From assembly GCA_010909165.1 (NCBI GenBank), contig MU008190.1, positions 62,001 to 126,000 of the forward strand: a stretch of DNA of 64,000 nt, given 5' to 3'. A program made the translations under genes and the position numbers. Under the pieces are notes generated by a model that was not told where the DNA came from, ran no database searches, and saw only the letters and a list, made by a program, of their open reading frames with translations. This document shows, piece by piece, positions 1-64,000 of this stretch. Position 1 is the stretch's first letter, and each line of letters starts with the position of its first letter. The stretch comes from Anthoceros angustus (lineage: Eukaryota; Plantae; Anthocerotophyta).

Positions 1-2570
1 CTTTCATATCAAAAACCCTAGAGAAAAAACGTTGAACCCAAAGAAAAACTTCACGTCAAGAGAAATTAAAATAAGATCATCAACATATACACCAATATAG
101 ATATAAGAAGTCCCGTGTCACATGATATGAAACAGTATCAACACCGTTCTTGACAAAACCATTTGTAATATATTATATTGAACATAATGTGACTTTAAAT
201 TCCAAGCTCGTGAAGCTTGTTTTAAACCATGTATAGACCTTTTCAATTTGCAAACCAAATCGGGTCGAAGTAAATGTTTCATATCATCATTAAACGCTTG
301 GGGTTGTTCCATGTAAATTTCTTCATCCAGATCACCATTCAATGCATAACTTTCACATCCATCTGACATGTTCCAAGATTGAAGAAAGCATCCAAAGCAA
401 GTAGAATACGAACAGAAGGAAATTTCACAACGGATGAAAAAGTTTGCTTATAATCAACATCTTTAACATGTGAATACCAATTAGCAAACCAATTGGACTT
501 TATAACGCTCAAAGGACCAATCAGCATTATCAACAAAGTGAGTTCCACTCAATCTTGCAAAGCCTGCTCCCACAAAGACCACGGCGGTGAAGTCTGCATT
601 TGATTGAGGCTAAGGAACAGTAGCTGAAATAAGACCAACAAGAGCATGATCATTATGAACATCATTTTGAGCATCATTATGAGAATTAGGGTCCAAAATT
701 TCATTAAAAAAGTATTGATCATCATGATCCAAGAAGAAGAAGAAGAATTTTATTTAAGTCCACTAAGGACGGATTTCCGTCATGGGACTTGGTACTTAAC
801 AACTTGTACCATGGTGTGCCTAAGCTACTTGCACCAAGGGCATCCACTCCCTTTAGGCACCCCATCTAAGTACCGATCCAAGCTCATGATGCTTAATCAC
901 GGCGTAACAAAGATAACAAAGAAAGAAATGATCACGTGGCTGAGAAGAACAAACCGAGTCCTTCCAAGATAATTCAAAAAAATAACATCTCGACTTGAAA
1001 TAATTTATCGAGTATTTGGATCAAACAAACGATAACTCATGCGATTCTCATAATATCCGACAAAATTGCACTTAATGCTCCACTTTTCTTTTCTTCTGGA
1101 ATATGAGCAAACGCTACACATCCAAAAACACATAAATATGAAGAAGAAATAACCACCCCAGTCCACATTGCCTCTGGAGTTTGACCCATAAGAACATCAG
1201 AAACAACCATGTTCATAATGTAAACAGCTATTTGAACTGCTTGAACCCAAAAATCGGAGCCAAACTCTTATGAAATAACATACAACCAGCAGCACCAATA
1301 AGAATTTTATTTTTTATTTTTGCACGACCATTTTATTGTGGTGAGTAAGGAATAGTGGTCCGATGTTGAATACCAAAAGGAGATAAATAATTTCAAAATT
1401 CTGTTGAAGTATATTCACCACCATTAACATACATACAACCAGAACCACCAATTGATGTAGGTACATGAAAACCATAATATCAAGCCATTTGAAGAACCTT
1501 CCGTGGATGCACATGTATCAAATGCAGCGCAATAATTGCTACAAAGGAAACCCTAAATGATAACCAGCTTCATGTTCTCGAACTTCTGTGCAACTCAACT
1601 TATAAAGTCGTCCAAAACGTTGTTTGGAAACAACAATGTCTTGAGTAGAAACCAAAACATGATGCAAATACGTAATAGAACCATCAAACTGCACAACACC
1701 AATAGGTCCAACCTTCTCAATAAGGAAGGAGTAATCATCCTAAAGACATACTGCTGCCTATCAGAACAAGGTTTGAAACTTGAAAACCAATTTCGTCTTC
1801 CAGTCATATGCTGAGATGCACCAGAATCAATATTTTAATTCACCATCTGCACCACCGGCAGCACTCAACAAGGCAAGTAAAGAAAGGTATATAGACGACG
1901 GAGATATTGGAGCACCAGTAGGCTCCGGCTCCATAGTAACCAAATTAATTTGTGACTAACCAGAAACTCGAGGAAACTGACAGAACCGAACCATATGTCC
2001 AGGTTGATTGATAATTAAAAAAAAAAAGAGGAGGACGAGACACTCCACCCAAAGTCCAAATCCCAGTAGAAGCCATAGATGATTATGAAAAAAAATGAGG
2101 TGGGTGTGAAAAATTCTCATTTCCTAATAAGCTGCACCAAACAACATGGTGACGTTTGTTTTGAAAACCTATTAAATTATCATCTCCATCAACAGTCTTC
2201 ACTCTCAGCTGCCTTAACTCCTCAATAAGCAACTTTTCTTGCGATGCTTAATTGTCAAAGAGAGATTTCCATATCAAATAACAGGTTGAAAGCATCATAA
2301 GACGATGAAAATATCAACAGCAACAGGTACACCAGTAGTTTGAAGATCAATAACCATACGTTAAAACTCATCAATAAAGTCTTTCACCGTTTGTGAAGGA
2401 TCCATTTTCAAATTAGCCAACCGAACAAGTTGAGTTTGACGATATTCCAAACCCTGTTGCTACATCATAAGGCCTTTGCAGTAATTTGCGGGTTAGTTTC
2501 GTTCAAGAGCAACTTCACTTCGAGCGAATGCGAACTCTCAACAATCGTCAGACTCTAAAGTGTATGACTT
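1..2570 (-). mobile_element. Degenerate Ty1/Copia LTR retrotransposon internal region (gag, protease, integrase and RT fragments)
   Basis: RT fragment EIYMEQP...LVCKLKRSIHGLKQASRAWN (118-369). Protease motif IDSGASQHMTG near 1800-1835. Integrase-like remnants at about 1000-1560 and gag-like remnants at about 2200-2500. Many stops and frameshifts. Confidence 0.9.
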
Positions 2571-2582
2571 AGCAGCGGCCGG

Positions 2583-2751
2583 GACGCCAAATTAATCTAA
2601 ATCACTTTTCGGTAGCACTGGTTGCGACTTCCTGCCCTCGGCTACATGCGGTGAGGATGGCAGGCTGATGTCCGATCATCTTCAAGTCACATCTTCATCC
2701 AGGGCAGCGTTGTCACCAGCACCTGCCTCGTTGCTCAAAGAGTCCTCGTCA
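2583..2751 (-). pseudogene. Diverged fragment of the last exon of the BSD-domain gene
   Basis: Aligns by eye to about 8323-8495, e.g. cacatcttcatccagggcagcgttgtcaccagcacctgcctcgttgctcaaag versus cacatcttcatccagggcggcattgccaccagcacctgcctcgttgctcaaag. Roughly 80% identity with small indels. Confidence 0.8.
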
Positions 2752-3086
2752 GGATGTGGAAGAAGCGATGACCGGCAATATTCTCTGATCTGTTGATTCA
2801 TTCTTGATCTTTCTTGACCCCCGGATTCATCCTTTCCTCATAAGGCCAGGTTTGAAGGGACATGCCTACGAAGGCAATGCTGCACTTGGTGCTGTAGAGG
2901 GAAAATTAAAATTCTTCTGCATTTCGAGCTCTGTGCTGATGTTTGGCATCCTTTAGTTTAGCTCCTTTGTCGTGTTTGTGGTGGAGTGGTGCAATCAGAT
3001 GTTTCTTTATATGTGTCATGTTGCAACCATGATTCAATTTTGTTGTGTGATACCAAGCTACACTGTAGACCCTAGGAGTGGCAAAA

Positions 3087-5721
3087 TCACATACTAATAC
3101 TACAATGACTATCAACCATGGTCGTGGCCAGTTGTAAGCTTTGGCGGAGGACATTGATGCTGTGACTGAGTTGCTTTCGTTTGTCTGCCAAAGTAGCATC
3201 TTCCACCATCATGACTTCCATGCTCACGTTTGGTGAAGAAATGTGGGCCAACTTGTCCTGAACACCTCGCACCATGGCTTGCTGCAGAGAATACTTGATC
3301 TCGTGAGGGAGGGCATCGCCAATCCTCCTTTTGACCACGGTCCAGTAAGCTGCCAGAGATATCTTGATGTCCAGGGCTGTCTGCAAAGCCGCAATTGCGA
3401 TATTAGATATGATCCGCAGTCACCTACCGATGTTAGAGGTCTATCTAGCCAGATAGCATAACGTCAACACATCTCGAGTACCTGATACTCTGGCTCTGTC
3501 GTTGGATAGCTTGCTTCCGTTGGATCGACTTGCACAAGGGCTTCGTCATTCAGTGAGCTGGTGCTACACTGACCCTCGCCAGACTTAGAAACAACCGCAT
3601 TGAGAAAACCTACCGGTTTCTGGGCTCCTCGAGCCGCTGTTCTGTTGGATTCAAGCTTTGCTTGTGCTGCTCGAACAATTTCCATATAGAGCTTGTTGCG
3701 GGTGTAGGTGACTTCTTTCTCTTTGGAGAGCATATTTCGCATGAATTTCTCGCACCTTTCGCGGCAATTCTGAATGACGTTACGGGCCACCGGTAGGCTC
3801 GTTTGTCGCAAAAGAGGATATCCCTCTGTGCAGTCCTCAATCACCTGAGCAAGCAGAAGCCAGTGAAATAAATGCAAGTCCCTAAACCCAACTGATGACC
3901 TATCCATAACTTTCAGGGCTTTGAAACTAGAAGACAAATCATAAGAACAATTTACCAGCGTCTGCACAGTTTCAGCATAGTCGTGAACCTCCTTCACGAG
4001 TCCTTCACACTTTTTGGAGATCTTATCAAGCTCCTTGCGGAAAAGGGTTCTGAATAGGTGAGTTGGAAGAAAATTCGGCAGATTCACTCCTTTGCTTTCC
4101 GACATGAGGCCTACGATCTCTTTTGTGTAAGCCTTCTCCATCAGCTTCGACCCGGACGTTTCCAAGAAGCGAGAGAATTCTGGCAAATTACGACAGGGTC
4201 ACACATATCACATGAATGGACCGATCTCTGACGTAAATAAACTGGGCAGCACCAACCTGCAAACAACTCATCAAGCCTTGCAGTGTAATGCAACTCGTGT
4301 TCAGGATGCTTTTCGAATTCGCCACGGACAACAAGCTCCTTCACAATGTCGGTCCTGGCCATCATGAACGCCATGAAAGCCTGGCCGGCATGCTCCACCT
4401 TTGGAGGCAATGCTTCTAGCTCTTTTTCTTTCGATTTCAGTTCTGCTACATGCAAGTTGAACACGAGATCAAGGTGTGTGAAAAGGATGACCATGTTTGC
4501 AACAAGAAGACTTTGGACTGCAGTAAAACCACCACGGAATTTACTTTTCCCGATCTGCTCGATGATATTTGGTAGGCATTTTGCGATGCTGTTGGCCTGG
4601 ATCTTGGTCAGACGGTCCGAAAGGGCAGGAACTCCCACGATAGATTTGTCCAGCTTGGACAAGAGCTCATGAGACTCGAAGAGCCTTTTCTCAGCCTGTC
4701 TGGCTTCTTCGTGGGTCTCAGCATCTGCAACCCTGTTGCGCACACAAATGTAACCAAGGCCGATTTTGACTGCGTTGGTCGTGACCTTCTCCAAGAGACC
4801 CTCGGGAGTCTGGTCGACCTGGCCACATGCATCCAGATTCTGTGAAGCTGAGACTCACTGGTCCGACACAAGTCAGATGTCCAAAACAGTTACTGAAAGC
4901 AAGAAGCAGCGGATGCATTGATCACCTTCGTCACCACAGCCAGTGTCCTTTGGCCAGCTTTATCTGCCCGCTGGGACATTCTGATGGACTCGCAAGTCGG
5001 GAAGTCGACGTTTGCTGAAAGCACATTCAGAATGATAGTATCATCGGGAGTGATATATTTTCGGATTATGGTGGCGATCTGCTGGTAGATGTCCTCCGGC
5101 TGTCCGAAGACAGGGACTCGTGTTATGCCCGGCAGGTCCACCATGGTCAAATCTGGGGCGTTCGCTTTCCGGATGTGTAGAGAGATTGGCGTGGAGGAAA
5201 TCCCTTTGCCGGTTCCAGCCACCTTATTTTGCGCGTCAACAACAGCCATCTCGATCTCCTTTTCTGAAATGCTCTTCGTCCGGCCTCCGTATTCTATTGT
5301 GATGCTCTCCTCTACGCTGCAAGCCGAAGACGCCAAGCCAGCCGAAGTCAGATGCCAGGTGATTCAGAAGCTAAGTTCCCTTCCTCAGCGAATCGAAGCT
5401 AACTTCCTAAACCTACCTTGCTTGGAGTCTGAGAACCAGCGGGGCCCTGGTAGCAATGCCCTGTCCCCGGGGCAAGTGGATGCCAGCCAAGGACTCCAGC
5501 ACGCTAGATTTTCCGCTGGACTGATCGCCAACAACAACAATGGTTGGCAGGCTGATTCCTTCCTCCATCACTCCCAAAGTGCGAATCTTGTCGACAGTGT
5601 CCAGGATGGGCCGGATTTTTTCCTTGAACTTGGACTCCAGAGCGGTTCCATGCTGTCCCGAGCCGCACTCAGGGGCATCCGCAGCTGCAGCTGCAGCCTT
5701 CTTAGTATCGACGACTCCCAT
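3087..5721 (-). CDS. Dynamin-related GTPase, DRP4/Mx-like subfamily (multi-exon; exact stop uncertain)
   Basis: G1 [10 protein letters not shown]2 ATR, G3 DLPG and G4 TKVD (across a GT-AG intron at about 4926-4816). Middle domain [10 protein letters not shown] and a GED-like C-terminus ([14 protein letters not shown]...[11 protein letters not shown]). Canonical splice sites seen for the first introns. Confidence 0.92.
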
Positions 5722-6082
5722 TGTTGACTGCCAGTTGCAAGAAAGTGTGAAGGGCCAGGTTAGCAGGCCTCGTTATCGTTAAGGAAGAAGTAGTAAGTCC
5801 GCCGAATTAACTGCCGCTGCCGATTCCGTATCTCATCATTGCCGGTAGGCTGTTACTGCCAGGCTCCAGCTACTCCCGGCCGCCGAGGCACAACATTATT
5901 GGAGTAGTTAGCGGCTGAGAGGATATCTGATATACGGTGGGTCACAAAATATATACCATGTTAACAACTTTCGCGTTCACTCACCTGCAAGTAGCAGCTT
6001 TCCCATCGATACCCGATGGCCATTCAAGTTTGCGGGTACGGCCTATAAAGCTACGTCATCACGACGGAGGACAACTTCCTCC

Positions 6083-6270
6083 GGTGGTGGGATGGGACAT
6101 CTTCCTCCGGTGGTGGGATGGGACATCTATCCTTCGGTAACCTGTGCGGCTAATCGTACGTTGTTCCTAATCATGCATGCAATCCCTTTCCTCTGCATGC
6201 TCATGCATGCAATCCCTTTTCCTGCATGCTCATCTCGATCCGTGTTTCCTATATGCTCATCTCGAGAGCA
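6083..6270. repeat. Short tandem duplications in a possibly LTR-derived segment upstream of the dynamin gene
   Basis: cttcctccggtggtgggatgggacat occurs twice in tandem; catgcatgcaatccctt and atgctcatctcga units each occur twice. Confidence 0.6.
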
Positions 6271-6399
6271 CGATCGAAGTCCCTGCCCCATTGCTGCTAA
6301 TGCGATTGATTGACCTCTAAATCTTAAACCCTACATCGGTACAATCGAGCCGATACAACCAATCACATAAAGTACCAGTAGCAATAGCAATAGGATACG

Positions 6400-7260
6400 A
6401 ATAGAAGGTAATTTTACAAATTATGAAAAGTCTGCTGATAATCAACGTTCTCAACCTATGAATATTCTTTTACTGTTAAACGGTTAAACGAGCTTTATAA
6501 CACTCTACAAACTGATCAGCATTACTCTTAATTTTAAGCACCTACTTACAACTAATGGATTTATTACCTGGTGGAAGAGGCACGAGCTCCCACTACCATT
6601 TTGCAATAAGGAATTTCACTCATCTTGCAAAGCCTACTCCCACAAAGACCATTGCATTAGAACATTTGCCTCAACAATCAATTGGGGCTCAGCTAGTACC
6701 GTTGAAACAAGACCCATAATATCTTCCGTCTCATAGCATCCTAGCTATCGCCGTGTCAAAACACGTAAACGAGAAGAACATTCATTGCAAAATTTCATGA
6801 GACAAAGAATAAATATCATCCTCCATTTGAGAACCTCGTGAAGAAGCGCCAGAAACTGAAGGAATAATTTTATAAGTTATTGAACTTAAGAATCTGGTTG
6901 ATTACATCCGGATCCCACATCTTCCTGAGGAACAACATCCTCATGAACCACATGATGATCTTGACGGGTCCTTCATCATCTAAAGCTGGTTCATGATGAG
7001 CACCTTCATTTTCTTAACATGTTCATGCTCTTTTAGGGTTAGGGTCTAGGGTTAGGGCTTAGGGTTTAAGGTTTAGGAGTAGGGTTTAAGGTTTAGGGTT
7101 TTTTTTTTTTAAGGGTTACCATGGACATCGGCCGTTAACGAGCTATATTCAACTAAAGATGCATTCTTCTCAAAGTAGTCACTATCGTTGTTAATAACCT
7201 AGTCCGCATTGAAACCTCTCGGCTACGCCTTAACTGTAGTTCAGGTCCTGTCCAGGTTGC
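6400..7260 (-). mobile_element. Second degenerate Copia remnant
   Basis: The sequence near 6620-6650 (atcttgcaaagcctactcccacaaagacca) matches about 552-580 of the first Copia. An integrase-like GVAERF motif lies near 7205-7230 on the minus strand. Confidence 0.6.
7032..7100 (+). repeat. Interstitial telomere-like tract (about 10 mixed TTAGGG/TTTAGGG units) followed by poly-T
   Basis: tttagggttagggtctagggttagggcttagggtttaaggtttaggagtagggtttaaggtttaggg read directly from the sequence. Confidence 0.85.
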
Positions 7261-8215
7261 ATCTTTATATTGTTTGGCCTTATTCATTCATATTCCTTCT
7301 TCCTCTCTTTTATATGTTTATGGAAATAGCTCCCAACTACGAAGCGAAAAACAGGAACTATGTGGCACAAATGAAAACCGTGAGAAGAAATCTTCTTTTC
7401 ATTTTCTTTTAGTCTCTTTTCTTGGCCCTACAATATTCAAAGGACTCCAAACAAGACTTTTCGGTAGTTTTAGAGATATATTTTAAAATATTAATAAATA
7501 TTTATTGTACTAAAGAAAAACAGATGCATTTTCATGTGTTCTTGTAACCTTTCAATTTAGCTAGTCAAGAGAGTGTGAAATAAGTCTGTTAGACATGGTC
7601 TCTATGGAGTTTGTTTTTATGTGTTCCGGTAACCTTTCAATGTGGGTCCAAGTACGGAGTTTCTTTGCGGAAGTGTAATCGGTAGACAAAGACTGTGATT
7701 GCTTGCGTAAGTGATGATGTATTTTTCAAAAGAGAACCAAACAATCGAGTTTCAATATCGAAACCCACAGTGCAATGTCAAGGCTTTCAGTTATTTTATC
7801 AAGAAGACACACAAGCTCAAACTGAGGAGGACGTCGAATCCCACCTTTCATGAGAACCGAGATTCACACTGGCATTCCAATAGAGTGAGTACACTTATTC
7901 TGTGCATCTATTGCATAAGTTACCCTGCGAGTATTGCGAATTGCACCAACAGCTTCTTCACACTCCTGCCGCCTGAGAGCGTGACACCGCTTCCAGGCGC
8001 TGAGCAGCTTCTTCCAGAGCAGAGCCCCCACGGCTTTCGTTAGAACGAAAGCTTACCCGCCAATGTAGGATGACAGGCCTCCATTATGTACAACAGCATT
8101 TACAGGGTCCGCCATCCAGGTTAGCTAAGGCTAGCTCCAACTCCTTAGACCCAATAGAACAATTGAAACTACGTGAGGCAGCTTCACTCCTGTGAGGCTG
8201 ATGCCAATCGCGTTA

Positions 8216-10536
8216 TCAAGATGAATCTGCACTGGCGACATCTTCTTCATTAACCGTCAACCAATCGTCAGACTCGAGTCTGTCTACCTTATCAGAGGCA
8301 GCTTCATGATTGCCTTCTGTTGACACCAAATCTGAATAACTTTTCGGTACCACTGGTGACGGCTTTCTGCCCTCCGCTACCTGTGATGACGAGGGCAGAC
8401 TGGTGTCCTCATCTTCCAAATCACTGAAGGACACATCTTCATCCAGGGCGGCATTGCCACCAGCACCTGCCTCGTTGCTCAAAGGGTCCTCATCAAGCCA
8501 CTCCTCAGCATCCCCATTATCATCCTCAAGCTGCAACTTTGAGGACACTGCTTGCTTTTGCAAATCACCAGCAACTGGATCCAGAACTGCGTTACCAGTC
8601 TTCATGAATTCAAAAGCTTTTGACTCCTCCGAGAACCTGTCTGGTCCCGAAACTGCATCTGGTGACGGTTCTGCCAATGGCGTCAATGGTTTGGGCTCTG
8701 GTACAGCATCACCTTGGTCTTGGATACTCTTTGAGTTGTCCTCCAACCAGCCATGGACTCCTCCCGTTTCCACATGCTCATGAAATAATTCTGACTCCAG
8801 GTTCCGGCCTTCTCGTTTCAGCAATTCATTGAGGAGATATCTGCGAGCCTCAACAATCTGCAGCAGAATTCCAATAATGCCCCAAAGCAGGATGAACATT
8901 GTGGACACGAAAAGCTTTGGAAACCAATAGATGGCTAAACCACAAGCAAGACGAACACTTATATAGGTTGAAACATCTATGCAGGCTACAAGGAGCATCC
9001 AAACTAGGATGATATTCTGACAAGGCATCATAAAAGCCCGGATAGACATGTATGCAAGAAACAATGCACATCACATAAACCTTGATCCACAGAGCGTCAT
9101 GCAACATAAGTGCAACAAACCTGAGGGGTGCATAGAAGCTCGGAATCTTCCTTGTTAAGACGAGATTGCAGAAGAACAAAGTATATCTTCCAAAAGCGCC
9201 CTTCACTCATGTACTCTGGACACATCTCAATCCTCAGAGCAGCAAGACTTGGAGCTTGAAGCTCCAAAGCATTTACATGCTCATGCTGTGCCACACTCAG
9301 CTGGAAGTCTGGACATCAATTGCAACATGGACAACGGGCTCACCACATATTTGAAGTGAAGGACGAGCTCAACCAGCAACTATCCTGTGACATGAGAAGC
9401 TTGTAATCACATGTAAAGATCCACACTTCTAGACAAATCAGCAAGCCACACAGTGTCAATGGCGGGTACTTACCATCTTCCTCCTCATCACCAGCCAAGG
9501 GAAAGTCCAGCCAGGTCTCCGGATGCATGGCAATGTTGCTCGCAAATGCAATAACCTCATTGGTTACACCAATGGCCAACAATCTTTCCTCGGAACCATC
9601 TGAGGCCTTTGAGTAAGAATCTAATGAAAACGGCAAGAAGCTCGAAGCCAGCTTTGAAAATTCACTAATTCCAGTCGCAAGTGCTGTTGGAAAATCGTCT
9701 TGAGTGGATGCCTTGGAACCATCTTTAAAGCCCTCAGACGACTCAGCTTGCTCGTCCTCAGCACCCCAGGGTTCAAATTCAATGTCCTTTCCACCATCAC
9801 TCTCATTGACATCACGGGCTAGGAGATTGTCCAGAATTGGTTTCAAGAGTGAATTAAACCCAACATTTCGGCTAGAATGCTCAGAATCGCCAGACTGGGA
9901 ACGCGGAGAACTAGGTGATGACTTCGCATGAGCATCAAAATCGTCACCTGCAACAGCTCGGATAACAGATGACGAAAATCTAGACAGTCCCGTGGATAGC
10001 GAACCTGTCAATTCCGCAATATCACTTCTTATACCCAGCAGACCATGATCTGGTCCCCAAAGTTGTTCACCCAATCCACGACTTGGTGCCTGCGAATCCT
10101 CTGCTGGTGCCTTCCCAGCTATCTTCGGCAAGCTCTTATCAGGGCTGGGATGGACAGTACCCAAAGCGTCCGGATCACCCTTAGTCACAAAGGTAGCTTT
10201 TTCCTCTGCATGCGGAGAGCTGATTACAGCTCCTCTGTCTTCATCCTCCTCCTTACCACGAACCAGAAGCTCAGCCGTCTCTCCCTCGGTCGATCCTTCC
10301 TCCAATGCCTCCTCGGGAGGCGGGGCCAAAAAGGAAGCAACTCCCCACAGCTGCCTGGTCAAGGTCTTCCTCAATTCCGACAGGTCCTCCCTGACACCCT
10401 TCCCAGTAGGGCTATTTCGAGGAGAGATGACATCCTCATCGTCCATCTCTGTTATCTCCTTATCCTCCTTGTCCTCCCTCGGTCGACCCTGCCCCGAGGG
10501 TAGAGAGGCAGAGAACGAACGTGAAAACCACGACAT
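8216..10536 (-). CDS. BSD domain-containing protein (multi-exon)
   Basis: Start MSWFSRSF; conserved GVREDLSELRKTLTRQLWGVASFLAPPP. BSD region IAMHPETWLDFPL...AQHEHVNALELQAPSLAALRIEMCPEYMSEGRFWKIYFVLL. Acidic C-terminus with WLDED and DVSFSDLEDED. Confidence 0.9.
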
Positions 10537-11756
10537 TGGACACCACTTGCTGCAACCCGAGAATTCCCTTCCCACTGAAATGAGACCCTGAAACCCTCCT
10601 ACTCCGAGTGTCACACTTCCCTCCTGATCACCACTTCCACTTCACCTTGACGACGACAGCAGAAGCCTACCCGCAGACCTGCTCTTCGATGCCTATCCCA
10701 TAGCGCATCACAACGACCTCCAAGACACAAGACAGGGAAGCATGCCACTTACGACGAGAGTGAGATACGATTTCATGCTCCCCGTACTCAAATCACGATT
10801 GGCTGGCAACAACAGCGCAGCCAGGGGAGGGATTGATCAAGCAAGTAGGTATCACCACAAATTGAAAAGAATCACAACACCCAACACACAGAACACGTCC
10901 TCCTGAATCCAAGCAATCACGGGAGCATCAATCACGCCTCACACCACTCCCTGTGGGGGCCTGCTCCACAACAAGTCAATTCTCGAATCCACACCGCGCA
11001 TCGGCGCAGGGCAAGGTGCCAAACCCAAATTCAGCCTAAGACCCCATCCACGGAGCCACCAGGTGCCGCCATTGTCCAGGAGGCTCGTCAACGCAAAACG
11101 CATCCAGGCGCAGAGAGTTTGCGCGTGCAGGTCACAGGCTGGAACAGACGATTGCAGCCAAATTGCAGCAGCAGAAAATGCAGCAGAGGGTTTGGATGGC
11201 GCGACAGTGGAAGACAGGGAAAGGACGCGACTGAGGTCCCTCCACCACTGCCATTCCGTCACCACCCCATTCATGCATGCCGTTCCTTCTACTTCTCTTT
11301 CCCTAATTCAGATCATTGTCCATGGATCATCAAATTATAATCACTTCACTCGCATTGTTTCGAAACCATGCAATACCGTATCTGCCACACCAATGTCGCT
11401 GCTCCCTCTACATATCAAGATTCAATTTAACTTTGGTGGTCCCACGCAATAACTCACATTGCCTAGGTACACGGGAATGGTATGAGATATAACTCCCCAC
11501 TCCATATTACTTTGTTATAAAATTAATGTTCATATAAGATTTATAAGACTCTAAGGTAAAGAAGAGTAAGTACTATCTTAAAATCTTACCAGTATAGACA
11601 AACTTTACAGCGAAGAAGATCTCCAAGAATAGAATCTACAAGTATTTTATATAAATATTAACTAATAAAATATTTTAGATGAGAAAAAATGATATATAAT
11701 TATAATATTGAAATATTTGAATCATTCTTAAAGACAGTCTTGTTTTTCTCATTGTT

Positions 11757-11978
11757 TGTTTTATCTCTCTCTCTTTTGCAACTAAAGATTGATATGTATC
11801 GCCATTGGCCAAACCATCAAGTACTCTTTCTGTTTTATCGCTCTCTCTTGTGCAACTAAAGATTGATATGTATCACCATTGGCCAAACCATCAAGTACTC
11901 TTTCTGTTTTATCGCTCTCTCTTGTGCAACTAAAGATTGATATGTATCACCATTGGCCAAACCATCAAGTACTCTTTT
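11757..11978. repeat. 74-bp tandem repeat, three copies
   Basis: gcaactaaagattgatatgtatc starts at 11778, 11852 and 11926 (period 74); the copies are near-identical. Confidence 0.95.
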
Positions 11979-12059
11979 GCATCCAGTTTTTTAAGGGTTC
12001 CTCTTATGCCCTCCTTCACAAGCTTGCGATACTTGGGCAAGCTTGTGAAGCAGCTGCAT

Positions 12060-13330
12060 GAAATTCATCAAAGACTCCCGATGATAAGCAAACTAATTTA
12101 GCAACTTATCTCTATCATGCACCAAAACTAGAACACAAATGCTCTAGCCAACCAAACGAACATCAATGGAGAATCGTACACAAATGCTCTAGCCAACCAA
12201 ACGAACATCAATGGAGAATCGTACAGCTTGAACTAAACACGAAGAGTTAGAAATGCAATTAGTCACATGATTATAGACTGGGACGAAGACACAAGATCGA
12301 CATGTGGTATATGGAATATGCTTCTCTATGATAACAACAGAGCGACCACAATACAACACCGACTATTAAGAGGTACTATAACATAATGGAGCTTTGATAG
12401 CCCCTTGGCATTGCGGCGACAACAATCGTAAATTCTTGTCGGTCAAAGACGGCTATGTATACAGGAAAGGCTTCTTCGCCGATGGTTAGTCAATGATGTT
12501 GTCGGGAAGCCTAAGAAAGATGCACGTATGGAAGCACATATGACATCTAAAGATTCTCGGGTTGGTCTCTAGCAATAGCAGCATAAGAGTAGCAGCATTA
12601 TCCTTACAATCTGTCTTACTTCTTCTAAAGAGACATCTTCCTTGAGGTTGTGATTAGGGTGCTACTGCGAACGCCAGCAACATTTCCACCCTCCATAGGC
12701 AGCGTAGGACACCAAGTTAGTCTATGTTGGTGAAGTGGAGTAAAGGTAAAAGGGATTGGGAGAGTGTCAATACCTCTTCTAAATGGGTCTTCTTTATGTC
12801 TTAAGGATAAGCATTTTGTCTCTAACATGAGTAAGAATCTGCTGTCCATATTATCATTATCTAAGACACGTTGCAGAGAAAGGATCAGTTAAGGTTGAGT
12901 ATGTGCATATTGAGGACAACACCGCTAATCTCTTTACTAAGGGTCTACCCAAGTGGAAACACTACAAGCATTTAGACTCACTTGGGCTCAGACAATTTGT
13001 GCTGCCAGCACCTACTAGCTCTTAGAGGAGCGTTAATAGCTTGCCTGCCTGTGTTTTCTGCACGCATGGCAGTTTGAGTGGAAGCCTACTTCTGCATACA
13101 TCCTTCCTTTGACGAGCCATGCTCTCCCTAATCACGCAGTTTACACACACAGGAAACTAAGTGGATTTTGTTTTTCTTGAGGGTTAGGGTTTTATGTTTT
13201 GTACCCAGCACACATACCAAAGGTTCAGGACATGTCCGTGGCTGCCGCTCCGCCTCCTTATTGTCCTGCTCATCCCTTTCAAACTGCAGAGCTTTCTAGC
13301 CTCCATAGGCACACTTGGCTCGTGGCAGCT
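12060..13330 (+). mobile_element. Degenerate Copia 3' end (RNase H C-terminus, purine tract, probable LTR)
   Basis: About 12850-13000 translates to YHYLRHVAEKGSVKVEYVHIEDNTANLFTKGL, a typical Copia RNase H end. The purine tract gaggag at about 13025 precedes non-coding LTR-like sequence. Confidence 0.75.
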
Positions 13331-13579
13331 TCACGCGTGAAGCTCCCGCTCTATTCTTCCCTGTGTCTTCTCTATTGGTGACGCGAATAGTGAGCGACGC
13401 CTGTCTTGTCGCATTCGAGCATTGTAGTCGGCCTTCCGATCATCGCAAATTCTATGCCATTCACGGAAGGCAACCCACTAACCTTAAGAGAAAAAGCTGT
13501 TGTATCATAAACGAGAAGGATTCTTTTCACAATTGTGATGAGATTGGTACATTGGGGAAAGCCCTCGTGGCTAGATCGT

Positions 13580-14920
13580 CAAAGTTGTGTCATAACAAAT
13601 TTTCCCACTGGCGGGATAACTTCTTATGACAACTCTATGAAAATATGGAATACTGAAGTCGTCACCGGGCGGGTTATGTGTGACAACTTTTTTTTCACCA
13701 GTATTCTATACTTAGATGCCTTGGCATCTCCGAGTCTCCATCGTCTTATACGGGCCACATCATCGCATTATGGGTTGTATGCGGCAAAAATCTTTCTGTC
13801 TCGCAACTTGGGCTCTGGTGTTCGGATGTTGGCATTTAGGTTTTTTCCTGCTGTTTGGGTTTTTCTGACACACATACACATGTTAATATTCACCTGAAAC
13901 ACACATACACATGTCTCGCCCCCGTGCGAAGGACCTGGTTGAATTCCCTCCTGATCGGGTTGCATCCCTCCGAGCATTGCAACCATGGGGAACTGAAACG
14001 TGTGGTGCACTGCTACTGGTTGTGCAGGAACTGCATATCGCGAGGGACAATGCATATGCGAAGGGCTTGGAGGACATGGACTTCCTCCCGGGCATGTATC
14101 GGCTGCACATGGCACTGACGTCACTCTGCAGGGAGTGCAGGAGTAGACGAGAGGCATTACCTGAATACCTCCAGCGATGGCTGGAGGCTAAAGCCACACC
14201 GTGGGTGTGGACAGTGATCACCTTGCTCCGGACTGTGGTACCCTATGCGTGAGGAACTTGCGGACCAGCTTTGAGGCTCTTCCGGGATTGAGCGGGGTAT
14301 AGGATGTAGGGAAGTCTTTTGTGCGCTCCCACCTTATCTCCCACCATGAGGTGGGAGCGTAGACCGTGCGGAATTTTCATTTGTGTTGAATTGAGGCATG
14401 AGCACAGTGGTGGCTTTGTTTTTGGTCGGATGTGTGGTCTTCCTCTGTGAAGTAATCCTCCCAATCGCACCATCACGAAGATGGCCGAGAGCGGGCATGC
14501 AAGCTTTGCAGTCGCGTAAGGCCTAGATGGCTGCTCTAGGCTATTTGCCACAGAGGCCTGGTGAAAGTTTGCTCATGGCATACTCAAGGCCTGAGCAGGG
14601 CCATTTCCCCAATGTTCCACACTTTGTGGCTCAGGTTGAGGTTTGCGAAGGTTAGCCATATGGGTGCTTGCGAGGATATGCAAGGGCCAATGTTTCGACA
14701 ACCCTAAGAAAGAAAACCATGTGTATCGCACATAAAAAGATTCTTGACACAGCTTCTGACGACCGATCGCTACACAGAGGACAGCCCCCCCGGCAGATGT
14801 CATCAAATGTGTGACCTAAGAAGTTTTCCGCCGGAAACCTTCTTAGGTCACCCTTGATAAAAACCCTTAGTCCGTGACGACTTCGGTATTACATATGAAA
14901 ACCCATAGTACGCCATAGTG
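13580..14920. mobile_element. Possible non-autonomous DNA transposon (CACTA-like subterminal hairpins)
   Basis: Related hairpins lie near both ends (about 13582-13632 and 14811-14851). An inverted pair aatactgaagtcgtcacc (about 13648) / gtgacgacttcggtatt (about 14874) and tagtg at 14916-14920 are present. No matching TIR pair or TSD was found. Confidence 0.3.
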
Positions 14921-15518
14921 GAGTTTGTCTTTGATTTCTTATGTAGGAACAATAAAAGGACGGAATATGTATATGGACCTGACTACAAGGCCAGGTTCCA
15001 ATAAAACAAGCCGCGGGGGACCGTCAGCTGGGCCTGTCCATTCCGTCAGGCGGAAGTCAAGTGATTCATGGGAGTGAAAATGTATACCGCTGGTTGAAGA
15101 AGTTTCGGTCTAAGACTGGACAGCGAGGCATGCATCAGAAATGACGCGTCATCGCCTCACGGCACTCTCTCTCCTGCGCCCGCGCAAGGCTTCCAGCCGC
15201 TTCGGGCTTCGCATCTTAGGCAGGTCGGCCCCGGCTAGCCCTGTTGCCTGCACCCCGGTGTCTCTCTCTTCTTCTTCTCCACGCTCCGCTACTTTGGCCT
15301 CTGCTCCCCTTCCTGCTCGGCTCCTGCCGCTCCGTCAGCTTGCCTGCCTGCACGCCTGGTCCCGTCTCACGCCCTCTCGCCCATCCTGCCCTCCGAACCC
15401 TAGCTTCCCTTCCATGCAGATCTGACCTGCCCGCATTCCCTGGCCCCGGAGCCGCATCTCCTCGCGCGAACTCGGGCGGTGCCGGAAGCAGGGGTTGCCT
15501 TCTAGCCGGTCGGCAGCA

Positions 15519-17157
15519 ATGTCATCTCGCAAGCGCACCTTGCTTAAAGTCATCATCCTCGGGGATAGCGGGTACGCGTTACTGGCGTGCTGAATTCTGA
15601 TTGCGAGCTGGTTGCGGTGTGTGGAGGTGATTCGTGGCGTTGGCTTGTGTGTGGCTGCGTGGGATGTGGTGTCCCACTCTTGAGAGCCGAAGCTTCGTTC
15701 CCGTGCGGATTCGGAGCTTGAATCGTTTGCTTGTGCGTGTTGGAGCTGTGCTGGCTGGGTTGCTGTGGGAGTGGGAGATTCATGTTGAGTTGGAACCCTG
15801 GGGGAGCGTCGGTGGTTGGAGCTCTGTGGCCTCGGGTTCTAAAATGTGTTTTCTTACATTTTAGCTATGAATTTCATGGTAGGGCTGACATTTTTACGTT
15901 CCTATGGGGTGATGCAGGGTCGGCAAGACTTCGTTGATGAATCAGTATCCTTTGGTAACATTGGGATGTAGGGGTCTGTCGTTGTTTGACTGTCTCTGAG
16001 TGTGTGGTTTTAGACTGCTGCCCCTATCGTGGACGTTCTTTTTCACTCCCTAAGATATGTGAACAAGAAATTCAGCAATCAGTACAAAGCCACTATTGGT
16101 GCCGACTTTTTGACGAAGGAGGTCCAGGTGGAAGATAGACTTGTTACCATGCAGGTGAGCTACTATGTGGTATTAGGCAAGGGTGGTGAAAGTGACTGTG
16201 GGGTGTAGTGTCTCACGTCCGAAATCTGGCGTCCTTCCAGATATGGGATACAGCTGGACAAGAGCGGTTTCAGAGCCTTGGCGTGGCGTTTTATCGTGGA
16301 GCTGATTGTTGTGTCCTCGTTTATGATGTCAACGTTATGAAGTCTTTTGACAACCTTGACAACTGGCGTGATGAGTTTTTGATCCAGGCAAGCTCCTCCC
16401 CCATGCTTGTCTTCTGAATGTTCATATCTATTAAAACATCATGAATAAGTTGTCCGTCGATAATCGGCCTTTTTTGTCATCTTGTTTCTATTGCCTATCT
16501 GTAAGCCTTGTGTTGTTTGGTTCTTCTTGTATCTTATGCGGTGCCACAGCAAATATATGAAGTTGCGGCATGTGTTCATTTTTGCTCAACCTTGTCCTAC
16601 GTTTGTGTCAATGATCTCCATGCTCTATGACATCAATTGATTTTTTTTTCTTTTGCAGGCTAGCCCCTCTGACCCTGAGAATTTCCCGTTTGTGGTCCTC
16701 GGGAACAAGGTTGATGTTGATGGTGGAAATAGCCGTGTGGTACGTATGTGGTGGTAACCTGAGATTAGGGGTGGCAGTGGCTTTGTGTTCTGGTTGACAA
16801 GAAGTGTGTTCAAAAGTCTCGTTTCTTATCTGACTGAAGGTGTCAGAGAAGAAAGCGAAGGCATGGTGTGCTTCAAAGGGGAATATACCGTACTTCGAAA
16901 CTTCTGCAAAGGAGGATTACAATGTAGATGCTGCTTTCCAGTGCATCGCGAAGAATGCCCTAAAAAATGAGACTGAGGAGGAGATGTAAGGACTACGAAG
17001 CCTTCATGAGCTTCTAGAAGTTGGTGGTCCTTGCCATTAGTTGCTCGTGGTGGATGCCCCTCTTGCTGATATCTGTGGGTCTGTGTGCAGCTATTTGCCA
17101 GACACTATTGATGTGAACAACGTAAGGACTGTAAAATCAGGAGGCTGTGAATGCTAA
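15519..17157 (+). CDS. RAB7: Rab7/RabG3 small GTPase (7 exons)
   Basis: [18 protein letters not shown]|[48 protein letters not shown] and C-terminal GCEC prenylation motif. The exons join in frame; one intron is GC-AG. Confidence 0.97.
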
Positions 17158-18136
17158 TTCTGGCGAAGATTTAGAAAACTCTTACTTCCTCAAGCTGCTT
17201 CCTTCTCCTTCCTATGGCGAACCTTCATCAGGATATAGACCAGTTCCAACAGGGCAAACTTACAGGTGGTTATATAAATGGAGGCAGGGAGGTCGTGAAA
17301 GTCCTTGCCGATGAGATGGTGTCATTCTGCACAATCATGCTGATGCGGTGAGAATGGTCGTGCGGAACGGGTCGAGGTGACTACAAGGCAGAGTGGTAGT
17401 TTCACCGGGTTTCATGGGGTTTCAGCTTCTCAACATTCTTTCGGGTTCAGCTGGGAACGCGTTCTTTGGTTGGTTGGTTGGTTGGTTTTGTGCGTAATAT
17501 GTAGCTCAATGTGGGAACCCTCTCTTCTGTAGTTTCTTTGTAATATTTGATTCCTTGTGATCAGTCTCTATTGGGGAGGTTGATCATCACCAGCCGTTTC
17601 TGCTGAGCCTTTTTGCATCAGGCTAACCGTCTCATTGTCCTCCTCTGTTTTGTACTTCTGCTAGTGCCATCTCGATCAGCGGCCTCTTGTGGTTACGGTG
17701 TCCAGACTTTCGTCGGCGTTTTTGCCATCCCGCCGGTTGTTTCTGCAGGTCTGTCGCAGATTATTTTGCATCAGTTCGATGTAGGCATAGAGTACCTATT
17801 ACTTTCCGCTTTTGTGTTTAAAGTGTGCACCACCTTGGCAACACCAATCGAAATTCCGTGGTCGTTGTACCTCTCGAATGAGTCATCAGTCATAAGCATT
17901 GCTATAATCGTCTGGAATACGGCTCGGACCATGTACCTCGCATCGAGTCTGGCATCATGGCAGCTGTGGCGGCAGTCCTTGCAACATCTCTGTAATTTCG
18001 GGCCCGTGTGTATCCCTACCTATTTCGTAAACTTCTTATGTGAATCGTCCTCGGACGACGGCCATGGACTTGCCTGACGTCGAAGGTTTGCAATCAAATT
18101 TGTGATTCTTTGGGATCTGTCTTCTCCGGTGGCGAA

Positions 18137-19513
18137 ATGAGATCTCACATCTCGAAGCAGCTTCTGCGCTCCGCCGTTCAGAGGCACCAAGGACGGCAGT
18201 GGGCGGTACAGAAGCCCGCGAATTTCCTCCAAAACGGCTACGGCTCCCCATCTCATCGGCATCTATGGCTCTTGAGGGTGAGATTGCGTCTTCAGCACTG
18301 GGCCTGGTTGGTAGTGAAAGTTGCAGCTGACTGTGCCTTGGATTTGAATTTAAGGAGGCCCTCTGGTTGTTCTGACTCGCAGATTTTCAACAAGGAAGCG
18401 CGTGCACAGGACAAGGCGAGGCTGTGAGTCGGCTTCTCTCGAGACTTGACCACTTGATGACTGAGCTTCTTTCACCTTGGACTGGACAGAAGTTGTCTTC
18501 TTTTGTAGTGCAGTCAAGACGAGCTAAATCGGGGATATTTCGATGATATGAGGGACCTAGCAAAGCACGGTGGTAAGGTAATGCTGCGCGGAGGTCAAAA
18601 ACATCCACTTTCAAAAGCTTACGTGACTTGGATGTTGTGTTCTACATGACGCTTCATGCTGTTCCCTACGCAGTTGCATGCCACAAGCAACAACTTGCTG
18701 CCAATTGCGGCTGCCCTAAAATTCCCTCCGCTTGAGGTTTACTTCAGAACTGGTAACTCTATCACCTTGCCAGTAGAGGAGTCGCCTGTGGATCTCACGG
18801 TGGTTTGTATTGGATTTCGAGCAAACGCACAGGTAAGAGCAATGTGTGTGGCCTGAGATGATTTTATGGAACATGCAAGACACTATGGTTGCTGTTGTAT
18901 CCACTATATCTGTTTCGTTCCTCTTGCTTGTAGGCTATGATAGAGTCATGGAGCTTGCCATTTCTAGATGCCTTCAAGGCCACACCAAACGTGGAGCTCT
19001 ACGAGGTCAGTGGCTCTTGTTTGAGGTTGTTAGAGGATGAAGAGCTTCAGTTATGGTAGTTTAAGAGGTAGGACCGACATTGGTATACCTGTAAGTAACT
19101 TTTGCCTTTTTTCCGCATTTCCAGGTATCTGTTGTGGAGAGTTTGCTGCTGTCAACTCCCCCTCTTAAGCAGTTGCTGTTACGATCCATGAAGGCTCCCA
19201 AATTACCCGACAATGATCAACTTGTGCGAAGGAATGTCGTTTTCGCATTTGGGGATAAATACTGGTTCCGAAAAGCGGTGACCATTCCTAATCTCTTGAC
19301 CGGGTAAGGCTTTATCTCGGGCTCCTCGCTGCACAGGTCGATCACCGGCTGTCTCAAGGCTGAGAATGTCAGCGTTCCTGCAGGTACATATTTCTACTGG
19401 ACAAGAAAGGAAGAATCAGGTGGCGAGCCACTGGATCAGCCACCAGCGAAGAGCTTTCCTTCATGATATCATGTGCATCACGCCTTCTAAAGGAAGAGCA
19501 AGCCAGTTTTTGA
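18137..19513 (+). CDS. ATP10: Mitochondrial ATP synthase assembly factor ATP10 (7 exons; absent from the ORF track as a whole gene)
   Basis: Spliced translation IFNKEARAQDKARL|QDELNRGYFDDMRDLAKHGGK|...LKFP...CIGFRANAQ|AMIESWSLPF...|...FGDKYWFRK...NLLTG|YIFLLDKKGRIRWRATG matches the plant ATP10 family. All introns are GT-AG; stop TGA at 19511-19513. Confidence 0.9.
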
Positions 19514-19586
19514 AGTCTGGAAAAATGTAGCCGAGTATACATTCGAGTATACCTTTTGGAATCTCAAATCTTTAATTTGATCATCT

Positions 19587-21728
19587 TCATACAGTTTCTT
19601 CGGCAATGCCGCAACCTGGCTCTGGCGATGTCTGCGGCTTCTGGAAACCTTCCTTCGATGCAGGTGAGACGACCTCTCCTGTGCTTATGGAGGACTGCAA
19701 GGTACTCCTGTATTCCTCGTTAGTAGCAGCATCGTAGGATGCGTGCAGGCCAAATGTGAAGTAGTAGGCCAGGATCGCGGCGGTCACAAACCCGAATCGG
19801 ATGAAGGCACTTCGCTCCAGGGAGCCCAAGAGGAAACAGTTGACGACAATGGAAGTAGAGGGAATCCAGGGCATCAGAGGCACTCCCCATACCTTGGGCT
19901 TCTGAGACTGAGGCAAGAAGAGGGACAGACTCAGTGTTGCTAGGAACCACGCTCCCCCTGTAATTGGGTAGCCTATCCAGTCTTTATCGGTGGAGAGGCC
20001 CCAGTACGCCCCCAGTGCTATGGAGGACGCGAGGATGAGCAGGATGTGCAGGATAAGCAGGTTCCTCAAAGGATGGGAAGTTTTCCCAGCTACATAGTAC
20101 CGTCGCACCAGCAGAGCTATGGCTACCAGGGTGAAGATGGTGAGCGTGCTCACAGACAGGAGAGTGGACAGGACCTTGAGCTCGGTGAAGAATGCCACCA
20201 CACATGTCATGCTGAGCATGACCAGAGTTGCTCGAATGGGAGTTTGGGTCTTGGAATTGACGTGGGCAAACCATGGCGGTATCATGTGGGTGCGGGCAAT
20301 GTGGGTGACGTACCTGGCCTGTAAATTGGTACACAAACCACTGTCATGTTGTCTGCTGAGCAAAGGAGGAGGCAGGCAATTATGCGGCTTTCAGAAGCAT
20401 ACCTGGCTGACGGAGGAGACGAGCAGGACGGTGGTCATGCCTTTCAAGGCCCCAAGGGCCACAAGATACTGGGCCCAGCTCAGGCCGACGGCCTTAAATG
20501 CAAAGGAGAAGGGCGCATCGTGATTGATCTGGTAGTAGGGCTGCAGGAGGGACAGCACCGCAGCCATGAGGCAGTAGATGATGGTCACGAAGGTCATGGA
20601 TCCCATCAAGCCAATCGGAATGTCTCGAGAAGGATTCTTCGTTTCCTCCGCCAATGTCGCCACTGCATCGAAGCCCAGGTATGCGAAGTAGACCACAGCT
20701 GAGGCTTCGAAGATGCCTCTGACTCCGAACGGCAGGAACGGGGTGAAGTTTGCTGTATCCCCCTTGACGAAGCCTGTGATGATCACAAAGGTTATGATGA
20801 GAACGCTCACAGCTGAGGCAATCCAGTTGGCAACGGAGGTGGCCTTGGTGCTGTAGATAGCAATCAGGCCTGTGACCCAGATCACCCCAACTGCTAGGGG
20901 GTCCAGCTCGTTGTAATTGTCAGCCAATTCGTGGACGTGGATCCGAAGCTGGTCGGGTTGCTTGTTTATGAGAGTTGCGAGATAAGATGTCCAAGCCCGC
21001 GCCACGGCTGCTGCTCCTATCACGTACTCCGTGATGATGTTGCCTGCAGTGATGAAGGCGATGAAGTCACCGAGCTCCACCCTGAGAAAGGCGAATGAGC
21101 CGCCTACCAGTAGCACGAAGGGTGTTCAGTGTTATCCTATGTTGTGAAGTTTCTTTGCTTGACCAGTGATTGCACACAATATCTGATCAGGTTGGGATCT
21201 ACCAGCAACTGGAACCTCGATAGCGAACTCCGTGTAGCAAAAGACGGAGAGCATAGAGGAAACTCCCGCCACCACGAAGGAGAGAATGAGGGCAGGTCCC
21301 ACTACAGTGGCTGCCTGCAAACCTGCGGAGGATGTCATGCACTGGTGAGCTTGTGAGCAGGTTGGTCTGGAAATTGCAAATCTGGACTGGTGCGATTTGA
21401 AGGTACCTGTCACCACGAAAATGCCGGCACCAACAACAGCGCCGATGGACAGCCAGGTCAAGTCCCACCAATTCAGCGACCTTTTCATTCTGTTCTTGCT
21501 GCGCATCACCATGTCGCTCACTTCGCTCGCAACAGTGGCTCTGGCAAACACCCGACGGCGAAATCGAAGCCCAGTCTCAGCCACCGCCTTGCCATAGCTA
21601 CCCAGACTCTGGAAGGATGGTTCAGGGAACAATTGGAATGCTGAATTGCTCATTTCATGAATAGGTCCTCCTGCTGCAGTGTCCCCTGTTCCTCCATTCT
21701 TTCCACCACTCTGCTGCTCACCGGCCAT
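19587..21728 (-). CDS. Cationic amino acid transporter (CAT family, APC superfamily)
   Basis: RSLNWWDLTWLSIGAVVGAGIFVVTG, CYTEFAIEVPVAG, AYLGFDAVATLAEETKNPSRDIPIGL and C-terminal WGVPLMPWIPSTSIVVNCFLLGSL. Confidence 0.95.
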
Positions 21729-23742
21729 TGCTTCGAATTCCAAAATCAGGATGAGAAATGGGCTATCGCCCACAATGAGCAATGGAACCGAGCCTCGCAG
21801 AACTCAGGTGCGGTCGAGTGTGCAGAATGAAAATGGAACAGTGCTGGACATCGCATCGAATTATCTTTGAGACACGAGGGAAAGCGCCAGCAGCGGCATG
21901 AAGGAGGTAGGACAATTTTTTTCTCTCTCTAGGTACTTGCACATCGTTATATACGTACCAAACTTGAGAGCAACAGCCGGCAGCAGATACCAATGCCAGA
22001 ACCTCGAGATCGCAGGTCACGAGTTAGAGTCTCTGTATCTGTACACTCCTTAAAATCGGGTTCTGGTGGAAGCTCGAACGAGTATTTTAATCTTGTAGTA
22101 CACTGCAAGAACTGCAGAGATTCTGCAGGTAAACGACACCCTTCTTACATACTCAAAGCTCAAGTAAACTGCATGGCTTTGATCTCGCATGTAACTAAAA
22201 CAAAACACTATGCTGCGATGCGATGCACTGATCACTGTCTACAGACAGACATGAAAATTACTGTAACTTCAGTGTTGGATTAGTCTACAAGCTCATTCCA
22301 GAATTCAATCCAGAGATGGATGAACATTACATTCTGTCTTGTTCCCGGCTTCAACAAGCTTCTAAGGTTGTCATGGGTTGCAGGTGGGATGTACCTGCCA
22401 GCGCTTTTGACGTGGTTGACTTGACCTGGGCGCCAATGAGATATATCACCACGCCACTCGCCACCTAGATGTACGCGGACACCTATCAGTGCTCACCCAT
22501 AAAATAAAGTTGCGGCTGGAATGTGTCGGATTTTTTTTCACGGGCTGCTCGAAGTCCTAAAGCACAGCTTATTCGCTATCCTGTGGGGCTCAATTAAGAC
22601 GATAACATCTTTCTGGAAGTTGGTTTTGTTGTGTGAATTTGACTTCGACTAGACGTGATGCAAGCCTTGCTAGCTTCTGAAGTTCAGCAGGCCGAAGAAA
22701 CCCAGCATTGAGTGACAAGAGGGAGGGAAACCTGGTCGACAACCTGGTTACTCAAGAGACACGATTGGCTCAGCCCGTCCAAATAAAACGTTTCTTTACC
22801 AAATGCCTACGGCATGAAGCAGGCTGGCCCGAATGCTTTTCAGGTTTGTAACACATCTACAAACGTTGTGCAACGCTTAAGGGCGAAGGGCACGTTTTTC
22901 TCCGTGGAATCGCCTTGTTGTCATATTTGCTCATTTGGAGCCTCTACTCTCTCCACACACCTCGAGAAAGCAAGAAAGGACGGCATGTCTACACAGATGC
23001 TGTTGGTTGGGGGTCTAACAGAATTTCCAAGTTATGTATATAAGTTTTTTAGATTGGAATAAATTAAAACCACAGAAGATACTTATTCATATTATTTTAA
23101 CCTACTCCCAATAATGAAGTCACTAATACATACATAAGATTCGTATGATTAATATTAAATAAATTATTAAGTGAGACGTCCTCGACAAGACACGAGACTT
23201 GGCCACATAATCTACACCTGTGCTTCTATAAAACGGCGACAAGGCTTCTAAGTTGAATCACTGTGTTGTGAGAATTAGTAAAAGATTTAGGTGAGTAGTT
23301 TGGACATCATTCATTAATTGTTATACGTATTGCCAAATGAAATTAGGAGGAGGTTTGGAAGAGGAAAACATAAATCCTTCGACATTTCAGCGCTTTCATT
23401 TGCAGCAAGGTGCGGGATAAAATGAATTTGTAGAATTTCATTTCATTTTCACTTCATGAAATGTTAAGCAACTTTGTTGTAATACAGAATGAACGAACAG
23501 CACAGGTTGTGCGAAACTAGTCATACAGGTGAATCTTCTTATCTACTAGCAACTAAAAATTTATTAATATTTTTTTCTTCCATACATATTTTATTTCTTA
23601 ATGACTTGTCAAACTTAGAATCTCAAGAAGGAGAATACTCTATGGAAGACGAGACAATACTATCCTCTTCAATTTCAAAATCAGGTCTGGCTTCTTTCAA
23701 ATGGTGATGGATAAGAATCATTCAAATATTTAAGACTAAATA

Positions 23743-25959
23743 TTGTTTCATGAAATGGTCACACTAGAACTTTCAAGCAACGAGAACACAAGTATTTCTG
23801 TCACCCATATTCCAATTTATGTGCGACCTTGGAATTCGTTCGCAAACAAATTGCAAGCTCAACAATTACAAGTATTTTTGAACAATTATGAGGTTCTACC
23901 ACAACCTACTCATAATAGAAGATATTCATTATTGTCGAACGGTCATCATAATATGTCTTACCAAGAGGATATGTGGTTAAACAATAGGTACAAGGATATA
24001 GTCCAATCACATATTAGGATGGGGATGCACCACTGTAACAGAAACATGCAAACTAACTTAGGCTCTTGGGTAATAGACCAGTGTGCTGAGTCAAAAAAAA
24101 CATCACCCATGAAAACAAAGGTTCCATTACAAAAAAAAGCTTTGGGACCACCTCCTCTCTGTTCAATGTGCAATAATATTTCTCCACAATTTGGTCAAGC
24201 ACCTAAGCAGTTCACATATTCCGAACTTCAAAAAGCTACTAAGAGCTTTTCAAGGCATGGCTACTTGGCTGAAGGAGGTTATGGATTTGTTTATAGAGGA
24301 ACTCTTTTGGATGGTCAAGAAGTTGCAGTGAAACAATATAAACATGCAAGCTCACAAGGGGATAAGGAATTTTGTTCTGAGGTAGAGGTTTTAAGTTGTG
24401 CTCAACATCGTAATGTTGTTAAACTCATTGGTTATTGTCTAGAAGATCAAAGAAGATTACTTGTCTACGAATTTGTGTGCAATGGATCCCTTGATTGGCA
24501 TTTATCTCGTAAGCTTTCACAAACTTAACGGTTATTCATCATAAGTATTTCTTACATTCTCATGACTTTCTTTCATATACTAATAATGTACTATTGGATT
24601 GATAGCTTCTAACCCATATGTTCTCGAGTGGAAACATCGCGAGAAAATAGCAGTTGGCACTGCACGTGGACTTCGTTACTTACATGAAGAAGTTCGTGTG
24701 GGTTGTATTATCCATCGAGATTTGCGGCCAAACAATATTCTATTGACGCATGACTTCACACCAATGGTAAGGTTAGTAACTTGTTTAATAATTCAGCATA
24801 AACATTTAGTGTATTTCAATTGAATATATCCAATGTTAACAGTAGATGAATGATATGTTTTAGAGTTCTATCATGACAACTTAAATACATGAGTAACACT
24901 TAAAGTTCTAACATATTTTGTGAATGACATGAGGTCGGAGACTTTGGATTGGCTCGATGGCAACCTGATGGAAATTTGGCAGTAGAGACTCGAGTAATAG
25001 GCACACTTGGGTAGGATTTGTAAGAACCAGACTTTATATTTTTGCTTTTACATGTAGAACTTTTACTTTTATATCATGCTAACTATTCTTTTGTTGTAGA
25101 TACTTGGCTCCTGAATATGCAGAGACCGGACACATAACAGATAGAGCAGATGTTTATTCTTTTGGTGTTGTTTTATTAGAGCTAATAACTGGTCGAAAGG
25201 CTATTGATCCTTCTCGTCCAAAGGGGCAACAATGTCTTACAGAATGGGTAACTTCCACTGTGTCACAATCTTTTCTGTGCATGATAGCTATGAAAGTGTT
25301 CTTATACTATGGTTCACTTAAAAATCTTATGCAAAATATATAAGTAGGGTATATTGTGACCTTTCATGCAGGCACGTCCTCTTCTAGAAGAACGAGTTAC
25401 TGATAAATTAATCGATCCTCGTCTTCAAGATGTCGATGAATATGAACTATATTGCATGGTTCATGTTGCATCCTTATGTATTCGTAAGGAACCTACAATG
25501 AGACCTCGAATGAGACAGGTATGAATGATACCAAATGTTTTAAGCTATATTGATAAATATGTTACTATAACTTCTACTCCTAGATATTTTGCATACTTGA
25601 AATTCTAACTCGGATTTATTTTTTGAATATCTTATTTCTTAATTTAATGATAGGTTTTACGAATCTTGGAAGGTGAAAAAGAAATTGGCACTCCTATCCT
25701 AACCACAATTACTAAATCATTGGATGAAATTCAACTATGTACACCAAGTCAAGATAAAACTTCATTGTATACACCAGTTCGGGATGCAATTCAACATTGT
25801 ACACTAAGTCGAGAGCCTACATCTCATGTAAGCTCTCCTAACTTACAAGTGAATAATTCTCTCCCTAGCTCTGAAACAATAATGGTTAGACATAATAAGG
25901 CAAAGCCACGACGAAATAAAGTACCTAGAAAAAAGAAATTATCTTATGGAGAGATGTGA
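23743..25959 (+). CDS. Receptor-like cytoplasmic Ser/Thr kinase (RLK/Pelle; PPPLCSxC...HRDxRPNN type); start codon uncertain
   Basis: [57 protein letters not shown] and [18 protein letters not shown]. Five GT-AG introns join in frame; stop at 25957-25959. Confidence 0.93.
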
Positions 25960-26019
25960 ATAAAGATTTTTTTTTCATAAACTATAAGTACTATTCTTTT
26001 TTAATTATGCATCATGAAC

Positions 26020-26190
26020 TATTTAATAAAGACTCCTTGGCATCCCATATATTTTGATCACCACATAAGGTTGGTGGGGCCCTACCCATTCTTATGAATG
26101 TGGTACGCTTTAGCACATCCCTTGATAAACCTCAAAAAATCATGGCCCACTGAGTCTCGATAGCATATATGGGGGTGTACTTGTTACCCT
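26020..26190 (-). mobile_element. Degenerate 3' fragment of a CRE-type non-LTR retrotransposon (RLE C-terminus)
   Basis: The minus strand gives NKY...AIETQWAM...RFIKGCAKAYH, matching LALETHGAMGKDFCRLIKECAKAYH at 56143-56361. Confidence 0.6.
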
Positions 26191-26419
26191 TGACTGTCGC
26201 GTAGGACAGTCAAGGTTCATAAGTACACCCCTAGGCGGGAAAAAAAGAACGTTACAAGAAGAACAAAAAGGTTTATCAATTCTCATTCTAGAGATGGCCA
26301 AAGGACTGCTACTGGGGCTCAAAAGGACATGGTGGTTGCTAGCAACCAAAAGACTGTAACTAGACTCTAATGGACATATGATGAATGTGGCTTTACTTCA
26401 AAAGGAGGGAATTTTTTCC

Positions 26420-27933
26420 CATATCTCCCGCGGTGGGGAGGGGGTCCGTTCGAGCCATATCACCTTTGGGATGCCCTCTCAGTCCTCGTCCTCCCCTCCT
26501 CGGGAACCCGGGGCTCCTCGGCTACTCCAACGTTGATGCCTCGCTCCTCTTCCTCGCGGTCCGCCCCCAGCAGGTGGGTTAGTCCCCTACGTAGCACCCG
26601 CTCCTCTTCTCCCTCCCTCAGGAAGTTGTAGTGCCTGAGCACATGCATGATGAACGGGGACAACCCCGATGGGCTTCCTCCTCTCCTGCTCGATCCAAGC
26701 GAGGATAGTCCTCCCCTATGCTAGTCCGCCCGGTTGCCTCTGAGAAGGGCATGCAAGAATACTGGCAACAGGTTGTCACCAAGGTGATCCACCTTGGTGA
26801 GCATGTTCCAGTAGACGATCACCTTCGCCCCTGCCCTGACCCGTCGGTCCCTCAAGTCTGACATTAGCCATCCATTGAAGGACCACTGCGCCTCTGCTCT
26901 TAGGAGCACCACCTTAGCGGCCTCCAACTTTCCTTTCTCATGGAGCGGCTCCAGGACCACGCCTCCCACTTCCTCCGTTGGACGGCTATATACCTCCTTG
27001 ATGGCCTCCACTATCCAGCGCCTGGGGTCTTCCCGGAGACTCTTAGACCGCACTGTCTTGTTGGTGGCCGCCAACATCTTCCTGGCATATTCTTGGACCA
27101 ACAACACACTGTCGTAAGTCCAGATTGCCTGGAACACCTCCCACCGCCACTCCTGCACCAAGGCCCCAGCTTCCTCCAACCAAGGTCCGAAATCCAGGTA
27201 GCGCTTGGTGGTGATGTTGCGCTCCACCAGCGTCTAGGGCACAAGGGACTCTGTTACCGCCTTCTTTGGTGCCATGCCATCGTGCCTGCCGCCTTGCTTG
27301 CGAAGTAGCCCCTACACCATCGCGGCTCCCGTCGTTCTGAGTTCCAATGGGGAGAGGAGGAAGCGACGCGCTGAGAAGCTTTGTGTCTCTGAGAACGAAT
27401 CGTTAGATCGCTGGGAAAATATGCGCTAGAGAGCAGGAGCGCAAGCGAGCAAGAGAAGTGCCAAGACACGAAGGCTGGGGGTCTCTTCCTCCTTCTAACT
27501 GCGATGCGGCGAGCATAATCGTCGCGTGGGAATGTGTCCTTTCGCGGCCAGTAATTGCCGCACCCCCTGCGTCTCGTACTGCACCCTCACGCCCATTGCC
27601 GTCTAGTACCTATCCCCGGGTCGTGAATGGCCCCCGCAACTGCCTATAATGGCTTCTGGCAAGTTTGTGGCCCTAGCCGTGGCACCGTCCACATGTCAAC
27701 CTTCCATAATCACGACCCACTCTTTCACACTTGCCTTTCTAGTCTCCACCAGACCGCCTTCGGACGTCCTGCGGTCCCCTTTTATAGCGGAGTTGTCATC
27801 GCGCCAGCGTAGCTCGCCAATTAGGCCTTACTATCCACGCTTAGCCATTATTTTAATACAAATCCTCACAGAAAAATAGAAACCCCTACGAAGTGGATAG
27901 AAGGGAGGTCAAAGAATTCGTCCCTTGTCCACA
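26420..27933 (-). mobile_element. Fragment of an LTR-like element with a disrupted uncharacterised ORF (start MAPKK at 27275)
   Basis: ORF 26721-27227 is homologous at protein level to the + strand ORF at 58.8-62.5 kb (WNMLTKVDHLGDNLL). The element ends in ...TTGTCCACA at 27933, the same terminus as TGTGGACAA at 58067. Confidence 0.7.
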
Positions 27934-28767
27934 TAAGCGGATTTGGTGAATTTCAGCATGTTTTGCTCGGAGAGAAGAGAGGAGGAGACTACCGCTCATG
28001 GATTTTGTGTAGAGTGACGAAGTTATATTCTTATCAATGAGCATTTTTGCAATTTAGGAAGATATGGAGAACAATGTCTCTCCGGAAAGGGGTATGTCTC
28101 TAAACCCCTTCTTGGTTTCAACAAACATATCAAATTTGGCCAATTAAAGCGAATTAAGAGAGCTAGACCCATACACTTGCCAACGGATACAAATTTTGTA
28201 TCTTTTAAAGAAGATACGCCTAATGTATAGTGCACTTATGCTCCAAAGAGCTGGAGTGTATCGGACGTCCGGTGCACTTATACTCCAAAGGGCTGCAGTG
28301 CACCAGGTTTGGCGAGGATTGCGTCGATACTCATGCAGGCAAACACTTTCGCTCTAATTGCTTATGCGCACTTGCTACCACACTGGCACTCACATCAATG
28401 CTCAAACCCCGGCATCCACAGCAATCCGAGACGGCAGGCATACTCTGTCTCCTCCATGCCGGAGACTAGCCATACTTAGAGTTGTAGCTCTAGGCCCCGC
28501 GGGCGAGAATCGGGCATGGTAAAGATTCGGGGCTTATATTTCTCCTTGTCAAGTCCGTACCGCTTTCAACCTTAGTCTCACCCACGGATGGCACATGGTG
28601 CAAGTTAGATCTTAAATTCAAAATCTCTTGGCGATGCTTGGCTATAGTTCGTCTCTGATGACCTTATATCATATAGAAATAATTCATATACAAATGCACG
28701 GACGTCCAGTGCATCCACTCTACCACTTCGATCACGCTGGATGCCCGTCAAGATCATGGAATCAGAG

Positions 28768-28900
28768 CGGACGTCCGGCGTGAAGCTTCAGACACTCGCG
28801 CCAATGCCGGACGTCCGGCGTGAAGCTTCAGACACTCGCGCCAATGCACCGGACGTCCGGCGTAGGCTTCTGTACACTCGCGCCAATGTGCCGGACATCC
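28768..28900. repeat. 40-42 bp tandem repeat, about 3.3 copies
   Basis: cggacgtccggcgtgaagcttcagacactcgcgccaatg units start at 28768, 28808, 28850 and 28892. Confidence 0.9.
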
Positions 28901-31437
28901 AACGCATTGCCCCAATTCCTTTCTCTGTTTTACACTCTAACAATGGAGTTCCTTGGGCTGTGTACTCACACTGCCCAAGACGTCCAACGCTATTTTTAAC
29001 GGTCATAGTTTGTCCCTCTCGAGATGCCCTGATCATGGTGTTGGTTGAGGTCCTCTCACAATTGCGCCAAACGTCCGGTGGAGTTGCTTCTTTTGTGTTG
29101 TTGGTTGTGCTAGACATCCGGCATAATTTGGCTTGCTGGTCTAGTTTGGTTTTGGCTTGCCTGGATTCATCTTGCTAGGAAGAACTATCACCTACGAAAG
29201 AGGTATCTAGGATTCCTAGCACCTGTCATAAATCCTTGAAATCTCTTCCGCGAACCCTCTTCGGCTCAGACCCTGTCAATGTAAGTGTTCGTGAGAAAAT
29301 AAAATGGTCAATGTCTTTCTGTGCATGTCTAAAGAGTGGTTTTTCTAGAGATGATACGTTTTGGCTCGCTTCGAGGGGTCATTTTTCGGTCTCTAGGGAC
29401 CCAAACCCCTTTAGTGGAGAATAACCCCTTTCCGGAGAGACATTGTTGGAGATCAACCAAGAGCTGTCGGACAAGATATCTTCCCTGCAACAGTTTATTA
29501 GTCTTGAGCACTTGGATATACCTCCCAGCTGAAAGTGGGAGTGGGACAGGCCCCTTCTTCGTACACAAGGATGAAAGGATCCCTTGCTGCACATCGTCAA
29601 CCGTCAATGCCTGGCTTACTATATGCCGACAGAAAACGTCTTGCATAAGGCAGCTTAGGGCTTCAGGCGTTAGAGCTGCTATAGAGGACATGCCTTGGAG
29701 AGGATACTTGCAATTGGATTCTCCTTGGGAAAAGCAAATGAATTCAGCTGCATTGGGAGTATGCACACCATAGTGCTCCACTTGCCTCAGACTCACCTTG
29801 CTCACCCCTTCCGGCAAGTTCGGCAACTAGAGGGTATGCATTCTACTTTACTCTTTGTCCAACATGAATTGGAGAGAATAGGCCCTCCGGTATCCGCATT
29901 GGCTAGACGACCGCGCTGCTTGGGCCTTGACAGCATCTACCTCTAGCCTCTCTCCTACTGGTCACCTCCATTCTTGTGCTCCTAGATCTCCTTATCTTTA
30001 TGTAACCCAGTTCCTACCCCGCCCTAAGCCCAAAAGCCAATACTTTTCAATTCACTTTAGTCCAGCGTATATCTCTCAATCCCATACATTTTTTGTCCAA
30101 AACCAAGGCCTCTAGCTTAGCGGTGAAATGTGCGACCAAGCTCAATGGGCAGAGAAACCAGGAAAGAAGCCCCGCCAGCAAATCCAAACTGCCAGGCCTT
30201 GATAGCGTCGCCGAAATTTTGAAGTGTGTGTCCTAGAGTGCGAATAATAATCTTCGAACAAGCCGTAAAATTTTAGAGTTTCCGTTCATCCTAAACTTGG
30301 GAAAGGTTTCACGTGGCAAATGAGTAGGCAAACTGCAGTTTGTGAACCGAACTGTTGTATGTAGGGCGAACCACTAGACCGGTGGGGCCCTTACTAAACT
30401 CAAGCACGTTCATGACCATCGTTCGTCACTTAAGGGCACAAATACACTTGCAAAAAATACCTAGGTTCTGAAAGACATATGTTGAACGTTAGCTTTGTTC
30501 AAAAGTACTATAGCTTCAAGGATATATCCTTACAAATATTAAGCAGGTTCATGAGCATAGTTTGTCATACAGGGATACTAATAATGCACGTGTGAATTGG
30601 GGTGTAGTTAACTAGTTTTGCAATTCTCTACCCAATTTTTAGAAGTTGTAGGTGTTAGTTGGTTGAGATTAGATTTGAATTTATTTTTGACTATTTATGA
30701 CCAGGAAGATTACCTTGCTCAAATGATCTTGAACTCCTCCACAAATCTTAGGCGCACTCCTTGCAAACTTTTATGATAAGATGTTTAAAAGACATAGAAT
30801 GTTAAGACTTGGATTTAAAAATATGTAAGAATAATGAGACCATAATAATGTCATGTAAATAAGTTCATAAAAGGAACAAACATATCCACACTTTTGTGGC
30901 CAGAACCCTATGTATATGTACCTTATGTTCCTGTTTGGGGGAAACAACCTGTGAAAAGATTCTCATATTTGCATTGCTTTACTGTTTTGTTTAATCTAAG
31001 TTTGGAATTATTCCTAAAAATTATCTTACCTCACCCTAGAAATGTGGAGAAAATTCGCTGACGCGACGGACACATATCCGTTGCCTGATTCGATTTACCA
31101 CACCTATTGCCCCATAAGGCTTCCGACGAATCGACTTCTGCGAATCCGAACCGAGGTGGACAATAACCGGCAACCGGGAAGACCGGTTTGCAGATTTTTG
31201 CAGTACAAATACGTGAGTATCAAAGGATCAGGCGTGCCCCTGCTTTGCTTTCCTGGGGAACGTCGAACAAAGAAAGAAAGAATGAAGAACTCCATTTAAG
31301 CCCACAGTACAGCTTGACCGAGGAACAGCACTTGGAAATCGAGCTCCTCTTGGGAAATCGCGGCTGCAGCATTATACGTTAGCTGGGCAGTCGAAGTTAG
31401 GATTCTGACGCCGGTGGACTCGGTTTCGGCAACACCA

Positions 31438-33109
31438 ATGGATTCCAGCGAAGCGCAGAATGCGGAAGAGGCTAAGGTAGAACTTGGATCTGCTCTCTTT
31501 TGAGGTGGCTTGTTTCATGTTCTTGACGGCAAATGGCACAATGCTGGCCGGGCTGTGATAAAATCTGAGGGTAACTCCGTCCTGAAAGTTTCATTATGAC
31601 TCTCTTCCCTGGTTTTCTGGCTGACCACCGTGCTTCCCATCAGGCGAAATTGGCAGCAGTGGCAGCAGCCGTCGGTCGGGATGTCACAGTGTTTGTGAGG
31701 CAAGCTGCTGTCCCCAGCACCGAATCTGCCGGCCCTCGAACATCTGAGACAGGTGGGATTTTTGTGTCTTCCTCTGTGCTCCCCCTTTTATCTGTGGGTC
31801 TTAGCTTGACTATTATCGCCCATTTTCTAGGGTTGCAACGGTTTCAAAATTTCATGAAAGAAATGGAAGAGAGCCTGAACTCCTTGATAAAGAAAAATAA
31901 AGCAACAGGACCCGGGGGGGTTAATGTTTCCAGCTCCAGGCGTCAAGGCAGGAAGATCTCCTAGCTTGCCGTCAATGACTTTGTTGCCCTCTCGTGCTAA
32001 ACCCTATGGTCGAGGGGTTAGGCTCAGAGGCGGGAGGGCTCGCACTTCTGCCTGCAGTACCAACATGTGGCAGTCTTCCTAATACTTGCTTGTACTTGTG
32101 GTCAGACGATCTCCCTGACTCCTTCTACGACCTGACCCCAGGTGACCTTGCACGTCTCCAGGCCGATAAGAAGGAAGGTATGTTTTGCCGAGGGTGGATT
32201 GAATGTAAAGTGGAGTTCATGGCGTTCTGTCCTTGATGCGTTGCGACTTCTGCAGAAGTCTGAGAAGAATGGTGATCATTTGAACAGACATTTTTGAAGA
32301 CAAAGAAGCATAGGGATGCAGAAGCTGCTGCTCGGCAAGCTCGGATCACCCAGGTAGGTGGTGTGCTTGAGTCCTCTCGTTTCTTACTGATGCTTAGTAC
32401 TAGCAATTTGTTTCGTTCATGATCTGATGGTAGTTTGAGGTTATGTGCAGGCTGTGATTAAAATCCAATTTCCAGACAGTCTCATTGTGCAAGCAGAGTT
32501 CAAAGCATCTGATAAAGTGATTGTACTTATGGACTTCCTGCGCAAAGTGATTGCTCGGCCTCAACTGCCCTTTTTCATATGTAAGGGTCACTCGGACTCT
32601 TTGCTTCAATTTGTTGTCTTAGGACCCCAGTTTAAGGACTGGTTTACTAACAAGGTGCTTTTCCTGTATTGCCCCTCAGATACAACACCACCCAAGGTGC
32701 GAGTAAAAGATCTCCAACAGACATTGTATGCAGCGGGACTAGCCCCAGGTGCTCTGGTTTACTTCTCTCACGAAACTCCCAAAGGTATATCCGGGCTCAT
32801 GTGTTGGTGTGGTATGCGAGCAATAGATACCGTAGGTACCCTTAACTTACATCCAATGGTTCCCATCACAAATCTTTAGGTGCTGTAAGTGCGGATGACG
32901 AAGCTGCAGAAAGGGGCCCGTTTGTGAAGCCAGAGATTGCCGAGCTGCGGGATCTTCACCGGTTGATAACCAAGGACACGGAACCCACCCCGAGTGCCTC
33001 AGGACTTGAAGACAGGCCAGCACACGAATCCGAACCAGTTGCTCGGACAGAGCCGACTTCTATCGCGTCGAAAGGCAAACTGCCCAAGTGGTTCCGAGGA
33101 ACCAAGTAG
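31438..33109 (+). CDS. PUX1: Plant UBX-domain protein 1-like (TUG/ASPL homologue, CDC48 regulator)
   Basis: Spliced translation AKLAAVAAAVGRDVTVF...DSFYDLTPGDL...AVIKIQFPDSLIVQAEFKASDKV...LMDFLRKVIARPQLPFFI|YTTPPK...LYAAGLAPGALVYF...KLPKWF. Introns are GT-AG. Confidence 0.85.
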
Positions 33110-33125
33110 GTGGATGAACTTCATT

Positions 33126-34247
33126 TCAACATGATATGCTTGCCGTCATTTTGGACTCCAATTGTCGCACCTTCAACTGTCCAGATGAGCTTGGTGTCAA
33201 GCCCCAAATGGAGTGCAATAAAGGACGCAACTTGATGATGGGCAGAGGTCCACCGGCTCATACTCACCTGGTATGGTCTGGATCGCCTGAGAGACGCATC
33301 TAGCCGAGAAGCAACCTCGTACGCAGCCAGAGCATCTTCATAGTTGCTCAAGGCAGCAAACGCTTCAGCCTGCCGAAGAAGAGCCTGCAACACACCAAGG
33401 TCAGAGGGAGGCAGGTCTGGACTCCGGAGCTAACTAGCAAGGTCCAGAGGGTTCCATTTCTTACCCCAGCCCACCGAGGTGCGATTCTTGCTGCCTCCTG
33501 TGCATCCTCCAGAGCGGCAACAGCATCCCCTCTAGCCAGGCGTGCAGCAGACCTGCCACAAGAACAATATAATTTTGTCATCTCCCGGACGCAGGTGAAC
33601 CAGCAAAGTTGACGGAGCAAAAGAATGGCGCAAGGAAGCACCTGTTGGCGTAGATAAAGTGGAGCCCGCCTGATGGCCTCATCTCGATTGCCTGAACAGC
33701 GACAGCAAGCGGGGTGAGCCGAGCCGAGCCGAGCCGGCAAGCAAGCTGCGGACATGAACAGGGAAACATCCACCAGGCCCACCTGCGAGTAGAGCTTCTC
33801 CGCCTGCGGAACATCGCCATGCTCGAAGGCCTCGTTCCCCTGCTCCTTGATCGCCAGCGCGGCCAGGTTGTTCTCCGGGTCCGCAGCCCCGCACTGCACC
33901 GCCAGCAGCCGCGCCGCGTGCGCCGCGGTGCTGCAGTGGCTCACCATCAGCTCCGCGGGCAGCACCACCAGGTTGGGGCCATTTCCACATTTCCCCAAAC
34001 ATCCACACGACTCCACGGCCACTCCAGGCGGCGCCAGGCTCCTCATCACGTCCAGCGTCTGCAGACTCCCGCTCTTCCGGCACGCCCGGTTCACGCAAAC
34101 TCGCACCTCCACCTCCTGCTGTCCCGCCCGCGCTGCTGCCAATTGCCATTTCCTGTAACGGCCACGCGCGGGCCTGCCTCGGCCGAAATCAGGCCGGTCC
34201 AGCAACGGCCCGGACGGAGCAGCAGCCCACATCGCCTCCAGCCCCAT
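33126..34247 (-). CDS. Thioredoxin-like [2Fe-2S] ferredoxin domain plus TPR repeat protein (probably plastid-targeted)
   Basis: VRVCVNRAC...CGCLGKCGNGPN (four-Cys 2Fe-2S pattern), followed by the TPR helices IKEQGNEAF, IYANR|SAARL and ALLRQAEAF. The last exon is inferred as LKVRQLESKMTASISC*. Confidence 0.85.
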
Positions 34248-35168
34248 GCTTTTGCCGAATGTGTGACAGCCTCCGGTTCCGCAGAGACAGCCTGAACGCT
34301 GATGCGATGCTGATGCTGCTACTCCCAGCGGGTGGGACGTTGGACCCGCCGCAGCTCCCCGTCCACGTCGCCCTGGTGGTGAACATCGTCACCGGGTGCT
34401 GTTGGTGTCTTCTGAAGCCACATCTCCAGGCTGCCCAGGTTGCTTCGAGGATGCCGCTCAATGCAGCTTCCAATTCGTTGAAGCTGCGCTGGCTGCTGGC
34501 GCATCCCGTGGCTGAAAGATCACTCGCCGCACTCCCTTGCTCACATTAGCCACCCACCTGCCCGCTGTTCCAGTTTTTCACTCCACAACGGTTACTTCCC
34601 AACTTTCCATGGATTTAGTGTTAGCTACTGGGCTTTAAGCAAGGAAAATAATGTACTACCTAATAAGTTAAATAACACAATTTAGTTTACTTTTTCACAT
34701 CAAATCTATTTTATATTTTATAACAATAAAAATATTTTGTTATAACCATACACATGCACTCCAATATCACCATGTCTTTTTGCTAGCGGTTCCTTTGCCT
34801 CTATATATGAAATATAGAGTCATTCCCTCTAAAACTCAATATTACAATACATACACCTATTATACCTATTCTACAAAGAAACGAAAGCAGAATTACGCCA
34901 CCTATTTTACCTATTTTACAAAAGCGGAGATAGTGTGCACCACATATATTATACTTATTCTACAAAGACTCATAGATAGTTATCAAGAGTAGACGTTATT
35001 AATAAGCAAGATAGGAAATCCCATCTACCCCTGAAGTCCGAGGAGGAACAACCAAAAAGGGCTAATTGTGAAAGGGGAAGTCCTAGTCCCCTCGAATGCC
35101 TTTCCCGTAACTACCTACTGCACTAATGATATCGTGATCAGGGACGATGAAGGGCCTACCTACTATCG

Positions 35169-36661
35169 ATTGCCTGAACAGCGACAGCAAGCGGGTGAGC
35201 CGAGCCGAGCCGAGCCGGCAAGCAAGCTGCGGACATGAACAGGGAAACATCCACCAGGCCCACCTGCGAGTAGAGCTTCTCCGCCTGCGGAACATCGCCA
35301 TGCTCGAAGGCCTCGTTCCCCTGCTCCTTGATCGCCAGCGCGGCCAGGTTGTTCTCCGGGTCCGCAGCCCCGCACTGCACCGCCAGCAGCCGCGCCGCGC
35401 CGCCGCGGTGCTGCAGTGGCTCACCATCAGCTCCGCGGGCAGCACCACCAGGTTGGGGCCATTTCCACATTTCCCCAAACATCCACACGACTCCACGGCC
35501 ACTCCAGGCGGCGCCAGGCTCCTCATCACGTCCAGCGTCTGCAGACTCCCGCTCTTCCGGCACGCCCGGTTCACGCAAACTCGCACCTCCACCTCCTGCT
35601 GTCCCGCCCGCGCTGCTGCCAATTGCCATTTCCTGTAACGGCCACGCGCGGGCCTGCCTCGGCCGAAATCAGGCCGGTCCAGCAACGGCCCGGACGGAGC
35701 AGCAGCCCACATCGCCTCCAGCCCCATGCTTTTTGCCGAATGTGTGTGACAGCCTCCGGTTCCGCAGAGACAGCCTAGACGCTGATGCGATGCTGATGCT
35801 GCTACTCCCAGCGGGTGGGACGTTGGACCCGCCGCAGCTCCCCGTCCACGTCGCCCTGGTGGTGAACATCGTCACCGGGTGCTGTTGGTGTCTTCTGAAG
35901 CCACATCTCCAGGCTGCCCAGGTTGCTTCGAGGATGCCGCTCAATGCAGCTTCCAATTCGTTGAAGCTGCGCTGGCTGCTGGCGCATCCCCGTGGCTGAA
36001 AGATCACTCGCCGCACTCCCTTGCTCACATTAGCCACCCACCTGCCCGCTGTTCCAGTTTTTCACTCCACAACGGTTACTTCCCAACTTTCCATGGATTT
36101 AGTGTTAGCTACTGGGCTTTAAGCAAGGAAAATAATGTACTACCTAATAAGTTAAATAACACAATTTAGTTTACTTTTTCACATCAAATCTATTTTATAT
36201 TTTATAACAATAAAAATATTTTGTTATAACCATACACATGCACTCCAATATCACCATGTCTTTTTGCTAGCACGAGGTTCCTTTGCCTCTATATATGAAA
36301 TATAGAGTCATTCCCTCTAAAACTCCAATATTACAATACGCCACACCTATTATACCTATTCTACAAAGAAACAGAAACAGGGTACGCCACACATATTATA
36401 CCTATTTTACAAAGAAACAGAGATAGTGTGCACCACATATATTATACTTATTCTACAAAGACTCATAGATAGTTATCAAGAGTAGACGTTATTAATAAGC
36501 AAGATAGGAAATCCCATCTACCCCTGAAGTCCGAGGAGGAACAACCAAAAAGGGCTAATTGTGAAAGGGGAAGTCCTAGTCCCCTCGAATGCCTTTCCCG
36601 TAACTACCTACTGCACTAATGATATCGTGATCAGGGACGATGAAGGGCCTACCTACTATCG
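35169..36661 (-). pseudogene. Tandem duplicate of about 33686-35168 containing a 3'-truncated copy of the ferredoxin/TPR gene and its upstream region
   Basis: Near-identical 1.48-kb repeat differing mainly by small indels. Junction ...cctactatcg|attgcctgaac. The duplicated CDS is frameshifted and lacks the later TPR exons. Confidence 0.9.
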
Positions 36662-37079
36662 GTGCCAAAGAAGCCGCTAGTCCTACGCACGTAGCCATCC
36701 TAGAAAGAGCTTTAGCCAGCGCTTTCTGCAGAGCTATGGAAATCCACTCCTAGAGGACAAGGCGGTACCCCGAGGGCCTATGAGGATCAAGCATATATGA
36801 GGAGTAGTATCTCGAGTTATTAAAGCACGAAAGAAAGCTCGGAGGAACACTTTGTAATCCTCTATCCCCTATGTAAAATAAAATCATCGAGGAACTCTTG
36901 GAATAACACGATAAAGTTGCAAGGGGGTTAATATACAAACCCCCTTAGAAGAGGGGTGAACCCTCTTGTCCGATTGCGCACCGGCCGAATATCCCCTATT
37001 TCAGGAGGGACATAACGAACATGACCATAGAGCGTGCGCATCTTTGTCGTGTTACCGTGTATAGCGGTGTGGAAGGATT

Positions 37080-38300
37080 TTAGGTGCTTGGTAGGCGGCG
37101 CATTCTCGATTTTATGTGACTAGACGGTGAAAGCGCACTATGGCACAAAACCGTTGTCCAATAGGGTAAAAGCATGCGGGCATAGTAGCGAGCAGTTCTG
37201 TTACTTGTGCTCACTTGAAAACAACAAACTACTCTCCGAGCGAAGAGGAAAGCGGCTCTGTCGACAAGATCTAACACTACAGCAACGTTACGCAAAGTAT
37301 TCCTAGTATCCTCGTCGAACGTATCTATTTCCTCCAGAGCAAGAGAATCTCCCGTGACGTCGTTTACCTGGTCGTCGGTCGCCTCAATATGTCCCCACGC
37401 CGCATCCAAAGTCGTCTGCCCCTCTTCCAAAGTGTTATCGTCGCTCATTCTCTTCCTTCTCGACCGTAAAGACACAATCTGGGCTTTCATGCAGTCAGTG
37501 TCACTAATGCACACTTCCTTGGCCCAGGCGAGAGGGTCCTCGTCCATGCGGATCAAATGTAAGCTCTTCCTCGCATTTGGTAACACTTCAAACCCATGAA
37601 TGCGCTGGGAATATAACCCGCGCATCTCATGTCCGCTTCGATGGCAACGCAGTTTCGACCACTCAATAATGCAGCCAGGATAGTTGTGCCACTCCCGGAA
37701 CATGCATCAACCACCCACTCTCCTTCTTTGGAAAATGCCTCCACAAACGTCCGCATAAGGCCCAGTGGCCGTTGGTAGGACACCACACGTTTGTCGTGAG
37801 ATAAGTATACATGCTTCTTCACAACCGTGTCGTGAGTAATGACGGATCTCCCATTATTGAATCTCCCTCGCTGATTTCCAGGGAGCATGTTGGCCTTGTC
37901 TCTTGAACATTCTTCCTTCACACACCAGCCCACAGTGACGTACTCCAATGTTTCACAGCCCACCCCCTCGGCGTGCATGTTCGTCTTGTCCCAAACGAAG
38001 GACACCATCCCACCTTTTCGGCACCACTTTCTCATACATTCTCTGACAGTGTGGGAGTCCTCCACTCCATGCATCACAATAAAGCGGAATTCCTCTGCGT
38101 TGTCTTCTCCGCAAAACTCTCGAACAACATGACATCATACTCCGTTAATTCTTGTATCCATTGGGCCTATATTGAAGCCCCTCGGCATCCATCACGAAAG
38201 TCTTGGCGTGCGTAAATAGCCACGCATGTCCAGCTGGTCTCAATCGTCTTGAACTTGAGAGTCGATTGGGACGTTGAAAACAAATAGCCTCTTCCATAGT
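37080..38300 (-). pseudogene. Beta-class (N4-C/N6-A) DNA methyltransferase domain, copy A, with C-terminal extension; frameshifted
   Basis: FVWDKTN, then YQRPLGLMRTFVEAFSKEGEWVVDACSGSGTTILAALLSGRNCVAIEAD (SAM-binding motif I at 37682-37714), which parallels the N6_N4_Mtase consensus QKPxxL...GDxVLDPFxGSGTT...GRxxIGIE. Confidence 0.85.
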
Positions 38301-39160
38301 GTTATCGCTCATTCTCTTCCTTCGATCAGAAAGACACAATCAGGCTTTCATGCGATCGTGTCACTAATGCACACTTCCTTGGCCCAGGCGAGGGTCCTCG
38401 CCCATGCGGATCAAATGTAAGCTCTTCCTCGCATTTGGTAACACTTCAAACCCATGAATCTGCGGGGAATATAACCCGCGCATCTCATGTCCGCTTCGAT
38501 GGCAACGCAGTTTCGACCACTCAGTAATGCAGCCAGGATGGTTGTGCCACTGCCGGAACATGCATCAACCACCCACTCTCCTTCTTTGGAAAATGCCTCC
38601 ACAAACGTCTTCATAAGGCCCAATGGCCGTTGGTAGGGGCACACCACACGTTTGTCATGAGATAAGTATACCTGCTTCTTCACAACCGTGTCGTGACTAA
38701 TGACAGAGCTCCCGTTATTGAATCGCCCTCGCTGAGTTCCCGGGAGCATGCTGGCCTTGTCCCTCGGACATTCTTCCTTCACACACCCCTCGTGGCCTCC
38801 AATGTTTCACAACCCCTCGGCGTGCATGTTCGTCTTGTCCCAAACGAAGGACACCATCCCACCTTTTCGGCACTTTCTCATACATTCTCGGCGGTGTGGG
38901 AGTCCTCCACTCCATGCATCACAATAAAGCGGAATTCTCGCGTTGTCTTCTCCGCAAAACTCTCGAACAACATGACATCATACTCCGTTAATTCTTGTAT
39001 CCATTGGGCCTATATTGAAGCCCCTCGGCATCCATCACGAAGGGAGTCTTGGCGTGCGTAAATAGCCACGCATGTCCAGCTCTACTGGTCTCAATCGATC
39101 GAACTTGAGAGTCGATCACTGGACGTTGAAAACAAATAGCCGTCTTCCATATCTTTGTCC
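38300..39160 (-). pseudogene. Beta-class DNA methyltransferase domain, copy B (diverged tandem copy)
   Basis: Same motifs (PYQRPLGLMKTFVEAFSKEGEWVVDACSGSGTT, motif I at 38541-38573). About 10% diverged from copy A in the stretch compared by eye. Confidence 0.85.
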
Positions 39161-40730
39161 GCTAAGGCCCTCGCTCAATTTCCAGCCCTTTCCGCTTGTT
39201 TACCTCAAAATGAAGTGCTGGAAATCTTAAGCGAGACGGGTTGTCGATGTCTTTTAATTGCTGCACAATAAAACCCAAAACGTAAGGACACATAAGGGCT
39301 TGCTCGCCACATGTGGGCGCCGGCGGCGCCATCGGCCGACACATCCTGTGGAGGCGCGGCTGCCGGCGCCATCGGCAGACACATCTGGGCGCGGCTTGAC
39401 AAAACCCTTCATGCTCACACAAGGTGGAGGGCGGCCCGGTGCCTACATGCACGCACCATGTCCGGGGCGCCCGGCGCCCGCCGCCCGCATCATGGTGGCG
39501 GGCGCCGGCCGGCGGCGCCGCATCCATCAGCGGCGGCGCCGGCCGGCGGCGCCCTCCATCAACAGATGGTAAAGGAAAAAATTCGGTCAAGGGGAAGATT
39601 TACCTTTCCGGCAAACTGTGTTTGAAACCGCGCGATCATAGCGTCCGTTGAATGCTGTGGGTATTCTCTCCGGACTTCCTCAAACGATGTGCAGTCAAGA
39701 TGCTTCGCCATAGCAACTTGGATGATATGCAGCTTCTTCCGCAAAGTGATGTCGTCCTCCATGCCTTTCGTGTCGGACCAGCTAATACTTTTCCATTCTT
39801 GTAAGTAATATCATTGTCCACACTCGCTGCGGTATACCGAAAGCCTTCCATGGCTTTGCTAGCATGTCCTTGACTTCACATATCTGTTGCAACCTTCTGG
39901 GAATCTTCCCCGACCTTCCGTTTTCCTTTGCCCTTCTTGCTTGTGCCTGCTGCTGTGTGTCTTTTCTGTTCCGGCAACTCCCCAGCCTCCCACTTCGTAA
40001 ATATTTTGTCAATATTCTCCCAAATTCTCCCTTCTTGCTTTGCAATACAAAGTATATGAGTCCTGTTATCCACCTTGTTTTGCTTGTAAACGTCGTCTTC
40101 TCTCCCCTCGTCGTCGTCAATGAGGCCCAGAACCTTGTACAAATTGAATTTCCATGCCATAGTCATATGCACCCCTTCACGCTTGGCAATAAGCAGCTCA
40201 TCACGGAGATACCTGACCTGCTCGATGAAAGACATTTTTCTTCTCTTGTCCGACATAATATTGTGGTCTGTAGCTAGAACCCGCATCTCCTGAAGTGTGA
40301 GACTGCAGTACACGTGAGCCTCGACATCCGAAACTGTTTTTCGGTGCCATATCAAATGCTTCATCGCCGCAAAAGTGTGATTCCGCCCAGTACTCCCATG
40401 ACATAAGTTTTTGCCCGAATCGCTTGCCAATCCAAAGGTGCTTCCATGTTGTCGCATTCCGCCGGTCTATCATACATGAGGCAATACGCCTTCCTCTATT
40501 CTCCCTTTCGATATGACCCGGGCCAAGTAATTCGTCCATGCTTCGTCAACCTTCCGTATCTGTGCATCCGGAGTGATATGCGAAGCTGGCCTTAGATTCT
40601 CCAGCTTCACCAGCACTGTCTCCGGAACAACTTTCTTCGCATACGCCGATTCCCTTACACGGGTTAAAGGGTCTTCATCTCTCACCGCTGCTTCTAACCT
40701 CTCCTCATCTTGGGACATGAACTGTCGCAA
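39160..40730 (-). pseudogene. ParB/Srx-like domain plus helical region, upstream of and co-oriented with the methyltransferase
   Basis: Across frameshifts it reads IRKVDEAWTNYLARVISKG...KTYVMGVLGGNHTFAAMKHL...HVYCSLTLQEMRVLATDHN...KMSFIEQVRYLR. A GT-AG intron spans 39603-39261. Confidence 0.7.
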
Positions 40731-43700
40731 TGGGTGCCACCCTCGCGTCTAAGCTTCCAATCGGTCTGGACTTTTTCTTTTTCTTCTGAGGACCCTGATC
40801 ATCGCTATGGGCCCTCTTTCGTGAAATCTGCAGGGGAAGTCCTTTCCCTTTTCCTCTGCCATGCACAGCATAGTGATCGGATTCCCCTACCGCCATGTCC
40901 ATGGCATCGGCCCTCGCCGGCCTTGCTCCCTCCCTCACTTCCCCACATGCTTCATGCTCCTCCTGAGAGGTGCTTCTCAGGCGCCGGCCGCGCCTCCTCT
41001 CTGGCCTCTCCTGTTTGCCCAATGGGCGGAGGTGGAACCCCTCTGACACCTCGAAGGCGGCCGGCGCCCTCCTCTGCATGGCCTCTCCTGTTTGCCCAAC
41101 CAGGCAGGTGGAACCCCCTCGGCTCGAATGGCGCGGCCGGCGCCCTCCTCTCCTGCATGGCCTCTCCCTATTTGCCCGACCTGTGGGCCAAGGGAGGAAC
41201 CCCCTACAGCACCTTGAAGGGCGCCGGCCGGCCGGCGCCCTTCCACAGTGCTTGCGGGCGGGCAGCCTTCCCGGCCCCTCGCCGGGCGCGGTCGGCCGGC
41301 GCCCTTCAGCTCCCTCCTCCCTTGCAAACCCTATGAACCAGTTAGGGTCTGGCGTCGGCAACTCCTGGCGAGTCTGGCCGACACCAGGGGCGCCGGCCGG
41401 CCGGCGCCCTGGACCTGCCTCTGCCTCGTAGGGCTCTGTTGCCACATCCATGGAATTGCCAGGCACAGCATATTCCATAAACAGTTCCGCATCTCCCTCT
41501 TCACCCTGTGCATCCGAATCCACATCGTCATCATCCGAATGGCCTAACATGTCCGGGATCGTCCGCTCGTCTTCATCAGATGGACCAAGCTCGCTTTCCA
41601 CCGATGTCTCATCATCCCCCTCCATTTCCTCGCCTGCTATCCGAGAACTGCGAATAGACATAGCCCGCCTATGTGCTAAAACGCTTTGTGTGAGCTCAGC
41701 GCAGAGACAGGCAATGAAACTTTTGCCCATCTGCTCCGCCTGCAAACCAACATGGATGGACAGAATAAGCCACACCAGATGCACATTACAATTAGCCAGA
41801 AACCCAAGAACATGCCACCCAAATGCACTCACCGATGTCTCTTGCCGACAGTCTCTGAATAACTCGATCAAGCGTGAAGGTGCACATTTCTTAAAGATCA
41901 ACCCTGCAAATGTCACCTGGAACAATCTGTAGGCCTGTGGGTTTGGATGCAATGTCGTGAAGTCTTGCGGCTTCCTCACCACAAGGAGTTGTGCTTGGTG
42001 CCAGTGGTCATGTCCAATGTTGCCCAAATCACCCCACCTCGCCTCGTGGGGCTCATTAGGCAAAGCATCTTTGTATCCCACCACCCACAACTTGAGCAGG
42101 TGTCCAAACGCATCCTCGTCCTCCGGTTCCTCTTCCGCAAATCATCCAATTCTTCTCAACAACGCGAATACTCGCATACTTGCGACCTCCGAAATGCATA
42201 GTCTCCTCGTAGTTGAAGGCGATTGAATCGGGCGCATCGGCCTCGCCCGGCCTAGCTCCCTCCCTCACTTCCCACATGCTTCATGCTCCTCCCGAGAGGT
42301 GCTTCTCAGGCGCCGGCGGCGCCCTCCTCTCCTCTGCATGGCCTCTCCTGCTTGCCCCAGGGCAGGTGGAACCCCTCTGACCTCGAATGGCGCGGCCGGC
42401 GCCCTCCTCTCCTCTGCATGGCCTCCCTGTTGCCCGACCAGGCCAAGGGAGGAACCCCCTGACACCTTGAAGGCGCCGGCGGCGCGCCCTTCCACAGTGC
42501 TTGCGGGCGGCGGCCTTCCCGGCCCCTCGCCGGGCGCGGTCGGCCGGCGCCCGCCTCCTCCTCCCTTGCAAACCCTATGAACCCGATTAGGGTGCGTCGG
42601 CAACTCTGGCGGCCGCCGGCCGGCGCCGGCGGCGCCCAGACTGCCTCGCCTCGTGGGGCTCATTACCATGGAATTTCCGAGCCGGATATTCCAGTTCGCA
42701 TCTCCTCTTCACCCTGTGCATCCGAATACACATCGTCATCATCCGAATGGCCTAACATGTCGTCGCTCGTCTTCATCGGATGGACCAAGCTCGCTTTCCA
42801 CCGATGTCTCATCATCCCCTCCATTTCGCGCTGCTATCCGAGAACTGCGAATAGACATAGCCGCGCCTATGTGCTAAAACGCTTTGTGTGAGCTCACGCG
42901 AGCAATGAAACTTTTGCCCATCTGCTCCGCCTGCAAACCAACATGGATGGACAGAATAAGCCACACCAGATGCACATTACAATTAGCCAGAAACCCAAGA
43001 ACATGCCACCAAATGCACTCACCGATGTCTCTTGCCGGCGGTCTCGAATAACTCGATCAAGCGTGAAGGTGCACATTTCTTAAAGATCAACCCCGCAAAT
43101 GTCACGTGGAACAATCAGAGGCTGTGGGTTTGGATGCAATGTCGTGAAGTCTTGCGGCTTCCTCACCACAAGGAGTTGTGCTTGGTACGCCAGTCATGTC
43201 CAATGTTGCCCAAATCACCCACCACCTCGGGCTCGATTAGGCAAAGCATCTTTGTATCCCACCACCCACAACTTGAGCAGGTGTCCGCATCCTCGTCCTC
43301 CGGTTCCTCTTCCTGGCAAATCATCCAATTCTTCTCAACAACGCGAATACTCTGCATACTTGCTGCCAGCCTCCTGAAATGCATAGTCTCCTCGTAGTTG
43401 AAGGGCGATTGAATCGGAACTGGCATCGGGCGTTTCTGCACACTTCTCTCAGCTTCATCACCCCCACCTACGCCTCGCGTGGTGCTTGCCTTTCCCGAGT
43501 TGTGGCTGTGAGCCCTCCCACCACTCGCCCCTCCTGCTGTGGAATTCGCTCCGATTTGTGCCAGAGGTTGCTCATACTGCCTGCCGCCGGGATGCACTCT
43601 GCCTTGTGGCGCACTGGGCTGCACCACATCCTCTGTTGTCGCTGCTGTCCGTTTCTTGCTTCCTCTCCCCTTCTTCTGCTTGGGCAAAGGGAGGTCCTGT

Positions 43701-43747
43701 TCAGGCTCAAAGGCATTCTTCTCCTTCCCCCTCCTCCCGGATGCCAT
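40731..43747 (-). pseudogene. N-terminal part of the cargo gene: basic start, unknown helical domain (two tandem copies), acidic tract, GC-rich repeats
   Basis: ORF start MASGRRGKEK at 43747. ORF 40705-42090 runs toward the ParB region and contains a 93-nt GT-AG intron (41832-41740). About 40870-42240 is repeated at about 42240-43380. Confidence 0.6.
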
Positions 43748-44759
43748 CTGATTCAGCGATCGCGCTCACCGTCGCGCAAATGCGAGCAGTAGCGGGTTAA
43801 GGGAGAGCAGGTGCGGTAGCGGCCCCTCCTTGCGATCACAGGCGCACACACCTCGATCACAGCGCACACACACGGTCGGAGGCGGGCGCAACTTCCGAGT
43901 GAACAAGTGGAAAGAATTGACTCAAGGGCCGGCACCCGTCAGAGATTAAGTTGGCTCTCTTTTCGTATTAGGGCTTGCAGATTTTATAGGCATAAGGGTG
44001 ATATAGGTGATATAAGGCATAGGTATATTTGTCCTGATTTGATATCCGGTGTATTTGCATCGGATCGTAAACCACATCTGGGATTCCCTTTGCCATGTGC
44101 GATATTAAACACCGATGTCAGGTGGCGGCGCCGCCCGGCGAAAGGGCTGTCGACATTGCGGCGCCGCACACAATCCCGATTACGTGTGCTCATACATCTT
44201 TGTTCTATAAGGCGGACATTGGGGACCTCCAGGTAGCTTTCTTCAACGCGGTCGCTATTGTTCCATTGTCTGCAGCGTTCTCCATAGCGCCTATTCCCGA
44301 GTTGTAGCCCTTGATGTTACGGTGGCACACAAGACGAAGAGGTGCGGCTACCCGTGTCATTGAAATGCACATGTGCACGCCATTCAATCCATACACGCTA
44401 ACGGTTGGGTGTTTGGGAGAAGAAGCGAGATGGCGGCGCCCACCAATCGAGGCGCACACACTTCCATATATGGGCAGCGATCCGGACAACCCATCCAATG
44501 ACGGCAATGTTGGTGGAATCGCACACCGCCTGAGGTAAGGTTAGACGTTTGGGTTTCATTGGCATATTGTTTTCCCCAACTTTTCTCATCAACTGTGGTG
44601 GGAACCATGCATGTAGGTAAAAGGAGTGGAGGTGGAATTCCACTTTTGAAGCCGGTGGTATCGCCAATTATCCCGCCGTCTGTGCCACCGACCCCACGAA
44701 ACCTTAACTTATATGCGGCAATTAGGAGAAGTCCTTCCCGTGGAAGATATGGGGAACAG

Positions 44760-47700
44760 CCATGTAGCAGACCCCGCGCTGACAAAATGGCGGAACCCAA
44801 TCGCAGCCTAAGACGAGGATTGTTCCTACGCGGAGATCATGAGGCGAAGCATTGCACCATGAAGATGAGGGCAGCGACGATGTCTTCGAGGCGGACACGA
44901 TCGTGGGGAATTCCCTCCGCTATTACATTCCAAGCAAAACCTTTGAGCGATTCATTGCGGTGAAATCGCGTGGAAGATGCATGCGAGGAGGAGGGCTTCC
45001 GGCCTTTGCGAAGAAGTGATGTGGCTGCAATCGCTGGAGAGTTTGAAGCCATCTTTGCAATCAAATGTGTGTTCAAATTGACAAAAGAAAAATTCCAAGA
45101 ACATCGGTATAGGTTCCTCGCATGGGACGTCAAGAGCGAGACACACCTTGAGTCCCTGTAAAGGTGGTAAGTGATGGCGGAGTTCATACAAAGGTTCAAC
45201 CCACCTTGTTGGTGCGACATCTTACGATGTTGCCTCGAGCATTTAGGCGGGTTTTCATAAGCGATATGAAGAGTTGAAAAGCAGGGTGCAGCGCAACTCG
45301 CCGTGGGATAACCAGAGACCAAATCCATCACAGCTGTCAGCATCATCCGATGATGCACTTGCCTGGATGGACAACGTTTTCATGTCCATGGCGGAGCGGC
45401 TCCCCAATGCGCAGGTGTACAATCTTCCGGATACGTACACGAAGCTAGAGCTATGGGGCCAGTACAAGCGACAATGTGAGCGGTCACAAACAAGGGCTAT
45501 TACATATGCCTGGTTTCTAAGGCTTTGGAAGGTGCACTTCAGCAGTGTTAAGATACCTAAGTCCAACAGATTTTCTACGTGTGCGATATGCGCGGGGTTA
45601 AAGGCAACCATTGAACACTTTTCAAAGGTGGATCAAGGTATGGCATCCCTTCCCACCATTCCCTTCCCTATTTGCGTTGGCTATGTGGCGTGATGTCAAG
45701 ATAGCCATAGTTGGGGAGCGGCGGCCGGCCGGCGCCTCCTCCCAACTATCCCTGCGTACCCCCACCACGGAACCTTAACTTATATGCGGCAATTAGGAGA
45801 AGTCCTTCCGTGGAAGATATGGGGAAACGACCATGTAGCGAGACCCACGACAAAATGGCGGAACCCAATCGCGACCTAAGGCGAGGATTGTTCCCTCGCC
45901 GACGGAGATCATGAGGCGAAGCATTGCACCATGAAGATGAGGGCAGCGACGATGTCTTCAGGCGGACACGATGGGAATTCCCTCCGCTATTACATTCCAA
46001 GCAAAACCTTTGAGCGATTCATTGCGGTGAAATCGCGTGGAAGATGCATGGGGAGGAGGGCTTCCGCGTGCCTTTGCGAAGTGATGTGGCTGCAATCGCT
46101 GGAGAGTTTGAAGCCATCTTTGCAATCAAATGTGTGTTCAAATTGACAAAAGAAAAATTCCAAGAACATCGGTATAGGTTCCTCGCATGGGACGTCAAGA
46201 GCGAGACACACCTTGAGTCCTCAAAGGTGGTAAGTGATGGCGGAGTTCATACAAAGGTTCAACCCCACCTTGTTGGTGCGACATCTTACAGATGTTGCCT
46301 ACGAGCATTTAGGCGGGTTTTCTGTATTGGTCATAAGCGATATGAAGAGCTGAAAAGCAGGGTGCAGCGCAACTCGCCGTGGGATAACCAGAGACCAAAT
46401 CCATCACAACTGTCAGGATCATCACAGGATGCACTTGCGTGGATGGACAACGTTTTCATGTCCATGGCGGAGCGGCTCCCCAACGCGCAGGTATACAATC
46501 TTCCGGACACGTACACGAAGCTGGAGCTATGGGCCCAGTACAAGCGACAATGTGAGCGGTCACAAACAAGGGCTATGACATATGCCCGGTTTCTAAGGCT
46601 CGAAGGTGCACTTCACGGTGTTAAGATACCTAAGTCCAACGGGTTTTCTACGTGCGATATGCAGGTTAAAGGCAACCATTGAACACTTTTCAAAGGTGGA
46701 TCAAGGTATGGCATCCCTTCCCACCATTCCCTTCCCTATTTCGTTGGCTATGTGGCGGTGATGTCAAGATAGCCATAGTTGGGAGCGGTGGCCGGCGCCT
46801 CCTCAACTATGGCTATCTTGACATCACGAGATATCTGCGTACAAGGAATGGTTTAGGGGAGGCGCGGCCGGCCGGCGCCTCCTCCCCGAGAGGGAGGGTT
46901 TAGAGGGAGGCGGCCGGCCTTCTCCCTTCGGAAGTTGATTGTACCGGCATGGGCGGCTTGTAGATGCTAAAGAAACGTACATTGTTGGTGCGGAGAAATA
47001 TCAACATGCGCTTGAGGCACATCAGATAGTGCGGCGTACAAGGAATGGTTTAAGGGAGGCGCCGGCCGGCGCCTCCTCCCAGAGAGAGAGGGAGGGTTTA
47101 GAGGGAGGCGCCGGCCGGCGCGCCTCCTCCCTTCGGAAGTTGATTGTACCGGCATGGGCTTGTAGATGCTAAAGAAAGCGTACATTGTTGGTGCGGAGAA
47201 ATATCAACATGCGCTTGAGGCACATCATGCGGCGGTTATCGTGAGCGTGCCAAAATGGCCAAACACCGGACGAAAAGCTACGTTGAGCCCCACAAGTACA
47301 TGTTACTCGCTATTGATGGGATGGACCAAAAGAAAACGGAGATCCCACATTTTTACGGTGGCCAAAGAATTTAAGTGAGGAGTGCCGATAGTCATGTGGT
47401 GGGCTGCATGGTTCATAACTATACATATAAAGCGACAAGATATTTGCACTATGCAAACCTTGAACGATGCAAATCTAACGATATGCATCATCCAAGATGT
47501 TCGCACAATTATGAAGGATATTGCCTAAAGTCTTGTACTTGCGGTTGGACAATACTTGTCGAGAGAACAAAAATCAACTTCTTTTGCATATCCGAATATG
47601 TTAGTAGACATGGGTACATTTCGGAAGGTGAAGGTGGGCTTTACGCTAGTGGGGCACACACAGATTGACGGATGTTTTCACGGTTTAAGCCTGAAACAAG

Positions 47701-50700
47701 GAAGCGCACACATTGCGCTTCTCGATATTCTCGGAAAAGCATACACACCAACTCCGGTGAAAATTCTCACCGAGGTCCGGACTTGAGTCATATGTGTGGC
47801 CCATCGGAAGAGGAGATGGTCGGCTATCGTACAGTGGTCACGAATAACCTTCGTTCCAACACCGTTTAAGATAACACGGGAGGACAAGGCGGAGCGAGGT
47901 CTAGTCACGGTTATTCAAGCAAGCAATATTCGACATCTCCGCTATGGGAGGCGAAGGAGGCTTGGAGTTCTTGAAGTTCTGCATCTAATGACATCACAAG
48001 ATCACCTCTCCTAGCACCGCGTCTAGGGACAAAAAGGCTCACTTCCGGGTTTAAAGGCAGAGGTGTGGCCCATCTTAAAGAAGGGCTCTCGGCTTGCGTG
48101 CATATATTGCCGCAGATGAACATTTGTGGTGGGAGGCCTTCAGGAGGACCAGCATGAGATTGCGGTTATCGTGGAGAACAACATTGGCTGGCGCTCAAAA
48201 GCCACAAAATGGCGGAACCCAATCGCGACCTAAGGCGAGGATTGTTCCCTCGCGGAGATCATGAGGCGAAGCATTGCACCATGAAGATGAGGACGATGTC
48301 TTCAGGACACGATCGTGAATTCCCTCCGCTATTACATTCCAAGCAAAACCTTTGAGCGATTCATTGCGGTAATCGCGTGGAAGATGCATGCGAGGAGGAG
48401 GGCTTCGTGCCTTTGCGAAGAAGTGATGTGGCTGCAATCGTGGAGAGTTTCGGAAGCCATGCAATCAAATGTGTGTTCGAAATTGACAAAAGAAAAATTC
48501 CAAGAACATCGGTATAGGTTCCTCGCATGGGACGTCAAGAGCGGAGACACACCTTGAGTCCCTGTAAAGGTGGTAAGTGATGGCGGAGTTCATACAAAGG
48601 TTCAACCCCACCTTGTTGGTGCGACATCTTCGATGTTGCCCTACGAGCATTTAGGGTTTTGTATTGGTCATAAGCGATATGAAGAGTGGCGGTGCAACTT
48701 GTGGGATAACCGAGACCAAATCCATCACAACGCCGATCATCACAGGATGCACTTGCGTGGATGGACAACGTTTTCATGTCCATGGCGAGCGGCTCCCCAG
48801 CGGTATACAATCTTCCGGACACGTACGGAGCTATGGGCCCGGTACAAGCGACAATGTGAGCGGTCACAAACTATGACATATGCACGGTTTCTAAGGCTCG
48901 AAGGTGCACTTGAGTGTTAAGATACCTAAGTCCAAGTTTTTCACGTATGCGATATGCGGTTAAAGGCAACCATTGAACACTTTTCAAAGGTGGATCAAGG
49001 TATGGCATCCCTTCCCTCCATTCCCTTCCCTATTTGCGTTGGCTATGTGGCGTGATGTCAAGATAGCCATAGTTGAGAGCGGTGGCGGCGCGCCTCCTCC
49101 CGAACTATGGCTATCTTGACATCCGAGATATCTTGCGTACAAGGAATGGTTTAAGGGAGGCGGCCGGCGCGCCTCCTCCCCGCGGAGAGAGGAGGAGGGT
49201 TTAGAGGGAGGCGGCCGGCCGCGCCTCTTCTCCCTCCCCTTCGGAAGTTGATTGTACCAGCGGCTTGTAGATGCTAAAGAAACGTACATTGTTGGTGCGG
49301 AGAAATATCAACATGCGCTTGAGGCACATCATGCGGCGGTTATCGGCAGAGCGTGCCAAAATGGCCAAACCCAGCTACGTTGAGCCCCACAAGTACATGT
49401 TACTCGCTATTGATGGGATGGACCAAAAGAAAGCGGAGATCCCACATTTTTACGGTGGCCAAAGAATTTAAGTGAGGAGTGCCGCATAGTACATGGTGGG
49501 TGCATGGTTCATAACTATACATATAAAGCGGCAGCATATTTGCACTATGCAAACCTTGAACGATGCAAATCTAACGATATGCATCATCCAAGATGTTCGC
49601 ACAATTATGAAGGATATTGCCTAAAGTCTTGTACTTGCGGTTGGACAATACTTGTCGAGAGAACAAAAATCAACTTCTTTTGCATATCCGAATATGTTAG
49701 TAGACATGGGTACATTTCGGAAGGTGAAGGTGGGCTTTACGCTAGTGGGGCACACACAGATTGACGGATGTTTTCACGGTTTAAGCCTGAAACAAGGAAG
49801 CGCACACATTGCGCTTCTCGATATTCTCGGAAAAGCATACACACCAACTCCGGTGAAAATTCTCACCGAGGTCCGGACTTGAGTCATATGTGTGGCCCAT
49901 CGGAAGAGGAGATGGTCGGCTATCGTACAGTGGTCACGAATAACCTTCGTTCCAACACCGTTTAAGATAACACGGGAGGACAAGGCGGAGCGAGGTCTAG
50001 TCACGGTTATTCAAGCAAGCAATATTCGACATCTCCGCTATGGGAGGCGAAGGAGGCTTGGAGTTCTTGAAGTTCTGCATCTAATGACATCACAAGATCA
50101 CCTCTCCTAGCACCGCGTCTAGGGACAAAAGGCTCACTTCCGGGTTTAAAGGCAGAGGTGTGGCCCATCTTAAAGAAGGGCTCTCGGCTTGCGTGCATAT
50201 ATTGCCGCAGATGAACATTTGTGGTGGGAGGCCTTCAGGAGGACCAGCATGAGATTGCGGTTATCGTGGAGAACAACATTGGCTGGCGCTCAAAAGCCAC
50301 GGAAATGGTTTTCTAGGTCGGACGTTGAAGATACAGATGCAGCCTTTGCGCTACTAAATGAAAGCCTTACGAAGCATTATTGAGGGAGCTTGCTGTGATA
50401 TGTACTTGGGGCTTACCAAGTGGCTCGGCAGCAAGAAATGGAGCGGCGAATGGCGATGTGGTGAGATTGGAAATGGAATGTTCATCGCAATTCCATGCTT
50501 GACGATACGCACAGACCTTTTGGATCGGAAGAGTGGTGGAAGTGAAACATGATGCTTTCCGTCCGAGTCTAATGGTCCACAGTGAACATCGCTTTCAAGG
50601 CGATATGTTGAGGAGTACATCGTCCGCGGACAAGGGCCCAAGCATCGGGAGAAGTCATCAAGGCAAGGGTCAAAGACCGTGTTCCCCAAAAACATACAAG

Positions 50701-51883
50701 AGATTTACATCAATGATACAAGAATATTGTACTATGGTTTCAACCTTACTACGGAAGCATTTATACGCCAACGACAAAAAGGGCTATAAAGGAGAAGCTA
50801 AGCGAGATCTGGCGGCTTGATTGAACCCGGCCCGGTGAAGAGTGTCGGACAATAGCGATGAGGAGGAGGCGGATATTGACAACATGGATGATGTTGAGAA
50901 ACTGTCTTGGAAGAACCCTAGGCGAACATGACTTGACATTGTCTTTGTTTATGGTCATTGTTCTAGAAGGGAATAATAAAAACCGTACACATCGGGCGGA
51001 GGCAAGACTCCTTTCTTGTCTTTTCGTTTTCATATGGTACACCACACTAGTGGTCGATCATCATGTCGCAACAACACTAAACAAAAGGCTTCGATAATTG
51101 TGTTTCACGATTGAAACCACGGTTGGAAGTTTGACAAGCGGCAAAGCGGCGCGAATCTCACCTTAATGCCGGCGATTGCGACTATCAATCGTTGCGGGTG
51201 GGTACAACGTCCAGTATGGCGCCGGCCGGCGCCTACACACCGAATAGCGCCCATAAAATGTGAAAGTTGCATATATAGGGATGATTTCTACCACCCTTTC
51301 CGTGTCATCACATACCCTCTCAAGTTTCACAGTGCGGTCACCGAATAACCTTTCGTTCCAACACCAGTTCAAGATAACACGGGAGGACAAGGCGGAGCGA
51401 GGTCTAGTCACGGTTATTCGAAGCAAGCAATATTCGACATCTCCGCTATGGGAGACTGAAGGAGGCTTGGAGTTCTTGAAGTTCGTCCCGTCTAATGACA
51501 TCACAGCATCACCTCTCCTAGCACTGCAGTCTAGGGACAAAAAAGGCTCACTTCTAGGTTTAAAGGCAACAGAGGGTGTGGCCCATCTTAAAGAAGGGCT
51601 CTCTGGCTTGCGTGCATATATTGCCGCAGATGAACATTTGTGGTGGGAGGCCTTCTGGGAGGACCAGCATGAGATTGCGGTTATCGTGGAGAACAACATT
51701 GGCGCTCAAAAGCCACGGAAATGGTTTTCTAGGTCGGACGTTGAAGATACAGCTGACCTTTGCGCTTACCAAATGAAAGCCTTATACGAAGCATTATTGA
51801 GGGAGCTTCCACGCGTGATATGTACTTGGGGCTTACCAAGTGGCTCGGCGCAAGAAATGGAGCGGCGAATGGCGATGTGGTGA
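44760..51883 (+). mobile_element. DDD-type DNA transposase gene (DUF7869/Sola-like motif set), present as several overlapping frameshifted copies
   Basis: CCLRAFRRVFCIG; LPDTYTKLELW...WKVHFSSVKIPKSNRFSTCAIC; LLAIDGMDQKKAEIPHF (47315 and 49412); LPKVLYLRLDNTCRENKNQ (47521-47577); KVKVGFTLVGHT...IDxMFSRF; FKITRED...KQYS. A GT-AG intron lies at 46230-46291. Confidence 0.85.
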
Positions 51884-53970
51884 GATTGGAAATGGAATGT
51901 TCATCGCAATTCCATGCTTCGGATACGCACAATGTGAGACCTTTTGGATCGGAAGAGTGGTGGAAGTGAAACATGATGCTTTCCGTCCGAGTCTAATGGT
52001 CCCTGATGCAGACGGAACATCACGCTTTCAAGGCGATATGTTGAGGAGTACATCGTCCGCGGACAAGGGCCCAAGCATCGGGAGAAGTCATCAAGGCAAG
52101 GGTCAAAGACCGTGTTCCCCAAAAACATACAAGAGATTTACATCAATGATACAAGAATATTGTACTATGGTTTCAACCTTACTACGGAAGCATTTATACG
52201 CCAACGACAAAAGGGCTATAAAGGAGAAGCTAAGCGAGATCTGGCGGCTTGATTGAACCCGGCCCGGTGAAGAGTGTCGGACAATAGCGATGAGGAGGAG
52301 GCGGATATTGACAACATGGATGATGTTGAGAAACTGTCTTGGAAGAACCCTAGGCGAACATGACTTGACATTGTCTTTGTTTATGGTCATTGTTCTAGAA
52401 GGGAATAATAAAAACCGTACACATCGGGCGGAGGCAAGACTCCTTTCTTGTCTTTTCGTTTTCATATGGTACACCACACTAGTGGTCGATCATCATGTCG
52501 CAACAACACTAAACAAAAGGCTTCGATAATTGTGTTTCACGATTGAAACCACGGTTGGAAGTTTGACAAGCGGCAAAGCGGCGCGAATCTCACCTTAATG
52601 CCGGCGATTGCGACTATCAATCGTTGCGGGTGGGTACAACGTCCAGTATGGCGCCGGCCGGCGCCTACACACCGAATAGCGCCCATAAAATGTGAAAGTT
52701 GCATATATAGGGATGATTTCTACCACCCTTTCCGTGTCAGTTCATACCCTCTCAAGTTTCACAGGGTACGGCGGGACATGATGCATAGGGTTTGAGGCCC
52801 ACAATGGTCTCAAATTCTAGAATGACCAAGTCTTTGTTCGATTGACCGGCCTGACTGGGGAAGTTAATGGGCTCTATTTCGACACTTCCACAGGTGTCTG
52901 CCTTTCCTAATACCATGCACACACCCTGGCGGGTCCATGAAACCGATGCTTCGCTCGGGTGCACACCCTACTTTTGTGTGAAATTATACGGTTTAGTGGA
53001 TCACGATTCCCAACCCATTGAAACCCCTTTGGTGTATATTATGCGGAAAACCCACGTATATTCACCCCTTGCAACTTTATCGTGTTGAATACGAGTAGGA
53101 CAATCGGGTCCAGTTGAATAATCCTCCACTCTTGGTTAGGAAGAAGATTCTAATTTATTTGGTTTAAAGGCAACAGAGGTGTGGCCCCATCTTAAAGAAG
53201 GGCTCTCGGCTTGCGTGCATATATTGCCGCAGATGAACATTTGTGGTGGGAGGCCTTGGGAGGACCAGCATGAGATTGCGGTTATCGTGGAGAACAACAT
53301 TGGCTGGCGCTCAAAAGCCACGGAAATGGTTTTCTAGGTCGGACGTTGAAGATACTGATCTGACCTTTGCGCTACAAATGAAAGCCTTCGACGCATTATT
53401 GAGGGAGCTTCCACGCGTGATATGTACTTGGGGCTTACCAAGTGGCTCGACACAAGAAATGGAGCGAATCGAATGGCGATGAGATTGGAAATGGAATGTT
53501 CATCGCAATTCCATGCTTGACTGACACGCACAATGAGACCTTTTGGATCGGAAGAGTGGTGGAAGTGAAACATGATGCTTTACGACCGAGTCTGCTGGTC
53601 CACTGGTACAGGACGGAACATACGGACGCTTATGAAGGACGATATGTTGAGGAGTACATCGTCCGCGGACAAGGGCCCAATCATCGAAGGGGCAGGTCAT
53701 CAAGGCAAGGGTCAAAGACCGTGTTCCCCAAAAACATACAAGAGATTCACATCAATGATACAGTAATATTGTACTATGGTTTCAACCTTACTACGCGGAA
53801 GCATTTATACGCCAAAGACAAAAGGGCTATAAAGGAGAAGCTAAGCGAGATCTGGCGGCTTGATTGAACCCGGCCGGTGAAGATGTGCATAACAGCGATG
53901 AGGAGGAGGCGGATATTGACAACATGGATGATGTTGATGGAAATCGTATGGAAGAACCCTAGGGCGAACA
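50450..53970 (+). mobile_element. C-terminal BAH/Tudor-like (SH3-fold) domain and acidic tail of the transposase gene, three copies
   Basis: IGNGMFIAIPC...ETFWIGRVVEV...LLVHWYR...YEGRYV...VILYYGFNLT...AIKEKL (best copy 53442-53867; others near 50450-50820 and 51870-52256). The fold call is by pattern only. Confidence 0.55.
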
Positions 53971-56900
53971 TGACTTGACATTGTCTTTGTTTATGGTTGT
54001 TGTTCTAGAAGGGAATAATAAAAACACATACATCGGGCGACCGGCGACTTTCTTGTCTTTTCGTTTTCATATGGTACACCACACTAGTGGTCAGTCATGT
54101 CGCAACAACACTAAACAAAAGGCTTCGATAATTGTGTTTCTGATTGAAACCACGGTTGGAAGTTTGACAAGCGGCAAAGCGGCGCGAATCTCGCCTTAAT
54201 GCCGGCGATTGCGACTATCAATCGTTGCGGGTGGGTACAACGTCGCTTTGCCCGATGTAAGCGCCCGCCTACCTACGAGAATGACGCCCATAAAATGTGA
54301 AAGTTGCATATATAGGGATGATTTCTACCACCCTTTCCGTGTCATTCATACCCTCTCAAGTTTCACAGTGCGGGACATGATGCATAGGGTTTGAGGCCCA
54401 CCATGGTGTCAAATTCTAGAATGACCAACTCTTTGTTCGATTGACCTACGGGAAGTTAATGGGCTCTATTTCGACACTTCCAGGTGTCCGCCTTTCCTAA
54501 TACCATGCACACACCAGGCGGGTCCATGAAACCGATGCTTCGCTCGGTGCACACCCTACTTTTCAGCAGGAAATTGTCCTGTGGATCAGATTCCCAACCC
54601 ATTGAAACCCCTTTGGTGTATATCAGACAGAAACCCCTTCACATATATTCACCCCTTGCAACTTTATCGTGTTGAATACAGGAGTAGGACAATCTGGGTC
54701 CCAGTTGAATAATCCTCCACTCTTGGTTAGGAAGAAAGATTCTAATTTATTTAGTTTAAAAGAGTTTCGGCAAATGCCATGATGTAGAACAACAGTCTTA
54801 AGTGGTGTCAACTATTGAATTGCCTAGTTTAAAGAGTTTTGGCAGTGACCACCACAGAAAGGAGGCCTCAAATCGTGTGGTTGTGATAGGCTTTTGCACT
54901 CCTTAATTAACCTCGGAAGTCCTTGCCCATAGCCCCATGAGTCTCAGGCGGGGGATGGCTATGTCGCCTTGCATAGGAGTACTTGTGAGTCTTGCTGGTT
55001 GTGCATCCTTCCGCCACCCAGCTCGGGGGTTGATGATGGCCTCGCATATATAAGTCTCGTGGGATTCGTGACAACCACATCGTGATGTAAATTTGCTCCC
55101 CTAATATAAAAGGTCCGCGTGGTGACACACCATTACACAATGTATATAGAGCTCCTTATGCGGAAAAAATCCGCTCTCCTTAGTTATCGAAAACATGGCG
55201 TGTCGGACAATAGCGATGAGGAGGCGGATATTGACAACATGGATGATGTTGATGGAAACGTGTCTTGGAAGAACCCTAGGGCGAACATGACTTGACATTG
55301 TCTTTGTTTATGGTTGTTCTAGAAGGGAATAATAAAAACCACATACACATCGGGCGGTGGGCGTACTCCTTTCTTGTCTTTTCGTTTTCATATGGTACAC
55401 CACACTAGTGGTCGATCATCATGTCGCAACAACACTAAACAAAAGGCTTGATAATTGTGTTTCTGATTGAAACCACGGTTGGAAGTTTGACAAGCGGCAA
55501 AGCGGCGCGAATCTCGCCTTAATGCCGGCGATTGCGACTATCAATCGTTGCGGGTGGGTACAACGTCGCTTTGCCGCAGCGCCGCGTACCACGAAATAAT
55601 ATAAAATGTGAAAGTTGCATATATAGGGATGATTTCTACCACCCTTTCCGTGGGTTCATACCCTCTCAAGTTTCACAGTGCAGGCGGACATGATGCATAG
55701 GGTTTGAGGCCCACCATGGTGTCAAATTCTAGAATGACCAACTCTTTGTTCGATTGACCGGCTGGTAGGGGAAGTTAATGGGCTCTATTTGACACTTCCA
55801 CGGTGTCCGCCTTTCCTAATACCATGCACACACCAGGCGGGTCCATGAAACCGATGCTTCGCTCGGGTGCACACCCTACTTTTCGGTGTGAAATTACGAT
55901 TTAGTGGATCACGATTCCCAACCCATTGAAACCCCTTTGGTGTATATTATGCGGAAACCCCTTCACATATTCACCTTGCAACTTTATCGTGTTGAATACG
56001 AGTAGGATGCAGGTCCAGTTGAATAATCCTCCACTCTTGGTTAGGAAGAAAGATTCTAATTTATTTAGTTTAAAAGAGTTTCGGCAAATGCCATGATGTA
56101 GAACAACAGTCTTAAGTGGTGTCAACTATTGAATTGCCTAGTTTAAAAGAGTTTTGGCCAGCGAAAGAAAGCCACCACAGAGGAAAGGGGGAGGCCCCTC
56201 CAAATCGTGTGGTTGTGATAGGCTTTTGCACACTCCTTAATTAACCTACAGAAGTCCTTGCCCATAGCCCCATGAGTCTCAAGGGCGAGGGGGATGAAAA
56301 CATAGTCGCCTTGCATAGGAGAGTACTTGTGAGTCTTGCTGGTTGTGCATCCTTCCGCCACCCAGCTCGGGGGGTTGATGATGGCCTCGCATATATAGGG
56401 ATGATTTCTACCACCCTTTCCGTGTCATTCATACCCTCTCAAGTTTCACAGTGCGGGACATGATGCATAGGGTTTGAGGCCCACCATGGTGTCAAATTCT
56501 AGAATGACCAACTCTTTGTTCGATTGACTGGGGGAAGTTAATGGGCTCTATTTCGACACTTCCACGGTGTCTCGCCTTTCCTAATACCATGCACACACAC
56601 ACCAGGCGGGTCCATGAAACCGATGCTTCGCTCGGGTGCACACCCTACTACGGTGTGAAATTATGCGTTTAGTGGATCACGATTCCCAACCCATTGGAAA
56701 CCCCTTTGGTGTATATTGTGAAACCCCTTCACATATATTCACCCCTTGCAACTTTATCGTGTTGAATACGAGTAGGACAATCGGGTCCAGTTGAATAATC
56801 CTCCACTCTTGGTTAGGAAGAAGATTCTAATTTATTTAGTTTAAAGAGTTTGAATGCCATGATGTAGAACAACAGTCTTAAGTGGTGTCAACTATTGAAT

Positions 56901-58066
56901 TGCCTAGTTTAAAGAGTTTTGGCAGTGACCACCACGGAGGAAGGGAGGCCCTCAAATCGTGTGGTTGTGATAGGCTTTTGCACTCCTTAATTAACCTCTG
57001 AGTCCTTGCCCATGGCCCCATGAGTCTCAGGCGAGGGATGGCTATAGTCGCCTTGCATAGGAGAGTACTTGTGAGTCTTGCTGGTTGTGCATCCTTCCGC
57101 CACCCAGCTCGGGGGGTTGATGATGACGCGCTCGCATATAGAGTCTCTCGTGGGATTCGTGACAACCACATCAGCGATGTAAATTTGCTCCCCCTAATAT
57201 AAAAAAGGTCCGCCGTGAGTGACACACCATTACACAATGTATATGGGCGCTCCTTGTACGGAAAAAATCCGCTCTCCTTAGTTATCGAAAACATGACGTC
57301 GCGTAGCAATTTGTTGCCACCCACAGGACAACGAGCCAAATGGGATCCGGAATCGTCGATGGCAACTCCACAACTGCACGTGGGAAGAGAAGAGGCCAGA
57401 GGATGAGCCAAACCGAGGCGGACCCTCATCGCGGTAGAATGGGGCGGCAGCACGATTGAGCTTATGGTAAAGCCGAGCCAAAATCCGGGGAGCCCCCTTC
57501 CCGAGAGCGAGGAGCGTGGGCGGGCCTACAAAGACTTGGGAATGGAGGAGTCCTAAGGAGGGCCCCTTTAGTAAATATTGCTTCTCTGGAGGCTTGAAGG
57601 CCCCGCATCCTTCCTTAGAGAAAGGAAAAGGAGGCATGGCTGCCTCCGAGGAAAAGGAGTCCCTAGCCGCTGAGAGACACGGAGGAAGGCCCCTCCTCAA
57701 CACTCATGATGAAGGCTTCCAAAGTCACACATTAAGAACCGAGAGGCCAAAATTAGGCGGAGAGGGCCCAACTCCCAGGAAAGGCTATAGGGCCGAGGCC
57801 TCCATGGCGATGGCGGTGCCTCCAAAGGCCCCTTTGTGATAGCCTTGTTGCGCCAAGTCACCGTTGGTGCATTCGAGAAGTCTTGGGACCTATAATGTAC
57901 CCAAGTGCCTGCATAACCTGCTTATCAAAATGTCTCAAGCTTGATAAGAAGGCCGGGGATGGAGCAACCATCCAGGTAAGATAACCTGGTCCACGTGCGC
58001 AGTAGAAAACAAAATACCAAACGCATTATGAGGGTTCCCAATTTGTGAAAGGTCCCCAAGGTGAGC
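52700..58066 (-). mobile_element. CRE-clade non-LTR retrotransposon: RT thumb region, zinc knuckle, restriction-like endonuclease and 3' UTR, in repeated overlapping segments interleaved with transposon pieces
   Basis: RLSYL...SLRHFDKQV...AFLGSWAL; AMRVRLGLAHP...CSCG...GSHLARC; TADL; HKY...LALETHGAMG. The 3' UTR is repeated four times (near 52700, 54310, 55620 and 56390). Confidence 0.85.
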
Positions 58067-61000
58067 TGTGGACAACGGACTCTCCTTGGGGTTAGGAAAT
58101 AAGCTGGGTTTGCTTTTTTTCGTAGGTATGGAGTGTAAAATAAGGCGGAAAGGGAGAAACAAGCCAGATTGTACTGGTTGTACTCAGCACTCTGGACTCG
58201 GGTTGGTGAAAGGACTCTAGAGCACACTCGGGAGGACCTCAGGACCACCTGCCGGAGTATCGGGATAAGTCCGGACCCCACTCGGTCGAGCAGGATAAAT
58301 CGCCAAGTAAAGTAACTTAGAAGTTGGGCGTGATTTAGGCAGTGAGCCACGTGGGCGTTGCAGTGGTGAGCGGGCATGCGGCAAGCCAGGACCGTAGGGT
58401 TGCCAGTGGCCGTTATAGGTAGGTATTCATGCTCCGGAGTGCAGTGGCGGGGTAAGGCTGAAATGCGGCCTGGGCGAGTAAGCGGCGGCATAAGGCGAGT
58501 AAGCCATGCGAGGCCTCGACACTTACAGGCGTGAGCCGCCCTTCCGGCGTGGTTATTCTCGGCGAAGAGAAGTGAGCGAAGGTCATTCCTTCAAACAACC
58601 TCGACGATTTTCACACTCTCTTGCTTTTCGAGACACCGGCTCTCGGCGTTGTCTTTTCGAGCACTCGAGGCACCCTTCCGGCAGCTCGACTCGGTTATGC
58701 AGCGGTAGCGCGGAAGAACAGTTATGCCGGAGCCCCAAGTCTCAGCAATGAGGAGGGCCTTGAGGATGGGACCAAAAGCGGCGGAGGTGTGGGGAGCCAT
58801 GGCGCTGGTGGAGCGCAACATCGTCTGCGCTACCGGACTTGATCCGTGGGTGGAGGAGGCGGAGGAGCTCGTGGAGGAATGGCACTGGACATTTTCCAGT
58901 ATGCGGACCTTGACAGCGTCACCCTAGTCCGAATGCGCTTGGGAAAATGTTGGCAGCGGCCAACAAGGAGGTCGATCCAAGAACTGCGGGAGGACCCGGA
59001 GGTGGGCCGTGGAGGTCGTGAGGGCGATGCAAAGTGGGAGGAAGTTGTGCGGGCCCCACGAAGGAGAAGGGAAGGTGGAAGCGGCGGGCGGCCCTCTTGC
59101 GACCGGGCAGCGATCATCAAAATGGGTGGGCGATGCCGGACCTCACAGGCGGGGAGGTGCGTCGATGGCAACTCCTGGCGCGTGGGAAGAGAAGAGGCGG
59201 AGGATGAGCCAAACCGGGCGGACCCCTCGCCAGCGGTAGAATGGGAATGACTGGCGATTAGACTGGAATGGTAGAGCCAAAATCCGAGCACCTTCCCGAG
59301 AGCGAGGAGCGTGGGCGGGCCTACAAAGACTTAGGAATGGAGGAGTCCTAAGGAGGGCCCTTTCTTTGTAAAATATTGCTTCTCTGGAGGCTTGAAGGCC
59401 ACGCATCCCTTCCTTAGAGAAAGGAAAGGAGGCATGGCTTCCTAGCCTCCGAGGAAAAGGAGTCCCTAGCCGCTGAGAGAGACACGGAGGAAGGCCCCTC
59501 CTCAACACTCATGATGAAGGCTTCCAAAGTCACACATTAAGAACCGAGAGGCCAAAATTAGGTAGGAGGGCCCAACTCCCAGGACTGCGGGCCAGGGCCT
59601 CCATGGCGATGGCGGTGCCTCCAAAAGGCCAGCAGCAATGGCCGCTTCTGCGCCAAGTCACCGTTGGTGCATTCGAAGGTGCCGGGACCTATAATGTACC
59701 CAAGTGCCTGCATAACCTGCTTATCAAAATGTCTCAAGCTTGATAAGAAGGCCGGGGATGGAGCAACCATCCAGGTAAGATAACTTTAGTCCGTCTTGTG
59801 ATGAAAACAAAATACCAAACGCATTATGAGGGTTCCCAATTTGTGAAAGGTCCCAAGGTGAAATTTGTGGACATGGACGGACTCTCCTTGGGGTTAGAAA
59901 TAAAATTTGGGTTTGCTTTTTTAGGTATGGAGTGTAAAATAAAGGCGGAAAGGAGAAACAAGCCGCATACTCGTTGTACTCAGCCTCTGGACTCGGGTTG
60001 GTGAAAGGACTCTAGAGCACACTCGGGAGGACCTCCGGACCACGCCGGAGTATCGGGATAAGTCCGGACCCCACTCGGTCGAGCAGGATAAATCGCCAAG
60101 TAAAGTAACTTAGTTGGGCGTGATTTAGGCAGGCGAGCCACGTGGGCGTTGCGGTGGTGAGCGGGCATGCAGCCCGGGGCCGTGGGGTTGCCGGTGGCCG
60201 TTATAGGTAGGTATTCAAGAGTGCGGCGGGGTAAGGCTGGCTGAGCGAGGCGGCCTAAGGCCGGAGTAAGCAAAGTAAGGCGAGTAAGCCATGCGGGCCT
60301 GCACTTACAGGCAGTGAGCCGCCCGCCGGCGTGGTTATTCTCGCGAAGAGAAGTGAGACGAAGGTCATTCCTTCAAACAACCTCGCGACGATTTTCACAC
60401 TCTCTTGCGCTCAGACACCCGGCTCTCTGGCGTTGTCTTTTCGAGCACTCAGGCACCCTTCCGCGCGGCTCGACTCGGTTGGCAAAGCGGTAGCGCGGTG
60501 AAGGACGAGAGATTGTGGAGCCCCAAGTCTCAAGCGGCCGGCGAGAAGGGGCCTTGAGGATGGGACCAAAAGCGGCGGAGGTGTAGGAGCCATGGCGCTG
60601 GTGGAGCATAACACATCGTCACCAAGCGCTACCGGACTTGATCCGTGGGTGGAGGAGGCGGAGGAGCTCGTGGAGGAATGGCACTGGACATTTTCGGTAT
60701 GCGGACCCCACGGCGTCACCTAGTCGAGATGCGGGAAAATGTTGCGGCCAACAAGGAGGTCGATCCAAGAACTGCGGGAGGACCCGGAGGTGGGCCGTGG
60801 AGGTCGTGAGGGCGATGCAAAGTGGGAGGAAGTTGTGCGGGCCCCACGAAGGAGAAGGGAAGGTGGAAGCGGCGGGCGGCCCTCTTGCGACCGGGCAGCG
60901 ATCATCAAAATGGGTGGGCGATGTCGGACCTCACAGGCGGGGAGGTGCGATCGATGGCGAAGATTATAGTCCACTTTGGAACATGCTTGACCAAGGTGGA

Positions 61001-63100
61001 CCACCTTGGAGACAATTCTTTGGTGTTCCTCCACGACCTCCAAAAAGGAAAGCAGCGCCGACTAGGCGGAATAATTTCGCGGATCAACCGGGAGGCGGAG
61101 GCGGGAAGCCACCACGCCTCCGGCGTTATCGCCGTTTTGATCCATGTGTGGGGGCACGCGAACCTCACGAAGGAGGTGAGGAGGAGAGCACTCGGAAAGG
61201 GCGCCGCCTGGGAGGCGGAAGGAAAGTGCAGGAGGAGGCCCGTCCGGTCGAGCAAGAGGTCGGAGGAGGGCGGCGGGAGGATTTCGGACTCCATACATCT
61301 AGGCGGACCCCACCCACACAAAGTGTGGGAGGACATCCCAGCTTCTCTCTCCCAGTGCCCCCACCGGGGCGACAGCCTTGAGGCGGCCACGGGGCCAGGA
61401 GTTGGCGGTTCCGGCTCGGCGGTCAGCCAACAACGGCAGTGCTGAGCCCGGCGGACTGCGAGGCGGAGGCGGAAAGGGCTGGCGCCTACCACAGCACCGG
61501 GGCCGTGGGGTTGCCGGTGGCCGTTATAGGTATTCATGCTCACGGAGTCTGGCGGGGTAAGGCTGAAATGCGGCCTAAGGCCGAGTAAGCGGCGGCATAA
61601 GGCGAGTAAGCCATGCGGGCCTCGGCACTTACAGGCGTGAGCCGCCCGCCACGTGGTTATTCTCGGCGAAGAGAAGTGAGACGAAGGTCATTCCTTCAAA
61701 CAACCTCGCGACGATTTTCACACTCTCTTGCGCTCAGACACCCGGCTCTCTGGCGTTGTCTTTTCGAGCACTCAGGCACCCTTCCGCGCGGCTCGACTCG
61801 GTTGGCAGCGGTAGCGCGGTGAAGGACGAGAGATTGTGGAGCCCCAAGTCTCAACAGCGGGGCAGAAGGAGCGCGAGGATGGGACCAAAAGCGGCGGAGG
61901 TGTAGGAGCCATGGCGCTGGTGGAGCATAACATCGTCACCAAGCTACCGGACTTGATCGGTCGTGGGTGGAGGAGGCGGAGGAGCTCGTGGAGGAATGGC
62001 ACTGGACATTTTCCAGTATGCGGACCTTGACAGCGTCACCTAGTCGAGAATGCGGGAAAATGTTGCGGCGGCCAACAAGGAGGTCCGATCCAAGAACCTG
62101 CGGGAGGACCCCAGGAGGTGGACCGTGGAGGTCGTGAGGACAGTCTACAAGAGAAGTGGGAGGAAGTTGTACCGGAGCCCCTGAAGGAGAAGGGGAAGGT
62201 GGAAGCGGCCAGGGCGGCCCTCTTGCGACCCGGAACGCAGCGATCATCAAATGGGTGGCTGATGTCGGACCTCCTGGACAGGAGGGTGCGATCAGTGGCG
62301 AAGATTATAGTCCACTGGAACATGCTGACCAAGGTGGACCACCTTGGAGACAATTTGCTGGTGTTCCTCCACGACCTCCAGAAAGGGAAACGCGCCGACT
62401 GGGGCAGAATAATTTTCGCCCGGATCAACCAGGAGGCTCATGTTTGAGGTCTGACCACCGTCGGCGTTATCGCCGTTTTGATCCATGTGTGGGGGCGCGA
62501 ACCTCACGAAGGAGGAGGTGAGGAGGCAGCACTCGGAAAGGGCTGGCGCCCGGGAGGCGGAAGGAAGAGTGCGAGGCGGAGGCCCGTCCGGTCCGGAGCA
62601 AGAGGTCGGGAGGAGGAGCGGGAGGATTTCGGACTCCATACATCTAGGCGGACCCCTCGCCACCTAGGGAAGTGTGGGAGGACATCCCGCTTCTCTCCTC
62701 ACAGTGCCCCGGGGCCGGCCCAGGCGGCCACGGGGCAGGGAGTTGGCGGTTCCGGCTCGGCGGTCAGCCAACAACGGCAGTGAGCCCGGCGGACTGCGAG
62801 GCGGAGGAGGCGGAGGCGGAAGCCAGCCTGACACCGGGGCGCGTGCCTCGCCTGCGGGTGGCAAGAAGCGGAGGAAGGCGTCTGAAGGCGGAAAGGGGCC
62901 GCCCAAGGAGGCGGAGGCCAGCGATGGTGTCCTCGGAGGCGGAGGCCCGTCACCTTCCCACGGGAGATGCAAAGGGGCCAGCTCGGACGCCTTCACCACC
63001 TCAGGGCCTCGGAGGAGAGGCGGAGAAGGAGTTAGCGGCCAAGAGGGCCAAGGAAGGCGAGGCTCGGACCCACGGCCTCGGGACACGAGGGTCTGATTAG
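58067..63100 (+). mobile_element. LTR-like element inserted in the CRE element, carrying an uncharacterised ORF (start MGPKAA at 58766); three overlapping copies, with a repeated CRE segment at about 59165-59865
   Basis: Starts with TGTGGACA at 58067 and again at 59866, each time exactly interrupting CRE coding sequence. ORF motifs are LVERNIV...DPWVEEAEELVEEW, WNMLTKVDHLGDNLLVFLHDL and DWGRIIFARINQE. Confidence 0.7.
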
Positions 63101-63830
63101 GTCCCGGAGAGCATCTTCTCGGGAGAAATAATCTGGTGGTCATAAGCGTACTGACGGTGTCACCCGAGGAGAGTCGAGTCTTGGAGAGGACCCACCAAAA
63201 GGCACTGTCTGAACAAAAAGCTCTTGAGCCGGTCGAAGGTATCACTGTGGAATCTCATCAGGGGGCGGATGAAGGGCATGGAGCGCGGCGATGGTGTCCT
63301 CGGAGGCCGGTGCCACCGGCTGGGAGGCCGAGGCCTAGGCCAGCGTACTCACCATTCAGGCCAACATATAACACCTTGAGCGCCTTACCGGTGGGACAAA
63401 CCTTGTCGATGTTGGCCAACCCTAGTTAACCTAGATCTTGCCGCCAAAAGATCCTCTTCCTGTAGAGCCTTTCAATCCCCCACCTGAAAGCGGCGGAGGC
63501 GGGAAGCCACCTCCCTATGGCCCGAAGGACCGCCCCTAGAGCATCGAAGACACCACCTAGGAAGGAAAAGGAAAAGAGTCCAAGCCTCCTCATCCCCGGG
63601 GTCCCGCGCAAGGCGATCCAATGGAAGGCGGTACGCAAGGCGAACATCATCGTGAAGACGCCTCGGGAGCCACCAAAAAAGACGGGGGCTCGGAAAACGA
63701 GTGTGAAACAACGCCAGCATGTGGTTCGACTACCTCCGAAGCCACTCCTAAGACTCTGGCGGCAGCCCAAGGGAGGCTAGGAAGAGGATTGGGTGTTCTT
63801 GCCGGAAGAAGAATCAAGCACTACAAGCCT
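63100..63830 (-). mobile_element. N-terminal (pre-RT) region of the CRE-clade ORF; the RT core is missing from the window copy
   Basis: DEEAWTLFLFLPRWCLR...RGG...RLRRFQVGD and VAPASEDTIAALHALHP, which are typical of the CRE pre-RT region. No QGDPL or YxDD core was found between 59866 and 63100. Confidence 0.75.
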
Positions 63831-64000
63831 CCCAAGTAGTCTTGTCGAAATCCTTGTGCTTGTGCCCAATGTGACATTTCACCCCTTGACCCCAAAGCAA
63901 AGGCGGGAAGCCGGATCGGGCAAGGGGTGTCCTTGATAAAGCCTTGATTGGGTGGCCGCATCATCTTGGGAGCCACAGAAAAGACCTAGAAGACCACAGG

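Follow-up and report, generated by a model that had tools for sequence, protein, structure and literature searches.

KDZ (Kyakuja-Dileera-Zisupton) transposons of basidiomycetes, treated by Iyer and colleagues in 2014, reportedly carry TET/JBP genes, and cytosine-5 DNMTs are said (de Mendoza and colleagues, 2018) to have been captured by retrotransposons in dinoflagellates and one charophyte. VANDAL (Mutator-like) elements encode the anti-silencing factor VANC, which is sequence-specific for the element's own repeats, and Dam adenine methylation gates the transposase expression and end activity of IS10/Tn5. Giant-virus Mariner elements bear methyltransferase and endonuclease genes (PMC3627910), and fusions of ParB with a methyltransferase (MTase or MT) typically occur in loci of phages and plasmids (PMC4738411). 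N4CMT of bdelloid rotifers (PMC8885841) and MpDN4MT1 of Marchantia (10.1101/2021.02.12.428880) are horizontally acquired 4mC methyltransferases; they are single-copy host genes with SPPY/TSPPY, demonstrated 4mC activity and a chromodomain-fused or unfused protein (PMC8885841; 10.1101/2021.02.12.428880).

In the window (the whole stretch of 64,000 nt that was analyzed), a two-gene transposon was recognized, and its identity and structure, taken jointly, are very likely assigned correctly. The best explanation of the whole, which we regard as likely, is that positions 36905-53086 are a cut-and-paste DNA transposon, now dead, that inserted into nuclear DNA of a non-seed land plant. Since stoneworts, liverworts and marine plankton have the same two-gene element, it represents a real transposon family, apparently without earlier description, as none was found in the literature. 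The hallmarks of the family are terminal inverted repeats (TIRs) of 22-28 nt starting with AACA, a 4-bp target site duplication (TSD), a DUF7869-type transposase and a divergently transcribed accessory gene, whose product joins a ParB/Srx-like N-domain and HTH, through a helical linker, to a circularly permuted (beta-class) amino-methyltransferase domain.

As in the bacterial and phage fusions of PF02195 and PF01555 (ParB-terminase loci, plasmids and prophages), a ParB-like N-domain is followed by a permuted beta-class amino-MTase; however, the eukaryotic proteins exceed these in length and include a ~200-residue helical linker, their N-domain is no longer matched by Pfam ParB_N, their motif IV is mostly non-canonical and, unlike in phage packaging or partition loci, their genes lie within a TIR transposon and have introns. 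The family resembles KDZ elements in joining a eukaryotic DNA transposon to a DNA-base-modifying accessory gene, presumably for epigenetic manipulation, but it has an amino-methyltransferase where KDZ has a dioxygenase, DUF7869 where KDZ has PF18758, and a ParB targeting domain, which KDZ lacks. Like the giant-virus Mariner elements and the DNMT retrotransposons, it is a mobile element with its own DNA methyltransferase; the former, however, encode C5 or Methyltransf_26 enzymes with a restriction endonuclease, whereas the protein found here is ParB-fused, beta-class and amino-MTase-like, without an endonuclease, in a cellular TIR transposon, and the DNMT of the latter sits in a retrotransposon polyprotein. 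N4CMT and MpDN4MT1 share the PF01555-type permuted amino-MTase fold (the N4CMT structure 8s9m was among the fold matches), the prokaryotic origin and the eukaryotic host, whereas the transposon family, known from sequence and models, is set apart by its D-x-P-x motif, its ParB domain and its linkage to a transposon. No specific relationship of the family to these two enzymes was found, and the canonical members carry DPPY, not SPPY. The earlier suggestion that such elements could be a source of domesticated plant 4mC enzymes is without support as regards DN4MT1. The VANDAL/VANC and Dam-IS10/Tn5 systems are functional analogies to the mechanism proposed below, without homology.

The preliminary description reported no element ends and extended the element to 53970, beyond the first right end at 53086. 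Both ends were located here, as a 22-nt TIR at 36905 and 53086 with a GAAT duplication (Table 1). The left TIR occurs a single time in its orientation in the window, and its AACA(C) terminus is common to the TIRs of two relatives, L002 and L006. The flank reading GAATAC... follows all right ends, and the reiterated right ends stretch the element to 56763. The region is built of tandem duplications that adjoin in a chain, with 87-98% identity; they also span the element/host boundary and inflate an element of ~9.6 kb to 16-20 kb. The MT domain is present twice (Table 1), within a duplication of 37421-38298 / 38288-39151 with 91% identity, the N-part of the transposase three times and its core twice, and there are about four copies of the tail with the right end, so that the long genes first described are partly re-read duplicates.

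Table 1. Features of the transposon copy in the window.
Feature	Position	Strand	Remarks
Putative left TSD copy, GAAT	36901..36904		Left flank ends ...TTGGAAT directly before the TIR
Left TIR, AACACGATAAAGTTGCAAGGGG	36905..36926	+	22/22 complementary to right-end copies
3' ORF of MT pseudogene: end of MT domain and acidic C-terminal tail	37080..37703	-	No Pfam match, no relatives
MT-like domain, tandem copy B	37589..38188	-	Pfam N6_N4_Mtase, E 1.7e-11
MT-like domain, tandem copy A	38444..39223	-	Pfam E 1.2e-11; motif IV break at ~39031 and stop as in copy B
GC-rich palindrome cluster within MT gene	39492..39563
Middle helical linker of MT protein	39559..39762	-	tblastn to L004: 54% identity, E 2.5e-14
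ParB/Srx-like and HTH-like region (...HGSTGRNHTFAAMKHL...)	39945..40730	-	Interrupted by in-frame TGA TAG at 40472-40467
N-terminal region of the preliminary description; doubtful as coding sequence	40705..43747	-	Tandem 40904-42231 / 42234-43417; many GC palindromes
Divergent intergenic region	43748..44786		Orientation kept in L002, L006, L009, L010, L011
Transposase N-terminal region, tandem copies 1 and 2	44694..46796	+	Third copy at 48204-49108
Predicted GT-AG intron (AAG/GTATGG ... TTGTAG/A)	46706..46963	+	Good consensus; counterpart in copy 3 at 49000-49270
Predicted DUF7869 catalytic core, copy 1 (DGMDQ, LDN, GHTQID)	47243..47786	+	Pfam DUF7869, E 2.4e-6; tblastn to L002 transposase
Predicted DUF7869 catalytic core, copy 2	49331..49882	+	Same lesions as copy 1
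Transposase C-terminal tail (F.A....FWIGRVVEV....WY)	51840..52256	+	Last tail copy ahead of the first right end
First right TIR copy, then GAAT	53065..53086	-	Perfect 22-nt inverted match to AACACGATAAAGTTGCAAGGGG
Reiterated right TIR copies	54652-54673, 55974-55993, 56742-56763		Same host flank after each copy

The minus-strand gene was matched by N6_N4_Mtase (PF01555) with E ~1e-11, over profile positions 149-213 of 221 only; its assignment as a beta-class N4/N6 MTase holds to that extent, for a gene whose motif IV is broken, and no (D/S/N)PP(Y/F/W) motif was present across the minus strand. Copy B of the domain contains a motif IV remnant (MPRGF, at 38188), followed by an in-frame stop downstream, as well as W-x-K-T-N, QRP and motif I (DACSGSGTT), and it matched the relatives P0003, P0009 and P0012 with E 1e-20 to 1e-25 (tblastn). 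The ParB-like domain was undetected in the window by Pfam (ParB_N) or by PDB sequence search and is recognized solely by its homology with a family for which a ParB/Noc fold of the N-domain is predicted, with tblastn E-values of 1e-20 to L004 and 1e-6 to 6e-4 to all Chara copies and L002. The region upstream, described before as an unknown helical domain, gave no Pfam match and no relatives, and part of it is translated GC palindromes.

The plus-strand gene is DUF7869 transposase-like and has all the motifs first noted (DGMDQ / LDN / GHT..ID); a PDB sequence search gave no match. The two genes stand head-to-head ~1 kb apart, as had been proposed, with starts at 43747 (MT ORF) and ~44787 (first transposase coding sequence). 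The N-part of the transposase matched that of the L002 transposase and L009 with E 1e-6 to 3e-10 (tblastn). The predicted intron coincides in position with the split of the ORF in L002, and GT-AG introns, as found in the transposases, suggest a nuclear location in eukaryotes; spliceosomal introns had been assigned to both genes, but those of the MT gene are indistinguishable from insertions or duplications. Further copies of the tail lie at 50358-50820 and 53442-53867, and its motif recurs in L002, L006 and L010. The reading of this tail as a BAH/Tudor-like chromatin reader received no profile support, as no Pfam match to BAH, Tudor or chromo domains was obtained.

Both genes of the window are pseudogenes, broken by stops and frame breaks. 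In addition to the stops in the ParB-like part (Table 1), a frame break exactly at motif IV and a stop ~20 codons later are common to both MT copies, and a nonsense codon (after ...HFYGGQRI in copy 1) and frameshifts are common to both transposase cores. As a pseudogene, the window copy cannot write any mark, which rules out for this copy the claim that it writes its own 4mC/6mA mark.

The check named in the preliminary description, whether the two genes occur unlinked in other copies, came out for linkage. The same head-to-head pair of a DUF7869 transposase and a ParB-like/beta-class amino-MTase-like gene was found in five further loci (L002, L006, L009, L010 and L011), which come from Chara braunii, Riccia sorocarpa (two chromosomes), a JGI metagenome contig and a Tara Oceans contig, and pieces of the window are homologous to elements at the other linked loci (tblastn and alignments). 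On these sequence comparisons, the proposal that both window genes are parts of one mobile element is supported. L002, on the JGI contig, is a complete element of 8.85 kb in which a 28-nt TIR (96%) encloses both genes; its flanks of 19 and 44 nt, where the contig breaks at the repeat, show no clean 4-bp duplication (GATATGG vs GATATCG). L006, from Chara, has a 25-nt TIR (24/25) with GCTA/GCTA flanks, a 4-bp duplication, and the Riccia copies yielded no termini. The family is multicopy: Chara has 15 or more gene models and Riccia two loci. No transposase was found within 10 kb of the Chara MT loci L001, L005, L007 and L012 or of the sea-cucumber gene L008; the Chara assembly is rich in N gaps and nested retroelements, and the Chara loci lacking a transposase may therefore be fragments. 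The earlier term plant transposon fits the host, but the family is also present in marine plankton and in a sea cucumber, there as a multi-exon gene (L008).

The structure predictions support a ParB/Noc fold and a CcrM/RsrI-type MTase fold for intact relatives. The C-domain of P0011 matched CcrM, M1.HpyAVI, RsrI, N4CMT and PvuII, with E down to 1.9e-10, and for the N-domain model of the family (pLDDT 86.6) all 50 matches listed were Noc, ParB, KorB, PadC, Srx, Spo0J or ParB-like. Motif IV is distributed as DPPY in marine eukaryotes, DFPYG in charophytes and DIPYG / DLPRG in land plants. The canonical DPPY is kept in the marine clade only (P0182 has LDPPYG with full PF01555 coverage) and by the usual rule indicates N6-adenine rather than 4mC, for which DN4MT1 and N4CMT have SPPY. 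The streptophyte motif is D[FIL]P[YCHR]G, with C, H or R at the aromatic position in several members and (D/S)PPY in none; Chara has Y/C and Ginkgo H. Holothuria has LDMPQDW. In the clade of the window, (D/S)PPY is replaced by DLPRG(L/F), without the second proline and the aromatic, and catalysis is therefore doubtful even in intact copies. The distant matches P0047 and P0141 are relatives of prokaryote type with ParB_N and N6_N4_Mtase, which fits the prokaryotic origin first proposed for the MTase; as the architecture matches such bacterial and phage fusions, the MT gene was most likely captured from a prokaryotic or phage source.

It is quite possible, if short of an even chance, that the land-plant accessory protein is non-enzymatic, the MT-like domain being a dead AdoMet- or DNA-binding module of a ParB-like architectural or regulatory factor that acts, for example, in synapsis, promoter control or host-factor recruitment. 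The loss of proline and aromatic in DLPRG(L/F) and the Chara, Ginkgo and Holothuria variants would agree with this, and the conservation of motif I and of the QKP/W-K-PN motifs suggests a domain kept without the canonical catalytic loop. However, the family alignment shows no variation at the D and P of motif IV, the marine clade retains DPPY, a bacterial DNA methyltransferase (P0139) has DVPYG, and D-[ILF]-P-Y is similar to the N-[IL]-P-Y of the Erm/KsgA adenine-N6 methyltransferases.

That the MTase is a relic of viral or phage restriction-modification or anti-restriction, protecting the DNA of element or host against restriction enzymes such as those of giant viruses, is improbable: the phage and plasmid ParB-MTase fusions (PMC4738411) and the giant-virus Mariner elements (PMC3627910) would favor it, but an endonuclease partner was seen in none of the six linked loci, no relatives were found in IMG/VR viral contigs, and the elements have spliceosomal introns and lie in nuclear chromosomes. 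An accidental adjacency or assembly chimera, with a host or domesticated MTase gene beside an unrelated transposase, is extremely unlikely. The window is heavily rearranged, its tandem duplications could be assembly artefacts, and a transposase neighbor is missing beside the sea-cucumber gene and several of the Chara copies; yet orientation and partner are identical in six loci (window included) from at least four organisms, and a single TIR pair encloses both genes in three of the six (the window, L002 and L006).

For intact copies of the transposon, a self-marking mechanism can be proposed by analogy, tentatively, since we consider it rather unlikely. The transposase would excise and insert the element at its TIRs, and the accessory protein would dock, parS-like, through its ParB-HTH part on the palindromic repeats of the element, whereupon the MT domain would modify element DNA, with N6-adenine a likelier product than N4-cytosine given D-x-P-Y. 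Such self-methylation of the element is an inference; the mark would either oppose host silencing or tie transposition to replication, as with Dam methylation and IS10. The palindromic repeats are element-specific and clustered between and within the two genes: as first noted, both genes share one GC-rich palindrome, whose core GGCGCCGGCCGGCGCC occurs nine times against zero expected, all within the element at 39.5-52.7 kb.

The minus-strand ParB-like/methyltransferase (MT) gene and the plus-strand DUF7869 transposase gene of the window were found as the same divergent pair in five further loci, namely a JGI metagenome contig (L002), a Chara braunii locus (L006), two Riccia sorocarpa loci on different chromosomes (L009 and L011) and a Tara Oceans contig (L010). 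The orientation of the pair was constant, with a spacing of 0.7 to 6 kb. Chance adjacency of the two genes, which the preliminary description had named as the possible undoing of its reading, was rejected on the basis of these loci and of the TIR pairs that enclose both genes. No transposase was detected within 10 kb of the MT gene at four other Chara loci (L001, L005, L007 and L012) or of the related sea-cucumber gene (L008); N gaps and nested retroelements were abundant at these Chara loci. At L007, the MT copy was located between two direct repeats of ~7 kb (82–90% identity) with a Ulp1 (C48 peptidase) ORF, which suggests that it was captured inside, or is nested within, another large element. 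At L011, a second transposase copy was observed ~2 kb downstream of the MT gene, besides the divergent upstream fragment, and represents either two adjacent elements or one rearranged element.

Coordinates of the features of the window element, its surroundings and the related loci (TIR, terminal inverted repeat)
Locus	Feature	Coordinates	Remark
Window	left TIR, AACACGATAAAGTTGCAAGGGG	36905	one occurrence
Window	right TIR, complement of AACACGATAAAGTTGCAAGGGG	ends at 53086, 54673, 56763	perfect
Window	right TIR, further copy	ends at 55993	20/22
Window	N6_N4_Mtase ORFs (minus strand)	37553-38077; 38411-38782	E ~1e-11
Window	MT domain, duplicate pair	37421-38298 / 38288-39151	
Window	MT gene N-terminal part, duplicate pair	40904-42231 / 42234-43417	
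Window	ParB-like part, in-frame TGA TAG	40472-40467	
Window	second hairpin-forming repeat	45689-45731; 46758-46828; 49051-49123	GATGTCAAGATAGCCATAGTT + complement
Window	thioredoxin-like ferredoxin/TPR-like host gene (minus strand)	33348-34247 + 35083-35727	
Window	host-gene duplication	33684-35168 / 35166-36661	98% identity
Window	duplication chain	33684 to ~63000 / right edge	
Window	inverted similarity	26773-27082 vs 62055-62353	310 bp, 72% identity
L002, JGI metagenome contig	transposase; MT	3534->378; 6015-8384	divergent pair
L002	palindromic repeats (divergent intergenic region + introns)	5676-5941	
L006, Chara braunii	transposase; MT	8204->5663; 14200-16267	divergent pair
L006	palindromic repeats (as for L002)	10673-13039	
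L007, Chara braunii BFEA01000127	direct repeats flanking MT	2640-9682 + 12608-19622	
L008, Holothuria leucospilota CM055961	nine-exon gene	10001-17366	
L009, Riccia sorocarpa	transposase; MT		divergent pair
L009	palindromic repeats (as for L002)	5528-12002	
L010, Tara Oceans contig	transposase; MT	4039->1318; 4754-7933	DPPY
L010	palindromic repeats (as for L002)	2558-4774	
L010	GT-AG intron in DUF7869 core	2548-2596	49 nt
L011, Riccia sorocarpa CM100799	transposase; MT		divergent pair, different chromosome from L009
L011	second transposase (plus strand)	13784-15636	

The boundaries of the elements were determined from their TIRs. In the window, the TIRs were complementary over 22 of 22 nt, and the same flank followed each copy of the right TIR; the left flank ended with GAAT, and the right flank began with GAAT. 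L002, a complete element, carried a TIR of 28 nt (AACACYGAATTCGATGAAACCGGATAAA, 96%), whose two copies were separated from the contig ends by 19 and 44 nt. L006 carried a TIR of 25 nt (AACATGCACTTCGTGAAAA[A/C]TGGAC, 24/25) with GCTA on either side. In all three elements, the TIRs enclosed the transposase gene together with the MT gene and shared an AACA terminus, so the earlier placing of both genes in one mobile element was upheld. A perfect 4-bp duplication was present in two elements (GAAT in the window and GCTA in L006). The short flanks of L002 (GATATGG and GATATCG) gave no 4-bp fit; they may come from different insertions, given that the contig breaks at the repeat. The TIR search in L009 and L010 gave nothing convincing. 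With the duplications removed, the window element is ~9.6 kb, compared with 8.85 kb for L002 and ~11.9 kb for L006. We class the family among the transposons that have captured a gene for DNA modification.

Within the window, Pfam N6_N4_Mtase (PF01555) was matched twice on the minus strand, above the curated cut-off, although the match spanned only profile positions 149–213 of 221, which correspond to the AdoMet-binding half. In both copies the order was permuted, with a motif IV remnant (MPRGF) upstream of motif I (DACSGSGTT). Over the interval 36.5–44 kb, the minus strand had no (D/S/N)PP(Y/F/W) motif. When the three frames were read against the relatives, the catalytic-loop region was present upstream of motif I, with the frame break falling exactly there (...FVMD / PRGF...); the continuing frame contained a stop codon and a second one ~20 codons on, and these lesions were common to both tandem copies. 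Stop codons were also found in frame in the ParB-like part. Because of such stops and frame breaks, the MT gene and the transposase gene of the window are pseudogenes, and the window copy is a fossil. The beta-class methyltransferase of the preliminary description was thus recovered as a match with permuted order, but in a pseudogene and without the canonical motif. The introns proposed for the MT gene found no support, since the interruptions coincide with duplications, palindromes and stops and are not callable as introns. The proposed N-terminal helical domain, which had no relatives and was partly a translated palindrome, was likewise unsupported. Pfam gave no match for the window ORFs that cover the ParB-like part, the N-terminal part and the tail.

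On the plus strand, a Pfam DUF7869 match was obtained and the DGMDQ, LDN and GHT..ID motifs were readable, in agreement with the transposase first described. Several frameshifts interrupted the core, as did a nonsense codon after ...HFYGGQRI; all were common to both copies. DGMDQ, LDN and GHTH(E/D)D(I/V)DQ, read directly, were conserved across the transposases of the elements, for which DUF7869 was the only profile assignment; a PDB sequence search with the L002 transposase gave nothing relevant. Of the spliceosomal introns originally described for both genes, the one in the transposase stood: a GT-AG intron with good consensus joined two exons in frame in two window copies, at the site where the L002 transposase ORF was also split. 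In L010, a GT-AG intron of 49 nt restored the DUF7869 core (…EEVKIGFMMVGHTHDD…), which identifies this marine element as eukaryotic and indicates a host with very short introns. The chromatin-reader (BAH/Tudor-like) tail was not confirmed, as no Pfam match to BAH, Tudor or chromo profiles was obtained for five tails with the E threshold relaxed to 10. Across elements, the tails had in common only a short F.A...F.I.KV...V.WY motif.

When the 174-aa methyltransferase piece of the window was used as the query of an exhaustive HMMER search, the relatives retrieved were Ginkgo Gb_37443, Chara braunii GBG86584, P0011 (an intact JGI metagenome protein of 789 aa) and several Logan proteins. The top match (P0001), a Parabacteroides HYR-repeat protein, was discarded as a compositional artefact. 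Further searches revealed at least 15 Chara MT gene models, located on different scaffolds, together with two from Riccia sorocarpa and one from Holothuria leucospilota, so that dispersed copies were multiple in Chara and occupied two chromosomes in Riccia. A scan of the JGI metagenomes with the family alignment gave no matches, and no relatives were found among the IMG/VR viral contigs, which gives no sign of a viral home. Four features were conserved in the family alignment: a GGGHSREAR box at the N-terminal side, a helical linker, motif IV, and the group of W-x-K-P-N, Q-K-P and motif I (FSGSGTG). In all relatives motif IV was N-terminal to motif I. Motif IV was D-[FIL]-P-[YCHR]-G in the streptophyte relatives; the canonical form (LDPPYG) was observed only in the marine clade (P0182 and P0033), of which P0182 showed full-length Pfam N6_N4_Mtase coverage. 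In a quick tree, the window grouped with two proteins of Logan run SRR33208241 (SH-aLRT 96, long branches), both of which have DLPRG, as in the window's clade. Against the contig that encodes one of these proteins, the ParB-like and linker pieces of the window showed 38–54% identity. The nine-exon gene of Holothuria leucospilota, with a ParB-like N-domain and a degenerate motif IV (LDMPQDW), may be a domesticated or decaying animal copy.

The domain calls were then compared at the level of fold. The AlphaFold2 model of the P0011 C-domain, with the family alignment as input, was confident, and Foldseek matched it to CcrM, M1.HpyAVI, M.BceJIV, RsrI, MboIIA, N4CMT and PvuII (E 1.9e-10 to 1e-6); this beta-class result refers to the model of the relative P0011, the window copy being broken. 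For the ParB-like domain, every sequence-profile test was negative: Pfam ParB_N gave no match in the window pieces, P0011, P0182 or P0055, and PDB sequence searches (phmmer and hmmsearch) with the window ParB piece and a family N-domain profile returned nothing relevant. A word-indexed homologue search with the ParB piece (193 aa) was also empty, its length filter leaving out full-length relatives. The model of the N-domain alone (P0011:88-325) had a pLDDT of 86.6, and all 50 listed Foldseek PDB matches were Noc, ParB, KorB, PadC, sulfiredoxin, Spo0J or ParB-like, spanning 200–250 columns, with 7ng0 as the best match (E 2.2e-4, probability 1.0). The window ParB-like piece is homologous to this modelled region. 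At the fold level the ParB call thus holds, as judged from the predicted structure of the relative, although no sequence profile recognized it. The family consensus GGGHSREAR, which corresponds to HGSTGRNHTFAA in the window, occupies a position that resembles the ParB GxxR (arginine-patch/nucleotide-binding) box. Two more distant, prokaryote-type matches (P0047 and P0141) were classic ParB_N + N6_N4_Mtase fusions, and their matching domain architecture suggests such fusions as the putative source of the eukaryotic accessory gene.

The GC-rich palindrome of the preliminary description proved real and confined to the element, with nine matches against zero expected. Every other linked element had a palindrome family of its own, concentrated between or inside the two genes. 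These palindromes would fit parS-like sites for the ParB-HTH domain, and are candidate binding sites for either this domain or the transposase. Within the transposase intron, the GC palindromes were bordered by a second hairpin-forming repeat (up to 27 nt at 100%), which looks like a small foldback insertion.

What the analysis shows is the anatomy of the element, its recurrence and the folds. In the mechanism that we propose, the DUF7869 protein would carry out cut-and-paste transposition, the ParB-HTH domain would bring the accessory protein to the palindromes of the element, and the methyltransferase domain would deposit amino-methylation, with anti-silencing or replication-coupled control of transposition as the possible effect. 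The adenine methyltransferases Erm and KsgA have N-[IL]-P-Y, which D-[ILF]-P-Y resembles, and the family search showed that a bacterial DNA methyltransferase with DVPYG exists; for these reasons 6mA would be the more likely product. Intact members might mark themselves: the ParB-HTH domain would nucleate on parS-like palindromes specific to the element, where its amino-methyltransferase partner would place 6mA, as a private, self-targeted modification that shields the element from host silencing or times its transposition to replication. Derivatives such as the multi-exon sea-cucumber gene would then be host-domesticated. We regard self-marking in this form as rather doubtful. A non-catalytic role of the accessory protein is a serious rival in the DLPRG clade to which the window belongs, because the aromatic residue of motif IV has been lost there. 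P0011 and P0182 are natural intact genes with which to ask whether a selfish element writes 6mA in cis.

To our knowledge, transposons with their own DNA-modifying enzyme are rare. TET/JBP enzymes are carried by fungal KDZ elements, DNMTs by some retrotransposons and R-M-type genes by giant-virus Mariners; the present family, whose range takes in marine plankton, charophytes and land plants, would extend this cargo by an amino-methyltransferase of bacterial type that is targeted by ParB. It would also provide a concrete route for prokaryotic 6mA/4mC machinery into, and across, eukaryotic genomes. The suggested tie to plant 4mC enzymes was considered and found no evidence: DN4MT1 and N4CMT have SPPY, whereas the motif of the transposon family is of the D type and no member has SPPY, leaving only a common superfamily fold. 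N4CMT was one of many beta-class fold matches of the P0011 C-domain, with no closer tie, and is itself without eukaryotic homologues (PMC8885841). No such family is listed in the 2016 census of eukaryotic amino-methyltransferases, in which land plants have few (PMC4738411), and among giant-virus Mariners, methyltransferases carried by the transposon have been described (PMC3627910). Literature searches for DUF7869 (PF25273), and for ParB, methyltransferase and eukaryotic transposon in combination, gave no description, Repbase and subscription journals lying outside the scope. Many of the proteins annotated in Chara, Riccia and Ginkgo as 'DNA methylase N-4/N-6 domain-containing proteins' are thereby recognized as products of transposons and not host epigenetic enzymes.

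The left 33 kb of the window contained plant genes, namely a dynamin-like gene, an amino-acid transporter, a kinase and a BSD-domain protein. The best named relatives of the BSD-domain exon, from liverworts, a lycophyte and ferns, were just 34–41% identical, and an unnamed Logan protein reached 59%; these relatives place the host among the non-seed land plants. An Rfam search of the window gave no match. To the right of these genes, an unbroken chain of adjoining direct duplications was observed (units of 0.8–2.4 kb, 87–98% identity), which crossed the boundaries of host gene, transposon and flank alike, heedless of feature limits. It included four reiterations of the right end of the element with host flank, and the transposase N-part was present three times, the core twice and the tail about four times. 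The partly duplicated thioredoxin-like host gene adjoined the left side of the transposon. Differences between copies showed a transition:transversion ratio of 1.1–2 and many small indels; a fifth of the transitions were at CpG. With only 22 of 88 one-base indels in homopolymers, an origin of the duplications in sequencing noise was not clearly supported. Lesions common to both copies of a duplicate are not random noise. The chain may represent stutter duplication in the genome or else an assembly artefact. The inverted similarity that joins the host-gene region with the far right of the window probably reflects an unrelated dispersed repeat.
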